NCBI GenBank assembly: GCA_021792255.1
Contig: JAJYUZ010000004.1
Coordinates: 99,468 to 163,467 of the forward strand
Length of the DNA stretch: 64,000 bases
From: Thermoplasmata archaeon
GTDB lineage: Archaea > Thermoplasmatota > Thermoplasmata > Thermoplasmatales > GCA-001856825
Direction of reading: 5' to 3'
The notes under the pieces are model-generated. The model ran no database searches. It was given only the letters and a program-made list of their open reading frames with translations, and had not been told where the DNA came from. Of this stretch, positions 1 through 64,000 are shown piece by piece (positions within the stretch are counted from its first letter, which is position 1; each line of letters starts with the position of its first letter). A program made the translations under genes and the position numbers.

Positions 1-59
1 GTTATGGCTGTCTCTGCACAAGAGAGAGCACTAGGGAGGTTCAGCCGATAGGTGAAACC

Positions 60-1736
60 ATGCTCACTCTGGAAGACCTGTTCGTAGTCGTACTTGTATG
101 GGGAATAGTCATAATCTGTGCATGGTTCCTATCAAAGTACCTGTTCTTCGTGTTTATGGGTGCTAGGAATAGGCTAGACCGGCTCTTTCTTCCCATCGAG
201 AATCTTATTTACTGGCTTGGCGGAGTGGATAGTTCCAGGAAGATGGGCTGGAAGGAGTACTTTAAGGCTTTGTTCTATCTGAACGCGGCACAAGCAATCA
301 TTGCATTCTTCATACTGATGTTTCAGCAAAGTCTACCTCTGAATCCGATGCACTATCCTGGCATGTCGTGGTCCCTGGCCCTGAACACTGTTCTTTCATT
401 TTCTTCCAACACAAATCTGCAGCACTACAATGGCGAGACGACTCTTTCTTACCTTAGCCAGATGTCCGCCATCCAGTTCCTTCAATTCACATCGGCTGCG
501 ACGGGACTTGCAGCGGGGGTCGCGGTAATAAGAGGTTTCGCAGGTAAGGCTAAGACCATCGGCAATTTCTATTACGATTACGTCAGATCGCTGACCAGAG
601 TTTTGCTGCCTCTAGCCTTCATTGCAGCGATCGTCCTCATCGCACTGGGAGTTCCACAGTCGATCGGTGGTTATTCTTCCGTTCCAACTCTACAAAGGGG
701 TGCCTACGAAATTCTCTACAATGGACCAATAGCATCCTTGGTTTCAATAATGCAACTTGGAACGAACGGTGGAGGTTACTTTGGAGCCAACTCTGCCTAT
801 CCTCTACAGAATCCCACTCAGCTAAGCAACCTGTTTGAGATTGGTCTGATGATGTTCATTCCCACCGCTATTCTGTTCTTGTTCGGACGGACGGTCGGGG
901 ACAATCGGGAGGGAAGAACTCTCTTTCTTTCTGCCTATGCAATCTATGGCATAGATCTCGTCATCGCGTTCCTATCTACGACAAACATCGCACAGGGAAT
1001 AGAAGTGAGATTCGGAGGAGTGACTTCTGCTTTCTGGACCGTTACCACGACCGCTTTCACTACTGGTTCACTAAATGCATCGCTTGGCGCATTCAACCCG
1101 ATCGTGATTCTTACTGCATTTTTTGGCATGCTGATACAGGGTGCTCCCGGAGGAATTGGAATAGGGGCGATGTACCTCATCATGTACGTGATAGTCACGA
1201 TCTTCCTGGTTGGACTTATGGCGGGAAGGACGCCAGAATATCTAGGCATCAAGATCGAAGGAAGAGACGTAAAACTAGCAATAGCCGCGTTCCTCACTCA
1301 CCCAATAATCATATTGATACCAACCGTGTTGGCATTTGCGATTGGTGCTGAAAAAGCGGTGGGGGTCACTTCAAATTCAACCGGATTTACCACCATATTT
1401 TATGAATTCACTTCTGCGGCAGCGAACAACGGGTCAGATTTCTTGGGCGCTGCAGGGAACACGGTTTTTTTCAATGTAGCGACTGGGATAGTCATGTGGT
1501 TGGGGAGATATTTACCGATTCTCTTCTTGTTGGCAATAGCTGACAGCGTGGCGGTCAGGAAGAGAAGTCCTAGTCAGGGACTCAAGACGGGGAATATTAG
1601 CTTCGTTGTGATATTAGTAGTCAGTATTTTCATCCTGACGGTCCTGACTTTCTTTCCATTCTTGGTCCTAGGTCCCGTTCTGCAGTTCCTTCAGGGATTC
1701 AACACGAGCGTGGGGGGTGTGATCTTTGGGTTCTAA
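60..1736 (+). CDS. kdpA: K+-transporting ATPase subunit A
   Basis: 558 aa polytopic membrane protein with KdpA signatures NTNLQHY, QLGTNGGG, GLMAGRTPEYLG, SAAANNGS. Confidence 0.96.
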   Translation: MLTLEDLFVVVLVWGIVIICAWFLSKYLFFVFMGARNRLDRLFLPIENLIYWLGGVDSSRKMGWKEYFKALFYLNAAQAIIAFFILMFQQSLPLNPMHYPGMSWSLALNTVLSFSSNTNLQHYNGETTLSYLSQMSAIQFLQFTSAATGLAAGVAVIRGFAGKAKTIGNFYYDYVRSLTRVLLPLAFIAAIVLIALGVPQSIGGYSSVPTLQRGAYEILYNGPIASLVSIMQLGTNGGGYFGANSAYPLQNPTQLSNLFEIGLMMFIPTAILFLFGRTVGDNREGRTLFLSAYAIYGIDLVIAFLSTTNIAQGIEVRFGGVTSAFWTVTTTAFTTGSLNASLGAFNPIVILTAFFGMLIQGAPGGIGIGAMYLIMYVIVTIFLVGLMAGRTPEYLGIKIEGRDVKLAIAAFLTHPIIILIPTVLAFAIGAEKAVGVTSNSTGFTTIFYEFTSAAANNGSDFLGAAGNTVFFNVATGIVMWLGRYLPILFLLAIADSVAVRKRSPSQGLKTGNISFVVILVVSIFILTVLTFFPFLVLGPVLQFLQGFNTSVGGVIFGF

Positions 1737-3852
1737 TACTTCGGATACTGAAGAGAACAGACTAAACTGGCCGTCAATTATCTTGGACTCAATAAAGAGG
1801 CTCAATCCATGGCTCCTCAAGGACAACCTCGTGATGTTCGTCACCGAGCTTACCTTCTTCATAGTCTTTATCATGGCCGTTGATCCCACCCTAATCCCTA
1901 AGGTCTCTTCGGCATCAGAAAATGGATTCTACGCTATTGTTGCACTGATACTCATAATAACCGTTTGGTTCAGCACCCTTTCAGATTCGATCGCTGAAGC
2001 GCAGATACGCAATACTGCATCAAGTCTAAGGAAAATGAAGGAGCAAATGACCGCAAAACGATTGAAATCCTCGAACAGGAATAATTTTGAAGTGGTGCCT
2101 TCGGACCAGCTCCGGAGGGGAGACTTGGTTCTAATTGACCACGGAGAAAAGGTCCCGATAGACTCCGAGGTCATCGAGGGAATAGCAATGGTGGACGAGT
2201 CCCTGCTGACTGGTGAGTCTGCTAACGTAAGAAAATCGGTTGGTACAACTCTCCTTGGTGGCTCTGTCGTCACGACGGACTCACTGGTGGCAAGGGTTTC
2301 TTCAAATCCCGATGAGACGTACGTGAGCAAACTTATAAATCTAGTGGAGTCGTCTTCAAGACCAAAGACGCCCAATGAAATTGCGTTATCCGTCCTTATA
2401 GCCGGATTTACAGCTATCTTTTCGATCATAATAATTGCCCTGCTCTTCCTCGGCATTACTCTTGATCTCGGGATAGATCTTGCTGTCCTCATTGCGTTGT
2501 ACGTGTGTCTACTTCCGACCACGATAGGTGCACTTCTCCCTGCAATTGGTATTTCTGGAATAAACAGAATGTCCGTCAAGAGGATAATCGCAAAATCCGG
2601 AAAAGCCATAGAAGCTTCCGGTGACACCGATGCTCTTCTTTTGGACAAGACGGGAACGATCACAAAGGGAATGAGGAAAGCGGTTCGATTTATTCCTTCT
2701 GGCAAGCACACCGAGAGGGAGGTCGGCGAAGCCGCCCTTCTTTCGTCGTGGGATGATGATACTCCAGAGGGAAAGAGCATAGTGGAACTCTCGTACAACC
2801 TTGGATTCATTCCTCATTCGTTCAGCACTCTCGATAGGTCAGAGTTTGAAGAATTCAGTGCTGCTACCAGGAGGAGCAGCATAAAGATGAGTGACACACG
2901 CGAGTTCTTGCTGCCAAAGGGAGGAAGGGGAATTCTCCAGAGAAAGAGACTTCGGAGAAAATTTGAACCGGGACTTCAACAGCCGGATCTTGAAATAGTC
3001 AAGGGCGCCCCCGACGCAATCATCGAATACGTCAAGAATAAACCACCCGACTTTGATTCAATCTTGACAAAAATCTCTGAGGATGGAGCAACCATAATGG
3101 GGGTTGCTGAAGCGGGGGATGTCCTGGGTTTCATAAAACTGAAGGATGAAGTCAAGCCGGGTGTGAAAGAGAAGATCAGAGCACTAAGGGATATGGATAT
3201 TGAAGTCGTCATGGTGACAGGAGATCAGCCTCAGACAGCTGGTATTATTTCAAAAGACGTGGGGATAGACGACTTTATCGCTAAAGCGAGGCCAGAGACA
3301 AAGTATGAACTCGTCAAGGAAGAGCAAAAAGCAGGCAAGATCGTATCGATGATTGGCGATGGCACAAACGATGCCCCAGCACTCTCGGTTGCAGACGTAG
3401 GGCTGGCAATGGCATCCGGTACGGAACCCGCTAAAGAAGCTGCAAACATGGTAGACCTGGAATCAAATCCATCCAAGATCATAGACGTCGTCATGTTGGG
3501 TAAGCAAATCCTGATGACTAGGGGAACCGTCACGACGTTCAGCATTGCAAACGATATCGCGAAATATTTTGTGATCGTACCGATCATGTTTGGTGCGCTC
3601 CCGGAACTTGGTGCGCTTAATCTGATGCATCTCTCTCCTCACGTTGCTGTGCTTTCAGCGCTCGTGTACAACGCAATAATAATTCCGGCCCTGATCCCGC
3701 TCGCCCTAAGGGGAACCGTATTTAAGCCATCCAGTACGATGAAGATATTCCTAAAGAACGTAATGATATATGGCCTTGGAGGCATCATTCTTCCATTCAT
3801 AGCTATCAAGTTCTTTGCAATCCTAATCACGGTTCTTGGGGGGGTAGCATGA
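1726..3852 (+). CDS. kdpB: K+-transporting ATPase subunit B (P-type ATPase)
   Basis: TGES, DKTGTIT, GDGTNDAPAL, TTFSIANDIAKYF; TTG start overlapping kdpA. Confidence 0.96.
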   Translation: MGSNTSDTEENRLNWPSIILDSIKRLNPWLLKDNLVMFVTELTFFIVFIMAVDPTLIPKVSSASENGFYAIVALILIITVWFSTLSDSIAEAQIRNTASSLRKMKEQMTAKRLKSSNRNNFEVVPSDQLRRGDLVLIDHGEKVPIDSEVIEGIAMVDESLLTGESANVRKSVGTTLLGGSVVTTDSLVARVSSNPDETYVSKLINLVESSSRPKTPNEIALSVLIAGFTAIFSIIIIALLFLGITLDLGIDLAVLIALYVCLLPTTIGALLPAIGISGINRMSVKRIIAKSGKAIEASGDTDALLLDKTGTITKGMRKAVRFIPSGKHTEREVGEAALLSSWDDDTPEGKSIVELSYNLGFIPHSFSTLDRSEFEEFSAATRRSSIKMSDTREFLLPKGGRGILQRKRLRRKFEPGLQQPDLEIVKGAPDAIIEYVKNKPPDFDSILTKISEDGATIMGVAEAGDVLGFIKLKDEVKPGVKEKIRALRDMDIEVVMVTGDQPQTAGIISKDVGIDDFIAKARPETKYELVKEEQKAGKIVSMIGDGTNDAPALSVADVGLAMASGTEPAKEAANMVDLESNPSKIIDVVMLGKQILMTRGTVTTFSIANDIAKYFVIVPIMFGALPELGALNLMHLSPHVAVLSALVYNAIIIPALIPLALRGTVFKPSSTMKIFLKNVMIYGLGGIILPFIAIKFFAILITVLGGVA

Positions 3853-4292
3853 CGAGACTGAAGAGCGTTTCAGGAGCGGTCAGAATGACTGTCATTTCGC
3901 TCATTATCTGCGGAATGATATTTCCGCTGGTCATGACAGGAATAGGACAGGTGGCTATGCCCTGGCAATCTAATGGTTCTCAAGTCTATTTTGATGGAAA
4001 GTCAATCGGTTCGGAACTGATCTCGCAGAATTTCAGCGAACCGGTATTTTTCCACCCACGGAACGACTCGGCTTCCGGAGTGGATCCAGACATAACTATG
4101 GCAGATGCTATGAGTCAGGTGCCGAGAATCCACAACGCTACTGGCATACCCGAAGCCTTCTTGAACGCCACCCTAATAAAGTACACGCAACGCACACTAT
4201 TCTTCTTCGGTACTCCTTACATCAACGTGCTGGATGTCAATCTGTACCTGGTAGAAGAGTTTCCTGCAGTCTACAGCCAATATATCCAGTGA
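3849..4292 (+). CDS. kdpC: K+-transporting ATPase subunit C
   Basis: N-terminal TM helix, GSELISQNF, FHPR, SASGVDPDIT; ATGA overlap with kdpB. Confidence 0.93.
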   Translation: MTRLKSVSGAVRMTVISLIICGMIFPLVMTGIGQVAMPWQSNGSQVYFDGKSIGSELISQNFSEPVFFHPRNDSASGVDPDITMADAMSQVPRIHNATGIPEAFLNATLIKYTQRTLFFFGTPYINVLDVNLYLVEEFPAVYSQYIQ

Positions 4293-4338
4293 TGCTTTCA
4301 GTCGAATGCTCTTCTTGAAATGTGTACTGAAAAGGAAT

Positions 4339-4349
4339 CTTTTTTTTTT
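4339..4349 (+). terminator. oligo-T tract, probable archaeal intrinsic terminator of the kdp operon
   Basis: run of ~10 T about 45 nt after the kdpC stop. Confidence 0.45.
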
Positions 4350-4395
4350 AAAGCACGAAGAGATATTTTCACGTTAGAATTTTCACAAATTAGAA

Positions 4396-4818
4396 ATGAT
4401 GTTATACCGGTTCCTAATGGTAGCGAGAAGAATGGATTTTAAAGTTGGGCAGAAATCTACCTACAGCAGGACATTTACCGAAGAGGATGTGAAACTATTC
4501 GGAGAGCTTTCCGGAGACAAGGGGATACACCACATGAAACCGGATAGATTGGGAAGAATAATGGTACAGGGTCTCTTGACGGCCACAATCCCCACGAAAA
4601 TGGGCGGTGACATGAACTACATCGCAAGGGATATGTTGGTGCATTTCGTCAAACCCGTGTATGTGGGCGATAAGGTGAAATGCGATGCGGAGCTCGTGAA
4701 GGTCGAAGAAGATACCGGATTCTTGAGATTGAAGATCACGATGAATTGCTTCAATGATACGGGTGTTGAAGTTCTGACAGGAGAGACCAACGGCGTAATA
4801 AAGAAGGCAATGATTTAA
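4396..4818 (+). CDS. MaoC-like hot-dog fold dehydratase (true start possibly 4417 or 4432)
   Basis: FKVGQK..SRTFTEEDVKLFGELSGD..IH and FVKPVYVGD motifs. Confidence 0.85.
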   Translation: MMLYRFLMVARRMDFKVGQKSTYSRTFTEEDVKLFGELSGDKGIHHMKPDRLGRIMVQGLLTATIPTKMGGDMNYIARDMLVHFVKPVYVGDKVKCDAELVKVEEDTGFLRLKITMNCFNDTGVEVLTGETNGVIKKAMI

Positions 4819-4840
4819 TCCAGTCATAGCTTCAGATACC

Positions 4841-6847
4841 ATGGACACTGAGGAGATCAGGAAGAGAATCGACAGAATTGGTGAAGACGAGAAACCCGAG
4901 AGCCTGAAATTCTCCGTCAAGTATATGGACTCATCCGTTGATCCCAACTCTAATTTTTACAAGTTCTGCAATGGAAAGTGGATCGATACGCATCCCATAC
5001 CTGACGACAAGATTCAGTGGAGTGCTTTTATGGAACTCTCTGAAAGAAATAGATATGTACTGGGAAAGATCGTTGAAGATTGCGCATTCTACGATAATCC
5101 AGATGATCCAATTAAGGCTCAGGTTGGAGCATTTTATCTCTCTGCCATGGACACGCTGACAATCGAACGACTGAAGTTTGAACCAATCAGAGAATTCGTC
5201 GAGCTCATTGAAAAGATAAAGGATAGTGGAGAGATAATTCTAACGATATCCAAACTACATGGAAAGGGAATTTCCGCAATGTTCTCCTATTCCTCAGATT
5301 CTGACGAAAAGGACAGCTCCACATATGCCTACTACCTGAAACAGGGTGGTCTGTCTTTGCCCAACAGGGATTACTATTTTCTCGAACCGTTCGAAGATAT
5401 CAGGAAAGATTTCAAAAGGCACGTAGCTAACATCTTCGTCCTTTATGGCTATTCGGAGGAAGATGCGAAAAAGTCCTCAGACATTGTCTTTGACACTGAA
5501 GTGGCACTGGCGAAAGCTAGCAGGACTCCTGTAGAACTCAGGGATCCGGAGAAGAACTATAATAGATTTGAGTTACGTGAACTGGAGCAAAGTTTTCCAA
5601 ACGTTAATATCAAGAGATACCTATCAGAGGTACAACTGCCGCCAGTGAAGCATGTGGTGGTAAGACAACCTGAGTTTTTCGAAAACCTTGAGAAAATGCT
5701 TGACCAAATACCGCTTTCATCGTGGAAGGTGTATCTCATCTGGAAGATTCTGAATTTCGCATCGCCCTATCTTCACGAGGAAGTGGCAAACGAGCACTTT
5801 TACTTCTTTGAAAGAAAACTCTTCGGTCGCAAGAAGCAAGAAAAAAGATGGAAACGAGTTGTGAATTTGATCGATGGTGAAATCGGTGAGGCACTCGGGA
5901 AGTTGTACGTCGATCAGGAGTTCGGAGAGGAATCCAAGAGAAGGATGGAAGTGTTAATCAACGACCTCAAGAACGTTTTTGCAGATAAGCTGGACAAGTC
6001 GGATTGGATGTCAGATAAAACCAAAAAAATGGCACTGGAGAAGTTTAGCAAGTTCCGTTCAAAGATCGGATACCCTACCAAGTTCATAGACTACTCTTCA
6101 ATCAGGATTTCGCCAGACGATCTCTTTGGAAACATTTTGAGATCGGAAGAATTTGAGTTTGAAAGGGAAATAAGGCGGATCAATTCACCGGTAGACAAGG
6201 AACTATGGCAGATGACGCCTCCAACAGTCAACGCATATTTTTCACCGACAGAGAACGAGATCGTGTTCCCGGCCGGGATACTCCAGCCACCATTCTTTGA
6301 CCCGAACATGGATGACGCAGTAAACTATGGTGCCACCGGAGGGGTAATAGCACACGAGATCACTCACGGATTCGACGACGAGGGAAGAAAATACGATCTC
6401 AACGGAAACCTAAATGACTGGTGGTCACCTGAAGACATCAAAGAATTCAGTGAGAGGGCAAAATCAGTAGCGAACCTCTACGGATCGCTTGAGGCACTCC
6501 CAGGGTTGCACGTCAACGGCGAGTTGACGCTCGGAGAAAACATCGCGGATCTCGGTGGAGTCAGCATAGCATTCGAAGCGCTGGAAAAAAGGCTCAATAG
6601 AGACCCGTCTCTCAGAAAAAACATAGATGGCTTAACTCCAGAGCAAAGATTTTACATCGCGTGGTCACAGAGCTGGAGGGCTAACGTGAGAGAAGAAGCA
6701 ATAAAGTGGCAGGTATCTAACGATCCGCATTCTCCTGATAATCTCAGAGGAGAGGTACCGGCAAGAGTTCACTACGCTTTTGCCAGTCATTTCAAAGGTC
6801 CAGATGGAACCAAGAAGAAACAGGACACCATAATTTCAATCTGGTGA
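4841..6847 (+). CDS. M13 family zinc metallopeptidase (PepO/neprilysin-like)
   Basis: VNAYF, HEITHGFDD, GENIADLGG, DPHSP motifs. Confidence 0.95.
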   Translation: MDTEEIRKRIDRIGEDEKPESLKFSVKYMDSSVDPNSNFYKFCNGKWIDTHPIPDDKIQWSAFMELSERNRYVLGKIVEDCAFYDNPDDPIKAQVGAFYLSAMDTLTIERLKFEPIREFVELIEKIKDSGEIILTISKLHGKGISAMFSYSSDSDEKDSSTYAYYLKQGGLSLPNRDYYFLEPFEDIRKDFKRHVANIFVLYGYSEEDAKKSSDIVFDTEVALAKASRTPVELRDPEKNYNRFELRELEQSFPNVNIKRYLSEVQLPPVKHVVVRQPEFFENLEKMLDQIPLSSWKVYLIWKILNFASPYLHEEVANEHFYFFERKLFGRKKQEKRWKRVVNLIDGEIGEALGKLYVDQEFGEESKRRMEVLINDLKNVFADKLDKSDWMSDKTKKMALEKFSKFRSKIGYPTKFIDYSSIRISPDDLFGNILRSEEFEFEREIRRINSPVDKELWQMTPPTVNAYFSPTENEIVFPAGILQPPFFDPNMDDAVNYGATGGVIAHEITHGFDDEGRKYDLNGNLNDWWSPEDIKEFSERAKSVANLYGSLEALPGLHVNGELTLGENIADLGGVSIAFEALEKRLNRDPSLRKNIDGLTPEQRFYIAWSQSWRANVREEAIKWQVSNDPHSPDNLRGEVPARVHYAFASHFKGPDGTKKKQDTIISIW

Positions 6848-7382
6848 TCCGAATATGAGAGGAAATTCTTGAGTGCTTGGGAATGCGAGCGGAGAGTTTG
6901 TGAAGGAAGCAACCAGGAAACTTCTGGACTCTGTCTGTTGATTCTGATTTAGGATATGAGGCAAGGGCATTCCTTATTTGGATATAGGACAAGAAGTAAA
7001 TTCTATCCGTTATTACATCGGAATCAACTCTGCTGGTAAAGCTTGTCTCTCACTGCAGCAATTGTATCTGGTATCACCTTGTTGAAATAGATGTCGTATT
7101 CATACGCCATGATTATTGGGCCAACAAGCCACTTCAGACTGTGATGTCTTTCTTTTGAAGTAAGATCATCAGGTCTCATCTCACATAATGATTCGGAGTT
7201 CTAGTGAGGAAACAGAACTTCTCTCGTTTGTCCTGTCTTTCTTTAACAATACTTTGAATGTTTTACGGCCATGAATCGTGGAAAATCTACTTATAAAGAT
7301 TGTATATATTTATCAGTAGGCTTTTGTGCTTGGAAATCAGGTGCCGAATTGAGCCCAGGATCTGAGACGGGCTTACGTCGTA

Positions 7383-7434
7383 CCCGCCCGATGAGGTGTG
7401 CTGGTTACATTCCGAAATCCCTAGGGATAGCGGG
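7383..7434 (+). ncRNA. candidate type I hammerhead ribozyme (U4C core variant)
   Basis: Stem I CCCGC/GCGGG, core CCGATGA, stem II GGTGTG..CATTCC, GAAA, stem III ATCCCTAGGGAT, cleavage triplet AUA ending at 7429. Confidence 0.68.
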
Positions 7435-7442
7435 AAACCGCA

Positions 7443-8477
7443 GTGAATGCTATGGGAATGATGAATACCAGCAAAGTCATGATGATTGCAGTCGTGCTTG
7501 TCACCACCTCTTTTGTAATATTATCCGTGCCGGTCTATGCGCAGGGGGGCACGAATGGGGGGAACTCAGATGCATATGTATGCGCCCATTATTTTTCCCC
7601 AGCTCAGGTGTACGACCTGAGCACGTCTACCTGCACAATTTCTGGTCCAGTAGTGCTTTCTATCGATTCGCCAAGGACCGTTAATTTTCACACAAACATT
7701 GTTGTGACCAACGGGGGATCTCTTACAATTCCACAAGGTGACTCCTTTTCAATATTAGGGAGCTTCACGATCGGCGGCAATGGACAGCTTCTCTCTGGGG
7801 GCAAGTTCGATAACATTGGCTCCACTACAGTGCAATCAAGCGTGCAGGAAAGCACTGGATATGCTGTTAATTCCATTTTGAACGGAGATGGAGGAGTATT
7901 CATTAATCACGGTACTTTGTCTTTAAGTAATTCACACGACACTTTCGGTTTTGAGAATTACGGCAGATTTGTAAATCACGGTACAGTTACTATCGACAAC
8001 ACAGACACCCTTGCCTCCACCTATGGTCTAAGTTTTGGTTTCGTCAATTATGCTGGAACCTTCACGAACTACGGAACGATAACAATCTCAAACACAGGGT
8101 TTACCGTTGGCCTGGTGAACGGGCACAAAGCTCTCCTTAATAACTACGGCACAATCGATATAAGCTCTGGTCTTAATAGCCATGCTGGTCTCTGGAACCA
8201 AAACGTCTTCAACAATTATGGGACTGTAACTATTACAGGCTGCGGAGGCTATGAGATCTATGAGAATGGGCCTGCTGGTGTAACCATAAACAACTACGGC
8301 ACAATCATAATAAGCAATAAGGCGAGTTCATCGCAGATTGACACCGGCATCTATATCCATGCGGGAGATTTCTATAACTACGGATCAATCTACATCTGGG
8401 ATGCTACCGCTGAAGCTTACGCAGGAACCATTACAGAAGTAAACGGAGGCAGTATATCCTATTCTTCTCCACCATAA
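7443..8477 (+). CDS. secreted Gly/Asn/Thr-rich repeat protein, probable parallel beta-helix surface protein
   Basis: signal-peptide-like N-terminus (VYA|Q); about seven N(Y/H)G(T/S)(I/V)xI repeats; start could be a downstream ATG. Confidence 0.75.
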   Translation: MNAMGMMNTSKVMMIAVVLVTTSFVILSVPVYAQGGTNGGNSDAYVCAHYFSPAQVYDLSTSTCTISGPVVLSIDSPRTVNFHTNIVVTNGGSLTIPQGDSFSILGSFTIGGNGQLLSGGKFDNIGSTTVQSSVQESTGYAVNSILNGDGGVFINHGTLSLSNSHDTFGFENYGRFVNHGTVTIDNTDTLASTYGLSFGFVNYAGTFTNYGTITISNTGFTVGLVNGHKALLNNYGTIDISSGLNSHAGLWNQNVFNNYGTVTITGCGGYEIYENGPAGVTINNYGTIIISNKASSSQIDTGIYIHAGDFYNYGSIYIWDATAEAYAGTITEVNGGSISYSSPP

Positions 8478-8508
8478 GTGGAAAAGAAACGCTGTTACCT
8501 AATTTGCG

Positions 8509-8524
8509 ATGCGAGCGCCGGGAT
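8509..8524. repeat. att site (duplicated tRNA-Gly 3' end)
   Basis: identical to 10671-10686. Confidence 0.85.
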
Positions 8525-8560
8525 ATACGCCTTTTTGTGTAAATCCCAGGAGGCTCTTGC

Positions 8561-8707
8561 ATGAAGGAAAAATTGCCCTATGCAAGGGTCGCAAGGGAAT
8601 TAGGGATATCCAAGGATGCAGCTAAGAGACTTTACCAGGCTAACAAAGGGGAGTTCCCGTTCGACGAACCCCTAAATTCCGTTGAACTTTTGGGGGTGTG
8701 TGAGTGA
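8561..8707 (+). CDS. 48-aa helix-turn-helix protein (possible excisionase/regulator), below the ORF-track cutoff
   Basis: MKEKLPYARVARELGISKDAAKRLYQANKGEF...; GGAGG upstream; ARELGIS is HTH-like. Confidence 0.7.
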   Translation: MKEKLPYARVARELGISKDAAKRLYQANKGEFPFDEPLNSVELLGVCE

Positions 8708-8756
8708 TGGGCGGATTCAATGAAGAAATTAATACCTGTATCGAAATCTCATCAAT

Positions 8757-8993
8757 GTGGACCAACAGACTAAGAGCAAACCCTCGAGATGGAACTTCCT
8801 TACAGTAATCATTTTCGAGCTTGTGTCAGTGGACCTCACTATTTATGAAATTTTCGAGAACTTGAAGATATACCCTTCAAATGAGTTCAACGCAACAATT
8901 GTAATGATTCTCTCAGTGGTCGTCTTCTTCTTTCTCTGGTTGATAGGCAGGGAGGCGTTCGAGGTGTTGCTCAAGTTGAGAGAGCAAACGTAG
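8757..8993 (+). CDS. small two-TM membrane protein
   Basis: 78 aa, two hydrophobic segments, GTG start. Confidence 0.5.
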   Translation: MDQQTKSKPSRWNFLTVIIFELVSVDLTIYEIFENLKIYPSNEFNATIVMILSVVVFFFLWLIGREAFEVLLKLREQT

Positions 8994-9331
8994 TTCATCG
9001 AGCTAATTTCGTTTCCATCCCAAGAATCTCTTCTGAAGATATCTCAACAATCAGAAAAATTGTGACTAAATTTAGGACTTGGTTCTGAAGTTAGAAAAAT
9101 TCAGGCTTTTCGATATTTCGTATGATCTCTTCTGTAAGGCCCTCGATCGAGAGATCTCCTGCAGCTGCCCAAAATATCGAGAAAATAGGGCAAAAGAGGT
9201 CATTCTGGGGACACTATGACAGGAATATTGGTCTCTCAGCTCTTCCATCAACTAGTATTCCGAAAACTGATACGTTATTCGGAATCCTCTAGAGAATTTT
9301 GAGAGAAATATGTTCAGTTCATTTTTGTATT

Positions 9332-9694
9332 CTATTTCATGACGCCTTTGAGTCTTACTGAGTAGATTATCGCAACAATTGCAGATGCTGCTATCAGCGT
9401 TATCCAAAGAGCAAGAAGGAAATGTTCCGCACCGGTGAACCAGTTAGACCAGAATGGCGGGTCGCTTACCACACCGTTCTTGAATTGATTGTAGATAATC
9501 CACCAATAGCTGTAGAAGAATCTTTTTACCACAAGACTTATCCCTGGTGAATATTCGAACACAGTTATTGGGGAAAAGAATCTGAAGAAATATACTCCGA
9601 AGGACAAACCAGAAATGTAGAAAATGATAACCGCTTCAAGTACTACGAAGATCGAGGTCATCTTCACTATTTTACTCTTTCTTTTGTCCATCAT
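9332..9694 (-). CDS. hypothetical membrane protein
   Basis: 120 aa, N- and C-terminal TM segments, TATA-like sequence upstream. Confidence 0.6.
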   Translation of the reverse strand: MMDKRKSKIVKMTSIFVVLEAVIIFYISGLSFGVYFFRFFSPITVFEYSPGISLVVKRFFYSYWWIIYNQFKNGVVSDPPFWSNWFTGAEHFLLALWITLIAASAIVAIIYSVRLKGVMK

Positions 9695-9772
9695 TTATTA
9701 ATCAAGAATGTATATTAATACCTTCTAATAGACCTGAATGTGTGAGAGGTTCGTAGACGCGGAGTCATAAGC

Positions 9773-10690
9773 ATGCAGGAGTTCCGGATATGGGCAGTTG
9801 GCTCTGGAAGATTTGCATTTTCTACAGTAGAGAGACAGGTCCGGAAGCTGCGTTTCATGTCAAGGCACTTCGACTTACTGGACCCATCCATGACAGACCT
9901 CTACAAATACATCAACGAAGAGTTGAGGAGGGGCAAGAAAAGAAAATCCCTCAACAACGAGATGAAGGACCTGAAGGCCTGGTGCGAGTTCAACAAGATC
10001 GTTATGGATTTCCCCAAGTTCAAGAGGGAACCGTCGCCGGAGCCGTGGATCCCTACCGACGACGATATCGACAGAGTCCTTGCCTATTGCGACAGGATGA
10101 AGGTGAGGTCGATAGGCATCAGGAACAAGGCCTTCTTCTCCGTCCTGATCTACGGAGGTCTGAGGATCGGCGAGATGCAGAAGCTCAACGTCGAGGATAT
10201 CAGGGACATCGGCCTCTACGTGAGGAGCGAGAAACTTGAGAAGGACAGGACCATAGGCCTTCCTGACGATGTCATTTCGCTATTGAAACTGTATATCAGG
10301 GACCACAGGACCGATAGTGACCCCAAGGTCCTGTTCACCACTCCGAAGGGAAGGATGACTTATCAATATATGAGAAACGTCGTTTACAAGGCCGGACACT
10401 CCCTCGGTATCCCGCAACTGCACCCTCATTCGTTCAGGCATTATTGCGCAACTTCTCTCTTGCGGGGCTATAGGGGCCTTCCTGGAATAGATGTAAGAGA
10501 GGTGCAAATCCACTTGGGGCATGCCCGCTTGGAGACGACTGCTATATATACCCACATATCACAGGCGAGCGTGGCAGGAAAGGTGAACGGCGTATACAAC
10601 GCCAGGTTTCGGAAAGAGGTCGATGAAATCATGACAGGGTCAAAAAGAATCGAATCCGACCATGCACTTCATGCGAGCGCCGGGATTTGA
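9773..10690 (+). CDS. tyrosine recombinase/integrase
   Basis: GLRIGE, HPHSFRHY, LGHARLETTAIY (R-H-R-H-Y catalytic set intact); stop codon lies inside tRNA-Gly. Confidence 0.93.
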   Translation: MQEFRIWAVGSGRFAFSTVERQVRKLRFMSRHFDLLDPSMTDLYKYINEELRRGKKRKSLNNEMKDLKAWCEFNKIVMDFPKFKREPSPEPWIPTDDDIDRVLAYCDRMKVRSIGIRNKAFFSVLIYGGLRIGEMQKLNVEDIRDIGLYVRSEKLEKDRTIGLPDDVISLLKLYIRDHRTDSDPKVLFTTPKGRMTYQYMRNVVYKAGHSLGIPQLHPHSFRHYCATSLLRGYRGLPGIDVREVQIHLGHARLETTAIYTHISQASVAGKVNGVYNARFRKEVDEIMTGSKRIESDHALHASAGI

Positions 10691-10744
10691 ACCCGAGGCA
10701 TGAGCTTGGCAAGCTCACGTGTTACCAGGCTACACCACGCTCGC
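10672..10744 (-). tRNA. tRNA-Gly(GCC)
   Basis: GCGAGCGTGGTGTAGCCTGG...TGAGC-TTGCCAA-GCTCA...GGTTCAAATCCCGGCGCTCGCA cloverleaf. Confidence 0.96.
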
Positions 10745-10873
10745 TAAGCACCCTATGACTACCATGATAAAAAACTAACCTATCTACACGAAATAATGGC
10801 TGTGCGGTTAGCTGTCAACATAGAACTCCTCAAACTAAACACATTCTTTATACCGACCGCAGGATACAGTTCC

Positions 10874-10948
10874 GGGCCCGTGGGGTAGTTTGGATCATCC
10901 TTTTGGCCTTCGGAGCCGACGACCCGGGTTCAAATCCCGGCGGGCCCG
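10874..10948 (+). tRNA. tRNA-Arg(TCG)
   Basis: GGGCCCG acceptor stem, anticodon loop CTTCGGA, T-arm GGTTCAAATCC. Confidence 0.95.
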
Positions 10949-11216
10949 TCCATTATTGGAGAGATATAGAACATCACTTTTTGCCCTTTCAAAAATCCCC
11001 TTACTTTTATCACATCCTTTTAAAACAAGGCAATTTCACGTTCCGTAGAATACTATTTCACTTCTTCAAAGTTCAGTCGCTATATTTTGAGACTGGCTCG
11101 TTGAGAACCTTAACCGCCTGCCTTTTCGAATTCAAGGTGTGTTTCCATTCATATGGTTAATCGGGCTCCGTCCAGGATTCTTTTGCAACAAACTACATCT
11201 ATTTCTTTTCTGGCTG

Positions 11217-11444
11217 TTACGAATGAGGGTGCTTCCAGAGGACTTCGCCGCTCTCTCTGACGCAGCATTGCACTGTCTCTTCATAGCCCTGTCCCCTGGT
11301 CGGGAAGATGCCAATCTTGAAACACCAGATCCCATCCTCGTTCCTCGATTCGTAGACCTCTACACTTTCGATTCCGAAGAGAGATCTCATTTTGTTTCTC
11401 ATAACCGACTCAGACCATTTTGAACTAGATGGTATCTCTTCCAT
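11217..11444 (-). CDS. small hypothetical protein
   Basis: 75 aa ATG-start ORF with protein-like composition and an AT-rich upstream region. Confidence 0.35.
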   Translation of the reverse strand: MEEIPSSSKWSESVMRNKMRSLFGIESVEVYESRNEDGIWCFKIGIFPTRGQGYEETVQCCVRESGEVLWKHPHS

Positions 11445-11618
11445 TTTCCTTGTTTTAATGTAATTTGATTCTTAACATTTTCTCAAGACTGAATGTACTA
11501 CCTGCAAAGCACTGAAGCATATCACTGGATTGCCCCTTTCGAGTCTACGGTGCGGCAATAACTAGGGTATATTTCTAAGTCTACGTATGCACATGACCAC
11601 AGAGAATGCTCTGTCCCT

Positions 11619-12236
11619 TCATGAACGAAGGAATCCATCCAGTTCATTGAAGAATTCTTCTCTGTTGTCCAGGTAGAGTGCATGACCAGCCTTCCTCACA
11701 GGACGGAGCGTTGATCTCTTTATGGATCTGTTGTACCTCAGGAACGATTCCAAAGGAATGACGTTATCGTTTTCTCCGTACATTATCAATACTGGTTTCC
11801 TTATAAGGGACGTTTCCTGCGACAGGTCTTCGCTCCACACCGGTCCGACGAGTACGAGTTTGTTCACGGATTCCGGATGCCTTGATGCGTAGGAGACGGC
11901 GAACGGTCCCGAGAACGATGCACCCAGGAGTGAGAACTTCTTGAGCCCTGTACTCCTTGAGAACTCTTCTATGAATGTGGCTGCGTTGGAATACTTCCTG
12001 GTTGGAGGATAGAATTCACCGTTCTCATCGCTCTCACCCCAGCCGGGATAGTCTACTGCGACGTAATCGAGACCCATCTCATTTATCCTACCTGGTGCAC
12101 CTATAGACGACCAAGTTTCAGCTTTGAATGACTTTCCGTGCAGAAGCAGCAGAGCGTCCCTTGATCCCGCAATCCTGCTCTCTACGTAATGGACTCTCTT
12201 TCCGTTCACAATCACGAATCTGCTTGCCGGTTCCAC
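11619..12236 (-). CDS. alpha/beta hydrolase (ABHD14-like)
   Basis: LLLHG, DYPGWGES, GASFSG nucleophile elbow, GENDNVIP, AGHALY; likely GTG start at 12236 after GGGAG (ORF track extends to 12434). Confidence 0.88.
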   Translation of the reverse strand: MEPASRFVIVNGKRVHYVESRIAGSRDALLLLHGKSFKAETWSSIGAPGRINEMGLDYVAVDYPGWGESDENGEFYPPTRKYSNAATFIEEFSRSTGLKKFSLLGASFSGPFAVSYASRHPESVNKLVLVGPVWSEDLSQETSLIRKPVLIMYGENDNVIPLESFLRYNRSIKRSTLRPVRKAGHALYLDNREEFFNELDGFLRS

Positions 12237-12451
12237 GATCTCCCATGGAGCATAGGTTATTACGCTTGCCGTCTGCGCGAGAAGAGGAAAGATATATTGC
12301 CAAGGTTCAAGAAGCAATGACCATTGCCACCTCCGGCAGATCTGGAGACGAGATCCTAACTTCGCCCATCTCGTCATTCCGGTGACAACCAGTTCAGGAG
12401 CCTTCCATGATACCCTGAAGGAATACCGATCCACGTCTGCCTTAAGGATGC

Positions 12452-12751
12452 TTAGACTTCTTCCCTGAGGAACTCAGCAATCCTATAAGATAAGACCGCC
12501 CTGTTGACTCGGGTAACCTCCAGGCTCATGAAGTCGTCCCTCGTCTTCACCTGCTGGAGGATGGCGTTCCTTCCCTTCTTGTGGAGTGACAGAATCATCA
12601 TCTTGTCCAGTTCGAGTACCTCCTTGACTGCTTCGATGAAAGACTTACTCTCCTACTCCATTCTGCCCACCTCGTCTATAATAACGACATCTGCGTTCTC
12701 CTTCAACCACTCCATCGCAGGTATTGCGATCTGGTCAAACGCCCTGAGGTC
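12452..12751 (-). pseudogene. C-terminal half of a THEP1/NTPase_1-family nucleoside triphosphatase
   Basis: DLRAFDQIAIPAMEWLKENADVVIIDEVGRME*ESKSFIEAVKEVL...; in-frame TAG at 12653-12655; Walker A half absent. Confidence 0.8.
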
Positions 12752-13125
12752 AGACGAATTCACTGAGACAGAAAAGAGAGGAGTTCCAGAAGAAGACCTT
12801 GTAAGAAAGTTTAGATGGAATTTTAAGAGAGGAGTTTGATCTGCTATGATGAGCTCCCCTGTCGATTTTAAGAAAGATGGCTATAAAAGAGATTTGTCTG
12901 TGTACAACACCCCCTTGTCAGGAGGATACACATCATATTCGACACATTTTTCCCGGGCTCCTGGAATGACGGTCTGGAAATGGAGAAAGTGGAGAAGGTA
13001 AGACACCCATTCGAGTGCCCTCAGGAATTCTTGGTCTTTCTCTCAAGAGTGAGATCGCTTTAGAACGTTCCTTTCAGGGAACTGGAAGGATACGTCAGGA
13101 AGATCTAACAGCTTACAGGCAAGTA

Positions 13126-13542
13126 TCAACTACCCTTCGCAACTCTAAGGGTGACTCCGTCGTCCATAACCTCTGTGACAGTTATGGCCTCGTTATCTGA
13201 GGTATCAGAATCGCACACGAAACTCCAGTCCTCGTTCATCACCGTGACGCTCCCGGGATTTCCTGAAGGGACTCCCTTTGTAATTCTCCCCTTCTGTCCA
13301 ACAAGCGTTTCTGCGTGGAAATATTTCTTGTGAATCCTTTCGACCCTGGTCAATCTGAATCCTACAAGAAGGATTAAAGTCAGCACATAGAAAACGATTG
13401 AGAGTGGTAATAGGAAGACGTTGCTTTCCCCCGATGCCAGATACTCTATAAGCAGGAATGTCGAAAAAATCAAAAGTATGCCCAATATGATTAGGGTCCT
13501 ATAACCGTACTTGATCAAGATGGAAGAAACTTCCTTTGGCAT
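13126..13542 (-). CDS. NfeD-like membrane protein with C-terminal OB fold
   Basis: two TM helices then LVGQKGRI...GSVTVMNEDWS...VTEVMDDGVTLRV. Confidence 0.8.
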   Translation of the reverse strand: MPKEVSSILIKYGYRTLIILGILLIFSTFLLIEYLASGESNVFLLPLSIVFYVLTLILLVGFRLTRVERIHKKYFHAETLVGQKGRITKGVPSGNPGSVTVMNEDWSFVCDSDTSDNEAITVTEVMDDGVTLRVAKGS

Positions 13543-13586
13543 CTTTCATATCACTCCTTTTATTTGATTGACCCAGACTGTTAGGT

Positions 13587-13960
13587 TCATAGAGTTTCTG
13601 CGAGCAGCCTTGAAGTCTCTGTTAAGTCAGGAGGGAATGCGTCCTTTGCAGGCAGACTTGAGCTTATAGTCATCATCTTTTCTAGGTAGTGCAAGGCAAT
13701 CCTCTTCTTATGGGTTTTCTCTAAAATACCGGGTGCAGTTATTGGATCTATTGCATACCCGGGAGCCCTTGGGATTGTTGATAGTGCATTCCATTTTGCT
13801 ACCATTATGGTTGCCTGTTCCTTACCATCAACTACCGGTACTATGCTCCTCCTCGATTTCTCCTCGCTCGCTTGCACAGTTATAGTCCCAGGCACATTAT
13901 CCAACCGGAGAATGCCTTTCTTTCTACCTTCATAGCCTCAAACTCAACTATGTGTCGGCT
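13587..13960 (-). pseudogene. degraded SPFH/band-7 (stomatin-like) gene remnant
   Basis: QASEEKSRRSI..DGKEQATIMVA and ALHYLEKM resemble SPFH C-termini; an out-of-frame EAMKVE fragment lies upstream; position next to nfeD is typical. Confidence 0.5.
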
Positions 13961-14081
13961 TTGTCAAGAGGACGGAGTCAGTGACCACCTAAAACTCTGA
14001 AGAATGTGCGAGCACGATTTCATTTCGGTGAATAGTCGTGGCGTAGATGTTAAATCTTCGATTTATCATTTCATCTGTTCC

Positions 14082-14318
14082 TTACCCAGACCCATTCTTC
14101 TTTTTGCCATTACGTGTTAACAACCTATTCTTTACTGTCTCTTCGACGTGTTTCAGTTCAGACTCTATTGATTTCAGTGGGCCTTCTTTTTTGGGTTTGT
14201 TCTTCCGATTCATTTCATGCTGGAGAGATTTCTCGATAGCCTCTTTTCTCACTCTCTTGGTGTACTTGATTTCCCTTCTTTTCTCTTCCTTCTTCAACTC
14301 CCTCTTCCAGTCACCCAA
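14082..14318 (-). CDS. small highly basic, probably coiled-coil protein
   Basis: 78 aa, K/R/E-rich; TTG start preceded by AAGGAGGT. Confidence 0.6.
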   Translation of the reverse strand: MGDWKRELKKEEKRREIKYTKRVRKEAIEKSLQHEMNRKNKPKKEGPLKSIESELKHVEETVKNRLLTRNGKKKNGSG

Positions 14319-15022
14319 AGCGATACCTCCTTTTCAAAATGGAATTCAGTGAATAAAATGAACCCCTGTCCTTGAGGATGGGATTCAAATTTACGTGGGT
14401 AGACGGGTTGCTTTTCATCACTCTTTCAATTGAAAATCTCTAATAAACGTTTCTGGTGATAGATTATCGTACACCTGAAGGTTTGACAGAAAGACCTTTT
14501 TCGGGCTCACGGGCAGAGGTAAGGACGGTACAATCGCAATGGCAATCTTATAATAGAGAGTATTCACACTGCTCTTTCTTGCCAGCTGACTTAATGCACA
14601 TTTTATCAAATGGTTCACATTTTCTTTCTATAACACAATTAGAAAACCACAAGAAAGCTAATTGGTGAGGGCAGTCTTGGCATATTATGGAAGAGCACGA
14701 GTTGGATGTTTCTGAAATATTCACGCCAAGGCTGACATATAAAACCATTTTTGACTTCTCAATAAGAATATGATAGGTCCATCTCATTTCATGAAGGAAT
14801 TTAATGGAATTTATTTGAACGAAAAGGGCAGAAGGGTCTTTGTTGAGGATTCCTAATAAGAATTTCTCCAATATCGCGCAGTGTAATGGATGACCATTTC
14901 TGAGCAAGACTGAAATTAGCTTGTTCTTCTGGACATAGCGTTTGATTAAGAACAACCGATCGGCTTCTGGGAAATTTGTATATAGATATTTAGCTCTTTA
15001 GCAAATTGAGAGGGAAAGAGAA

Positions 15023-15610
15023 ATGAAAAGAATGACAAAGGCGATAGTTGCTATAGTAATCTTAATTGCCCTTGTATATCTGGTTGGAATTCCTGAAATC
15101 CCCTACTTCGATAACTATCAAATCCGACTTTCTGCCGGTCTCGATCCACACTCTTTTGAATCGGGGTCAAATGTTTCACTCAGCGTGACGATGACAAACC
15201 TCTGGTTCACAACCTACCTTCTTAAAGAGAACTTCTGGGTTAGAGGAATCAACCTTATGGGTGGTCCTTGTTCCTACACTCCCTTGGGGTTCCTCGTATA
15301 CCAAGGCAACCTCACCCAGTCAACTTTAATGTCTGCAACACCGCTCAACGTGTCAAATCCTAGCGTGATAGTGCTTTTTAACTGCCCGATGATTCGTGCC
15401 TCTCCACTGAACGCGTTCTATAGATTCAATGGATTCTCCTCCATTTCATACTCCACCTCTTTCGGTGGATATTGGACACCCCTACCTCCTTATACGGGAA
15501 ACCAGTCTAGCCAGACTTATGTCTTTAACGAATTCGGTCCGGGAGTATACACTGTTCTGGTCAAGGATGCTTGGGGAGCAAACGTGCTTCTTCACTTCAT
15601 CGTAAATTGA
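15023..15610 (+). CDS. membrane-anchored/secreted hypothetical protein
   Basis: N-terminal hydrophobic anchor; beta-rich body with two Cys; ends PGVYTVLVKDAWG..LLHFIV. Confidence 0.7.
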   Translation: MKRMTKAIVAIVILIALVYLVGIPEIPYFDNYQIRLSAGLDPHSFESGSNVSLSVTMTNLWFTTYLLKENFWVRGINLMGGPCSYTPLGFLVYQGNLTQSTLMSATPLNVSNPSVIVLFNCPMIRASPLNAFYRFNGFSSISYSTSFGGYWTPLPPYTGNQSSQTYVFNEFGPGVYTVLVKDAWGANVLLHFIVN

Positions 15611-16274
15611 TTTCCGCTGATTCATGACAATCTCTAAAAGACTCATTTCAAACCAGAAAAAACATTGTAGTCAAGGGGGTAGTTCGTGCACTATCATGAA
15701 GATCCCGCTTTCTGAACTCGAGCCGATCCTTTTTGCGTGGCCCAAAGGTACACTTATCAAGATTGAAAATTTTACCGCCTTTTGGATTTTGAAGAGTTAA
15801 TGTGGTAAATAAGTCATTACTCGCCCTGCTAATGTATCTCATTTTAAGTCTCACAACGACACTCATTAACCTCTTCTTTAGGATAGCAGGAGAGCCTATT
15901 GATATCGATAAAATTAAATCATCATTGTAACCTTTCTGACGAATAGAACGAGTGTAGAAGAAAACGAAATATTATGAACTTCCCGTCTTCTTCTACGTAA
16001 GTTCCTCCTTTTTAAAACAGAAACTCCTCTGAAGTATTCTGACGGTTAAAACCAGACAGCGAACGAATTTTTGTTTATGAATGGGATTTCGAGCTAACTG
16101 AGTTATTTTAAAAAAAATGGATATGAGACCATTGGACAGGACCTGTTCCCGAAGAATAACTCCTCTTTGATTTTCTCAGAATAGGGGGTCTCAAGAAGGA
16201 TTGAAGTCATGGGAATTGACCTGTTTGTTCTCCACGTGTAGAATGGATGTGGTTCAAATCTCGTAAACCTGGTT

Positions 16275-16808
16275 CTATTTATTTTTTCTAAATTTCTTTC
16301 TATACGAAGTATAGGATTCGGATACAATCTTCAGAGCCTCCTTCCTTCCATTGAAACCTATGAACTTCATGAATTTTCCGCTTTCTAGTTCTTTATAGTG
16401 TTCAAAGAAGTGTCTCAGAACATTCTTTTCATACTCTGGGATGTCCCGGATATCCTTTATTGATTCAGAGTTTGGATCTACCTCGTTTACCGGAACAGCT
16501 ATGATCTTATCGTCAATTCCGTGCTCGTCTTCCATTTCGGCAAGTCCCACTGCTCTGCACTTGACTACTATCCCTGGCTGGATTGCTGCAGATGAAATCA
16601 AAAGAACGTCCAATGGATCATTGTCCTTTGCCCACGTCTGAAGTATCAAGCCGTAGTTGGTGGGATATTTCATCGGAGTAAATAGTACCCTGTCAAGAAT
16701 TATGGTCTCTAGTTCACTGCTATACTCGTACTTGCAATCGCTTCCCATAGAGATCTCGACTAGGACGTAGAACGTATCGGGGAAATCCTTTGTCTGGCCA
16801 ATTTTCAT
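16275..16808 (-). CDS. ppa: inorganic pyrophosphatase (family I)
   Basis: KYE, LDRVL, YPTNYG, DNDPLDVL, DDKIIAVP, HFFEHYKELE. Confidence 0.96.
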   Translation of the reverse strand: MKIGQTKDFPDTFYVLVEISMGSDCKYEYSSELETIILDRVLFTPMKYPTNYGLILQTWAKDNDPLDVLLISSAAIQPGIVVKCRAVGLAEMEDEHGIDDKIIAVPVNEVDPNSESIKDIRDIPEYEKNVLRHFFEHYKELESGKFMKFIGFNGRKEALKIVSESYTSYRKKFRKNK

Positions 16809-16916
16809 GATTTTGAATAGGCAACTCGAAAATATAGCAATTTTGGCGGAATTGAATTTGAATAGTCTTGATCCTTATCGGAGAAGCATAAATCGTAGTC
16901 GCTTATTTGGTGTTGA

Positions 16917-17636
16917 ATGAAAAAAGTGCAGAAAGGGATCAACGGTCTCTCTCGCGGAAAAGGAGATCCCTCTAGAGACGGATCGATATCTGACCTAAAG
17001 GTGGGAGGCCTATCGGAGGTCAAGGAGTGGGGTTGGAATGCAGAAAATCTCGCTGATAACCTTATTGCAATAGATTATGAGACTATAGAAGGACTCAGGT
17101 CAGAAGACGAAGGAACCATAGAAACCTGGAAAGATATACGGTTCAGCTATTCACAGACCTGGGGGATCATATACTCGAAGCCCAAAGAAATAGAGGGATA
17201 CTGGAGTTATGTGCCTCTATTTCCAGAATATTTCGATAGGCTAATGAGTGGAATAATTCTTGAAGGTGACATCACGAAGGAGATGATACCACCGATCCAC
17301 GAAAAAGGCCGATTTGACATCTATCTGACCACACTGGCACTCAAAGAGAAACACAGAGGTAACGGAGTAGTACGCCTCTTGTACGATTCATTTATCAGGG
17401 CCGTCGAAGAGCTTGCGAAGAGTGGAGTATATTTCGACAGGATAGGGGCAAACGCTTACACCCTCGCAGGCTTAGCCGTCTGTACTAGAGTTTTTGGAAT
17501 GAAATATCTGAGGGACAGCCCTAGCAGTGGAAAGATCATGGGTGGAAAGTTCTATCCTTTTGTCCCAAATGGAATCGCATCAAAGAGCAAGGATCTTGAA
17601 TCGATTTACGACAAGGAGTTCAGAAATAGAAGATGA
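16917..17636 (+). CDS. hypothetical protein with GNAT-like acetyltransferase features
   Basis: IYLTTLALKEKHRGNG resembles GNAT motif A. Confidence 0.6.
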   Translation: MKKVQKGINGLSRGKGDPSRDGSISDLKVGGLSEVKEWGWNAENLADNLIAIDYETIEGLRSEDEGTIETWKDIRFSYSQTWGIIYSKPKEIEGYWSYVPLFPEYFDRLMSGIILEGDITKEMIPPIHEKGRFDIYLTTLALKEKHRGNGVVRLLYDSFIRAVEELAKSGVYFDRIGANAYTLAGLAVCTRVFGMKYLRDSPSSGKIMGGKFYPFVPNGIASKSKDLESIYDKEFRNRR

Positions 17637-17727
17637 TGATCGAGAAGCAGTTGAGATAAATTATACCGTCCAGAGATACACACCGTAAAGATAGTATTAT
17701 AATTATAAGCCGACTAATGCCTTACTC

Positions 17728-18753
17728 ATGCTGAAATCACTCTGTTCTAGTTGTGGAAAGGAAAGAGTCAGCTTTACGAACAGTCCTAATTGTGATTGTG
17801 GAGGGATCTTGGTACCCAGAATTGACTTCAGGTATCGTGATGGTAGCTACCTTGTCAATTTTCCCTACCTTGACAGAGTAATCGATCTGGGAGAAACGGA
17901 AACGCCACTTGCAGAAATTGGTCGAGTAAAATTCAAGCTTGATTATTTTCAACCGACTTTCTCTTACAAAGACAGAGGAAGCAAGACATTGATTTCGAGC
18001 CTGAGCTCCAACCTCCCAAGAGGTTCCGAGATCAACGAAGATTCATCTGGGAATGCGGGCGCTTCGATTAGTGCTTATGGAGGTGCTGCGGGCTTCAAAG
18101 TGAACATATTTGCCCCAAAAGACACCAAGCCCGGAAAGGTCAACCAAATAAGGGCATACGGAGCAGACATTCATCTTGTGACGGGCTCCAGGAAGGATGT
18201 GGCAGAAGCCGCGTCCAATCATTCTGGTTACTACGCAAGTCATGTGTTGAATCCAGAATTCAGAGATGGTATGAGACAACTGAGTTATGAAATTTTCAGG
18301 CAACTCAGCCACAAAATTCCAACAAGAGTCTTTGTCCCGGTTTCTGCAGGAACACTATTGCTCGGTCTCGTGTCGGGATTCGAACACCTTGTCGAATCGG
18401 GTGAAGCCTCAGGAGTACCAGAGATCGTTGCTGTGCAAACGGAGGCGGTATGTCCTGTCTGTGCCGCAACAGACAATTTCGTGTATGATAAAGGCAATGG
18501 TAAGACCTCGGTAGCAGATGCTCTCGTCTCAAGAGAACCGGCACTCTTGCAGTTGATGGTGACAGAGCTGAAGAAATACGGGAAGTGTATCACGGTCACT
18601 GAGGATGAGATAATATCAGCCCGGTCAGCACTGGCGATGAAGGGTCTTTACGTTGAATACAGTTCCGCCACGGTATGGGCAGCCTACGAGAAAGGTCGTT
18701 ACGATGGAGAGAACGTTTTGGTACTGACAGGGAACGGTCTGAAGACTCCGTGA
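17728..18753 (+). CDS. thrC: threonine synthase-like PLP-dependent enzyme
   Basis: N-terminal Cys cluster, PTFSYKDRG, DSSGNAGAS, VLVLTGNGLK. Confidence 0.85.
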   Translation: MLKSLCSSCGKERVSFTNSPNCDCGGILVPRIDFRYRDGSYLVNFPYLDRVIDLGETETPLAEIGRVKFKLDYFQPTFSYKDRGSKTLISSLSSNLPRGSEINEDSSGNAGASISAYGGAAGFKVNIFAPKDTKPGKVNQIRAYGADIHLVTGSRKDVAEAASNHSGYYASHVLNPEFRDGMRQLSYEIFRQLSHKIPTRVFVPVSAGTLLLGLVSGFEHLVESGEASGVPEIVAVQTEAVCPVCAATDNFVYDKGNGKTSVADALVSREPALLQLMVTELKKYGKCITVTEDEIISARSALAMKGLYVEYSSATVWAAYEKGRYDGENVLVLTGNGLKTP

Positions 18754-18820
18754 GTTATCGACATTCATGCAGAGATCCCTGAAGAACGATTGAAAGCCAG
18801 ACGGAATTCTGTTTTAAAGT

Positions 18821-19699
18821 TCACTTTTTTATGCCAGTCACTGCCAGTCCGGCCAAAATGACACTACCACCTATTATGGTGGTCAAACTGATTGGTTCAG
18901 AGATCAACACCGATGCAAAAATGACGGTCACGAATGGAGTAATGTACAGGGTCGTTCCCGCGGTGATGGGTCTTACCTTCTTGAGACCATCAAACCACAG
19001 ATAGTAACCGACAAATGTTGCCAGTATCCCTATGAATAGAAGCGAGACGATTAGGTAGACATTTCTGATAAAAAAGAGTGCAAAGATTCCTGAATTTACG
19101 AACGGAAGAAGCATGACCAATCCCACGATCGAAACGTAGCCCGTAACATTGAGTGGATTGTGCTTCACTAACAGGTCCTTTCCAACGACGGTGAAAATCG
19201 CCCAGGACAAAGCACTCAAGAGGACCAGAACTGCAGAGAACAGCTCTGACCGTACGAGACTTGTCGGTCTAAGGAGGATCACCATTCCTATTGTAGATAC
19301 GAGAAGGCCCGTTACGACCATCCAGGACAGATTGTCCTTCTTGAGGGATATACCCAGAACGACTATGAATATCGGTTCAAAAGAGACTATGAAGCTGGCA
19401 TCACCCGCCGATAATCCATTCTCTCCCAAAATAAACAACAGCTGATAGAGAAGCACTCCAGTCAAGGCTAGAATTACTATCTTCACCATTTCTCCCACAT
19501 TGTATCTCTCTCGAGTAAGAAACAACACGGGAACGAACATCACTGCCGCTATCAAAAATCTCGAGAACGCGATCTGTTGAGGATCGAGGAACGAAAGAGA
19601 GTACTTCATGAGAACATAAGTTATCCCCCATATGATCGAAGTCACGACAAGTTCGATATAACCTATCGCCGCCTGTTTTCGTACCATTTTCGATCCCAT
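18821..19699 (-). CDS. DMT/EamA family transporter
   Basis: about 10 TM segments in two EamA repeats (IIWG..., YITPFVT...LISEPI). Confidence 0.92.
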   Translation of the reverse strand: MGSKMVRKQAAIGYIELVVTSIIWGITYVLMKYSLSFLDPQQIAFSRFLIAAVMFVPVLFLTRERYNVGEMVKIVILALTGVLLYQLLFILGENGLSAGDASFIVSFEPIFIVVLGISLKKDNLSWMVVTGLLVSTIGMVILLRPTSLVRSELFSAVLVLLSALSWAIFTVVGKDLLVKHNPLNVTGYVSIVGLVMLLPFVNSGIFALFFIRNVYLIVSLLFIGILATFVGYYLWFDGLKKVRPITAGTTLYITPFVTVIFASVLISEPISLTTIIGGSVILAGLAVTGIKK

Positions 19700-19747
19700 A
19701 TTACGTACTGCAATAAAAAAATAAATAGGGCCTGTCGATTGGGTTTA

Positions 19748-20395
19748 ATGTTCTACTTGGACCCAGGAATATTTCTAGCCGCGATGGGAATAACCCTCCT
19801 TGAAATATCCGAAGCCTCTGCAGTCGGATTGGCCATTTCCGCAGAGGGAGGGAATAAAGCATTCCTTTACGTTGCTCTTGGAGTCCTTATTGTGCTGATT
19901 ATTACTTTTGCAGTCGGTCAGCAGATTGCAAGGCTGCCAATCCTGTACGTAAGACTTGTGGCTGCAGTATTGCTCCTATACTTTGGGTTGCGACTCGCAA
20001 GAAGCGCAAGGAGAGCAGTAGTGAGATCAAGAAGTTCCGTATCACAAAAAGAAGAGAGTATTGAGAAGGGAATTTTCTACACAGCCTTCTCCGTGGGTCT
20101 TGTGGAGTCATTTGAAGCTGCGATTGTACTCGTTGCCCTCATACCTATGAACTTCGACTCGACCCTTTATGGCTTGGTACTCGGATTGCTGATAGTAGTC
20201 GTAGGAACCGTAGTCTTGAAGTCACAGGTCAGGAAGATAAAGCAGGTCAATATGAAGGTAGTGGTCTCGGCCCTTCTCTTGGCATTTTCTGCGTTCTGGT
20301 TTGGTGAAGCTGCGACGAATCTGTCCGATCTCTGGTTGGTTCCTCTATTCATCGTATTCGGAGTGGCTATCTACATCTTTGCTCATAGAAGATAA
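19748..20395 (+). CDS. COG4280/TMEM165-GDT1-like membrane protein
   Basis: duplicated ExxEA motifs (LLEISEAS, LVESFEAA); six TM segments; ATG at 19748. Confidence 0.75.
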   Translation: MFYLDPGIFLAAMGITLLEISEASAVGLAISAEGGNKAFLYVALGVLIVLIITFAVGQQIARLPILYVRLVAAVLLLYFGLRLARSARRAVVRSRSSVSQKEESIEKGIFYTAFSVGLVESFEAAIVLVALIPMNFDSTLYGLVLGLLIVVVGTVVLKSQVRKIKQVNMKVVVSALLLAFSAFWFGEAATNLSDLWLVPLFIVFGVAIYIFAHRR

Positions 20396-20574
20396 CAAAT
20401 GTAAGCCACGAAAACTATCGGCCAGTTTGGAAAAACATGGTGAAAGGAGTCTAATCGCCGAATCCACTTTACTATTCTAGGTGTGCTAAACCAGTTTTTC
20501 ACACCTTTCGGTACTACCAGGTAGAGCAAAATAATCACAAAATAAATATATAGTCAAATTTAAGTGCACTTAAA

Positions 20575-21933
20575 ATGAATAGAAGACTGTTGTCGATATT
20601 GACATTTTCGGTGATTGTAGCACTGACTGTATCTGTCTTCATGTCAGCGCAATCGGCCTACGGAGCATCAGGGACTTCAACGATAGAGGTGCCTTCTCTG
20701 GTGCTTAACATCACTGCAGGAAGCAGCATCTCAACAAACTACACGGTCAAGCTGACCTCGGGAACTACGTGGGGGACAAACATTGCATATAAATCCTCTT
20801 CGGGAATATCCGCTTCGTTCAGCGTAGCGACGGGAGATCCAACATACAGCGGAGTAATGACTGTCAAGGTTTCATCATCAGTAGCGACCGGCTCATACAC
20901 GCTATCATTGTATGCAACCGGAGACGATCCGTCTAGTAACACTAACCTTACGGTCAACGTGGCTGCTCCCGCAGTAGCAAAAGGAACCTCGACCATAGAG
21001 CTATCTTCCTCGAGTCTGGACGTGACTGCAGGAACGAGCGCAACCACTGACTATGTCGTGAGTTTATCATCAGGAACTGCAGGGCAGACGAGCATTTCGT
21101 ACGAATCACACAGCGGCATATCGGCCACCTTCAGCGTCCCTTCTGGAGTTCCGAATTTCAATGGCACGATGACTGTTTCAGTTGCTTCATCCGTAGCAGC
21201 TGGATCATACACCCTCTCGCTTAATGCCACTGGTTCTGACCCAGCGGGTCAAACCAATCTTACGGTCAAAGTGGCTGCACCAGCGGTCACAAAGGAAGTC
21301 ATATTGCACTCTGAAAAGACCATCCAGGTCGATGCCAAATCAAGCAATTCTTACTCGGTTAGCGTAACCTCTCCCGGATCCTACAACCTCACCGTACTGA
21401 TAGCTCCAGGCACCTACGCAAAGATTAACAACACGATGGAATCAGTTTACAACTTCACACTTGCGACGTTTAACGAGAACTCCAGTTTCCCTTCTCCATC
21501 ATCCAATTTCACGGTCCAATTCTTTTTCGTATTTGAGGTAAACCATCTGGTGACGGGGCATATAATGTTCGTCAACTCAAGTGGAGACGCTGTACCGGTA
21601 ATGACAGAGATTAACTCTCCTTCAAACTGGACCAGCTATACCTTCTTGGGAGGAGGGCTAATAAACAACGGAAGTGCTTACAATTATGCAAACGGAACCT
21701 ATGCATTCGCGAATACCTGGACTTTCAACAGCACATCGAAGGAACTTGTAAATGACCAGTTCGTTAGCCCGGTTCCATGGGTATTCCTAGAGCAGGCCGG
21801 GCACAAGCTTACTCCATCGACCAACTATGGCTCATCTACCACTATTTACCTGGTAATTTCAGTGATAGTCGTTGTAGCAATAATCGGAGTGGTCCTCGGC
21901 ACGCGATTCAGCAAGAACAAGGATAAGAAGTGA
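20575..21933 (+). CDS. cell-surface glycoprotein with two tandem ~104-aa Ig-like repeats and a C-terminal TM anchor
   Basis: signal peptide, repeats starting GTSTIE at 20671 and 20983, many NxS/T sequons, TM plus basic tail. Confidence 0.85.
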   Translation: MNRRLLSILTFSVIVALTVSVFMSAQSAYGASGTSTIEVPSLVLNITAGSSISTNYTVKLTSGTTWGTNIAYKSSSGISASFSVATGDPTYSGVMTVKVSSSVATGSYTLSLYATGDDPSSNTNLTVNVAAPAVAKGTSTIELSSSSLDVTAGTSATTDYVVSLSSGTAGQTSISYESHSGISATFSVPSGVPNFNGTMTVSVASSVAAGSYTLSLNATGSDPAGQTNLTVKVAAPAVTKEVILHSEKTIQVDAKSSNSYSVSVTSPGSYNLTVLIAPGTYAKINNTMESVYNFTLATFNENSSFPSPSSNFTVQFFFVFEVNHLVTGHIMFVNSSGDAVPVMTEINSPSNWTSYTFLGGGLINNGSAYNYANGTYAFANTWTFNSTSKELVNDQFVSPVPWVFLEQAGHKLTPSTNYGSSTTIYLVISVIVVVAIIGVVLGTRFSKNKDKK

Positions 21934-22310
21934 CTTGTGTACCGGAATTAATTTCTAATGATTTTTTTTATTACTTTTTCATTTTACTCATTTATTCTCT
22001 TTTTGCTGAATTGATTCAATAAATCACCTAGAGATGTCAGAAACATCTCATCCGTATTCCGTAAGGAACATAACGTTCGGCTGATTTTCGAAGATTACTT
22101 GAGGACATTCCTACCAAGGTCTATAGGTCAAATGGTGTGATTTTGATTTTGTTACTTGCCAACAGCTGTCCGCTTCACAAAATACATAATAGACTTAGCG
22201 GTAGTCACTACGGAAAATCCGATTGCTTTTTTAAAAGATCTGTCCTGTGGACGAGAAGTTTTAGAAGAAATCAGCGAAATTTAATGTCGGTACATTAATC
22301 CGATATCCAA

Positions 22311-22383
22311 TGGGCTCGGCCGGATTTGAACCGGCGGCCTTCGCTGTGTGAGAGCGATGTCATAACCACTAGACCACGAGCCC
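22311..22383 (-). tRNA. tRNA-Val(CAC)
   Basis: GGGCTCGTGGTCTAGTGG...TCGCT-CTCACAC-AGCGA...GGTTCAAATCCGGCCGAGCCCA. Confidence 0.95.
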
Positions 22384-22519
22384 CGAGGTTAATTTTCTTG
22401 ACGGTTATTACTTTTGCTTCTATTAATAAGATGTCTCATCTAACGTCACACTGTGACTTTATCCTCTTTAACCCGAGTCTACTGAACATATGGTTCGATG
22501 AGATTTTGAAGTGATATAT

Positions 22520-22888
22520 CACCATTTTGATCCTGTTGACACATCCTAATTCCTCTTCACGACAACTCAGATATATCCACAATCCAATATGTCCTTTAGG
22601 GTTGCGAATGTTCTCTCAATTTCCATTCTCGTGAATGTCTCTAAGATTCATTCTTTCTTATTTCTATTCCGTCATTCCTTTCATTTGAGAGCCTTTCCTC
22701 GACTATTCTTCTTCTCTTTTTGGGTCTATGACAAGGAAGGATTTTGTGCTCTTGAATTCATAATCATTTATGTCAGAGGAATCGTAAGTTGCATCAATCA
22801 TAACGTGTTCATGTTCACCAAGTGAGTCCATGAGAGGGAAGGCCATGTTTTGGTCGAATGGTGATGCAGCCTTAACCACATACTCATC
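22520..22888 (-). pseudogene. decayed IS4/IS5-like DDE transposase fragment
   Basis: fragments VMIDATYDSSDI..LVIDPK, KRRRIVEERLS, RMEIERTFATLKDIL..I*VV with stops and frameshifts. Confidence 0.7.
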
Positions 22889-22944
22889 TGTTGAAATTTA
22901 ATCCGTCTCACAAGTGGTGATAGTCTTTTATCAACCTTGCGATC

Positions 22945-23949
22945 ATGATGAGATTGAACGACTATTCTCTGACAAACTACACCTTCGATCTACCAAAGGA
23001 TCTTATAAGGCAGGTGCCCCCAGAAGATAGGACAAGCTGCAGACTGATGATTATTGACAATAAGAAAATCCATCACTCCAATTTCCAAGAAATACCGAAG
23101 ATTTTGAAAAAAGGTGATGTCATTGTTCTGAACAAGACCAGGGTAAGGAAGTCACTCGTTTTTGGAAGAAAAATCACGGGTGGAAAACTCGAGATCAATT
23201 TCCTGAAGAAGCAACAGAACGGATTTTCAGCTCTGATTAAGGGAAGGATCAAAGACGGAGACACTTTTGAAATTGGAAACAAGGTAGTCAAGGTTGGTTC
23301 TGATGCAGAAGGATTTAGAACTATTGAAGGAGAAGTTGACTGGAATTTTATCGAGAAAATAGGCCACCTCCCCCTTCCGCCCTATATCAAAGAGAGAAAA
23401 GACTATCAGTATTACCAGAATGAAATAGGTATCCAAACGGGCTCCATCGCAGCCCCTACAGCCAGTCTTCACTTCAGCAAAGAGATGCTGGATTCGTTGA
23501 CAAAAAAAGGGGTAAAAGTTAATTATGTTCTTCTCGAGGTGGGATATGGAACCTATAAAGAGATCAAAGACGAAAACATCAGAAACCACATAGTAGATGA
23601 AGAGAATATCGAAGTCTCCAGAGACGTCGTGGCGGACATTGAAAGCGCAAGAGGGAATGTCCTCGCTGTAGGAACTACGGTAATGAGGGCCTTGGAAACG
23701 TCTTCTTATCCGGGCAGAATGAATCCCTACAAAGGACTCACTAGAATTTTCATATATCCGGGATGGAAATTCAACTCACCCGTGACACATCTCGTCACAA
23801 ATTTTCACATTCCGAGAAGTTCGCTCCTTTCCCTAGTCTATGCATTCGGTGGAGAAGAGAGAATCAAAGAGGCGTACAGAGAAGCGATAGAAGAACGGTA
23901 CTACTTTTACAGCCTCGGGGATGCAATGATGATGGATAAATCCCCCTAA
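22945..23949 (+). CDS. queA: S-adenosylmethionine:tRNA ribosyltransferase-isomerase
   Basis: FDLPKDLI.Q.P, GHLPLPPYIK, GSIAAPTASLHF, VGTTVMRALET, TNFHIPRSSL, FYSLGDAM. Confidence 0.95.
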   Translation: MMRLNDYSLTNYTFDLPKDLIRQVPPEDRTSCRLMIIDNKKIHHSNFQEIPKILKKGDVIVLNKTRVRKSLVFGRKITGGKLEINFLKKQQNGFSALIKGRIKDGDTFEIGNKVVKVGSDAEGFRTIEGEVDWNFIEKIGHLPLPPYIKERKDYQYYQNEIGIQTGSIAAPTASLHFSKEMLDSLTKKGVKVNYVLLEVGYGTYKEIKDENIRNHIVDEENIEVSRDVVADIESARGNVLAVGTTVMRALETSSYPGRMNPYKGLTRIFIYPGWKFNSPVTHLVTNFHIPRSSLLSLVYAFGGEERIKEAYREAIEERYYFYSLGDAMMMDKSP

Positions 23950-24311
23950 TTCTTTGCGTTTCCTTTCTGGTAGAGCTTGTTTATTTCTTCGGTTATGGTC
24001 TTTAACTTTGAGTTCAGTTGATTAACTTGTTCCTTTATGGTCTTCAATCGCATCTCAGCGATCTCCACATCCTCTTCTATTTCCTTCTTAAAGGAGTCCA
24101 CGTCCTTGACCCTTACTAAGATGGATCCTACTCCCCTGTAAATCTCATCGTCTGAGTTTGATTTGTTGAGATAATCAAGAGTTTTCTTGTCTTCTCTGGA
24201 CTTGACTTCATATTGATACTGCTGAGCAAGGAGAGTTTCGAGTTGCTTTTGAACCGTTTCTGCCTGTTTCATCTGGTCCTGTACATACGGCCCTAGGTTT
24301 AAATCGACCAT
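23946..24311 (-). CDS. pfdB: prefoldin beta subunit
   Basis: coiled coil - IYRGVGSILV hairpin - coiled coil, 121 aa. Confidence 0.9.
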   Translation of the reverse strand: MVDLNLGPYVQDQMKQAETVQKQLETLLAQQYQYEVKSREDKKTLDYLNKSNSDDEIYRGVGSILVRVKDVDSFKKEIEEDVEIAEMRLKTIKEQVNQLNSKLKTITEEINKLYQKGNAKN

Positions 24312-24428
24312 CTTTTCTTAAATGTATAATGGATAATAAACTATTTCTGACCTATAAGCATAATTCGTTTGATTTTGAATACAGAATAGAAAATGCTAAT
24401 ATTCCTAATTCTGTATAATGAACTCATC

Positions 24429-26282
24429 ATGTATGGAGTTAATGGAAAGGTCCTCTGGGTCAATCTTAGTGACCGGACATTCAAAGAGGAAGAGATTGCC
24501 GAGGACGTATACAGAAAGTACCTTACGGGTTATGGATTGGGAGTTTATATTCTGAACAGAGAGATGTCAGGGAAGGAAGATCCGCTGGGCCCGGATAATA
24601 TTCTAGGAGTAATGACGGGGATCTTTAATAGTCACGGCGTTCCCTTAGGTGGACGACTGGAAATCGTAGCCAAGTCACCGGCAACAGGTACATGGGGCGA
24701 TTCAAACTGTGGAGGAAAATTTGGACCCGAGCTTAAGAACGCTGGATTTGATGCGGTCTTCTTTAGGGGGATATCAAGTGATCCCGTCTATCTGAAGATA
24801 GTAGACGGAAAATATTCGCTAGAAAGTGCCCAGGAAATCTGGGGCAAAGACGCATACGAGACTGAGGATTATCTCAGGAAAATTGAGCCAAAGGGGCAGG
24901 CTCTTGTGATTGGTGTTCCTGCGGAGAAAAAGCTGCTGATATCGTCAATCATGAATGATTACGGGAGGGCAGCAGGGAGATCAGGATTGGGCGCGGTAAT
25001 GGGTTCGAAGAGGGTGAAGGGTGTTCTTGTCAGGGGATCTAGGAAGGCATATCCCTACGACAGAGAAATGTTGACACAGACGAACAAGGAAATTCAGATC
25101 CTGTTCAACAAAAATATTGAATTAGCAAGACCTTGGCAACTCTTCGGTACTACTTCGATAACGGAGCCGGGCCATCTGAATGGAGACACTCCGATCAAGA
25201 ACTGGGCCGGAGTTGGGCTGACAGACTTCGGAGAAGACAACGCAAAGAAAATCAGCGGCGAAGAGATCGCGAAGGATAAAATTAGGTCGTACGGTTGCGC
25301 TCAGTGCACCCTAGCGTGCGGCGGCCACGTCAAAAGAAACACCAAGTACGGTCCCCTTGAAGGGCACAGGTTGGAGTATGAAGGAACGGGATCGTTTGGT
25401 GGTCTTAACCTCAACTCTGACTTGGATGCGATGTCTATGGCGTTTGAGCTGTGTAATAGGGCGGGGTTGGATATAATCTCAGCTGGAGCGGTCATCGCCT
25501 TCACTAACGAATGCTCTGAAAAGGGGATCCTGACAGAGAAAGACACTGGATTCCGCATTGGTTTCGGTGATCCAGATGCTATGATAGAGATGGTCAAACG
25601 GTTAGCAACAGGAGAAGGAATCTGGGCCGTTCTAGGAATGGGTGCCGAAATGGCTTCTAAGAAAATCGGGAAAGGGAGCGAGAAGTTTGCTATGCACGTT
25701 CACGGACAGGATCTCCCGATGCACGATCCAAAGCTAATGCCAAGTCTTGCGACCACCTATTTGGCCGATCCTACTCCCGGAAGACATACTGCAGGCGGGA
25801 TTGGGTTTGACGAAGGTGGATCTCTGACCCTGCCATTTGAATACCCAGATTCGGGGACGAAGATAGATAGATACACTATTGAAGGAAAAGGGAGAATACA
25901 GTCTCTGTCCGTGTACGGAATGCAGGTCATGAATGCAACAGGAATGTGTCAGTTTTCTACGGCAGTATGGCCCAACGCTTACCCCTACGTCAGACTCTTT
26001 AAGGCGATAATGGGTTGGGACATGACCCCTGACGAATTGATGCAGGTGGGAAAGAGAATACAGGTTGCAAGACACCTTTTCAACTATAAGGCAGGGGTAA
26101 ACGTAAGGGGAATCAGTCCGCAGGGAAGGATGATCGGAAATCCCCCACTGGAAGATGGACCAACAGGCGGTATCACAATAGACTATGACACTTTGGTCAA
26201 GGAGTACCTAGAAGAGATCGGCATAGGAAGAGACGGAAGACCTACGGATCAAGTTCTGGAGAATCTTGGGATCGAAGGATGA
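24429..26282 (+). CDS. aor: tungsten aldehyde:ferredoxin oxidoreductase family protein
   Basis: AKSPATG, GRAAGRSGLGAVMGSK, CxxCxxxC, LEYE, GLDIIS, HDPK; start MYGVNGK at 24429. Confidence 0.93.
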   Translation: MYGVNGKVLWVNLSDRTFKEEEIAEDVYRKYLTGYGLGVYILNREMSGKEDPLGPDNILGVMTGIFNSHGVPLGGRLEIVAKSPATGTWGDSNCGGKFGPELKNAGFDAVFFRGISSDPVYLKIVDGKYSLESAQEIWGKDAYETEDYLRKIEPKGQALVIGVPAEKKLLISSIMNDYGRAAGRSGLGAVMGSKRVKGVLVRGSRKAYPYDREMLTQTNKEIQILFNKNIELARPWQLFGTTSITEPGHLNGDTPIKNWAGVGLTDFGEDNAKKISGEEIAKDKIRSYGCAQCTLACGGHVKRNTKYGPLEGHRLEYEGTGSFGGLNLNSDLDAMSMAFELCNRAGLDIISAGAVIAFTNECSEKGILTEKDTGFRIGFGDPDAMIEMVKRLATGEGIWAVLGMGAEMASKKIGKGSEKFAMHVHGQDLPMHDPKLMPSLATTYLADPTPGRHTAGGIGFDEGGSLTLPFEYPDSGTKIDRYTIEGKGRIQSLSVYGMQVMNATGMCQFSTAVWPNAYPYVRLFKAIMGWDMTPDELMQVGKRIQVARHLFNYKAGVNVRGISPQGRMIGNPPLEDGPTGGITIDYDTLVKEYLEEIGIGRDGRPTDQVLENLGIEG

Positions 26283-26347
26283 TGGAGTGAGATAGCCAAA
26301 CAAAGTTGTCTGAACGCTACTCCGAAGATATCTTTCTGGTTCTGTTC

Positions 26348-27136
26348 TCACAGGAACAGTTCCTTCTGGTGTTTCACCTTGTGGTAATTGAAGATGGGTC
26401 CATCTTCGCACGAGTAGAATTCTCCGACATTGCAATGACCGCAGACTCCAATTCCGCATTCCATTCGCCTCTCTAATGACAGAAATATGTTCTCTTCCCT
26501 GTAGCCAAGGTTCAGAGCCTCTTTCACCACGTTCTTCATCATGAGAGGGGGACCCACTATGAATACCCCGGCGCTCTTGCTGACCTCGGCATCTTTCATT
26601 ATTGAGGTCACTAGTCCAACTCTTCCGGTCCAGTTCTCGTCTCCACTGTCGACAGTCAAATGAACGTTAACCTTCTTCATCCAGCGCTCGATTTCAGTTT
26701 TGTAGATGATGTCTTCTGGTGTTTTTGCACCGTAAAGTACCTCCAGTTTTCTGCCTTTTCCAGAGTCGTTAATCTCTTCAATCAGGCTCCTGACCGGCGG
26801 TATTCCAATACCTCCCGTTACAGCCAAGATTTCTTCATATTCCTTCCAGGGCCATTTTGTTCCATATGGCCCCCTCACTCCCATTGTATCAATTTTGTTC
26901 ATGTGTGAGGTTACGGATCCCACATTCCTTATGGTGAACAACGTGTTTCTGCCAAACCCAGATGCGACAGAGATCGGTGCCTCCCCTACACCCGGTACAG
27001 AAACCATGAAGAATTGGCCAGACCTGCCATCACCCCTCGAATTTATCTCTATGGTATGAACTCCCGGTGCTTCATCGGTCCTTCTAACTATCCGCATATA
27101 GGAGGGTAGATACTCATTCTTCAGAATAGTCGTCAG
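26348..27136 (-). CDS. FAD/NAD(P)-binding 2Fe-2S subunit, sulfhydrogenase gamma/AsrB-like
   Basis: GQFFM..PGVGEAPIS, RGPYG, GGIGIPP, ERRMECGIGVCGHC...C.DGP; first ATG at 27097, probable CTG start at 27136. Confidence 0.88.
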   Translation of the reverse strand: MTTILKNEYLPSYMRIVRRTDEAPGVHTIEINSRGDGRSGQFFMVSVPGVGEAPISVASGFGRNTLFTIRNVGSVTSHMNKIDTMGVRGPYGTKWPWKEYEEILAVTGGIGIPPVRSLIEEINDSGKGRKLEVLYGAKTPEDIIYKTEIERWMKKVNVHLTVDSGDENWTGRVGLVTSIMKDAEVSKSAGVFIVGPPLMMKNVVKEALNLGYREENIFLSLERRMECGIGVCGHCNVGEFYSCEDGPIFNYHKVKHQKELFL

Positions 27137-28031
27137 TAATCACCTCCTTAATGTCTATGTCAACGGGACAGTCCTCGACACATCTGTTGCATCCGGTACA
27201 CAGGTAGGCGTCTTGGGATTTCTTAAAGTAGACAAATTTGTGATAGAATCTCTGCCTGAGTCTTTCATTCAGTTCTTTTCTGACATTTCCAGCCGATGAC
27301 GAGGTGAATCCCGAGAGGATACACGAATCCCACTCCCTCCTTCGTTCATCGTGGTCATCGTACAGGTCAAAACAGTAGCAAGTTGGACAGGAAAAATTGC
27401 ACGCCCCGCAAGAAATGCATCTAGAAGCAAATTTCTTCCAAAGCGGAGTTTCCCACTTCATTCTGTTCTCTATTCCGTCAACTGGTAGCAGGCTCATTTC
27501 CGAATTGAAACGCTCTCTAAACTCTGCAAAAACGGAATCATCCTCTTTTTTGAAGGAATCGAAATACTTCTTGTAACGTTCCGAGACCATTACGTGGTAC
27601 CGTTCTCCCAGTTTCAGTATTTGCAGGTCGTAATCTTCGAGAACGGGCCCCCCAAACGAAGAACAGAAACCCCCGTCACACGGTTCGTTGCAGACAAAAT
27701 TGACAAAGAAAGTCTTCTTCCTTTTCTCCGTGTAAAATGGGTCTTTGCCCAGAACCTGTTTATCCATAAGGTAAAACCCTTTGAGGTCACAGCTCTTGAT
27801 TCCGAAGATCGCTTTTTTTTCCTGTTCTTGAAGCAAGAGAACATTCTCGTTTCTGGTGAAGAGGAATTCTTTTGGTGCATATCTCGATCTTCTTTCCGAT
27901 ATCTGGTTGAAGTCTTCAACGCGATCAAATACGATTTCTCCTTCTTTTTCTACCGTTCCATAGGTTTCGAAGTCCTTTGAAATTTTAAGGAATACATTTC
28001 TCATCTCCTCGCCAGTCAAGAGATAGTTCAA
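27114..28031 (-). CDS. 4Fe-4S subunit, sulfhydrogenase beta/AsrA-like
   Basis: FGIKSCD, CISCGACNFSCPTCYCF, WDSC, RQRFYHKF, CTGCNRCVEDCP. Confidence 0.9.
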   Translation of the reverse strand: MNYLLTGEEMRNVFLKISKDFETYGTVEKEGEIVFDRVEDFNQISERRSRYAPKEFLFTRNENVLLLQEQEKKAIFGIKSCDLKGFYLMDKQVLGKDPFYTEKRKKTFFVNFVCNEPCDGGFCSSFGGPVLEDYDLQILKLGERYHVMVSERYKKYFDSFKKEDDSVFAEFRERFNSEMSLLPVDGIENRMKWETPLWKKFASRCISCGACNFSCPTCYCFDLYDDHDERRREWDSCILSGFTSSSAGNVRKELNERLRQRFYHKFVYFKKSQDAYLCTGCNRCVEDCPVDIDIKEVITDDYSEE

Positions 28032-30049
28032 ACGACCAACCTCACTGCAACGACCTTGTACTCTGGCATTTTTGAAAGCGGGTCGAGACTCTTTCCAACC
28101 AGTCGATTCACTCTCGACTCGTCGAAATGAAAGGGAACGAAAATTATTCCAGACGGAATCTTGTCCGTCAGAATAGCTTTGGTTTCTATGGAACCATGTC
28201 TCGACTCGATTGTTATGTTCTGAGAATTTCGTATTCCGAGTTTTTTTGCATCATCTACGTTTATTTCTGCGTAAGATGAAGGAGACTCCCTCTGTAAGAT
28301 ATCAGTTTTCCTAGTCATTGTTCCGGAGTGCCAGTGGTAGTAGTTTCTACCGGTGGTCATTATGAAATTGTATTTTGCGTCGACCATTTCAGCCGGCGGT
28401 CCGTAGGCAATTGGTACCAATTTTGCCCTACCTATAGGAAATGTACTTCCGTGCAGAACCTCTGTTCCTTCTGGATTGGCCGAGTCGATTGGCCATTGTT
28501 TCCCATTCGGATAGATATTCTCATAGGTAGCGCCTGAATAGCTTGGAACTACTCTGCAAATTTCCTCAAAAATCTCTTTAGGAGAAGAATAATCTTTTGT
28601 GCCGGCAACTCTCTTCCCAATTTCATTGAGTATCCACCAATCTGGCATCGCTTCTCCAGGACAGTCGTATACCTTGTTCACTTTCTGAATCCTTCTCTCA
28701 GTGTTTGTAAATGTTCCTTCCTTTTCTAGAGATGTTGCCGCGGGAAGGACGATGTCTGCGACGCCTGCAGTAAGTGTCATGAAAATGTCCTGTACAACTA
28801 ACAATTCTAGGTTATCAATTCCCTTCTCCACATCACTTACTGCAGCTTCCGTGACTAGGGGATTCTCCCCCATTACGTACATCGCTCTTATCTTTCCATC
28901 CGAGGCTGCATCGAACATTTCGGAGAGAGTCAGTCCCTTTTTCCTTGGCAAATCTTTTTTCCATACATTCTCAAGATCACTGACCTTTGGAGAATCTACC
29001 GGTACGTAGCCAGGGTACCACTCAGACAGCGCACCCATATCCGATGAGCCCTGTACGTTGTTCTGTCCTCTTAGAGGAAATATTCCAGATCCTCTCACTC
29101 CAACATTTCCTGTAATGAGGGAGAGGTTGGAGACTGACATTACATTCTCAGTACCGTGAATGTGCTGAGTTATCCCCATTGCGTATAGAATGGAAGTGGG
29201 TTTTTCTTTGGCAATCATCACCGCTGCTTCTCTTATTGCGTCCGGTTTCACTCCAGTAATGCTCTCGGTGATTTCGGGGGAATATTTTTCGATCTCCCTT
29301 TCTAATTCTTCGAATCCCTGCGTTCTTCCTTTGATGAATTCCTCGTCCTCCAGATGTTCCTTTAGAATTACAAACATCAATGAATTGAGAAGAGCCGTAT
29401 CCGTCCCAGGCTTAAATCGAAGGTGTATGGTGGCTATCTCTGCCAGCTGAGTTGTTCTCGGATCAGCTACAATAAGGTTCTTTCCTCTCTTCAGTTCGTT
29501 CATTATCTTTGTCCCAATTATTGGATGCTGTTCCGTCGTGTTCGATCCTATGACGAAAAACGTTCTCGAATCTTCCAGACTCTTGATCGATCCAGTAGCC
29601 GCACCTGCCCCTAGCGTCGTAATCAATCCCAGGGCGGTCGGGCTGTGACAACTCCTAGCACAGTGGTCTACGTTGTTGGTTCCGGTCATCCTGGCAATTT
29701 TCTGCATTAGAAAATTTTCTTCGTTGGTGGACTTTGCAGAAGATAGGAATGCGACGGAGTCGGGACCGTATTTATTTACAATATCCGTCAACCTGCGGGA
29801 TGTCTCTTCTATCGCACTGTCCCACGATGCCCGAACGAATCCCTCTCCTCTCTTAACAAATGGGTACTTCAGTCTCTCCCTTGAAAAATTGTACGACAAC
29901 CCAGAACTTCCTTTGATGCAGAGTTTTCCTTCATTCACCAGAGATTTGGAATAACCGATGACCCTTTCTCCATTTCTCAGGTCATTGACAATTATTTGGC
30001 ATCCGGTTCCACAGTAAGGGCAAACTGTTAAGGCCGCCACTCGTACCAC
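28028..30049 (-). CDS. fdhF: Mo/W-bisPGD formate dehydrogenase alpha subunit (Cys-type)
   Basis: CPYCGTGC...LCIKG, DHCARSCH, PLRGQNNVQG, EKEGTFTNTERR; GTG start at 30049 or 30040 downstream of a TATA box at ~30061-30068. Confidence 0.93.
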   Translation of the reverse strand: MVRVAALTVCPYCGTGCQIIVNDLRNGERVIGYSKSLVNEGKLCIKGSSGLSYNFSRERLKYPFVKRGEGFVRASWDSAIEETSRRLTDIVNKYGPDSVAFLSSAKSTNEENFLMQKIARMTGTNNVDHCARSCHSPTALGLITTLGAGAATGSIKSLEDSRTFFVIGSNTTEQHPIIGTKIMNELKRGKNLIVADPRTTQLAEIATIHLRFKPGTDTALLNSLMFVILKEHLEDEEFIKGRTQGFEELEREIEKYSPEITESITGVKPDAIREAAVMIAKEKPTSILYAMGITQHIHGTENVMSVSNLSLITGNVGVRGSGIFPLRGQNNVQGSSDMGALSEWYPGYVPVDSPKVSDLENVWKKDLPRKKGLTLSEMFDAASDGKIRAMYVMGENPLVTEAAVSDVEKGIDNLELLVVQDIFMTLTAGVADIVLPAATSLEKEGTFTNTERRIQKVNKVYDCPGEAMPDWWILNEIGKRVAGTKDYSSPKEIFEEICRVVPSYSGATYENIYPNGKQWPIDSANPEGTEVLHGSTFPIGRAKLVPIAYGPPAEMVDAKYNFIMTTGRNYYHWHSGTMTRKTDILQRESPSSYAEINVDDAKKLGIRNSQNITIESRHGSIETKAILTDKIPSGIIFVPFHFDESRVNRLVGKSLDPLSKMPEYKVVAVRLVV

Positions 30050-30293
30050 ATCACGCTGATTTATAAAAGCTCTGCTTGATCTCCAGCGTTTCGACACGAA
30101 TCTTGGAACAGACTCAATCACGCTCTTGAAGAAGATCAAAAAAGTGCTCGCTCAATATAGTAATTAAAATATTCTTTGATTGGAAGATAGGCTTTGGCAT
30201 CATGACTGGCTTCAGCAGTACAGATTGTAACCAAAAAAATTAACCAAAGTTAAAACTTGATAACATATTAATAACCATACATTATGTTAAAGA

Positions 30294-30722
30294 ATGATGA
30301 AGCTCGATTTCCGCTCGAGGCCCATAGACGAGAACTTCTTCAACCTCCCTGATAAATATCCGGTGACTGGGATGCACAAGAATCACGAAGTGAGGGCGGA
30401 AGGGATATTGAGGATAGATCAACTGGGGAAACCGTATCCTACCAGACTGGGAATTCACGGAACGAACGTTGCAGTCGACTGGGACAGTTGCATAGCGGAC
30501 GGAGCGTGCATGGACGCTTGTCCCCTACACGGATTCGAGTGGTATCTGAACGAAGGAAAATCCGGGAAGGGAAACGACATTAAAATAAAAGAGGGCACTA
30601 AATTGTGGAAAAAATTCAGGACAGATAAAGCAGATCCCACGAGCCAGGACGAGTGTGTCTACTGTAATGCGTGTGTCGTGGCTTGCCCTAGCGGTGCGAT
30701 TTCAGTTCTTAAACGGATCTAA
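30294..30722 (+). CDS. zfx: zinc-containing ferredoxin (Thermoplasma/Sulfolobus type)
   Basis: His-bearing N-terminal extension, LGIHGT.VAVDWDSCIADGACMDACP, CVYCNACVVACP. Confidence 0.9.
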   Translation: MMKLDFRSRPIDENFFNLPDKYPVTGMHKNHEVRAEGILRIDQLGKPYPTRLGIHGTNVAVDWDSCIADGACMDACPLHGFEWYLNEGKSGKGNDIKIKEGTKLWKKFRTDKADPTSQDECVYCNACVVACPSGAISVLKRI

Positions 30723-30774
30723 GCATCGAATTCCGGAATCTCTTCCTGATTCAGATAAAGACTATTCTTATCTG

Positions 30775-31557
30775 TTATTTTTCCCTCATTAATTCGACAA
30801 GCTTAGATGATACCTCTTTTGAATCTCCTCTGATGTATATCCTCTTCCTCTGGGGGGGATTAATGTCCACTAAACCTCTCACGAATGTGAAAGAGCCCTT
30901 CAATCCGGTGGTCGCTTCAGCAAGTTCTAAGTCGTTCGAACCCCAGACCGTAAGGTGATGCTCTGTATCGACCGTTTTCTTTCTCTTGAAGTCTGGGAAT
31001 CTCGGTTGATTTGCGTGCATTTCGACGCTTATGACCGCAGGCATCCTGGCCTCGACAGTCTCGTGTCCTCCCTTTATTGTCCTCTTGGCCCTGACTTTGT
31101 CTTCTTCGACATTGACTGACGAGGCGAATAGGATTTGTGGAAGATCGAGTAATTCTGCGATCTGTCCAGGAAGCTGTCCCAGCCCGGCGTCGGAAGATTC
31201 TTCCCCGGCCAGTATAAGGTCGTAGTCTCCTATCTTCCTTATTGCAGTCGACAGGACGAGTGCAGTGGGGAATGTGTCTGCGCCACCAAAATTCCGATCA
31301 GAAAGGAGTATGGCATCGTCAGCTCCCATGGCCATTCCCAGTTTGAGATAGCTTTCGAAGAATGGGGGTCCCATTGAAAGGAGAATGACTTTCCCCCCAT
31401 TCTCTTCTCTCAACCTGAGGGCAGTCTCTATTGCGTTCTTGTCGGTTTCGTTGATCTGATTCTCCGCCTTGCTCCTGTCCAGTCTCTTTGTCGTCGGGTC
31501 GAAGATTATGTTTTCGGATTTTGGAACTATCTTTGTGCAAACTATAATGTTCTTCAT
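30775..31557 (-). CDS. etfB: electron transfer flavoprotein beta subunit
   Basis: IIVCTKIVP, SMGPP, AMGADDAILLSD..FGGADT. Confidence 0.93.
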   Translation of the reverse strand: MKNIIVCTKIVPKSENIIFDPTTKRLDRSKAENQINETDKNAIETALRLREENGGKVILLSMGPPFFESYLKLGMAMGADDAILLSDRNFGGADTFPTALVLSTAIRKIGDYDLILAGEESSDAGLGQLPGQIAELLDLPQILFASSVNVEEDKVRAKRTIKGGHETVEARMPAVISVEMHANQPRFPDFKRKKTVDTEHHLTVWGSNDLELAEATTGLKGSFTFVRGLVDINPPQRKRIYIRGDSKEVSSKLVELMREK

Positions 31558-32528
31558 CTTTCCCCCTCCAGTTTTTGAATCACCAGTGGAACGATTTCCG
31601 AGACATCTCCTACGATGCAGTAATCAGAATGATTGAAAATCTCTGATTTCTCATCGAGATCAATCGAGATCACGGTTCCACAATCCTTTATGCCAGACGT
31701 GAAATGTTCAGAGCCACTGACCCCGAGGATGAGGGCGATCTTGGACTTCAGTGAATAACCGGTGGATCCTACCTGCAGGTCTCTGGGAACGAGGCCCCTG
31801 TCAGCGAGCGGTCTGGTGACTCCAATGTCACAGTTGGTAAGTTCGGCCAGCCTCTTCACCAGGGTAATATCCCCTCCAGTGCCGTTACCTCCGACGATCG
31901 TCCGTTCCGATTTTGAGAGGTCCTTTATCTTAGACACGTTTCTTTCCAGAATCTTGACTCTGTTTTGAGTCTTGGTCAGATCGGGGACTATAGTGTTGAC
32001 CTTCCCTTTTCTCTTGGGATCGTAGACCTTGTTGAAAGTACCAGGTCTGACGGTGGACATTTGTGGACGCGCTTTCTCACAGACAATTTCTGCGACTATT
32101 TTTCCTCCGTAAGCGGGGACTCCAAAAATCACCTCGCCTTTCTCGTTCATTTCCATCGTAATTGCATTCGCAGTCAGGCCCGTGCGCAACTTTGCTGCCA
32201 GTCTTCCCGCCAGATCTCTTCCATATGGAGTAGCACCTATCAGGAAGGCGCTTGGCATCTCTTTATTGATCGAGTCAAATAGAGACTTTACGTACAGATC
32301 GTTCGAATAGGTGTTAAGGTCTTCGTGCTTTATCAAGAGAACCTTGTCAGCTCCGTACCTTATCGTCTCGCTTGCGACCTCTTCGTTTGGGGTCCCTAGG
32401 AGTACGCCAGTCAAAGAATACCCGAAGGCTCTGGTTATCTCCGAAGCCTTCCCCAGTATTTCGAGAGAGACCTCTTCTATCTCGTCTCCATCTCTCTCGA
32501 TGAACACCCAGATATCATTGCTTGTCAT
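31554..32528 (-). CDS. etfA: electron transfer flavoprotein alpha subunit
   Basis: GRDLAGRLA...GLTA, RPQMSTVRPG, QVGSTG, GVSGSEHF. Confidence 0.92.
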   Translation of the reverse strand: MTSNDIWVFIERDGDEIEEVSLEILGKASEITRAFGYSLTGVLLGTPNEEVASETIRYGADKVLLIKHEDLNTYSNDLYVKSLFDSINKEMPSAFLIGATPYGRDLAGRLAAKLRTGLTANAITMEMNEKGEVIFGVPAYGGKIVAEIVCEKARPQMSTVRPGTFNKVYDPKRKGKVNTIVPDLTKTQNRVKILERNVSKIKDLSKSERTIVGGNGTGGDITLVKRLAELTNCDIGVTRPLADRGLVPRDLQVGSTGYSLKSKIALILGVSGSEHFTSGIKDCGTVISIDLDEKSEIFNHSDYCIVGDVSEIVPLVIQKLEGER

Positions 32529-33649
32529 TTCACATTCTCCTCCAGGAATTCAGATACTTCTTTCACTTTGAGGTCGATTCCATTCGTCTTTCCGCTGTCG
32601 GTGAGGTTCATGTTGCAGACCGGGCAGGCAGTCAGGACGGTCTCGGCGCCTGTGCTTCTTGCCTGCTCCATTCTGAAATCTGAAAGTCTCTTGCCTTCAA
32701 AGTCGATGAACATTCTGTTACCGCCACCTCCGCAACAAAGACTATTCTTTCCCGACGATTCCATTTCCTTGACTTCGATGCCTGGAATCGAGTGGAGAAT
32801 CTCTCTCAGGTCGTCTCCCCCTCCATCGTAGCGGCTCAGGTAGCAAGGATCGTGGATCGTTATCTTTCCGGTTTTTCCCTCCTTGAAGCTTAGCTTCCCT
32901 TTCTTGACCAAGTCATTGAGGTACTCCGAATAGTGCTTCACTTCTATCTTCAACCCCCTCTCTCTGTAGTACTTTTCAAACATGTGCTCACAGTGAGGAG
33001 AGAAGGCGACTATGGTCTTTGCCCCCGTCTTTTCGAACGTTGCTATGTTGTCTCTAACAAGGTCGTCCAGGTAATAAGCTTCTCCAGCGTTTCTGACAGG
33101 TTCGCCACAGCACCTCTCCTTGTTTCCAAGAGTGCCGAAATCCACACCTGCCTTCTTCAGTAGATCGGCGAGCGATCTAAGCGAGCCGTGGAGATTCTTG
33201 TTGTAGGCAGCATCGCAGCCCACATAAAGGAGGACATCGCTTCCATTATCTGCGTCCTTGATTTGTAGACCCTCTGACCACTTTGATCTGTCGGACTTCT
33301 TTCCTCCCCAGGGGTTCCCATTCTCGTAAATGTCCCAGAGCATGGCAACTATCTTATCGGGAGCCTTCCTGTCCTCAAATTCCAGTTGTCTGAGCCCCCT
33401 GATCACGTTCACGATGTTCACCTGTCTTGGACAGCTATTTTCACATAGCTTGCAGGTGGAGCAGTTCCATATCCCTTCGGAGAGGTCAAGACCTATCTGG
33501 GCCCTCCTCATGAGATTCCTCGTGTCTATCGTCTCTTCACCCATGTAACCGAGTGGGCAAGTTGCGGTACAAGCTCCGCACTGGAAGCATTCGTTTCCAT
33601 CAAAACCTGTGAGATTGGTTACCTTCTCCCACCTTGAGTCATCTACCAC
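32525..33649 (-). CDS. HdrD/GlpC-like Fe-S oxidoreductase (2x4Fe-4S plus two CCG domains)
   Basis: CFQCGACTATCP, CSTCKLCENSCP, ERCCG, HDPCYL, CCGGGG, TACPVC. Confidence 0.9.
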   Translation of the reverse strand: MVDDSRWEKVTNLTGFDGNECFQCGACTATCPLGYMGEETIDTRNLMRRAQIGLDLSEGIWNCSTCKLCENSCPRQVNIVNVIRGLRQLEFEDRKAPDKIVAMLWDIYENGNPWGGKKSDRSKWSEGLQIKDADNGSDVLLYVGCDAAYNKNLHGSLRSLADLLKKAGVDFGTLGNKERCCGEPVRNAGEAYYLDDLVRDNIATFEKTGAKTIVAFSPHCEHMFEKYYRERGLKIEVKHYSEYLNDLVKKGKLSFKEGKTGKITIHDPCYLSRYDGGGDDLREILHSIPGIEVKEMESSGKNSLCCGGGGNRMFIDFEGKRLSDFRMEQARSTGAETVLTACPVCNMNLTDSGKTNGIDLKVKEVSEFLEENVK

Positions 33650-36600
33650 TAACGTCTTACCACCCCCTTCAACTTGGATTCCGTGCTCGTAATCTCATCC
33701 TTTGAGAGAGATTTGATTAGAGCATCCATCTCCCTTATTTTGGAGGCAAACCTATTGCCCTCAGCAGCGCTGACCCACCAGAGTTGAAGCCTGTCCGGAT
33801 TGACCTTCTTCGCCTCAAGGAAGCGTTTCCATCTGTCGACCCTCTTTTCCGTATACTCATTCGCATCGATATAGTGACAGTCGTTTATGTGGCATCCGGT
33901 GACTAGGACGGCCCCGGGATTCTTGCTGAATGCATACATGACCAGTTTTTGAGATATCCTGCTTGAGCACATCGTCCTGATGACTCTGGCACTCGGAGGA
34001 TATTGGATCTTGGAAATACCCGCCTGATCTGCGCCAGCGTAGGAACACCAGTTGCAAGCGAAAACAACGAGTTTCTCTTCTGGTTTTTCTGCAGTGGCAG
34101 CGTCTATCTGTGTCATGATCTGCTTGTCCGTGAAATTGGGCATGGAAATAGCGCCCTCTATATTGCACTCTGCAACACAGTTACCGCATCCCATACATGC
34201 TGCGGGAACGAGATTTATCCACTTTCCTCGTTCTCCTTTGATAGCTCCATATGGACAAACCTCAGCGCACCTGAGGCACTTCACACACTTTGATTGCTCT
34301 ATCTGCGGTATTATAGGCTCTTTGTCTATCTTCCCTCTGAAGAGAAGCTTTGCCGCCTTTGCAGCCGTTGCGTACCCTTGAGAGATCGACTCCTTTACGC
34401 CCTTTGGCCCCTGAACGGTTCCAGCAAGGAAAACTCCCTGCACTGCGGCCTCAACGGGTCCAAGCTTGGGGTGCACTTCTAGCAGAAAACCCTCGCTATC
34501 CCGTGAGAGCTTGAGTTGAGTGAATATTTCCTCATCCTTTGGTTTTAGTCCGATGTTTAGGACGAGATGATCCACAGGTGCCTTCATCTTTGTGGACGAA
34601 AGATCATCAACGAATATCAGCGAAGTGCCGTCAAATTCTATGGCTTCTTCTGGAGACTTGGAAGGCTCGTACCTGAAAAATTGGACTCCCTTTTCTCCAG
34701 CCTTTCTGTACAATTCCTCCGCATTCCTTTCGTAGGCCCTGATGTCTTTGTAGAAAACTCTCACCGTCTTCCCTTTCTCTTTCAGATCTATTGCCTGTTG
34801 GAGCATGGTCGAACAGCAGAATCTCGAACATCCTTTGTCTCCCTTTCTTGAGCCGACACAGGAAATAATAGAATACTTATCTCCCTCAACCTTTGAATAA
34901 TTCTTTTCCAGGTCGAGCGATGTGATGACCTCAGGATCGGTTCCATACTTGAATTCGGTCGGTTCGTAGGGATCGGCTCCGGTAGCGATTATGACCGCTC
35001 CCGCTTCGACCTTGGTCCCATCAGAAAGCGCGGCCGAAAAATTGCCGACAAATCCACTTATTTCCTTCACAGTGGTTGAAGTGTGTATTATTGCTCCAGA
35101 TCTTCGCAGTCCGTCCTGCAACTTTTGAAGAGTTTTGTCCGCTTTTTCCAGCTCAGGAGATATTACGTCTATAGAATTCAGGAGACCGCCGAGTTTGTCC
35201 TCCCTCTCCACGAGGTGGACCTCGACTCCCATGTTCGATAGAGAAGATGCAGCCGCAATACCGGCAGGGCCACCACCTATGACCAACCCCGTCCTGATGA
35301 CCGGAAACTCGATGTCGTCCATCGGAGTCAGCAACCTAGCCTTTGAGACAGCCATGTTCACTATATCGACTGCCTTTTCAGTGGCTGGCACTTTCTCCTT
35401 TTTGTGGACCCACGAGTCCATGTTTCTGACATTTGCCATTTCGAAGAGGTATGGATTCAGGCCTGCTCTCGAACAGACCCTCTGGAAAGTTACACCGTGC
35501 GTTTTTGGCGAACACGCTCCAACAACGACTCTATTCAGATTCTTCTCCTTTATTTTCTCGGCAATCGCATCCTGTGAGCTACCCGCACACGTAAATTTGT
35601 TTTCTTCAACGTAGGCAACGTTTGGTAAAGCCCTTATTTCTTCTGCCACCTTTCTGACATCTACAACTCCAGCAATGTTGGAACCACAGTCACAGAGGAA
35701 AACCCCAATTTTCGGTTCCCCTGAAACGTCGAGTGGGGGCGGTGCTGGCTCTTCAATCCATTCTCTCTTCTTCACATACTTCAGGGCCTGAGCAGTGGCT
35801 GCCGAGGCTTCCGTTACGCTGTCTGGAATGTCTTTTGGACCGGATGCGCAACCGGCGACAAATATTCCCTTCCTTGTTGTGGAGACTGGGTCTTCCAGTC
35901 TGTTCTTGAAGAAACCGTCCTCTGAAAGTTCTAGGTCCAGAGTCTTTGCCAGTTTTTCAGTGCCCTTCGAAGGTATTGAGGCCGTGGCAAGAACGACCAT
36001 ATCGTACGTTTCTTCTATGATTTTACCATCGTTCGTCGTGTATCTTACCGATATGGCGTCACCCTTTCTCTTCACAGATGCAGGTCTAGATCTTATGTAT
36101 CTGATGTCCTTCTGAGACCTAGAGTAGAGTTCATCGAAACCCTTGCCGTAAGCCCTTATGTCCATGTAAAGCACCGTAACGTCTTTTATTCCGTGATCTA
36201 CCAGCTGGGAAGCCTCCTTTATCGAGTACATACAGCACGTTCTCGAACAGTACGGTACAAATCTCTTATCGCGAGAACCCGCGCACAGAACGAACAAGAT
36301 GTTCTCGGGGTGTTTTCCGTTGGACGGCTTTATTATCTCTCCTTCGGTGGGGCCCGCTGCGTTGAGCATTCTTTCGAGTTCATAAGACGTGAGAATGTCC
36401 GGATCAGAAGAGTAACCGAACTCTTCAAGAAGGGAAGCATTGAACAGATCAAAACCCGTAGCCACGATTATGGAGGCGACATTTTCTTTTATGACGTTCG
36501 GAGTCATATTAAAATCAATCGCTTCGGGTCCGCAAGCATCCGTGCATCTTCCGCAGGGAAGATAGTTTGGAGGATCGTTAAGACAGCTTTCGATGTCTAT

Positions 36601-37035
36601 GGTGTAGGGTCCCGGTTCCGCCTGAGAGAATGGCGTGTAGATCGCTTTCCTAGCTCCTACTCCGGCATCAAATTCATTTTTCAGAACTTGAGGACAAGCC
36701 TGAACACACAGGTCGCACCTGGTACAAGCATCAGTGACGAACCTGGGTTTCTGGTTGATCGTGACCTGGAAATTTCCCTCCTCTCCTTTTACTTCCGTTA
36801 CTTCCGCAAGGGTGAGCACCTTGATGTTAGGGTTATGAGTGACATCGCTCATCTTCGGAGCCTCTATACATATCGAGCAGTCGAACGTAGGAAAATTCTT
36901 GTCAAGGGCAGCCATCTTGCCTCCTATTGATGCAGTTTTTTCGACCAGCAGTACTTCTGCCCCCGCTTCAGCCAGATCGAGGGAAGCTTGGATTCCTGCT
37001 ATCCCTCCTCCAATGATCATCACTTTATCTGCCAT
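33649..37035 (-). CDS. HdrA-like flavoprotein with two FAD domains fused to an MvhD domain
   Basis: GGGIAG domain plus inserted ferredoxin, IGVFLCDCG, second GGGPAG domain, ferredoxin, C-terminal FACNWCSYAGAD..MCSSR..GCH..DCHY; start MADKV at 37035. Confidence 0.92.
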   Translation of the reverse strand: MADKVMIIGGGIAGIQASLDLAEAGAEVLLVEKTASIGGKMAALDKNFPTFDCSICIEAPKMSDVTHNPNIKVLTLAEVTEVKGEEGNFQVTINQKPRFVTDACTRCDLCVQACPQVLKNEFDAGVGARKAIYTPFSQAEPGPYTIDIESCLNDPPNYLPCGRCTDACGPEAIDFNMTPNVIKENVASIIVATGFDLFNASLLEEFGYSSDPDILTSYELERMLNAAGPTEGEIIKPSNGKHPENILFVLCAGSRDKRFVPYCSRTCCMYSIKEASQLVDHGIKDVTVLYMDIRAYGKGFDELYSRSQKDIRYIRSRPASVKRKGDAISVRYTTNDGKIIEETYDMVVLATASIPSKGTEKLAKTLDLELSEDGFFKNRLEDPVSTTRKGIFVAGCASGPKDIPDSVTEASAATAQALKYVKKREWIEEPAPPPLDVSGEPKIGVFLCDCGSNIAGVVDVRKVAEEIRALPNVAYVEENKFTCAGSSQDAIAEKIKEKNLNRVVVGACSPKTHGVTFQRVCSRAGLNPYLFEMANVRNMDSWVHKKEKVPATEKAVDIVNMAVSKARLLTPMDDIEFPVIRTGLVIGGGPAGIAAASSLSNMGVEVHLVEREDKLGGLLNSIDVISPELEKADKTLQKLQDGLRRSGAIIHTSTTVKEISGFVGNFSAALSDGTKVEAGAVIIATGADPYEPTEFKYGTDPEVITSLDLEKNYSKVEGDKYSIISCVGSRKGDKGCSRFCCSTMLQQAIDLKEKGKTVRVFYKDIRAYERNAEELYRKAGEKGVQFFRYEPSKSPEEAIEFDGTSLIFVDDLSSTKMKAPVDHLVLNIGLKPKDEEIFTQLKLSRDSEGFLLEVHPKLGPVEAAVQGVFLAGTVQGPKGVKESISQGYATAAKAAKLLFRGKIDKEPIIPQIEQSKCVKCLRCAEVCPYGAIKGERGKWINLVPAACMGCGNCVAECNIEGAISMPNFTDKQIMTQIDAATAEKPEEKLVVFACNWCSYAGADQAGISKIQYPPSARVIRTMCSSRISQKLVMYAFSKNPGAVLVTGCHINDCHYIDANEYTEKRVDRWKRFLEAKKVNPDRLQLWWVSAAEGNRFASKIREMDALIKSLSKDEITSTESKLKGVVRR

Positions 37036-37558
37036 ATTTGACGCCCTCCTCATATCCTCGTTCAAAACAGCCAATGTTCGCATCTACGTATTTTGGAAAT
37101 CTCTTGGTAATTGCCCTTCTGCCCGATTCCATTGAGAATGTCTTTGTCACGCTCGAAAAAACTCCCATCAAGACGATGTTTGCTCCCTTTGGATTCTTCA
37201 GAGACTTTGAAATTTCGACACCTGGAATCTCAACGCTTCTAGATTTTAGCGTATCGGGAACCGACACCAGACTCTTCTCAGTTATTACATGCGATCGGGG
37301 TCCCAGTTGGTCGAGTGCGGTGTCCAGACCTTCCTGTGAGAGCGTAACTAAGTAATCCAGACCTTCGAGAAGTGGATAGTCTATGCTCTCATCGCTTATG
37401 ACGAGTTCAGCCTTGGACCATCCTCCAGTTATGTAGGGACTATATTCCTCGGTCATAATAACGAACTTTCCGTCCTCGACAGCGGCCTCACCTACGAGTT
37501 TTGCAAGGGTCATTATACCCTGGCCACCCATTCCATACATTCTGATTCCAAGTTTCAT
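37025..37558 (-). CDS. 2-oxoacid:ferredoxin oxidoreductase gamma subunit
   Basis: GMGGQG...Y.P...GGWS.A...ISD. Confidence 0.9.
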   Translation of the reverse strand: MKLGIRMYGMGGQGIMTLAKLVGEAAVEDGKFVIMTEEYSPYITGGWSKAELVISDESIDYPLLEGLDYLVTLSQEGLDTALDQLGPRSHVITEKSLVSVPDTLKSRSVEIPGVEISKSLKNPKGANIVLMGVFSSVTKTFSMESGRRAITKRFPKYVDANIGCFERGYEEGVKYGR

Positions 37559-38397
37559 CTACTCCCCTCCATTGATTTCTTTATCAGCTCACGCTCAAGA
37601 GTGACGTACGAAGCCCTCTTCCTGTTTACGAAGTCCCCAAGCACGACTGGCTTTCCATGAAACGGATCTATGGATATGTCATCCAGTTTTGCCTCATTTC
37701 TTACGATCGAATTGCTGCGGTAGAATTCCATTTCCTCGAAGCCATCAGCAAACCCGTTAAACTTTGCAAAATTCGGGGGGCAAGGAGAAAGGACTTCAAT
37801 GAACGCAAAGCCCTTGACTTCCATCGCAGTCTTTATCGATTTGACCAGTTGCCTTGGATGCATTACCGTCCACCTCGCAACGTAGGATGCTCCCAGTGCG
37901 TAGGCAAGATGTGGTAAGTTGAACGCTGGCTCGATGTTCCCGTATGGTGTAGATGCCGACTTGGAAGTGGGCGGAGTCGTTGCACCGTGCTGTCCTCCGG
38001 TCATACCGTAGTTGAAGTTGTTTGAGCAGATTACCAAGAGGTCCATGTTCCTCCTGGCAGCGTGAATGAAGTGATTCCCTCCTATGTTGAACAGGTCTCC
38101 ATCCCCACTTATCACGGTGACCTTGAGATCTGGATTCGCCAACTTTATTCCAGTCGCGAACGGTATCGCTCTTCCATGAGTAGTGTGGTAAGTATCCATG
38201 TTGACATATCCGGGAATCCTTGCAGTGCATCCGATGCCAGATACGAGCACGTGGTTATCCTGCGGAATACCAGATTTCTCTACTGCCCCAATGTAACTCT
38301 GGAGCAGAATTCCCAGCCCACACCCGGGACACCAGACGTGTGGAAATCTCTCTTCCCTTACGTACTGATGCTTCGGATGGAACTCCAGTGAAGTCAC
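37555..38397 (-). CDS. 2-oxoacid:ferredoxin oxidoreductase beta subunit
   Basis: WCPGCG, SGIGC, HGRA, GDGD..IGGNH, NYGMTGGQ. Confidence 0.94.
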   Translation of the reverse strand: MTSLEFHPKHQYVREERFPHVWCPGCGLGILLQSYIGAVEKSGIPQDNHVLVSGIGCTARIPGYVNMDTYHTTHGRAIPFATGIKLANPDLKVTVISGDGDLFNIGGNHFIHAARRNMDLLVICSNNFNYGMTGGQHGATTPPTSKSASTPYGNIEPAFNLPHLAYALGASYVARWTVMHPRQLVKSIKTAMEVKGFAFIEVLSPCPPNFAKFNGFADGFEEMEFYRSNSIVRNEAKLDDISIDPFHGKPVVLGDFVNRKRASYVTLERELIKKSMEGSR

Positions 38398-39533
38398 GAG
38401 ACCGACCTCCTGATCTGATCGAGGATTACCTTGTAATCGGGTACAGCTCCAGGTGTAAAGTGAATCTCCTTCGTTTCTATCTGGCCCACTTCTCTGACAG
38501 AATGGGAATATTGACCATAGTTGATCTCAGGAACGATGAATGTTTTTGTCCTTTGAGACAACTGAGTTATTCTCTTCTCTGGGAAGGGCCAGAGGGTGAT
38601 CGGCCTGAACATCCCTGCTTTGATCCCTTCTTTTCTCGCAATCTTCACCGCATACTTTGCAGCTCTGGAAGTTATCCCATATGCGACGACGACAATATCT
38701 GATTCGTCTAGATAGAATTCTTCGTACTTCACGATCTTGTCTTCATTTTTCCTGACCTTGTTGAGAAGATGCTCGAGCATTTTTTTCTCAACGTAGGCCT
38801 CGTTCGATGGGTAGCCTTTTTCGTCGTGAGTCAGGCTGTCCACATTTCCCCTGAATCCTGTTCCAGATACGAACATTGGCACGAAATCATCAGAATAATT
38901 GTAGACATCTTCGGAACCATTTCTTACCTTTCTTGTCTGTCTCTGAACTATTTCGTATTCGTCCTCGCTCTTGACCTCGAGTGTCTCTGAGAGATGACCT
39001 ATGACTTGGTCAGAAGCTATTATCACTGGTTGTCTATATGTCTCCGCAGCGTTGAAAGCAGTAATAGTCAGATCAAACGATTCCTGTACGCTGTTCGGAG
39101 AATAAGTTATAGGAGCAAGATCGCCATGGGATCCCCAACGTGTTTGCATAACATCTCCTTGCCCCACACGAGTTGGTATCCCGGTGGATGGTCCCGCCCT
39201 CATCTCATCGAGGACGATAGTTGGTGTTTCAGTGATCATGCCTAGCCCTATGTTCTCCTGCATGAGTGAAAAACCAGGTCCAGAAGTTGCGGTCATGCTC
39301 TTCATACCGGCATTTGAAGCCCCCACGATCGCGGCCATACTTCCGATTTCGTCTTCCATTTCAATGAAGTGACCTCCGATTTCTGGCAATCTTTTGCTCA
39401 TTCTCTCTAGAATTTCGCTTGAGGGTGTTATCGGATATCCTGCGAAGAATCGGCAACCTGCAAGAATAGCGCCCTCGGTAGATGCAAAATTTCCGTCCGT
39501 GAAATATCTCCCTGGAGGTAACACGTCAGTCAC
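38394..39533 (-). CDS. 2-oxoacid:ferredoxin oxidoreductase alpha subunit (KorA-like)
   Basis: AGYPITPSSE, TATSGPGFSLMQE, RAGPSTG; GTG start at 39533 overlapping the delta stop. Confidence 0.94.
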   Translation of the reverse strand: MTDVLPPGRYFTDGNFASTEGAILAGCRFFAGYPITPSSEILERMSKRLPEIGGHFIEMEDEIGSMAAIVGASNAGMKSMTATSGPGFSLMQENIGLGMITETPTIVLDEMRAGPSTGIPTRVGQGDVMQTRWGSHGDLAPITYSPNSVQESFDLTITAFNAAETYRQPVIIASDQVIGHLSETLEVKSEDEYEIVQRQTRKVRNGSEDVYNYSDDFVPMFVSGTGFRGNVDSLTHDEKGYPSNEAYVEKKMLEHLLNKVRKNEDKIVKYEEFYLDESDIVVVAYGITSRAAKYAVKIARKEGIKAGMFRPITLWPFPEKRITQLSQRTKTFIVPEINYGQYSHSVREVGQIETKEIHFTPGAVPDYKVILDQIRRSVS

Positions 39534-39829
39534 TGTCGCACCTCCGTTACAAAAATCGCAAAGTCTGGACAGATGGTCTGGCACATCCCGCATGCAACGC
39601 ACGAATCCTCTTTGCCTTTCTTTACTCTAACTGGATGATAACCGTAGACGTTTACCGATGTAGATCGTTCCAGCACTTCATTCGGGCAATAGTTTGTGCA
39701 GTAGTTGCACTCTTTGCACCTTTCTGGAAATATATGGATTTTCCCCTTGGGTTTAGGAAATCTTTCATAATTTACGGGGGTTCTCCAGATATTGCCTTGG
39801 TCGTGATTAATTTTAGACTCTTTTATCAT
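39530..39829 (-). CDS. 2-oxoacid:ferredoxin oxidoreductase delta (ferredoxin) subunit
   Basis: CKECNYCTNYCP, CVACGMCQTICPDFAI. Confidence 0.9.
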   Translation of the reverse strand: MIKESKINHDQGNIWRTPVNYERFPKPKGKIHIFPERCKECNYCTNYCPNEVLERSTSVNVYGYHPVRVKKGKEDSCVACGMCQTICPDFAIFVTEVRQ

Positions 39830-40056
39830 AGGTCCCACGATTAAGTCACATCATTATTGTTAGAACATTAAAAATCATTTTGCTTCAGGGAGTAGAATTC
39901 TATTAGTTCCCTAAACATAATTAAGTCAACTAAATTCTTAACGTTTGCATTATAGACGATTACAGTGGAGGGTCGCTTTCCGATTCAGAATTTGAAAAAA
40001 AAGTTCGCTAGGTGGGCTTGAGGCTCGACTCGCCGATTTTGTCGGTGTTTTCTGAA

Positions 40057-40626
40057 TCAGGTCTTGGAACTTTCCTTGGGGCACTTGATCATTTTGTTCG
40101 CGGTATCATAGTCCTCATTTGTGTTGACGTTTAACAGCTTCCTGCTTTGCGTTTCGTTCAGGTGAACTAGGTCGAAACTTTCGGTTATAAAAGGAAATAT
40201 ATTCCTATTTTGTTTTGAGAACTCGACAAGGGAATCTAGGATAGAGTGATTGTACACAGCAAACAGAGGCTCGACTATTCCATCAGCATCGACGGCTGCC
40301 ACTGGTTTTCCCCCATATGCCTCTAGAATGGTGCGAACTACCTCGATATCAATAAGAGGAAGGTCTCCTCCGACGGCCAGAAATACATTGAACTTTTCGA
40401 GCGCATTCGTGATCGAGTCAATCAAGGTACCTTCGGTTGAATCATTTACTACCCTCAAATTCTTTAATTGCAATCGCTCATATTTGGAGAAAACTATGAC
40501 TTCCTCAAAGAGTCTGGTTTCCTTGAGAATCCTATCGACTCTTGAAAGCATCGCTTCACCACATATTTCGAGGAGATGTTTGTGCTCGAGCCTTTCACTC
40601 TCCTTTACAAATATTACTGCTTTCAA
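40057..40626 (-). CDS. mobA: molybdenum cofactor guanylyltransferase-like
   Basis: SERLEHKHLL, GGDLPLI, EPLFAVY, LNVNT.ED; Moco gene context. Confidence 0.8.
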   Translation of the reverse strand: MKAVIFVKESERLEHKHLLEICGEAMLSRVDRILKETRLFEEVIVFSKYERLQLKNLRVVNDSTEGTLIDSITNALEKFNVFLAVGGDLPLIDIEVVRTILEAYGGKPVAAVDADGIVEPLFAVYNHSILDSLVEFSKQNRNIFPFITESFDLVHLNETQSRKLLNVNTNEDYDTANKMIKCPKESSKT

Positions 40627-40695
40627 TCGGAGTTCTCTCCCGCACGCACTTCCGTACGGTAGCAGATAAGTTCTGGTACCGCGAGGAAGAATTTC

Positions 40696-41439
40696 TCAAC
40701 TGATTTGCGTTTCACTTACCACACCACAGACCTTGCACTTTTCATTCTTCGGTATCGGCATCACTTCCAGGGAAGGTTTCCACGAGTCAAAGTAAATGAG
40801 GTCTCCGTTCTGTTCATTTTTGATAAGAACCTTTATCGCAGTCGTTGCAGCAATGGATGATATCGCCTTTACTGCGCTCGGTATCACTCCTTGTACTGTA
40901 CAGGAAATTGCTTCGCCTTTGTCAGGGTAACCGAAGCAGGAGAGGCAGGACGTTCTTCCCGGAATTATCGCCTTGACGTATCCGTAGGTGCCCTCCACTG
41001 CGGAGAAGATCCAGGATTTTCTTAACCTAAATGCCGTGGTGTTTATGACGTTCCTGGCACTGTAATTGTCGGTTCCATCCATTATAATATCTCCACCAGC
41101 GAGGATCTCTTCAGCGTTCAAGAAATTGAGTTTCTGGTCTATGGCATTTACTGCGACACTTTCGTTCATCCGGACTAGCTGCTCCTTTGCTACGTCCACT
41201 TTCTTCAGTCCGATATCGCTTTCCATGTACAGAGATTGTCGATTGAGATTGCTAGCCTCTATGGTATCATTGTCCACGATCGTAATCTTTTGGACACCCA
41301 TTCTCACGAGTATTTCTGCGATCGACGAACCGGTTCCACCCATTCCGATGACCACTACACTAGAAGACTCTATCCTCTTCTGTCCTTCAGGAAATATCTC
41401 TTTGACTGCTATCTGGCTGAGATATTTCTCCAGAACCAT
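40696..41439 (-). CDS. moeB: MoeB/ThiF E1-like adenylyltransferase
   Basis: IGMGGTG, SNLNRQ, DGTDN, CLSC...CKVC. Confidence 0.88.
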   Translation of the reverse strand: MVLEKYLSQIAVKEIFPEGQKRIESSSVVVIGMGGTGSSIAEILVRMGVQKITIVDNDTIEASNLNRQSLYMESDIGLKKVDVAKEQLVRMNESVAVNAIDQKLNFLNAEEILAGGDIIMDGTDNYSARNVINTTAFRLRKSWIFSAVEGTYGYVKAIIPGRTSCLSCFGYPDKGEAISCTVQGVIPSAVKAISSIAATTAIKVLIKNEQNGDLIYFDSWKPSLEVMPIPKNEKCKVCGVVSETQIS

Positions 41440-41467
41440 GACTTGTTATAAACAAGCAAATAAAAAA

Positions 41468-41707
41468 CTATCCTCCGCTGACCGGAGGGAAGACCGAAAC
41501 GGTATCGCCATCAGAAAGCTGCACTTCTTCTTTTCCAAATCTGTTGTTCAGAGCTATCAGGGAGGTTTTGTCTCCGCTCAGTTTCGGGTATCTGTTCCTC
41601 AAGAATCCTAGTAGCTCCCTGACATTCATTTCATCTACCTCCAGAATCTCTTCTTTCTTGCCCGTGGAATCACGATACTTCGCGTAGTACTTGATAAGAA
41701 TCTTCAT
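41468..41707 (-). CDS. moaD: MoaD/SAMP ubiquitin-like sulfur carrier
   Basis: 79 aa ending FPPVSGG. Confidence 0.93.
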   Translation of the reverse strand: MKILIKYYAKYRDSTGKKEEILEVDEMNVRELLGFLRNRYPKLSGDKTSLIALNNRFGKEEVQLSDGDTVSVFPPVSGG

Positions 41708-42635
41708 CTATTTCCCTCCAGTAAGGTACTCTTGAATTGACTGCATTCTTAAATGCATAGAAAATCTGTTCATCATCTTTTCCTCTGAAGGTGAACAATT
41801 GATCGTGCCTGTTAAGACACGTTTGGAATTCGCCCTTTGACGTTATTCTAAGTCTGGTGCAGTGATTACAAAAATCGGCATTCCTCTGGGGTCGCACAAA
41901 CTCAACAACTCCCTCTTTCCCGTCTCCAGCAGAGATGTGGATTCTTCTTCTGTTGTGCAGGGAGTTGTATTCAATCTTGGAAGCCTTGTCCAAAATTCTA
42001 TCTTCGATCGTTCTGATATCGTAATGGTACTTCTGATAATTGTTTGCCACCTCTCCATTTCTGTCCGTCTCATATTCTATCAGTTGTAGTATCGCCCCCA
42101 TTCTCGAAGTGAATTCTATCATCGAGTCTATCTGGTGAACGTTCACACCATTGAGTACCACGAAGTTCACTTTTATCGGTGATAGACCTGCCGCAGCTGC
42201 AGCATTAATCCCCTCTTCAACGGCATCCAAGGCATCGACCTTGGTTATCTCCACAAAGTGATCTCGTTCAATTGAGTGCATAGAGATGTTTATTCTGTTC
42301 AGTCCTGCTTCCTTCAGTCCCTTGGCTCTGTCCTTGAGGAAGAAAGCGTTGGTCGTCAGGGAAATGTCTCCTGCTATGTGCTTTCTTGTCCTCTCGATTA
42401 TGTCCTCCAGATCTTTTCTGAGGAGAGGTTCACCCCCAGTAAATTTCACCCTATTCACGCCATTTTTTGCTGCGATCGCAACGGCCCTTTCTATCTCTTC
42501 CGGAGTCAGAGTAGAAGCACTCTCATCGGTTCCCTCCATGTGACAGAAAAAGCACTTGAAGTTGCAGGATGCGTTTACCTGAATCCTCAGGCTGTTTAAG
42601 GGTCTTCCAAAAGTATCGTAAAGCACTGTCGTCAC
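41670..42635 (-). CDS. moaA: GTP 3',8-cyclase
   Basis: CNFKCFFCHMEG, TGGEPLLR, FCNHCTRLR...CL. Confidence 0.94.
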   Translation of the reverse strand: MTTVLYDTFGRPLNSLRIQVNASCNFKCFFCHMEGTDESASTLTPEEIERAVAIAAKNGVNRVKFTGGEPLLRKDLEDIIERTRKHIAGDISLTTNAFFLKDRAKGLKEAGLNRINISMHSIERDHFVEITKVDALDAVEEGINAAAAAGLSPIKVNFVVLNGVNVHQIDSMIEFTSRMGAILQLIEYETDRNGEVANNYQKYHYDIRTIEDRILDKASKIEYNSLHNRRRIHISAGDGKEGVVEFVRPQRNADFCNHCTRLRITSKGEFQTCLNRHDQLFTFRGKDDEQIFYAFKNAVNSRVPYWREIDEDSYQVLREVS

Positions 42636-42688
42636 AATCCGTATCTGATATCAAAAACTTTGTGAAGCTTTTGAAATTAAAAGGAGAT

Positions 42689-43090
42689 TCAATGCCATGA
42701 TTCAGAACCATCTATGAAATGATCTTTCTTCCAGATTGGCAGTCTCGCCTTAATTTCTTCCACTATGTGGCTGCAAGCTTCAAATCCTTCCCTTCTGTGA
42801 GACGAGTACACAGCAACATAGAGGGAGATTTCTCCGGGTTTGACTATTCCCACTCTATGGACTGCTACGGCATCTATCAGCTTGAATTTCTCCTTAGCTT
42901 CCTCGAGGATTTTGTTCATTTCCGATCCAGCAAGTTTTTCATCAGAATCGTAGAAGAGATGAGCGAGTTCTTTTCCCGATTCCGTCTTCCTTACAATGCC
43001 CTCAAAGCTAACCTCAGCGCCTGTTTCCAAGTCACTTAGTTTATGAAGGGTTTCAGGGACAATACTATCGGTCTGGATGATTCCTTTCAC
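42689..43090 (-). CDS. moaE: molybdopterin synthase catalytic subunit
   Basis: GAEVSFEGIVR, HRVG, HRREGF, PIWKK. Confidence 0.92.
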   Translation of the reverse strand: MKGIIQTDSIVPETLHKLSDLETGAEVSFEGIVRKTESGKELAHLFYDSDEKLAGSEMNKILEEAKEKFKLIDAVAVHRVGIVKPGEISLYVAVYSSHRREGFEACSHIVEEIKARLPIWKKDHFIDGSESWH

Positions 43091-43346
43091 ATTTGTGAAT
43101 CTAAGTTCTAATTATCAATCTTTTGAGCAGATAGATGGATTGAAAAACATTGGCCCTAAAATGACAACGATTGGTTACACTATTACTGATTCTTTGTCCA
43201 CAGTTCGTACTCCGGAAGAGTGCGGCTTCTTCTCTGATAATGACGTACCGTTTCTCGACTCCAGTACGCCTGATTTGGTCCTCGTATCTTTAGGATAAGA
43301 CTAGATTCCTTGAGGCGCTCAACTTTTCGGGTTCGTACGCACAGAG

Positions 43347-44909
43347 TTAGACGTCGAATTTTACTCCTTGTGACAGCGGTATGTCCGTTCCCCAATTTAT
43401 CGTGACAGTCTGTCTTCTGGCATAATTTTTCCACGCATCGCTTCCGCTTTCCCTCCCTCCTCCAGTATCTTTCTCTCCACCGAAGGCCCCTCCTATCTCA
43501 GCACCAGCAGTTGCAGTGTTCACATTTGCCAGACCGCAGTCACTTCCCGTAGCGGAAAGAAATTTCTCCTCTTCTGTCAAGTCAGTTGTGAAAATGCTGG
43601 ACGACAGACCTTGCGGAACGGAGTTGTGTATTTCTATAGCATCTTCCAGTGTCTTGTATCTGAAAGCATACAGAATGGGAGCAAAGGTCTCCTCGCACGT
43701 GACTGGGGTCACCTTGGGCATTTCTATTAAAGTCGGTTCCACGTAAAATCCGTCCTTCAGATCCTTAAGCTTTACCACTTTTCCTCCGAACAGGACCTTC
43801 CCCCCTTCTTTCTTGGCTCTTCCAACTGCGGCGGTAAAGTTCTTCACCGCTTCCTCATCTATCAGGGGTCCGACTAGCACTCCTCTCTCTAGCGGATTAC
43901 CAACTTTGACACCCGCATAAATGCCTTTCAATCTATGAACAAACTCGTCGTAAACTTTGTCCTCAACTATGATGCGCCTTGTCGTCGTGCATCTCTGGCC
44001 AGCCGTTGCCAGTGCTCCAAAAGCGACTCCCTTCAGGGAAAGAGGGATGTTTGCCTTTGAGGTTACGATTGAACCGTTGTTTCCCCCTAGCTCTAGTATC
44101 GTCTTGCCAAATCTTCTTGCAACAGTCTCTGACACAGTCCTTCCCGACTTTACGGATCCGGTGAAAGATATCAGCTTGACTCTTGTGTCAGAGGACATGA
44201 GAGTCCCAATTTCTCTCCCGCTCCCCGTGATCAGAGAGAAGATTCCTGGATAACGATTTTCTTTTACAACTTTAGTGACTATATTCATGACGGATATTGC
44301 GGTAAGCATCGCCTTGGAGGAAGGCTTCCATATAACAGCATCTCCTACAATAGCTGCAATGAAAGAGTTCCAAGACCATACCGAAGATGGAAAGTTGAAG
44401 GATGTGATGACACCTATAACACCAAGAGGTTGATACTGTTCGTACATTCTGTGATCCTTTCTTTCGCTGGCCATCTGAAGCCCGTGAAGTTGTCTCGAAA
44501 GTCCTACGGCAAAATCGGCGATGTCTATCATTTCCTGGATTTCTCCCTCTCCCTCAACGGTCGTTTTTCCAGTTTCGATAGAAACAATTCTACCCAGACT
44601 CTTCTTCTTAAGTCTCAGTTCATTTCCGATCAGCCTGATTAAATCTCCTCTTTGTGGGGGAGTGAGTTTCGTCCACTGACTAAATGCCTTCTCCGATTTC
44701 TTTACTGCTTCCTCGTAGTCTTCTCTTGAACCAGTGATTATGGATGCTATGGGTCTACCATCTATAGGGCTGATAGATTCTACAACTTTCCCCGATGGCT
44801 TCTTTGTCCAACCTTCAGAATAAATACCTGAATTTAGCTGTTTAAGATCCAAGTCATCCAGCACGTACTTTCTAAGCTTGATTAAATCCATAAATATCGG
44901 ATTCCTCAT
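43347..44909 (-). CDS. aldehyde dehydrogenase, ALDH7/antiquitin-like
   Basis: SFNFP, FTGS, LELGGNN, AGQRCTT, ETFAPI, GAEIGGAFGGEK.TGGGRESGSD. Confidence 0.94.
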   Translation of the reverse strand: MRNPIFMDLIKLRKYVLDDLDLKQLNSGIYSEGWTKKPSGKVVESISPIDGRPIASIITGSREDYEEAVKKSEKAFSQWTKLTPPQRGDLIRLIGNELRLKKKSLGRIVSIETGKTTVEGEGEIQEMIDIADFAVGLSRQLHGLQMASERKDHRMYEQYQPLGVIGVITSFNFPSSVWSWNSFIAAIVGDAVIWKPSSKAMLTAISVMNIVTKVVKENRYPGIFSLITGSGREIGTLMSSDTRVKLISFTGSVKSGRTVSETVARRFGKTILELGGNNGSIVTSKANIPLSLKGVAFGALATAGQRCTTTRRIIVEDKVYDEFVHRLKGIYAGVKVGNPLERGVLVGPLIDEEAVKNFTAAVGRAKKEGGKVLFGGKVVKLKDLKDGFYVEPTLIEMPKVTPVTCEETFAPILYAFRYKTLEDAIEIHNSVPQGLSSSIFTTDLTEEEKFLSATGSDCGLANVNTATAGAEIGGAFGGEKDTGGGRESGSDAWKNYARRQTVTINWGTDIPLSQGVKFDV

Positions 44910-44944
44910 ATTATTAATAGTAATATCTTTTACTTAACCGTCAA

Positions 44945-45018
44945 GGGCTTGTAGTGTAGCTTGGATAGCACAGGAGCCTCCGGAGCTCCTAATTCGGGTT
45001 CAAATCCCGACAAGCCCG
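44945..45018 (+). tRNA. tRNA-Arg(CCG)
   Basis: GGGCTTG acceptor, GGAGC-CTCCGGA-GCTCC, GGTTCAAATCC. Confidence 0.95.
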
Positions 45019-45699
45019 CTTAAACCTTTAGGCGAATCTTCAAACTCTTACAAAAAAACTTAAATAAAGCACAGTTTCTATTGCCTATGTCGAAGAAAAT
45101 TGCAATAGTGGGAGCACCGATTATGGTGATTGCTCTATCACCGACTCCAATCGCATTCCATATATCGCAGACATCCGCAGGCGCTATGTTTAGAGAAAAC
45201 TTTGCAGAATCTTCTGGTATTCCTCTGCCGAGAGCAACCGCTCATAATCATAGTTGATTGTGTTTCTCATTCCCACCTGTCCATGACGCATCACTATCAA
45301 TTCCAAAATTTCAGACCTCTTTTATTTGTAATCCAAACTGAGCTCTGTGTATATAACGATAACCTATATCTTTCTGGTACAGTAAAAATTCATAATACAG
45401 GCAAGGCTCACCAACAAACTGACTACACTCAACCTGAATCAGCAACCAATCTCAGAGGATAAGGAATTTGTAAGGAGATATCTATCTTCTCCATTATGCT
45501 CACCGACTAATTGATACTAGGCAGCGCAGCAGTCTAATTCCCGCAGCTTAATCGAAGGCTGATGAGAATGTCAAGCGACTCAGCCGTGCTCCGCACACGA
45601 TCTGCCGGAGCTTCTCTTGGAGAAGAGCTAATAAATAGTTCGTATTTCCTAAAGATTAGCTAAGACGAACGATTATATACTTCGAATATATTAGGAAGA

Positions 45700-46167
45700 G
45701 TGAAAAATCTTAAGCAAACTATAACTGAGGTATCGGAACGTACTGTACTTGTTGGAAATTTCAAGGGAATGACCGATGATGTTATGATATGGAGACACAA
45801 GCTGCTGAGAGACGAGGGGATGACTCGGCCCGGTCTTTTCTTGATGCACTTTGTGAGCAAGAAGGGTCCGCTGAAGTTAACAGATTGCTCTGTAAGCCTT
45901 GGGGTCTCCAAACCTACAGTCACAAAGATAGTTGACAATCTCGAGAAAAATGGATATGTTGAGAGGAAAAAAGAAGGTGGAGACAGAAGGAGTTATTATG
46001 TTCACCTCACAGATAGGGGGAAGGAGAGGCTTGATGCCATCAACAAGCAGTTGGAAGACGTATTTTACGGTGCAATGAAGGAATTGAAGATTGAAGAAGT
46101 GAAGCGCTTGAATTCTTCCATAGCAATGATTAGGGAAGGACTTAGATCTATTCAATTAAGGAACTAA
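45700..46167 (+). CDS. MarR family transcriptional regulator
   Basis: LGVSKPTVTKIVDNLEKNGYVER...DRRSYYVHLTDRG. Confidence 0.92.
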   Translation: MKNLKQTITEVSERTVLVGNFKGMTDDVMIWRHKLLRDEGMTRPGLFLMHFVSKKGPLKLTDCSVSLGVSKPTVTKIVDNLEKNGYVERKKEGGDRRSYYVHLTDRGKERLDAINKQLEDVFYGAMKELKIEEVKRLNSSIAMIREGLRSIQLRN

Positions 46168-46170
46168 AAG

Positions 46171-47679
46171 GTGTTTGAAATGAATCAAAATGGAAATGGA
46201 AATGCAGGATACGACAGGCATTACACCAACAGAGTGATGATGCTTCTTGCATTCATTGTTATCATAGTGATGTACGTGGAGGGAATGCTCACTCCCTCAC
46301 TTAGAAGCATTGCCTCGGGGTTCAGCGTGAGTGTGTCTCAGGTCAGTCTCGTTCTGTCGAGCTACCTGGTGGGAGGCGTTATCCTGACGCCAATCATAGG
46401 TAAGTTGGGTGATATATACGGCAAGAAGAAGATGCTTTCAATTTCTCTGATCGTGTATGCGATATTTGTGTCTGTCACCGGTTTTTCACCAAACTTCACA
46501 TTCATGGTGGTATCCAGAGCGATTCAGGGGATAGGACTCACTATCCTACCTCTTGGTATGAGCCTGATAAGGGAAGAGTTCCCAAAAGAGCTCATTCCTA
46601 AGGCACAGGCCCTGATAAGCGCTATGTTTGGTGTCGGGTTTGCAGTGAGTCTTCCTCTCGGTTCACTGGTCTCAAATGACTTTGGATGGAGATGGACTTA
46701 TCACAGCGCTGTGCCGTTTGTTGTGTTTGCGACAATACTCGCGTTGATAATGATCAAGGAATCCAAGTACAAGAGACCGCAAGTAAGGATCGATTATGTC
46801 GGAGCGAGTCTTCTCGGGGCTGTACTAGGATCTTTTGTCTTCGCTCTCTCTCAGGGACCTGTGTGGGGATGGACTTCCACAAGCGTCGTTTCGCTGTTCG
46901 CGATAGCAGCTATCCTGATAGTCCCGCTGATAATGTACGAACTCAGATATACGAAGAATGGAGGGGAAGCAGTACTGAACTTCAGGCTTCTTGCGCAAAG
47001 GAATGTTATGGTAACGAATCTCGCAATTGCAATTTCCGGTATGGGTATGTTCCTAGCTATGCAGGCACTGACATTCAGATTCGAACTGCCTATTCCGGAT
47101 GGATTGGGGAAGAGTATTCTTGCTACGGGAATTTCGATGATTCCTTTTGCTCTCGGAATGATAGTATTCGCACCCATAACTGGACAGCTCATTTCAAGGG
47201 TCGGGGTTAAACCATTTGCAATTTTAGGGAGCGTTATAGCAGGAATTGGATTCTTACTTCAAGCCATGATTCCTTCATATACTATGGTCATGGTTTACGA
47301 ATTTGTGACTGGATCTGGACTGTCTATGCTCAATGCATCTGTCATCAACTACCTTATACTCACCGTCGATCCGAGAGACATGGGACTAGCAACTGGGATG
47401 AACGGAACCTTCAGAAACGTCGGAAGTGCAATCGGAGCACCGACCGCAGGATCACTCTTATCAACTTTTACCGCAACTTATACTATCGGAAGTGTCGCCG
47501 GTCATCCTATAACCGCGGTACTCCCGTCACATCTGGCCTTTTACTATGCATTCATTATAGCAGCTGCAACGTTCGCTGCGGGAATAGTGACAATATATTT
47601 CGGAGAAGAAGTGCTGGGTAAGAAGTTGCTAAGGGAGACGGAAAAGAGAAATTTCGAAGCGGAGTTCCAAATAAAATAA
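46171..47679 (+). CDS. MFS drug/metabolite efflux transporter (14-TM DHA2-like)
   Basis: GKLGDIYGKK motif A, RAIQGIG, GWRW. Confidence 0.93.
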   Translation: MFEMNQNGNGNAGYDRHYTNRVMMLLAFIVIIVMYVEGMLTPSLRSIASGFSVSVSQVSLVLSSYLVGGVILTPIIGKLGDIYGKKKMLSISLIVYAIFVSVTGFSPNFTFMVVSRAIQGIGLTILPLGMSLIREEFPKELIPKAQALISAMFGVGFAVSLPLGSLVSNDFGWRWTYHSAVPFVVFATILALIMIKESKYKRPQVRIDYVGASLLGAVLGSFVFALSQGPVWGWTSTSVVSLFAIAAILIVPLIMYELRYTKNGGEAVLNFRLLAQRNVMVTNLAIAISGMGMFLAMQALTFRFELPIPDGLGKSILATGISMIPFALGMIVFAPITGQLISRVGVKPFAILGSVIAGIGFLLQAMIPSYTMVMVYEFVTGSGLSMLNASVINYLILTVDPRDMGLATGMNGTFRNVGSAIGAPTAGSLLSTFTATYTIGSVAGHPITAVLPSHLAFYYAFIIAAATFAAGIVTIYFGEEVLGKKLLRETEKRNFEAEFQIK

Positions 47680-47746
47680 ACTTCTCAGATTCTTCTAATT
47701 TTTTTTCACTTCTTTTCTCTGGAGTCAGATCCGGATTTTGACGTAG

Positions 47747-47821
47747 TGGGGCCGATCGGATTTGGACCGACGACCTCCCGGTTATCAGCCGGGTGCTCTA
47801 ACCAATCTAAGCTACGGCCCC
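47747..47821 (-). tRNA. tRNA-Ile(GAT)
   Basis: GGGGCCGTAGCTTAG...CCCGG-CTGATAA-CCGGG...GGTCCAAATCCGATCGGCCCCA; T-loop is atypical. Confidence 0.92.
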
Positions 47822-47897
47822 TGAATTCGTGAATTTACTAAAATATTAATGCTTTTACTAAGAATTAGAGAACAAGAAAATACAGAAGGAAATAAGA

Positions 47898-48020
47898 TCA
47901 ATAATTTGTCCCTTCGAGAATTTGTCTTGCTATTCTCTTGACCTCCTCCTCTTCGTCAGCAACTCTTCTCATTTTTTGGAAGAAATTCTCTTCCGATATA
48001 GTCTCGAATTTCTCACTCAT
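47898..48020 (-). CDS. 40-aa hypothetical protein
   Basis: MSEKFETISEENFFQKMRRVADEEEEVKRIARQILEGTNY; BRE/TATA-like sequence at ~48051-48065. Confidence 0.45.
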   Translation of the reverse strand: MSEKFETISEENFFQKMRRVADEEEEVKRIARQILEGTNY

Positions 48021-48064
48021 ATGACATCTGTATGATAATTGTCTGACAACTATTAATACTTTAC

Positions 48065-48173
48065 TGCAGACCGGGCTTTGCACATAAAGTCAAGGAATTG
48101 GCCGACTTTACGTACGCTTTAAATACTTTGTGTGCAGGAAGCACTTCTTGTGCAGAATGGACTTTACGTGCAG
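48065..48173. repeat. left end of element A: 9-bp duplication, TIR and four subterminal 14-bp motifs
   Basis: GACTTTACGTACGC 48104, TACTTTGTGTGCAG 48124, CACTTCTTGTGCAG 48142, GACTTTACGTGCAG 48160. Confidence 0.85.
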
Positions 48174-48349
48174 AAGTGAAATTCTCAGATGGGCATCTTC
48201 GGCGTATGGTAATGATTTGGTTATCTTCGCTTAAGGATCCTTGTTATTACTTCGCTATCTTTTAACCGTATCCCATATATTACCTATGGCAAACATTGTA
48301 TCTTCTGTATCTCTTCAAGAGCCTCTTTTACTCAATAACACAAAGGTTG

Positions 48350-48862
48350 TTACTCTAGGGTAACCTCTCCACCGCCAGAAATTCTTATTGTAGCCCAATG
48401 ATAATTTTGTGTCTGAATTACCCCTTTAATCATCTGCTGTTGCGTCCTTCTATTACCATCCACATCTGAATGATCCAAGAAGACAATTCTATCGACTCCC
48501 CTGGCATTCATTCCATCAAATACCACAAAATCTACAGGATGAAATAATGTCTTTACATCTTGGGGGTTAAATCCGCTATCGATTAGTGATGGAATAATTT
48601 TCTTAAGTCTCTTTGGAAGCTCCCTTTGGGTCGCTTTGTTTATTGCCTTATCTCTCATCTCTCTTTCTCGAGACTCAAGATCGTCCATTTTCCCCTGTAG
48701 TTCTTCTTGCTTTTTCTCAATTCTGTCCAACCAATCGGGCACATACTCTGAGTTGTATGATATCTGGATGTCAACTAAGCGGAAAAGGGTCGTGCAGTGA
48801 GGACAAACTCCGAAAATATGGCGCTGTTCCCTTATTAGTGTTGATACCGACATATCGTTCAT
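48350..48862 (-). CDS. Holliday-junction-resolvase-like (Endonuc_Holl-type) protein, catalytic (E/D)xK apparently lost
   Basis: CPHC, coiled coil, DVKTLFHPVDFVVFDGM...IVFLDH. Confidence 0.75.
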   Translation of the reverse strand: MNDMSVSTLIREQRHIFGVCPHCTTLFRLVDIQISYNSEYVPDWLDRIEKKQEELQGKMDDLESREREMRDKAINKATQRELPKRLKKIIPSLIDSGFNPQDVKTLFHPVDFVVFDGMNARGVDRIVFLDHSDVDGNRRTQQQMIKGVIQTQNYHWATIRISGGGEVTLE

Positions 48863-49356
48863 AACTTGTACAACTCCAACTCCACTTTTTTTAGTCTAAC
48901 TGCATCTCTAATCTGTCTTTGGTTAGTCTTGAGTCTAGCACTACCAGTCTTGACATCTGAAAATACAATATTATCAACTAGATTCTTTACCGTAAGTCCA
49001 TCGAAGATCAAGTAATCTATTGGTTCTCCGAGGAATCTGCAATCATTAATGTGATATGGGAAACCTGGGAGTATAGGACCTACTTTTTCAACTATCTTAC
49101 CAACCTTGACTTCTATCGATTTTTGTGGAGCTCCTTTGGTGATTGATTCTTTTTTCTTCTTAATGTCCTCTTGTAATATTTCAAGTTCTACTTCGAACTT
49201 CTCTTTTTCTGTTTTTCCCTGAGAAGAGAAGAAATCAGAATAAAATAATCCAGCATTTTTCAGTTTGAACTGCTCTCCACAAGTTGGGCACTCACCGATA
49301 TATTTCGGGTCATTCGAAAGTTCATCTATTAATCCTTTGACCTGATGAGGCATCAT
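48859..49356 (-). CDS. Holliday-junction-resolvase-like (Endonuc_Holl-type) PD-(D/E)xK endonuclease
   Basis: CPTC, coiled coil, DCRFLGEPIDYLIFDGL...IVFSDVKTG.ARL...QRQIRDAV. Confidence 0.82.
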   Translation of the reverse strand: MMPHQVKGLIDELSNDPKYIGECPTCGEQFKLKNAGLFYSDFFSSQGKTEKEKFEVELEILQEDIKKKKESITKGAPQKSIEVKVGKIVEKVGPILPGFPYHINDCRFLGEPIDYLIFDGLTVKNLVDNIVFSDVKTGSARLKTNQRQIRDAVRLKKVELELYKL

Positions 49357-49449
49357 ATTGGACTACTGAGTGCCAGTATAAAAATAACTTTACCAATTAA
49401 AGTGTACTCTAAAAATGAAAAGAGATAGTCGACATACCCTATCGTTAGA

Positions 49450-50472
49450 TTATGAGGAGAAATTTGGCTCAATTCCCAGCTCGTACATCTCCTGAATCAA
49501 GACTAGAATGTTGTATGCGATCGCTTTGCATAGCAGCTCATTTTTTTGAGCAATTGGGTTCTTCGATTTTAGTGAATCTCCCAGCTTCTGCTTCATAGAA
49601 AAGAAAGTTGTCTCGACGTTGGATCTTGCGTGGTAATGCCTTTCAAATTCTTCCCTGTTGTATATGAACATTGCATACATCTTTCGATATATTTTGCTAC
49701 CCTTGGGTTTGCCAGTCGAATTGCTCTTAAAAGGTATATATGGAGTGCCTCCAATATTATCTATAAACGACAGATTCTTTCGTGAGAGATATGCCTTGTC
49801 CGCGTAAGCTTCCTCTATACTGAATCCAAGTCCTCTAGTTCTCTCGATCAGCGGCATAAATTGTTTTATATCTGCACTGTTCGCGTTTCCGATTTCGATC
49901 GCTGTTATTATATTAGTTTTTACGCCTATCGTAATATGGGCCTTTATCCAATTGTATTCTTTCTTGAGCCCATATTTCTGTAAGGCATACTCAGTAAACC
50001 TACTAGTTCTGAAACCAGAGCTATCTGTGGCAAATCCAGTTTCAACCGACCTCAAAGGCAGAGATGTTTTAGAAAGCAAGTCTTGTAGGATTTCTGTAAT
50101 TTCAGGTCTATTTAGGACTCTGGAAGAAATATTAAAGTGGGGTTTGTATACGATTTGACCCTTCTCCAGCGCAGAGATTAAGAAAGAGGCAGATCTTCTG
50201 ACCGACAGTTGAGAATACACCTTTTGAATCGTACAAAAGAGCTCATCCCTCAATAACGTTCTCGGTCGCCCCATACTTTGCAAAGGCTCATTTACGTCTG
50301 AAACCAAATCGCTTAGCAGTTCATTGAATATCCTAAATTCTTGGGTCTGGGCTAGGTTGTAAGCCTTCCAATCCTGTGGGTACGTAACCTTGATGGTCAT
50401 TAGTACCGACACATCTCTTTTATGGGAGTTATTGTTCCTTGCTTGCTCCGGTGGTTCTTTCACGGGCTCCAC
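49450..50472 (-). CDS. DDE transposase, IS4/IS5-like (DDE_Tnp_1 type)
   Basis: TYPQDWKAYN.AQ, ATDSSGF, WIKAH, ADKAY, YHARSNVETTF..KQKLG. Confidence 0.9.
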   Translation of the reverse strand: MEPVKEPPEQARNNNSHKRDVSVLMTIKVTYPQDWKAYNLAQTQEFRIFNELLSDLVSDVNEPLQSMGRPRTLLRDELFCTIQKVYSQLSVRRSASFLISALEKGQIVYKPHFNISSRVLNRPEITEILQDLLSKTSLPLRSVETGFATDSSGFRTSRFTEYALQKYGLKKEYNWIKAHITIGVKTNIITAIEIGNANSADIKQFMPLIERTRGLGFSIEEAYADKAYLSRKNLSFIDNIGGTPYIPFKSNSTGKPKGSKIYRKMYAMFIYNREEFERHYHARSNVETTFFSMKQKLGDSLKSKNPIAQKNELLCKAIAYNILVLIQEMYELGIEPNFSS

Positions 50473-50500
50473 CTTCTATCCAAAGATCCTTTTGCTGCCA

Positions 50501-50601
50501 TACCATATTACCGTAATACCGTATTGTCTACTTGAATATTAATATTGCGGTATCATGGTAAAACGGTATGCAAATATTTAATACCTTGATACCATATTAC
50601 C
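50501..50601. promoter_or_regulatory. divergent promoter with nine TACC/GGTA operator half-sites at 8-bp period
   Basis: TACC at 50501/50509/50517, GGTA at 50549/50557/50565, TACC at 50582/50590/50598, interleaved with TATA-like AATATTAATATT and TATTTAATA. Confidence 0.7.
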
Positions 50602-50604
50602 AGG

Positions 50605-50760
50605 GTGGAGAAAAGAAAGACATCAATAAATGTAGATCCTGACCTGTGGAATCAGTGGCTTCATTTTGTTTTAGATGAAACGGGTTCAACGAAGAAAGTA
50701 AGCGAAGAATTTGAAAAGGCACTTAAATTCTATATGAAGAGTAGAAATAAGGTTCATTGA
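50605..50760 (+). CDS. 51-aa ribbon-helix-helix DNA-binding protein, below the ORF-track cutoff
   Basis: MEKRKTSINVDPDLWNQWLHFVLDETGSTKKVSEEFEKALKFYMKSRNKVH: KTSINVD strand followed by two helices. Confidence 0.78.
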   Translation: MEKRKTSINVDPDLWNQWLHFVLDETGSTKKVSEEFEKALKFYMKSRNKVH

Positions 50761-50810
50761 ATTGAACGTAACTTTTCATACGACCTGTAGACAATTCCAG
50801 CCGGAATTTA

Positions 50811-53696
50811 CTATCCCTTAGCTTGTAATTCTTCGGCTATTATAGGGTATAAGTCGTCGATTATCTCATTTGCCTCATTTTTATCAAGACCCAAAATTTC
50901 TAGTACAGTAGAATCGAGAAGTCTTCGTTCGTCTATGTTCTTAACATACTGTTCAAGAATAGATGGGAAGTCAAATTTCTTTAGGCGTTCAAATAAAGTC
51001 TTGAGGACAAATTTCCGCTTGTCATCTAATCTGTCAAAGTTCAGTATGTCAAATGAAATCAGTTCACTTTCTCTTATATCAGTGAAGCCACCTGTTGTTT
51101 GTTCGCGATATGATAGTATATTTGCAATTGTTATGCTACTGTTAAGGAGTAGGGTTTGAGTAAATGCTTCTTCTTCACTTTTGAAATTTAAATTCTTGAA
51201 CGTATCTGGAGCAACAATTTTCTTGCTGGAGTAAAATGCAAAATGGTGAGTATTCCCTGAGTTTGGTCTGAATCTACGGCCAACGACCACATAACTCTCT
51301 TTCTTAGCAACATTCTTTTCGTGTTCTATCCAATTAAATTGTCCCTTCCACTTGGATATCGCTAATATTCTATTGAAGTTCTGAGGCTCACGAACGAGTA
51401 TATAATCGATTGATTCTGGGTTGAATGTTTTAACCGCAGTCAACGTTCTTAGTGCTGGCTTTATTGCGGAGTAAGGAATTTCTAGAGAGAAACTTCCATT
51501 TCCTAATTCTACACCTACTGAAGTTTTATATTCATTCTTGAGTACCAGGAATGCTCTCTCTACTCTTGCTTTGTCTGTAGAACGGGTTATAAAGACCAGT
51601 TCTGAAAGACCTGCTGGAGATGCATGGAACCCTTCTGAAATTATATCTCGAGGAATTTTCATCAATAGTCCATTTGACCTTGATCTGACTTTCTGCAAAA
51701 ACGAATCTAAAACATTTTTGTTTCTATATGAAGTAAATCCAATGAGAGGCATCAGATTGTCAGAATTTTCATTTAAACTCAGAGTTTTTATAAACTTGAC
51801 TTCAAACTGATTGGTGCTTTCGTCTCTGTGTGCCAGATAACAGGAGTTAAGTTCATAAGTTAGTTCCTTTAGTTCCTTCTCAGACATTTCTCTAATAGAT
51901 TTCTTTAGTGTTACAATTCCAGTATAGTCTATACTTTCAGGTTTTCCTTTCCTTGCAATGTATAACAAATCCTTAAAAGAAGAACCTTCGCTAAATGCAC
52001 GGTCTTTCAAAGGCTTTACAAAAAACTTGGCTTTATAATTTCGTAAAATGAATTCTCTTATCAGTCGAGTTGCTCTTCCTCTTGCAATATTTATTGGAAT
52101 TACGGCTGCAATTTTTCCATTAGATTTAAGCAGTTTATCACCGAGTGCCAAGAAATAACCCCAAAGATTTACTTGATTACCGCATATTCCGCGTAAGGTG
52201 TTCGAATTTAATTTGTCTCTCATTTCCCTAGGCATCTTTTCCCTATCACTGAAGGGAGGATTCATTATGACCAAATCAACTGGACGTAGAGGGAATGCCG
52301 AACCTCTGCCCTCACTAGAAACTGAGCCTTTTTTTCTCAGCAGTCTGTCATTATCTTCCTCTACAAGTGATTTCTGTATTGTTGCAGAATAGGGCTTTAC
52401 AACATATTTTCCTCTCTTGAATTGTGTTGTATCAAGTACTTCTGCCAACTCTAATGAATCCTGGGTCGCTATTCTCACGATGTTAGTCTTTTCTTCTATA
52501 CTCTGCATTGTTAAGTTAATGGCAGAAATGTGAGCGGCAAATGGCATTATGTCGATACCTGTTATGTCATCTTCAACGAATTTCCTATGAATTTTAGCTA
52601 GGTCTCTATCCCCGTATTCCTCCTGATATAAGTCTCTCTTTCTGTTGTAGCTAGAAACAAGAAGAGTTCCCGATCCGCATGCAGGATCAATGAGTGTTTC
52701 ACTCCATTTGTCTATTGCGAGTCCCGTCAACAAATCCGCTGAAGCAGGATGTGTATAAAATGCGGCTAAGATTTTTCTTACCTCAAACGGAATTAAATCA
52801 TGAAAAAATCTCCCTGCCAAGTCGTGTGTGATGTACTCAGCTCTCAGTAATTTTATAGCTTTAATTACCTCGTTAAGAATTTCTATTACATCCTTTGTTT
52901 CTGGAATATGAGCTAGAAGATTAACGCTATAAATTGATTTGTAATCTATATCTGTTATTTTATCGAAATAAGTCTTTATCCCTTGTAGGTGTTTTATTTC
53001 TTCCAAATCGAAAAAAGCATCATCGTCAAACTTAGCCTTCCTCTTGTATATGTGATAGAAGAGCAACTGATTGAATAGAAGAAATGATGCAAGATTTGTG
53101 ACTTGCTTTTTAGCAACCTCCTTATCTTTAATCTCTCCAATGGAAACGAATAAGTCAAGTTTGTTTACAACTTCAGAAACAAGTTCATCTGTTCGAATCT
53201 TAAAGACAACGGAATTGAGGTCGCTGGCGTATCTTTCAATCAATTTTACGGTGGTTGCGAAGTCAATCTTTGTCTCTCTTGCATCTATCAACCTCTTTAG
53301 TTGCTGAAAAAAAGAGGTAGGATTAGACGAAACAGTTTCGGTCCACAGATCTGTGAGAGTTGTGATACTCAGATTTGCATTCAGTGCGATCCGTCTAACT
53401 ATTTCATAATCGGTTATCGCTTCTTTACGTATTGAATCAGGATATATTAGAATAATAATATTTGGGGTTTTCAATCTTGTTCCATAATCATAAGCTTGAG
53501 CTACTGCTTTTAACCCTACAAGTTCAGGTTTTCCAACTTTAACTTCGATAACAAAGGACAAAGAGCCATATCTGAACAAAATATCCGGTTCGACGTCTTC
53601 GACAATCGTATTCCCAATTGCTTCGAATCCTAGCTCTTGAAGAAGTTTAATGATCGGAGGGTACAATGTAGTTTCTTCAATTCTCGGGTAAGCCAT
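50811..53696 (-). CDS. type IIG-like fused restriction endonuclease/N6-adenine methyltransferase
   Basis: N-terminal PD..VIEVK, AFYT, DPACGSG, GIDI, MNPPF; 961 aa. Confidence 0.9.
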   Translation of the reverse strand: MAYPRIEETTLYPPIIKLLQELGFEAIGNTIVEDVEPDILFRYGSLSFVIEVKVGKPELVGLKAVAQAYDYGTRLKTPNIIILIYPDSIRKEAITDYEIVRRIALNANLSITTLTDLWTETVSSNPTSFFQQLKRLIDARETKIDFATTVKLIERYASDLNSVVFKIRTDELVSEVVNKLDLFVSIGEIKDKEVAKKQVTNLASFLLFNQLLFYHIYKRKAKFDDDAFFDLEEIKHLQGIKTYFDKITDIDYKSIYSVNLLAHIPETKDVIEILNEVIKAIKLLRAEYITHDLAGRFFHDLIPFEVRKILAAFYTHPASADLLTGLAIDKWSETLIDPACGSGTLLVSSYNRKRDLYQEEYGDRDLAKIHRKFVEDDITGIDIMPFAAHISAINLTMQSIEEKTNIVRIATQDSLELAEVLDTTQFKRGKYVVKPYSATIQKSLVEEDNDRLLRKKGSVSSEGRGSAFPLRPVDLVIMNPPFSDREKMPREMRDKLNSNTLRGICGNQVNLWGYFLALGDKLLKSNGKIAAVIPINIARGRATRLIREFILRNYKAKFFVKPLKDRAFSEGSSFKDLLYIARKGKPESIDYTGIVTLKKSIREMSEKELKELTYELNSCYLAHRDESTNQFEVKFIKTLSLNENSDNLMPLIGFTSYRNKNVLDSFLQKVRSRSNGLLMKIPRDIISEGFHASPAGLSELVFITRSTDKARVERAFLVLKNEYKTSVGVELGNGSFSLEIPYSAIKPALRTLTAVKTFNPESIDYILVREPQNFNRILAISKWKGQFNWIEHEKNVAKKESYVVVGRRFRPNSGNTHHFAFYSSKKIVAPDTFKNLNFKSEEEAFTQTLLLNSSITIANILSYREQTTGGFTDIRESELISFDILNFDRLDDKRKFVLKTLFERLKKFDFPSILEQYVKNIDERRLLDSTVLEILGLDKNEANEIIDDLYPIIAEELQAKG

Positions 53697-54320
53697 TAGT
53701 TTTTCACCTTTGCTGTCACAAACAGTCTCTTTTTTGTCATACCAATCTGTTTCTTATGATACCATAGTATCACGTTACTTATCCTTTATTGTAATGAGCT
53801 GCTTAGAATAAGAAAAGAGAAAATAAGGGTGGGAAGAATATAAAGGAAGGAAACAGATATTAGAGATAGAAAGGGAGGTGTAATTGCAGGATCCACACCT
53901 TATTTTAACTCGCTATTTGTTTTGGACGGCCATAAACGGTAAAAACTCGATGTTCAGGCAGGTTAATGGCTCCCTCAGATCCTTCGAACCCTCCCCTTAT
54001 AAGAAGTCAATATGAACCGTGCACTACAACGCCTTAACAACCTGACTGCAAGTATTGCTACTAAAATCAGTACGCTTTGAATCAAAAATAAGAGTCTTGA
54101 CTCTTCGCCATTCGATTAATCTCATTAGGTGAATCTAAAGTTATTCACCGGTTTTGCTTCACTTTCTGAGGACATCTATCTCGTGACAAGAATGGTATAA
54201 TTTTCCTCTTGCTAAGAGCATAAGATCACTTGGTGAGTTCTCGAAAAGGGACTTTCCCTTAAGCTAAAAAAGTTATAATATCTGATGATCTTAGTAGAAT
54301 GATTATAGGAGTGAGACCAA

Positions 54321-56120
54321 CTGAACCCGAATGATTCACATAGCGGCATTAAAATTACAGAGATAAGAATTCGCAATTTCAGATCTTTGAAGAGTGTAAG
54401 TGTGCCATTAAACTGGTTGACAGTTTTGATCGGAGAAAATAATGCTGGAAAAAGTAACTTCATTGAGGCGATGAGAATAGCTATAGGTATAGGCGCAAGA
54501 AGAATTGAGAAAGAAGATATTTACGTCGATGTCGAAGAGACAGATCCTCCTGAGGATAGAGAGGCTATTATTGATTTGTTGTTAAGGCCAATTGATAATC
54601 AAGGTGAAACCATTAGCAAATTTCCCGACAACGACTATTGGCTAAACCTATGGGGGGCTGGTATATCGGAAAACGACACTCTTGGTGAATTCATGGCAAT
54701 CAGAACAAGACTATACTGGAACAAGGAAGAAATGAGATATGAAATTGAAAGAAAATACCTAAAGGATTGGCAGCATGATCCAGAAAAAATCGGCCAATCC
54801 AAGACGAAAGAAATAATACGTTTTGATCAGATAGAACCCGTATCTTTATATGTCTTAGACACAAACAGAGATGTTAAAAATGATCTTGTAAAGACTGGTT
54901 CTATATGGCATCAGATGGTTTCTGCCACCAAATTTGACGATTCAGACAGCAAAGATATCGAAGGCAAAATCGAAGAATTGAATCAAATAATAAATTCAAA
55001 CAAGTTTATAGTGGAGATTAAAGAAGGTCTGAAGGAGCTTAGTAAGACTTTTAATTCAGGAAGTGACTCCGTTGCGCTAACCTCTATACCCAGTAGGACA
55101 AGAGATTTGATGGACAATGTTGGTATTAACTTTGCAACAAATGGGGCAGGCTCATTCCCAATCGAACGACATAGCTCTGGTACCAGAAGTGTCGCATCAG
55201 TTTTAATTTTTAAGACTTACATAGAACGGAGAATGAAACTGGATAATGAACGGAAAATACACCCAGTTTTAGCAATTGAAGAACCTGAGACCCATTTGCA
55301 TCCTCAAGCAGAAGACTCGTTCTATAGAATCGTAAAGAATTTTTATGGTCAAAAAGTAATAAGTACCCATTCTCCTCGAGTGGCAAGTTTATCAGGACTT
55401 CGAGATCTACGGTACTTCTACAAGACTGGCAGTGAGACAAATATTGTCTCGATGGAAAACGATTTCTTATTGGAAGAAGACGAACACCTTGTTAGAAGAA
55501 AAGTCCTAAAAACACATGGTGATATATTTTACTCTAGAGCAATCGTTTTGTATGAAGGAGAGGAAACGGAGGATCAAGTACTTCCGCTTTTTGCATTAGA
55601 GTACTGGGAAGAAGAATATTCCTCTTTGGGAATCACTATGGTAAATGTAAATGGACAAAAGTACTATCCTTTCCTTCTACTTGCCAAGACCTTCCAAATT
55701 AAGTGGTACATATTTTCAGACGGGGAGCCTAATACTGTTGCAGCTGTTGAGAATGCTGTAAATAAGATTGGTACCAAAATTGTTTCGCCAAATATTGTCA
55801 TACTCCCAGACGGAAAGAGTTTCGAGAAATACATATCAAGTAACGAATATAAAGAAGTATTAAAGGAAATGATTGTAAATGTCAAAAGCAAAAACGAATA
55901 TCATAAAAGGGCACTTGAAGCAGAGTGTGAAAAGTGGACTTTAGATGACTTAATTAACGAGTTAAAGGATAATAAAACATTATATGCTCCAAGAATAGCT
56001 CCTGCGATTTTATCTGTCAAAGACGAAGAACTTCGATTTCCTGCAAAAATAAGAGAACTGTTTGAAAAGATTTCTAATGATTTTGGTTTTAAAAGGAGGG
56101 ATATAGATCATAGATCCTAG
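54321..56120 (+). CDS. OLD-family ABC-ATPase/TOPRIM nuclease (GajA-like)
   Basis: IRIRNFRSL, GENNAGKS, SSGT, IEEPETHLHPQ, STHSP, TOPRIM YEGE.E and SDGE; start appears non-canonical (CTG 54321 or ATT 54348; ORF track uses TTG 54387). Confidence 0.9.
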   Translation: MNPNDSHSGIKITEIRIRNFRSLKSVSVPLNWLTVLIGENNAGKSNFIEAMRIAIGIGARRIEKEDIYVDVEETDPPEDREAIIDLLLRPIDNQGETISKFPDNDYWLNLWGAGISENDTLGEFMAIRTRLYWNKEEMRYEIERKYLKDWQHDPEKIGQSKTKEIIRFDQIEPVSLYVLDTNRDVKNDLVKTGSIWHQMVSATKFDDSDSKDIEGKIEELNQIINSNKFIVEIKEGLKELSKTFNSGSDSVALTSIPSRTRDLMDNVGINFATNGAGSFPIERHSSGTRSVASVLIFKTYIERRMKLDNERKIHPVLAIEEPETHLHPQAEDSFYRIVKNFYGQKVISTHSPRVASLSGLRDLRYFYKTGSETNIVSMENDFLLEEDEHLVRRKVLKTHGDIFYSRAIVLYEGEETEDQVLPLFALEYWEEEYSSLGITMVNVNGQKYYPFLLLAKTFQIKWYIFSDGEPNTVAAVENAVNKIGTKIVSPNIVILPDGKSFEKYISSNEYKEVLKEMIVNVKSKNEYHKRALEAECEKWTLDDLINELKDNKTLYAPRIAPAILSVKDEELRFPAKIRELFEKISNDFGFKRRDIDHRS

Positions 56121-56121
56121 A

Positions 56122-57963
56122 TTGACAGAAAAACAGCGAGAAATTATTGAATCAAGCAATGAATCAATGTTAGTGGTTGCTGGCCCCGGCGCGGGAAAGA
56201 CTAAAGTGATAACTGATCGAGTAAAGTACGTACTTACAAACATAAGTGGCAACTTTCGTGTATTGGCTCTCACGTTCACGAACAAAGCAGCTAACGAAAT
56301 GAAAGACCGGTTATACGAAATTCCCGATCTGGAAAAGAGGGCCTTTGTCGGCACTATTCATAGTTTCTGTAGTTCAATATTGAAAAACAGGGGGGAACCT
56401 GTAGGTTTGGGAGATGATCTGCATATTCTGAACACAATCGAGGATAGGAAGAAAGTACTGATAGAGTCATTAAATCTCGATCCAGAGCTCAAGAATACTC
56501 TAAAAAGTACTTTAAGTGATCAAAATCAGGAAAAATTGTTGTCTAAGTGGCTAGAAGCCATTAGTCAATTTAAACGAGATCTTATTCTACCAGAAATGGT
56601 AAAAGAAGAGACAGATAGACGAATTTACGAAATTTATGACTCGACTATGAGAGCGTCGAATCTTTTTGATTTCGACGATTTGTTACTGAAAACCTATACA
56701 CTCTTTGTCAGTAACCCTTCTATTCCAGAGTTCTATAGAAGGCTGTACAAGTATATTTGTATCGATGAAGCTCAAGATCTTAATAGAGCACAATATGAAA
56801 TAATCAGATTAATGTGCGAGTCAAATCACAATAATGTCTTGATGGTAGGAGATCCTAATCAATCAATATTCGGTTTTGTAGGAGCTAATAAAAAGTATAT
56901 GGACTTGTTTGAAAAAGATTTTGATGCCAGAAAGATACATTTGGATGAAAATTTCCGCTCAGCCAAAGCAATAACGACCGCAGCCCGCAAAATAATTCCT
57001 GATGTGGACATCAATGAAAATCTGCCCGTAAATGGAGTTGTGTCCCTTATCGTAGGAAACGATGAAAAAGAAGAAGCCGAACTAGTCCTGAAAAAGTTGA
57101 AGGAGTTTGTTAACAATGCCGATTCAACTGAAGATAAACTTACTTGGAACAGTTGTGCTTTGATTGGGCGTAATAGATACGTCTTGTATCCTATCGAGTC
57201 GGAACTCATATCGAACGGAATACCCTACTATAAGCAAGAATCTATCAAGCAATTAAGCGAATCAGATCTGATGAAAGAATTCGAATTGGGACTTGAAATT
57301 CTATCTAATCCTCAAGATTTGCTCCATCTGAAGGCTCTGCTGAGTAGATGGAATTCATCGGTAGATCCTAGAGATCTCGTAGATTCCGGAATTCAAGGAC
57401 AAGAGGTCATAAAAAGACTTAAGAATTTAAGTGTTACAAAAAACGATGTGGTATTAGAGGCCCTTTCAAAGGTCTCGACTGGACCCAATAAATTCTCTCT
57501 GAATGAGTCATTAGTATTTTTGAAAAATAGTACAGCTGGAATAAGAGATACTGAAGAAAGAGAACTACTGATAAAGGATATCACGGAGTGGAACACTCTG
57601 TGGAATTATTATCTAAGAAATCAAAATCTTATAGAGCGTTCACCAGCTAAATTTTTGAACTTTACAAGCGAACGCTCGATCAAAAAGGAGGACAATAATG
57701 GACTTGCTTTACTGACAGTTCACTCTGCGAAGGGACTGGAGTTCGAATTAGTAGTAGTTATGGGGATGGTTGAGGGGGTATTTCCAGACTATAGGGCACA
57801 TGGAAAAGATCTGGACGAGGAAAAGAGGAATGCATTCGTATCGATTACAAGGTCTAAACGTTTTCTTTTTTTGTCTTATCCCAAAACTAGACTAATGCCA
57901 TGGGGGGAAATATTCAAGGTCAAGCCGTCGAGATTTCTATTCGATATTGGTCTACTCCCGTAG
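56122..57963 (+). CDS. UvrD/Rep SF1 helicase (GajB-like)
   Basis: AGPGAGKT, TFTNKAA, IDEAQD, VGDPNQSIFGF, NFRS, TVHSAKGLEF, FVSITRSK; follows the OLD nuclease. Confidence 0.92.
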   Translation: MTEKQREIIESSNESMLVVAGPGAGKTKVITDRVKYVLTNISGNFRVLALTFTNKAANEMKDRLYEIPDLEKRAFVGTIHSFCSSILKNRGEPVGLGDDLHILNTIEDRKKVLIESLNLDPELKNTLKSTLSDQNQEKLLSKWLEAISQFKRDLILPEMVKEETDRRIYEIYDSTMRASNLFDFDDLLLKTYTLFVSNPSIPEFYRRLYKYICIDEAQDLNRAQYEIIRLMCESNHNNVLMVGDPNQSIFGFVGANKKYMDLFEKDFDARKIHLDENFRSAKAITTAARKIIPDVDINENLPVNGVVSLIVGNDEKEEAELVLKKLKEFVNNADSTEDKLTWNSCALIGRNRYVLYPIESELISNGIPYYKQESIKQLSESDLMKEFELGLEILSNPQDLLHLKALLSRWNSSVDPRDLVDSGIQGQEVIKRLKNLSVTKNDVVLEALSKVSTGPNKFSLNESLVFLKNSTAGIRDTEERELLIKDITEWNTLWNYYLRNQNLIERSPAKFLNFTSERSIKKEDNNGLALLTVHSAKGLEFELVVVMGMVEGVFPDYRAHGKDLDEEKRNAFVSITRSKRFLFLSYPKTRLMPWGEIFKVKPSRFLFDIGLLP

Positions 57964-58596
57964 ACAAGAACTCTCCATACCTAGTAAATCTCAGCAGACT
58001 TTTGATCCAATAACTAGATAGATTATGTCGAATCCTTTTCGATTTTTAGTTTTAAGATAGATCTTAGATACCAAATGAACATCATTTGACACTTTGTGAC
58101 GTAGTCTTTACTCATTATATGATTTGACGAAATTTCTGTGGGTAGGAGGTTTGGTAACATGGCAGCACATAATAGTCTAAAATCTGAACGGGTTCCCCTT
58201 TTGCGCCATTTCCAAGTGTTACAAATGTACTTAATGCCTCCCTTTGTCCAAGAGCAAGCAGATTGGGCCTCTTACACATGTTGACTATGCTCTAAAGGGG
58301 CAATCTGATGAAAATCGCTTTAGAGAACTTTTCCATGTTTTTGTCTCTTATCTGAAATGATTAATCATATTTGGAAAACTAGATTTATCTCATATTAACC
58401 CTTCAAATGCAGAAAGCGTAGTTCAGTCTATGTTCAACGATTTCTGCAATAAATGTGGATTCAAGACTTCTGTAATGGAAGAAATATGGGAAGAGGTTCA
58501 TAGAATTTTCAATTATAAACGGAAGAATTGAATAAGAGTGATATGCCCAAATGTAATCGATATCGCCCTTAAATTGACATTTAGTATGTCTTTTAG

Positions 58597-59673
58597 TCAA
58601 TTTCCTGAAGGAGTAATAGTGTTGAGATACTCAGTAGCTTCTTTCCTTGTGGTCAGTTCCTTCCTAACGTATTTAATGTCTTCAGTGCTTTTTTCATGAA
58701 TATTACCCAGATATCGGGATTGTTCCCCATAAATAGATGCCTTCAATTTGTTTGAGTTATATGAAGAAATATTCTGATTTGTATAATCGTAAACAAATTC
58801 TGCAAGGTCAAAATCTACTCTCTTATTAGTGTTGCTTCCTCCTCCCCCAGGAAGAACGGCATTTGAAGCCCCTATTATGTCGAATCCAAGGAATGACAAC
58901 AAGAATTCCTTTGCTAGGTCTCTCTTCTTATTCTTGCTCATTCGGGGTCTACTAACGTTATAAGCGTAATATATTGGGTAATAACCCTCAGTTATGTATT
59001 TTCGTTTGAGCTCAAGCAACTTTGCTATAGACCTCATGTATCCGTCCGGGTTGGCTCTCTTAAAATCTATCATCAGTGGTATAGCATTCAATTTTTCTCC
59101 ACCTTCCGAGATTACTTGCTCCTTTGCCTTACCGGAGTAGAAATTGACGTACTTCTCCAGATCATTATAGCTAACATATGCTGGGATATAACCTAAGAGA
59201 TTTTTCCCGTCTAGCACACTTGAAAATGTCTCGTAAATCTTGGTGCTTTCTTTAAAAATCTCTTCAAAAGCTCCCTCTCTGTAGAACTTAAAGGAATATG
59301 GCATACCGATCAAATGATCATTAAACAACACTTCAAATTTGCTGAGTAATCCTATGTCTTCGAAGTTTGCAACTTTTTGCGGGTCTACTTCTTTATCTCC
59401 GAAGAAAGAAAATACATTTATGTTTCCTTCGACTTCTTTCTTCTTGATCCTTTGTTCTATTCTCTTATCAAATTCCTGGTAGCTATCTTCACCTGGCAAG
59501 TCGTCTGAGCTAATTGGGACGAGAACTTCTGAAAAGTATTGATCATTAATGACCCCGGGAACCTTTCTGAAAGCACGAGAAGGTGTCTTTCTTCTAATTC
59601 CTTCTCTATTTGATACAGAAAGAGAATAAATGTTACTATCATTTTCACTTCCAGGCAAAAGATTAAATCTCAT
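58597..59673 (-). CDS. hypothetical protein, possible TGT-like TIM barrel
   Basis: 358 aa alpha/beta pattern (KTP, LLGYIP, MIDF, YAYNV, LGFDIIG); fold guess only. Confidence 0.6.
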   Translation of the reverse strand: MRFNLLPGSENDSNIYSLSVSNREGIRRKTPSRAFRKVPGVINDQYFSEVLVPISSDDLPGEDSYQEFDKRIEQRIKKKEVEGNINVFSFFGDKEVDPQKVANFEDIGLLSKFEVLFNDHLIGMPYSFKFYREGAFEEIFKESTKIYETFSSVLDGKNLLGYIPAYVSYNDLEKYVNFYSGKAKEQVISEGGEKLNAIPLMIDFKRANPDGYMRSIAKLLELKRKYITEGYYPIYYAYNVSRPRMSKNKKRDLAKEFLLSFLGFDIIGASNAVLPGGGGSNTNKRVDFDLAEFVYDYTNQNISSYNSNKLKASIYGEQSRYLGNIHEKSTEDIKYVRKELTTRKEATEYLNTITPSGN

Positions 59674-59726
59674 AACAATCGATATTGATTACTAAACATA
59701 TATATTTTCCCAAATGATAGACTTCT

Positions 59727-60326
59727 GTGCCTAAAGAACAAAGGAAGAAAACACTTGACCTATTCACTATTGGCGACCTTATAGACAAGGCAATCGTCTT
59801 TCTAGCAACGAACAATACTATCACAACACTAAGCTTACAAAAGGCAATATTCCTCTACTTGTATTCATACGCTGTTACTAACGGTTATGATTTCAATAAT
59901 GTTCTTAGAATGGCTTCATTCGAACCGTATAGGTTTGGCCCCTTCAGTGATGCTGTAGTCGGTCAAGCAGAAACGCTGGTTGGATACGGGAAAATCCGAA
60001 GTGGAGGATCTGGCGAGAAGCAAATCTTCGGTACGATTGACAAAGGTCTTGAAAAGCTTAATTTGAGCAAAGACGAAAAGAGACTACTCACTAATATTAA
60101 AAAACTGGTTGAAACCCTTGAACCAATGGAATTAACTTTTTACATCTATTTCAATCCGTTAATAGATCAGTCACTAAGAGATTATTTCACTTCAAAGTCA
60201 GAAATAAAGGATAGCCTATTAAAGCGCAAGGATACTTATGTCAGAGACCTTCTTAAAAAGGGTGCAATTGACGAAGAAACTGCCGAATTGATGATTTATG
60301 GGAACAATCAAGACACGATTAATTGA
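59727..60326 (+). CDS. SocA/Panacea (DUF4065)-like antitoxin
   Basis: LSLQKAIFLY...FEPYRFGPFSDAV motif. Confidence 0.7.
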   Translation: MPKEQRKKTLDLFTIGDLIDKAIVFLATNNTITTLSLQKAIFLYLYSYAVTNGYDFNNVLRMASFEPYRFGPFSDAVVGQAETLVGYGKIRSGGSGEKQIFGTIDKGLEKLNLSKDEKRLLTNIKKLVETLEPMELTFYIYFNPLIDQSLRDYFTSKSEIKDSLLKRKDTYVRDLLKKGAIDEETAELMIYGNNQDTIN

Positions 60327-60861
60327 CACGGATGTCATATCAAATATTTTGAAAACCCTTCCCAAGGGAACCATTAAATATGAAATCAATGAATTGGAGA
60401 ACTTTAGAATCGTAACGTCAAACATAGTTGAAAAGGAGGTTCGGATTTTGCTAAGGAAGATTGAAAATGGTGATACTCGTGGATTAAGAGGTAAAAAAGT
60501 TTTAACAGAAGAAACAGTTTCCCTCTGGAAGCAATTTAAAAATGTAATTGAAATCAAAGAATCTATTGTTGATCCTTCTCAACTTAAGAATGTTGGTGAA
60601 AGGTCGCTTGTAAACTTGTTGAAAAGAGCTGATTTGAAATCTAGAATTGTATCAAATAACAGAGAACATGTCCTAAAAATCTTAAAAGAAGAAGGGATAA
60701 ATGGAAATTTCTTGGAAACGCCATTTGAATTCTATGAAGAATTAGGGAGAGAATGGTTCAGGAGTAGAAGCGAAACGATTCTGTTTATGATTTTTGCTAA
60801 TCACGACTTCCGCATCTTAGATAAGAAGTATACTGGAGATATTTTGAGATACGTTCACTAA
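60298..60861 (+). CDS. PIN-domain protein (putative ribonuclease toxin)
   Basis: LIDTDV, IVEKEV, VGERSL, IVSNN; overlaps the upstream gene. Confidence 0.68.
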   Translation: MGTIKTRLIDTDVISNILKTLPKGTIKYEINELENFRIVTSNIVEKEVRILLRKIENGDTRGLRGKKVLTEETVSLWKQFKNVIEIKESIVDPSQLKNVGERSLVNLLKRADLKSRIVSNNREHVLKILKEEGINGNFLETPFEFYEELGREWFRSRSETILFMIFANHDFRILDKKYTGDILRYVH

Positions 60862-60989
60862 CCAACTTACTTCTGCATAATTTCTGTTCACTCAACTGAA
60901 GATAGATAGGACATTTTAGAGCCGATATAGGCTCGGCTAATAGGTTTAAGTTCCAATGAATTCTTGGGATTTGCATGATAAAATAAGTA

Positions 60990-62477
60990 GTAATTGGTCA
61001 GTTTAATGTGCACCTTAACCCGGATGTGGTTTGCCTCTTCTTATCATCCCAGGAACATCCCTGATGAAACTCTTCTTCCTGATCTTGGTAGTATAGAAGA
61101 TGGAATGCAATCTTGCATAGGTACTGGCACCGCGATCTGACCTCGACCCACCAGATGTCTTCCTGTATATGACTGCTGGCCTGAGTGCCCTCTCCGCCCT
61201 GTTATTTGTGGAATCAACACTTGGATCAACCACGAACCTGAACAGCCACTCTTTTCTCCTCTTAAGAAGTTTTTCAACGGACTTCCTTGAACGGAGGTGT
61301 TCGTAACCGGTATCGAGGAGGAATATAAGCCTGTCGTACAGGCGATCAACATCTTCAGATGTGCCATTTCCGTTGAACGATTTCGCCTTATTGTAGATTG
61401 ACTTCAGTGATTTCTTCATCCTCCTTCCCTCATTCCCATAAAACGATTCGAGTTCCCTTGCGTCTGATATTATGTGAGCCCAGCAGTACTTCTGATCGTT
61501 GTGCGTCTTTGATGCTAGCGTTTCGAATGCTGAAAACCTGTCGTGGACATCCGTTCCGTTGTGCTTTCCGAGTACTTTGAGTGCTACCTCGTGACTATTG
61601 CTCTCCGCCACAATGAATATCGCCTCCCCTTTAGTCACGAAAGTCCATAGATCGCAGTTCTCTCCGTCTATTCTGTATGACGTTGTGTCCATATTCCTTG
61701 ACGGAGCTTTCCTGATGGATTTCAGGAGACTTCTGTATTCATCTCCGAGTGCATCAGAGAGCTGGTACAGAATTTCCTGCACCTCCACTTCAGATATTTT
61801 AAGACCGAACACCTCTTTCATTGTAACTGAAACGTTCTCAAGGCTCATCCTCATTGCAATCCTGAAGTATGATGCAATGAGCATCGCCCTCAAGGACAAC
61901 CTGGTGTTGGGAAGTGCTTCCGGCATCTGTGGCTCATATGTCTTACCGCAATTCTTGCAGTACATCCTCTCTATTCTGTACTGCACAACCCTGGGACGTA
62001 TTTCAGGGATGTCCTCAATCACCCTCTTCCTGATGCCCTTCCTGACGAGAGGAGACGAGCACATAGGGCAGGTGAATTCTCCTGCCTTTAGAGTGACTCT
62101 TTCTGTTACTTTTGGAGTTCTCCTGAAGTGTCCCTTATGACCGAGCTGTGCTCCAGGGTTCTTGGTGCTCTTCTCCTTTTGGGAATGTTCCTCCATGATA
62201 AAGTACGCCTTCCCATTCTTCACTCCCACGGTGGAGGGATGCCGTTTCTTGTACTCTTCAATCTCCTTCTTGAGTCTCTCGTTCTCCTCCTTTATTTTCC
62301 TGATCTCATCACCGAGCTTCTTGTTCTAGTCAACAAGATAATCTACGATCTCCTGATCCCTTGGAGTCTCTGCGAGCAGTGCGATCATCTTGCTATTATA
62401 AAGTGGTAGTATTCATGATTTATGGTGATCAAACCCGGTAAATTACCACTGTCAAGCACAATCGGCTGACCTGTTAC
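60990..62477 (-). mobile_element. IS66-family insertion sequence (single-ORF, ISBst12-like)
   Basis: TIRs GTAATTGGTCAG... and ...CTGACCTGTTAC; 8-bp TSD AATAAGTA at 60982-60989 and 62478-62485. Confidence 0.92.
61015..62388 (-). pseudogene. IS66 transposase with an in-frame TAG at codon 21
   Basis: coiled coil, PGAQLGHKG, CPMC..CKNC, DTTS, CWAH, TNNRAERALRP; TAG at 62326-62328; reinitiation at GTG 62229 is possible. Confidence 0.8.
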
Positions 62478-62530
62478 AATAAGTAGAAGACTTTATGATT
62501 CAGATATTTTTATAGTTTCATCGATAAATA

Positions 62531-63259
62531 ATGCCTCTTATGATAATATGGAGAAAAATTGGAACCATCAATCAATTTAGAGTAGCACTGCATCAGCTTA
62601 TCGAAGCCAAGGGCGACGAACTGATATTAAGCTCAGGCTACGTCTCACATGGTTCTCAGTTTTCAGTTTACGACCAGTCAAATATACTCCCTTCTATGAA
62701 GGTTGCCATCGCAAATGGATTAAAAAATGTGACAATTAGAGCAGGCAAATTTAGAAGGTTTTCACAATCTACTCCCACCTCGTTGAACGCCTTACATCAT
62801 AACATAAATGGGAACAGCTCTTATCAGGAAAGGTACGAAGAGTTTCTTTATAATTTGATACCATTCTTGAAAAGTAATCTAACCAGCATCAACATTAATG
62901 CGTATATCCATAATAACTGGCATGCTAAGGTCGCAGTCAGAGCCGATCAAGGAAGACCTTTTGCTGCAATAATTGGGAGTAGTAATTTGACATCAACGGC
63001 GTATGGAGTATATCCGAACAACTACAACTGGGAATGCGATGTTCTAATTTGGAGAGCGGATTATCCAGTAATCAGGGAATTTAGCTTCAGTTACGATGAA
63101 AATAGAGAGGGAAAAGACGATAAAATCATTCACTTTGCATCGAAATCTGATTACTTTTATTTTGAATATCTTCCAGAAAGGGATGAGGAATCAAGATTGA
63201 TTGGCATATATAATGAAGTTAAAAATGCCGAAGGAGGTATAAGAACACCAACTGATTGA
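62531..63259 (+). CDS. PLD-family (NgoFVII/BfiI-like) nuclease
   Basis: SSGY, WHAKV...IIGSSNLT...N.ECDV single HxK domain. Confidence 0.8.
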   Translation: MPLMIIWRKIGTINQFRVALHQLIEAKGDELILSSGYVSHGSQFSVYDQSNILPSMKVAIANGLKNVTIRAGKFRRFSQSTPTSLNALHHNINGNSSYQERYEEFLYNLIPFLKSNLTSININAYIHNNWHAKVAVRADQGRPFAAIIGSSNLTSTAYGVYPNNYNWECDVLIWRADYPVIREFSFSYDENREGKDDKIIHFASKSDYFYFEYLPERDEESRLIGIYNEVKNAEGGIRTPTD

Positions 63260-63275
63260 TTTTTGTGCCTTCATA

Positions 63276-63456
63276 TATTAAATGTGCAACCTCGATCTTA
63301 TGTGCAAGATTGACTTTATGGGCAAAAACGACTATTTGTGCAAAGCCTGCAGACCGGGCTTTGCACCTAAAATCAGGGGTTTGTCGTCTTTTAGGTGCAC
63401 CTTTTATATTTTAGATGCAAGCTGTATTTTAGGTGCAGAGTTGATTATAAGTATAA
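63276..63456. repeat. junction: right end of element A, 9-bp duplication, left end of element B
   Basis: motifs at 63276, 63294, 63312, 63330 (18-bp period); TGCAGACCG 63348-63356; GGCTTTGCACCTAAAATC 63357-63374; motifs at 63387, 63407, 63425. Confidence 0.85.
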
Positions 63457-64000
63457 AACCTAATTGCACTGACCCTAATCTTCTACCGGAGCGGTGTATT
63501 GTTCTAGAAGTTGATTGGCCAAGAATGTGACAAACGCTCTGTTGTTACCTTTGTCAGCGACTTCTATTGCATCATAATAACGTTCCTTGTTTACAAACTC
63601 AATTATGACCGGCGGATACTTGTTCCTGAAAAGAACCCAATTCATAAGGAGCCTCGCAGTTCTCCCATTGCCATCTGTGAAAGGGTGTATATTGACAAAT
63701 CTGTTATGTAAGACTGAGGCAAGTTCCACAGGATGCAGTTTCTTCTTCTCTAGTCTAAAGTCGCTGAACAGGGTTTCGATCAGAGTTGGTATGTAAGCCG
63801 GATTAGGAGGAATATGCTCTGATCCCATTATGCGCACATCGCTGTCTCTGTACTCGCCTTGAATTCTGCAAGACGTATTCTTTGTGACTTCGTATTGAAC
63901 CTTACAAACAAACGATTTGTTCAGTCCATCTTTGTACGTTTTTATAAACTCCCAAGCATCTGCACTATTGAGGGTCTCAATAACATCATTCGTTCTTGCA
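63357..64000. mobile_element. left part of a second, related transposon (element B), running beyond the window
   Basis: TIR and subterminal motifs at the same offsets (+30, +50, +68) as the left end of element A. Confidence 0.75.
63475..63999 (-). CDS. Fic-domain protein (5' end outside the window)
   Basis: IHPFTDGNGRTARLL; frame stays open to the window edge. Confidence 0.93.
   Translation of the reverse strand, partial: ARTNDVIETLNSADAWEFIKTYKDGLNKSFVCKVQYEVTKNTSCRIQGEYRDSDVRIMGSEHIPPNPAYIPTLIETLFSDFRLEKKKLHPVELASVLHNRFVNIHPFTDGNGRTARLLMNWVLFRNKYPPVIIEFVNKERYYDAIEVADKGNNRAFVTFLANQLLEQYTAPVED

Follow-up and report, generated by a model that had tools for sequence, protein, structure and literature searches.

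Known insertion sequences of the IS903 group are about 1 kb in length and carry one gene. Tn7, Mu, and Tn5053/Tn402 have ends with several transposase sites each, one end being a contiguous head-to-tail series and the other being arranged differently, and elements of these types employ an rve/MuA-type transposase together with an AAA+ regulator (TnsB/TnsC, MuA/MuB, TniA/TniB). Work on how multi-site asymmetric ends function has so far used Mu and Tn7, both of which are multi-protein systems. In eukaryotic Mutator/MULE elements, a transposase with a SWIM zinc finger occurs together with a duplication of 9 bp and multiple subterminal binding sites. IS903B is described with the inverted repeat GGCTTTGTTGAATAAATC and a direct repeat of 9 bp (PMC10569121); for the ISAba12 group, GGCTTTGTTGCACAAA and 9-bp duplications are given (PMC6382973). 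IS903 prefers targets of the type WTTYA-N9-TRAAW (PMC2577343), the latter source also listing the Mu element of plants with a 9-bp duplication. In respect to archaea, Tn7-family transposons are reported across this domain (bioRxiv 10.1101/2025.07.27.667033), whereas according to a 2019 survey passenger-carrying DNA transposons had not been detected therein (PMC6563490).

Within the analyzed stretch of Thermoplasmata DNA (64,000 nucleotides, hereafter the window), positions 48074-63347 represent a DDE transposon of 15,274 bp, with arrays of a short motif forming both of its ends. We refer to the end adjoining the 3' end of the transposase gene as the DN end and to the far end as the UP end. Both start with GGCTTTGCAC as part of an 18-bp terminal inverted repeat (TIR), located at 48074-48091 on the plus strand for the DN end (GGCTTTGCACATAAAGTC) and at 63330-63347 on the minus strand for the UP end (reverse complement GGCTTTGCACAAATAGTC); 16 of 18 bases match between the first and the reverse complement of the second. 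The element is bracketed by two identical copies of the 9-bp target site duplication TGCAGACCG at 48065-48073 and 63348-63356, the right copy doubling as the spacer to a neighboring element. A 20-mer, CTGCAGACCGGGCTTTGCAC, appears exactly twice and in direct orientation (48064-48083 and 63347-63366), consisting of the 9-bp duplication plus the first bases common to two related terminal repeats. The G+C content drops from approximately 0.45 outside the element to 0.37-0.40 inside. A tRNA-Ile(GAT) gene (47746-47821) is located about 250 bp from the insertion site and a 40-aa ORF without family match (47898-48020) adjoins it, neither of them overlapping the duplication. An RNA family at the ends was considered and rejected, as Rfam gave nothing beyond the five tRNAs, and comparison of the left end with a plasmid collection gave no DNA match. 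By gene content (HdrA2 above its curated cut-off, formate dehydrogenase present), the host is a methanogen-like or ANME-like archaeon.

At the DN end, a minus-strand copy of the motif (48078-48091) lies inside the TIR, followed by four plus-strand copies that are inverted with respect to the terminal repeat (48104-48117, 48124-48137, 48142-48155, and 48160-48173). These correspond to offsets of +30, +50, +68, and +86 and to spacings of 20, 18, and 18 bp. At the UP end, three inner plus-strand copies (63276-63289, 63294-63307, and 63312-63325) share the orientation of the UP TIR, and a possible degenerate fifth copy of this end, read by eye, matches 10 of 14 bases at 63258-63271 (plus strand). 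The window element thereby holds five copies at the DN end and four to five at the UP end. All nine 14-bp copies reported in a preliminary description of this locus were recovered, including the minus-strand copy within the left TIR and the four plus-strand copies of the right end, which start exactly 18 bp apart (63276, 63294, 63312, and 63330). Allowing up to two mismatches to the consensus, 10 matches were counted in the window against an expectation of 1.22, a number reached in none of 100 shuffles, and seven of these 10 fall in the end regions. Tandem Repeats Finder reported a period of 18 at both ends independently. Lone matches to the end motif were observed at 12127-12145, 28440-28458, and 32284-32297; chance can account for this count, and none of the three has a terminal repeat in its vicinity.

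The transposase gene (49450-50472, minus strand) encodes a DDE transposase (PF01609, E 2.7e-23) of the IS5 family, IS903 type. The kinship is distant: over residues 28-321, the protein shares approximately 25% of its residues with IS5-family enzymes encoded on Klebsiella plasmids, and the score for the NCBI IS5 model NF033579 (115.6 bits) stays under the cut-off of 140. An alignment of 26 sequences revealed D150, D225, and E287 as well as the Y280-R283-E287-K294 motif to be invariant columns; the D-D-E triad and the YREK motif within a DDE_Tnp_1 transposase are shared with the IS903 group. The AlphaFold model of the protein (pLDDT 81.8, residues 1-30 disordered) was identified by fold search as a DDE transposase nearest to Tn5 (TM 0.53), while the best E-value was obtained for the IS256-family ISCth4 (TM 0.35). 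Of 5324 candidates in a protein search, 3552 qualified as relatives (E <= 0.001); among the best 120 relatives, most are about 400 aa in length and the few with an organism name stem from uncultured archaea. The identical window transposase is recorded on seven contigs. An N-terminal SWIM-type zinc finger of about 70 aa is present in 21 of the 26 aligned family members and missing from the window transposase and its four nearest relatives (P0002-P0005): P0002, P0003, and P0005 have no finger, and the N-terminus of P0004 is unrelated. SWIM-less relatives of 77-84% identity have the same length as the window transposase, which retains the IS903-type-alignable region from residue 28 onward. No separately encoded SWIM-like peptide was found anywhere in the window (best E-value 0.11). 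A nested simple insertion sequence around the transposase was ruled out, since no inverted repeats were found hugging the gene.

Roughly 18-bp TIRs starting with GGCTTTG, a 9-bp duplication, and the transposase together show that the window element shares the signature of the IS903 group. In contrast to this group, it measures 15,274 bp and has multi-site ends, compared with about 1 kb, one gene, and one site per end in a simple insertion sequence. On family level, the elements described below further differ from the IS903 group by at least three sites per end in an asymmetric arrangement, by the N-terminal SWIM zinc finger of most members, and by a size of at least 2.4 kb in all 44 delimited elements, each of which consequently holds DNA beyond the transposase gene of about 1.2 kb. 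In respect to Tn7, Mu, and Tn5053, several putative sites per end, their unequal arrangement, and a large cargo including defence genes are common features, whereas the duplication has 9 bp here and 5 bp there and the lone conserved gene encodes an IS5-type protein. No rve/MuA-type transposase, AAA+ regulator, TnsA, or TniQ was found among the scanned ORFs of the window element (Pfam, NCBIfam). Likewise, rve/MuA and AAA+ families were absent from 124 scanned ORFs (of 128, the ORFs from L076 and L078 being excluded) of 24 related elements, except for an unrelated nested insertion sequence in L068. Archaeal Tn7-family elements, as reported, are alike in cargo and DDE chemistry and unlike in transposase family and machinery. 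The preliminary description had aligned the locus with Tn7, Mu, and Tn5053 and set it apart from simple IS4/IS5 elements. The comparison is apt as an analogy; the transposase, however, is an IS903-type protein of the IS5 family, and the multi-site architecture therefore falls inside this family rather than outside. The resemblance to Mutator/MULE elements (SWIM zinc finger, 9-bp duplication, several subterminal sites), compared by fold search alone, is a lead only, the catalytic domain being of the DDE_Tnp_1 (IS4/IS5) type and the SWIM finger N-terminal here.

The cargo of the window element comprises 10 genes or more. Two paralogous minus-strand genes (48350-48862 and 48859-49356; PF10107, E 1.1e-15 and 4.6e-30), which separate the transposase from the DN end and run in the same direction as the transposase, have products that combine a CxxC zinc ribbon with a coiled coil and a nuclease domain resembling the Holliday junction resolvase Hjc. 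These nucleases were considered as a conserved TnsA-like partner and rejected; no homologue was found in the 80 related loci, and they are therefore treated as cargo. A plus-strand ORF of 51 aa (50605-50760), ribbon-helix-helix-like by eye and without family match, is divergent from the transposase. It is followed by a type IIG restriction-modification enzyme with an N6 methylase fused to a nuclease (50811-53696, minus strand), a close homologue of which lies inside the L026 element (E 5.5e-289), and by the Gabija genes gajA (54387-56120, plus strand; PADLOC E 2e-161) and gajB (56122-57963, plus strand; PADLOC E 1.2e-204). Three ORFs (58597-59673, minus strand; 59727-60326 and 60298-60861, plus strand) gave no Pfam or NCBIfam family and a weak PADLOC match to PDC-M19A only. 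An IS66-family transposase gene (61015-62229, minus strand; NF033517, 196.3 bits, cut-off 180) represents a separate insertion sequence within the cargo, and a weak phospholipase-D-like nuclease (62531-63259, plus strand) scored below cut-off for both PF13091 (E 3.1e-4) and PF09565 (E 1.2e-4).

Extension of the analysis toward a one-genome-per-species collection gave at least 609 candidate stretches and at least 575 confirmed transposase relatives, of which 80 related loci were kept for analysis. The best locus relative shows 60% transposase identity, meaning that the window's own genome is absent from the scanned collection. Hosts of the family are DPANN, Thermoplasmata, methanogen or ANME genomes, and some bacteria. 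Termini of the GGCTTTGCAC type flank the transposase in many loci, and 16 of 19 end pairs picked by eye have perfect 9-bp duplications. An end detector requiring the repeats was positive for one end or more in 60 of 81 sources, with canonical ends of the direct-copy type (41) and of the inverted-copy type (35), and 19 of 22 automatic end pairs had perfect duplications. For a non-circular delimitation, solely GGCTTTG-like termini and identical 9-mers were used, ignoring the inner copies. This led to 45 elements of 2,381-13,394 bp in 43 of the 80 loci, one pair of which (L058:2977-8362) is probably false; the duplications of all 45 differ in sequence. Methylase or restriction-modification genes were detected in 12 of 24 complete elements scanned, and further family cargo includes NYN, Fic, HicB, PD-(D/E)XK, and UvrD genes. 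Given a cargo of restriction-modification, Gabija, Fic, NYN, and HicB genes, the family is a candidate vehicle for archaeal defence islands. We found no published description of the family, its ends, or the SWIM fusion in the literature, and the family may be named in ISfinder. Among the 10 matches listed, of 95, in a literature search for the end 10-mer, there were unrelated primers only. A large family of cargo elements with multi-site ends thus apparently has not been described.

The 45 delimited elements and the window element were combined into a set of 46 for scoring the end layout. Throughout the family, the UP end consists of the terminal repeat and direct copies at +18 and +38, and the DN end of the terminal repeat and inverted copies at +30 and +50. 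At these four inner positions, the motif of the element itself matched on average 10.7, 10.4, 9.7, and 10.0 of 13 bases, compared with 8.0, 7.9, 7.3, and 7.8 for the motifs of the other elements, a contrast inflated by close kin (e.g., L038/L040 and L068/L069); at control offsets, the own motif matched 5.1-5.6 bases. At least nine of 13 bases were matched at all four positions in 35 of the 46 elements, the remaining 11 being under this value at one or more of them. The direct-copy end is always located upstream of the transposase gene, a rule which the window element obeys with the 3' end of its transposase pointing towards the inverted-copy end. The layout of three plus three sites is a family trait, and the unequal multi-copy arrays noticed in the preliminary description are transposon ends. 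Members of a bacterial subgroup have a direct copy at +49 in place of the inverted one at +50. The window element deviates by its UP-end spacing (18, 18, and 18 bp versus 18 and 20 bp in the family) and by the extra copies at +68 and +86, the DN ends of the relatives having those at +30 and +50 only. With usually five to six and at most eight copies in total, every relative is exceeded by the window element.

Which protein occupies the inner copies can be approached by the gene content of the family. As no protein family other than the transposase is common to all 44 elements (the next, an N6 methylase, occurs in 13 of 44), the transposase is the likely binder. A host factor is unlikely in this role, as it would not co-vary with each individual element. 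The co-variation of the copies with the terminal repeat of the respective element is what sites for the own transposase predict, so that the previously proposed arrays of transposase sites gained support on sequence level. We consider it probable that the locus is a 15.3-kb unit transposon, the own IS903-like transposase of which binds every motif copy. The DDE transposase encoded at 49450-50472 would move the region 48074-63347, and each motif of 13-14 bp would serve as a site for the sequence-specific N-terminal part of the protein. The outermost copy inside the 18-bp TIR would mark the place of cleavage and strand transfer, and target cuts staggered by 9 bp would give rise to the 9-bp duplication. 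The inner copies are predicted to load extra transposase protomers, on sites that would run head-to-tail at one end (0, +18, and +38) and inverted at the other (0, +30, and +50). Because of the direct versus inverted arrangement, the two ends are structurally different; the complex could distinguish them on this basis and bias the orientation of insertion. The family would then offer a minimal one-protein system for multi-site asymmetric ends. The main caveat on the transposase as binder is the missing SWIM domain of the window copy, which would need a helper if SWIM is the domain reading the motif.

A different assignment, which we rate as improbable, restricts the transposase sites to the terminal 18 bp and attributes the inner copies to RNA/DNA structure or regulation: a hairpin at the DN end would terminate or stabilize the transposase transcript or insulate the flanking genes, and the direct copies of the UP end would be operators for a small regulator. 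The outward transcript of the DN end indeed folds into a hairpin more stable than shuffles in six of six ends folded (z -1.9 to -8.3), and the co-variation at +30 could accordingly reflect pairing instead of protein binding. Pairing with the terminal repeat is, however, impossible for the direct copies (+18, +38) and for the second inverted copy, all of which are equally conserved and co-varying, and the pairing partner within the hairpin varies between elements. In respect to a regulator, many elements have a small DNA-binding-type gene divergent from the transposase. These genes belong to unrelated folds (Zn ribbon in 10 of 40, RHH-like, and HTH_3), with 10 of 40 being the largest group, and are missing from many elements; consequently, they cannot account for a family-wide motif. 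In addition, the UP arrays are kilobases away from the transposase promoter. A structural role of the inverted copies is possible as an added function and cannot explain the direct copies. The zinc-ribbon group comprises conserved genes of 50-65 aa with four cysteines, located about 90-170 bp from the transposase start in L005, L010, L022, L029, L031, L039, L055, L074, L076, and L078.

Even less credit is due to the reading that the transposase gene has no relation to the ends and represents a nested or decayed insertion sequence, with the 15-kb region being an immobile remnant or moved in trans by something else, which we regard as very unlikely. The distance of 1.36 kb between gene and end, a stretch that includes two nuclease genes, the missing SWIM domain of the family, and the unrelated IS66 transposase within the cargo would fit such a scenario. 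It is opposed by the absence of inverted repeats around the gene and by the relatives, which in 43 of 80 loci lie between GGCTTTG ends of this kind, in many cases with further genes separating transposase and end. Moreover, the window element follows the orientation rule and combines a perfect duplication with intact catalytic residues, and both the identical protein on seven contigs and the equal length of the SWIM-less relatives of 77-84% identity count against this reading. Finally, the idea of two tandem recombinase-integrated islands, with CTGCAGACCGGGCTTTGCAC as the attL/attR core and the arrays as arm-type sites of an integrase or excisionase, can be practically dismissed, as the exact direct 20-bp repeat, the tRNA-Ile gene about 250 bp off, and the low-G+C defence island character of the region are outweighed by a 20-mer that resolves into the duplication and the shared start of the TIRs without overlap with the tRNA gene, by the lack of any integrase or recombinase family (tyrosine or serine) among the scanned element ORFs (Pfam, NCBIfam), and by 45 different 9-bp duplications instead of a constant att core at the ends of relatives in unrelated sites, which argues for transposition rather than site-specific integration.

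For the unit transposon with its own transposase, the preliminary description had further suggested that the arrays enforce end pairing over long cargo. Site number and element length are uncorrelated (Spearman rho -0.05, p 0.74), and the link to long cargo is therefore not supported; the layout of three plus three sites is already present in elements of 2.4-2.8 kb. The suggestion of oriented insertion fared better, receiving some support from the target flanks. Within 44 reconstructed empty sites, T was found at -12 in 36, A at -13 in 27, and T at -14 in 26 cases, resulting in a TATA-box-like consensus T-A-T-W-W-A-W-A at -14 to -7. Like in the IS903 group, the target preference resides in the flanks and not in the duplicated bases, at a different distance (-14 to -7 versus -5 to -1 in IS903). 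In 22 of 44 sites, the flank of the upstream end has the dinucleotide AT at -13/-12, compared with 10 of 44 at the mirror position (background 0.071), with 18 sites having it on the upstream-end side (left) only and six on the other side (right) only. The window represents an exception, its motif TTAATA (48053-48058, 6 bp from the duplication, fitting T-W-W-A-W-A at -12 to -7) adjoining the end with the inverted copies. In bacterial members, GATAA occupies this position of the flank, which argues for recognition by the transposase rather than by the archaeal TBP. In respect to a possible promoter function of the flank motif, its distances to the nearest ORF starts on both sides revealed no clear pattern.

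At its right border, the window element abuts a second related element, of which the DN-type end (63357-63438, plus strand) is contained in the window and the remainder lies beyond. The TIR at 63357-63374 is followed by inverted copies at 63387-63400, 63407-63420, and 63425-63438, i.e., at +30, +50, and +68, in the same layout as the left end of the window element, and the first gene inside is a Fic-domain gene (63475-63999, minus strand). Back-to-back termini with a 9-bp spacer were counted nine times in 1.38 Mb (L006, L021, L026, L038, L053, L057 twice, L076, and the window), with the right-hand partners at L006 and L076 looking doubtful, compared with zero to three cases for each of the other spacers between 0 and 30; a tenth 9-bp junction is found in L021 at 11966/11976. 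Junctions lie at 63330-63374 in the window, at 1954-1998 and 11949-11993 in L021, and at 14295-14339 and 15728-15772 in L057. In both L021 and L057, three elements share one 9-mer; insertion of new copies thus takes place within the duplication that borders a resident end. We propose that incoming elements may be captured by transposase bound at the resident end, and stacking across the shared 9-bp spacer suggests a simple route of island growth. Mimicry of the flank motif by the resident ends was considered and rejected, the repeat sequence by eye not matching in register.

Taken jointly, these features would describe a widespread single-protein cargo class of the IS5 superfamily with convergent Mu/Tn7-style ends, flank-reading, and end capture, a combined reading that we put forward as possible, if rather unlikely to hold as a whole. 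The asymmetric three-site ends would serve target choice as well as end pairing, and the transpososome would read a TATA-box-like element 6 bp from the cut, possibly as bent promoter DNA, and insert in a preferred orientation. Transposase at resident ends would capture newcomers, and defence cargo would thereby accrete across 9-bp spacers. Apart from junctions between complete elements, a miniature element of 99 bp (L038:11113-11211) with family-type inverted repeats and no gene is separated by 9 bp from the terminus of a full element. We also observed one family element nested in another, each with its own 9-bp duplication (L035:130-13523 / 5892-13052; L058:5967-11455).

Follow-up and report, generated by a model that had tools for sequence, protein, structure and literature searches.

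Ty3-type retrotransposons are yeast LTR elements that are tethered by TFIIIB and land at Pol III initiation complexes, which contain TBP, and the integrative islands and tycheposon-like arrays found at tRNA genes depend on tyrosine or serine recombinases and on an att core that is constant. In the case of Tn7, target immunity would prevent the stacking of elements. Tn7-like elements are described as carrying defence systems as cargo (PMC8649781), and casposons as archaeal elements with target duplications, two of which can integrate in tandem into one target (PMC6563490). In its Discussion, the latter source, a 2019 survey, states that cargo-carrying DNA transposons were not detected in archaea (PMC6563490). 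The insertion sequence IS903B has ends that begin with GGCTTTG and a 9-bp direct repeat (PMC10569121, section 3.5).

The window, which is the whole stretch of 64,000 nucleotides that was analysed (positions 99468-163467 of contig C11 of assembly G000, the contig stopping at window position 64000), contains two distinct members of one transposon family, here called A and B, which lie in the same orientation and are separated by exactly one copy of the 9-bp duplication of A. The family resembles IS903 and IS903B, of the IS5 family, in its DDE_Tnp_1 domain, its Y-R-E-K pattern, its GGCTTTG ends and its 9-bp duplication. Unlike IS903B, its members have asymmetric ends with 4-5 subterminal repeats, cargo, a size of 2.5-15 kb, a SWIM zinc finger in most cases and an apparent one-sided targeting of the promoter side; the IS5 trait of a simple IS of ~1 kb with a transposase alone is not seen in them. 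As Tn7 does at attTn7, they insert at a fixed distance from a flanking feature that remains intact, and have several asymmetric subterminal sites and defence cargo, but they duplicate 9 bp where Tn7 duplicates 5 bp and, unlike Tn7 with its target immunity, they do stack. No TnsA, rve-type TnsB, TnsC or TnsD-type gene was found among the proteins of A in Pfam and NCBIfam scans, and in the relatives the search for Tns genes covered 20 sampled cargo proteins.

With casposons the family shares archaeal hosts, target duplication and tandem elements; casposons, in contrast, use Cas1 and PolB and make longer duplications, and neither a Cas1 integrase nor a family B polymerase was found by domain scans in A or in the visible part of B. 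As in Ty3, the position relative to a promoter is apparently fixed and the promoter stays usable, but the family consists of DNA transposons and any tether is hypothetical. The likeness to the island arrays at tRNA genes is the ordered accretion of cargo at one chromosomal spot, and the difference lies in the DDE transposase and in 9-mers that are specific to each site. Neither the recombinase gene nor the constant core of integron-like cassettes was found in A. In openly accessible full text, neither this family nor its target rule was found to have been described before.

Two elements abutting one 9-bp duplication

The preliminary description of this DNA had proposed two related transposons inserted in the same orientation at the same 9-bp target, and this is borne out by the ends of A and B, which abut one copy of TGCAGACCG. 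The boundaries are as follows, in window coordinates:

48065..48073, no strand: target-site duplication copy 1, TGCAGACCG
48074..63347, plus strand: element A, a cargo transposon of 15,274 bp
48074..48172, plus strand: transposase-proximal end of A, with a flipped terminal motif and 4 internal motifs at ~18-20 bp spacing, a layout as in relatives
63262..63347, plus strand: transposase-distal end of A, with 5 same-orientation motifs at 18-bp spacing, the last of which is the terminus
63348..63356, no strand: target-site duplication copy 2, which is the spacer shared by A and B
63357..64000, plus strand: element B, truncated by the contig end
63357-63456, plus strand: end of B, of the transposase-proximal type

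The 9-mer TGCAGACCG occurs three times in the window (32614, 48065 and 63348), with ~0.29 copies expected by chance, and three copies were reached in 0/100 shuffles. The copy at 32614 is surrounded by unrelated sequence. Each of the two copies that flank A is directly followed by an exact GGCTTTGCAC, at 48074(+) and 63357(+), and the second flanking copy is directly preceded by an exact reverse complement of GGCTTTGCAC, at 63338-63347. A has terminal inverted repeats of 18 nt with a complementarity of 89% (48074-48091 compared with 63330-63347).

Measured from the terminus, the motifs of GTGCA type end at +42, +62, +80 and +98 in the left end of A and at +42, +62, +81 and +99 in that of B, and the equal subterminal offsets that had been noticed before hold within 1 bp. 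The reported difference in motif consensus, ~CTTTRYGTGCA in A versus TTTTAGGTGCA in B, is also real, based on four motifs per end. The internal motifs had moreover been described as inverted between the two ends of A, which turned out not to be so: all of them share one orientation, and the terminal motif of the transposase-proximal end alone is flipped. This asymmetric layout is also kept in relatives and, when used as a criterion, it places A and B in the same orientation.

The junction formed by A, the 9-mer and B is spanned with 0 differences by contigs of X5 (62413-63576) and X1 (62832-63539), from runs of two different studies, one of which may be the assembly's own source sample; the metagenome runs with the locus were retrieved using the sequence of B. 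A nested or composite origin of A was also considered and is ruled out, since no family ends were found inside A.

Cargo, transposase and distribution of the family

The genes carried by A and by the visible part of B are listed below:

48350..49356, minus strand: two paralogous Endonuc_Holl (PF10107) genes, between the transposase and the end of A
49450..50472, minus strand: DDE_Tnp_1 transposase, 340 aa
50811..53696, minus strand: N6-adenine methylase of Eco57I/MmeI type (type IIG-like), 961 aa
54387..57963, plus strand: Gabija pair, GajA (OLD-type ATPase-TOPRIM) and GajB (UvrD-type helicase)
58597..60861, no strand given: three cargo ORFs, of 358 aa (no match), 199 aa (weak PDC-M19A match) and 187 aa (weak PIN match)
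60964..62479, minus strand: nested IS66-family insertion sequence (transposase 61015-62229)
62531..63259, plus strand: PLD-like nuclease ORF, with weak matches alone
63475..63999, minus strand: Fic-domain gene of B, its 5' end open at the contig end

The gap between transposase and element end is just tens of bases in relatives, versus the Endonuc_Holl pair that occupies it in A, and the methylase of Eco57I/MmeI type is a kind of cargo typical for the family. A Gabija system is recognized by an adjacent GajA, with ATPase and TOPRIM, and GajB, a UvrD helicase, and both are present in the cargo of A with a 1-nt gap between the genes and PADLOC E values of 2e-161 for GajA and 1.2e-204 for GajB. 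The IS66 copy represents an insertion sequence of its own that is nested in A; it is absent from one metagenome contig, in which 20 other letters connect 60963 with 62480. The visible part of B consists of its end sequence and the truncated Fic-domain gene, for which the defence-candidate models SoFic and PDC-S04 gave matches.

The palindromic junction GTGCAAAGCC-N9-GGCTTTGCAC was found at 39 loci in the species-representative genome collection, ~21 of which are flanked by GTGCA-type repeats and ~18 of which are unrelated hairpins. The GTGCA-flanked junctions belong to bacteria (Pyrinomonadaceae and other Acidobacteriota, Planctomycetes, Acidimicrobiales) and to archaea (Thermoplasmata, Methanosarcina, Methanocellaceae, Micrarchaeota). 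When the 12 proteins of A were compared with the junction loci by tblastn, the DDE transposase alone gave matches, at 9 loci and with 38-56% identity.

This transposase matches PF01609 with an E value of 2.7e-23. In alignment A1, residues D150, D225 and E287 are invariant, as is the series Y280/R283/E287/K294, which forms the pattern Y-(2)-R-(3)-E-(6)-K; read from the alignment, the first three residues are the predicted catalytic triad. The best NCBIfam model, NF033579, scores 115.6 bits, below the IS5 equivalog cut-off of 140, and among named plasmid elements ISRusp1 and IS903B come closest, with 26-27% identity (tblastn). Judged from these comparisons, the predicted mover of A is a remote, ordinary-looking DDE transposase of the IS5 family. 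Its homologues mostly have ~400 aa and an N-terminal SWIM zinc finger, a domain that is absent from the transposase of A and its closest relatives and of which no remnant was found upstream of the gene in A. The SWIM domain was considered as an archaea-specific tether, which is unlikely since 11/12 bacterial members also have it. A transposase homologue at E<=1e-30 was found in 3/25 genomes of the archaeal family that hosts A and this, together with the missing SWIM domain of its transposase, leaves the present mobility of A uncertain. Some hotspot elements may be old or non-autonomous.

With the transposase alignment as query, relatives were confirmed in 263 genome stretches and in at least 522 metagenome stretches; 80 loci of each of these two kinds were used, together with 11 viral-contig loci. 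The host range includes Thermoplasmata, methanogens, Micrarchaeota, Altiarchaeota and some bacteria. Perfect, site-specific 9-bp direct repeats surround 11/13 relatives in which both ends were typed. With the general pipeline, the first set yielded 15 complete elements and the second (validation) set 23, and complete relatives with perfect 9-bp direct repeats of their own number 34. Identical elements occur at different sites, as seen for L260, L261 and L267 and again for L290 and L295, which indicates recent movement.

The 35 listed complete elements have a size of 2.5-6.2 kb and all of them contain ORFs besides the longest (~400-aa) one; larger elements are A itself, with 15.3 kb, and the element at L184, with 10.4 kb. 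The cargo of the family is mostly made up of restriction-modification genes: a sample of 20 proteins, drawn from 118 ORFs, comprises 12 restriction-modification or type IV restriction proteins, 2 SDH-type proteases and 6 proteins without a Pfam match.

Insertion sites and TATA-like boxes

The flank of A that faces away from B contains the following features:

47746..47821, minus strand: tRNA-Ile(GAT), a neighbour and not the determinant of the target
47898..48020, minus strand: small conserved ORF, 40 aa from the ATG at 48020, whose putative promoter faces A
48051..48064, minus strand: BRE-like GTAAAG and TATA-like box TATTAATA, in the minus-strand reading

On the minus strand this flank reads CGGTCTGCA, then GTAAAG, then TATTAATA, followed 38 nt later by the ATG of the 40-aa ORF, and the TATA-like box begins 6 bp from the edge of the duplication. 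A BRE followed by a TATA box is the form of archaeal promoters, and here it is oriented to fire away from the element; the box of the window is thus a putative promoter of the 40-aa ORF. Relatives of several genera have a homologous short ORF and share the ~50 bp that contain this box with 86-96% identity, the sequence further out being divergent. No Rfam match besides the tRNA was found near the target.

A similar box is present beside most insertions of relatives. The rule applied here defines a box as an 8-mer with an initial T and at least 7/8 A/T whose start lies 5-7 bp outward from the duplication edge, both flanks being eligible. This rule was formulated when part of the discovery set had already been viewed, and was then applied unchanged to a validation set of viral and metagenome contigs whose sites are absent from the discovery set. 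Boxes were found at 14/18 discovery sites (random expectation 0.084, P 2e-12) and at 14/18 validation sites (random expectation 0.153, P 6e-9), other offsets giving 2-5/18 in each set. Pooling both sets, a box lies 5-7 bp from the duplication edge in 28/36 complete archaeal relatives (8-15% by chance), and 4/18 sites of each set are without one. Aligned on the box, the flanks give R-n-A-A-n-C / T-T-T-A-W-A-T-A, the offset being 6 in 21/31 flanks. The A-A at -4 and -3, which is not a selection criterion of the rule, is present in 22-23/31 flanks. Either element end can face the box, the distal one in 18 flanks and the proximal one in 13. An ORF start lies 26-37 nt downstream in 10/21 box flanks versus 8/31 others, a weakly positive result (P 0.09, for distances picked after viewing the data). 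In archaea, the target of the family appears to be the upstream edge of a BRE/TATA-like box, for which a role as promoter is predicted.

Two other candidates for the target rule were rejected. Adjacency to tRNA genes is ruled out for the family, as a tRNA gene is located 100 bp or less from the insertion at 1/36 loci of relatives (L199, beside a tRNA-Ile), and the tRNA-Ile at 245 bp in the window is incidental. A fixed target sequence is ruled out as well, since the 9-mers are different at every site.

The occupancy of this locus was compared across lineages, and family ends were found at the same position in at least three lineages besides that of the window. G007 has a lone miniature element of ~112 bp there, between TAAGGTTTG and TTAGGTTTG; G008 has a left end of the family with a different 9-mer; G005 and G013 have decayed family ends; and metagenome contigs of X1 and X10 have a B-like end after TAGCCCGAT. 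The site looks empty in G012, G009, G011 and G002, and the loose ends of X5 and X8 after 48062, which show no family end, may be empty sites too. The copies of the duplication are equal within a lineage and different between lineages, which points to separate insertions at one promoter edge.

Arrays that share one 9-mer and their probable mode of growth

At family-like junctions, the spacer between abutting ends measures 9 bp in 21 cases, 8 bp in 1, 10 bp in 1, 18 bp in 3 and 4 bp in 1; the 9-bp class is complete, and the other lengths were counted among 119 matches listed, ~27 of them 9-bp sites. Loci with at least three termini hold, in 11/45 cases, an element that is flanked by one 9-mer and abutted across that 9-mer by another end, and L154, L204 and L184 show the same array structure. 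Homologous arrays with a shared 9-mer number about 13-14, and a third copy of the duplication is visible in them. It had been suggested before that a target-selection mechanism builds ordered arrays at this locus, a view that the 9-bp peak, the homologous arrays and the use of the same position in other lineages favour, except that neither the tRNA-Ile nor a fixed sequence is the target. Arrays are nevertheless a minority outcome among transposase-bearing elements, whose transposase-proximal ends abut another end in 2/29 cases of the discovery set and 0/38 of the validation set.

The outer flank is visible in five arrays, those of the window, L154, L184, L204 and L032, and a box is present in all of them. 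Bacterial members also form arrays with the same 9-mer, and no shared motif was found in the outer flanks of these bacterial arrays, so that the TATA box is not a universal cause of arrays.

The ordered arrays probably result from one-sided BRE/TATA targeting by an IS5-like cut-and-paste family, with regeneration of the 9 bp adjacent to the promoter. A and B would be members of one family of cut-and-paste DDE transposons, a remote branch of IS5, for which the archaeal target cue would lie beyond the duplicated 9 bp, on a single side, namely in the BRE/TATA box of a promoter directed away from the element, and the staggered cut would span the 9 bp directly upstream of the BRE. The promoter and the adjoining 9-bp copy would survive insertion, thus regenerating the target, and a newcomer could then enter between the promoter and the resident element, duplicating the same 9 bp again. 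Repeated rounds would give ordered arrays with one 9-mer, in the order promoter, 9-mer, new element, 9-mer, old element. Since the cue would be external to the 9 bp and one-sided, the same target could be cut again, and such re-cutting predicts shared 9-mers and an exact 9-bp spacing, both of which are seen. For the window, this cue would be the small ORF's promoter (48051-64), and on this model B would have arrived first and A later.

If true, a target rule based on the BRE/TATA edge would be a novel mode of targeting among prokaryotic DDE transposons, would account for the growth of ordered defence arrays at a single spot in the absence of a recombinase, and would represent a compact single-protein system with a predictable insertion point relative to a promoter. 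We infer that the box is a cause of target choice, and its reader could be the transposase itself, a DNA bend or bound TBP/TFB. As a more tentative extension, which we hold as possible rather than likely, the family may read the archaeal pre-initiation complex, that is TBP/TFB on the BRE/TATA or the bend they impose, and insert at its upstream edge, promoters, which survive insertion, then being reusable docking sites for ordered arrays with restriction-modification and other defence cargo. In that case, the family would be an archaeal DNA-transposon counterpart of Ty3 at TFIIIB and a transposase-driven route to archaeal defence islands.

The same arrangement of A, 9-mer and B is predicted by flank-directed insertion and by insertion directed to the resident element, in which a newcomer would be drawn to the outer edge of the resident's end (for example by bound transposase) and would cut the adjoining 9 bp, making arrays independent of the host flank. 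The sharp peak of abutting-end spacing at 9 bp and the bacterial same-9-mer arrays without a TATA-like flank both speak for such an end-directed process, which is a live rival or a second contributing cause, even if we regard it as rather unlikely. It leaves unexplained the one-sided box at solitary insertions, few transposase-bearing elements abut another end at all, as the counts above show, and the same promoter edge is used with different 9-mers across lineages, the miniature element of G007 being alone there.

One-sided targeting of the box also has to be weighed against survivorship, in which insertion would be nearly random and elements would persist only just upstream of promoters, where nothing is disrupted. 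Intergenic, promoter-distal sites are the least harmful ones and the cargo may benefit the host, but selection of this kind would scatter the survivors across intergenic DNA and not fix the offset at 6 in 21/31 flanks, and at other offsets, 0-2 and 10-42 bp, the same sites give just 2-5/18 boxes, which makes this explanation improbable.

The preliminary description had offered, as its alternative, that GTGCAAAGCC-N9-GGCTTTGCAC is the core of a site-specific recombinase that separates cassettes, and the 10-9-10 palindromic layout with flanking direct repeats, together with the 39 such sites of the genome collection, gave this idea some appeal. It can hardly be maintained: no recombinase gene was found in A by Pfam and NCBIfam scans, the sole conserved gene being that of the DDE transposase; the central 9 bp vary from site to site and equal the local flanking duplication, as in the 34 relatives with 9-bp repeats of their own; the left boundary of A has only half a site; and nearly half of the junction matches (~18/39) are unrelated hairpins. 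Equally implausible is an artefact or a tandem duplication of one element, by assembly error or unequal crossing-over, which might be suspected from a contig that breaks 644 bp into B, as assemblies often break at repeats, but A and B are unlike in end sequence and cargo and their junction is crossed without differences by the contigs of two studies, one of them possibly the source sample.

Among the other contig ends of the assembly, none was found to overlap with that of C11. A second array is located at the start of contig C3 (1-2340), where the termini are degenerate and no 9-mers match; judged from synteny, it is possible that this array connects to B.

Gene order at the insertion hotspot

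The gene order of the window's genome on the contig that carries the window (C11:59600-63700) was compared with that of three relatives' loci, L050-L052, which are apparently empty sites. In these loci, the genes located just past the target match C11:63674-59600 and then parts of two other contigs of the window's genome, C6 and C3; the hotspot has therefore been rearranged in the window's genome, and one breakpoint coincides with the insertion site. At the start of contig C3 (positions 1-2340, locus L149), ends of the family form a second array, which is short: one right end adjoins a B-like left end, and after these comes a non-autonomous element of ~1.8 kb, whose termini are degenerate and for which matching 9-mers were not found.

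The probable promoter target, and tRNA genes near or inside family members

In the conserved promoter stretch at the target, the interval from the box to the start of the ORF contains a palindrome, TTGTC-T-GACAA (window 48040-48050), that may serve as an operator. At L146 (genome G007, contig C77), a ~112-bp miniature element occupies the same promoter edge; it is a left end fused to a right end, lies about 40 bases past the conserved flank and has TAAGGTTTG and TTAGGTTTG on its two sides. MITE-like copies, of 143-166 bp, are also found in the Pyrinomonadaceae arrays (L014 and L025).

A Methanoregulaceae genome has a family member (L199:6273-6416) at the box lying upstream of a gene for tRNA-Ile(GAT). 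The tRNA gene next to the target in the window is of this species too, probably by coincidence. Other tRNA genes, tRNA-Leu(TAG) and tRNA-Ser(GCT), are carried as cargo (L177:933-1140 and L280:884-970) inside small family members of ~2.5 kb.

Composition of element A

Within A lie:

48350-49356, a pair of Endonuc_Holl (PF10107) paralogues whose N-termini carry CxxC, placed between the transposase gene and the end of A
60964-62479, IS66-family insertion sequence nested in A

The interval holding the Endonuc_Holl pair in A comprises just tens of bases in its relatives, and these genes were not found in any relative among the fetched loci. The N-terminal SWIM zinc finger, present in most family members, is missing in A's transposase, as it is in the enzymes most closely related to it (337-344 aa, identity 77-84%), and no remnant of it was found in the 340 bp upstream of A's transposase (window stretch 49450-50810). 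The IS66 insertion is polymorphic, because one metagenome contig lacks it: position 60963 is followed there by 20 other letters and then by 62480. Variant copies, ~8% different, are also observed on window stretch 60964-62479 in metagenome run X5.
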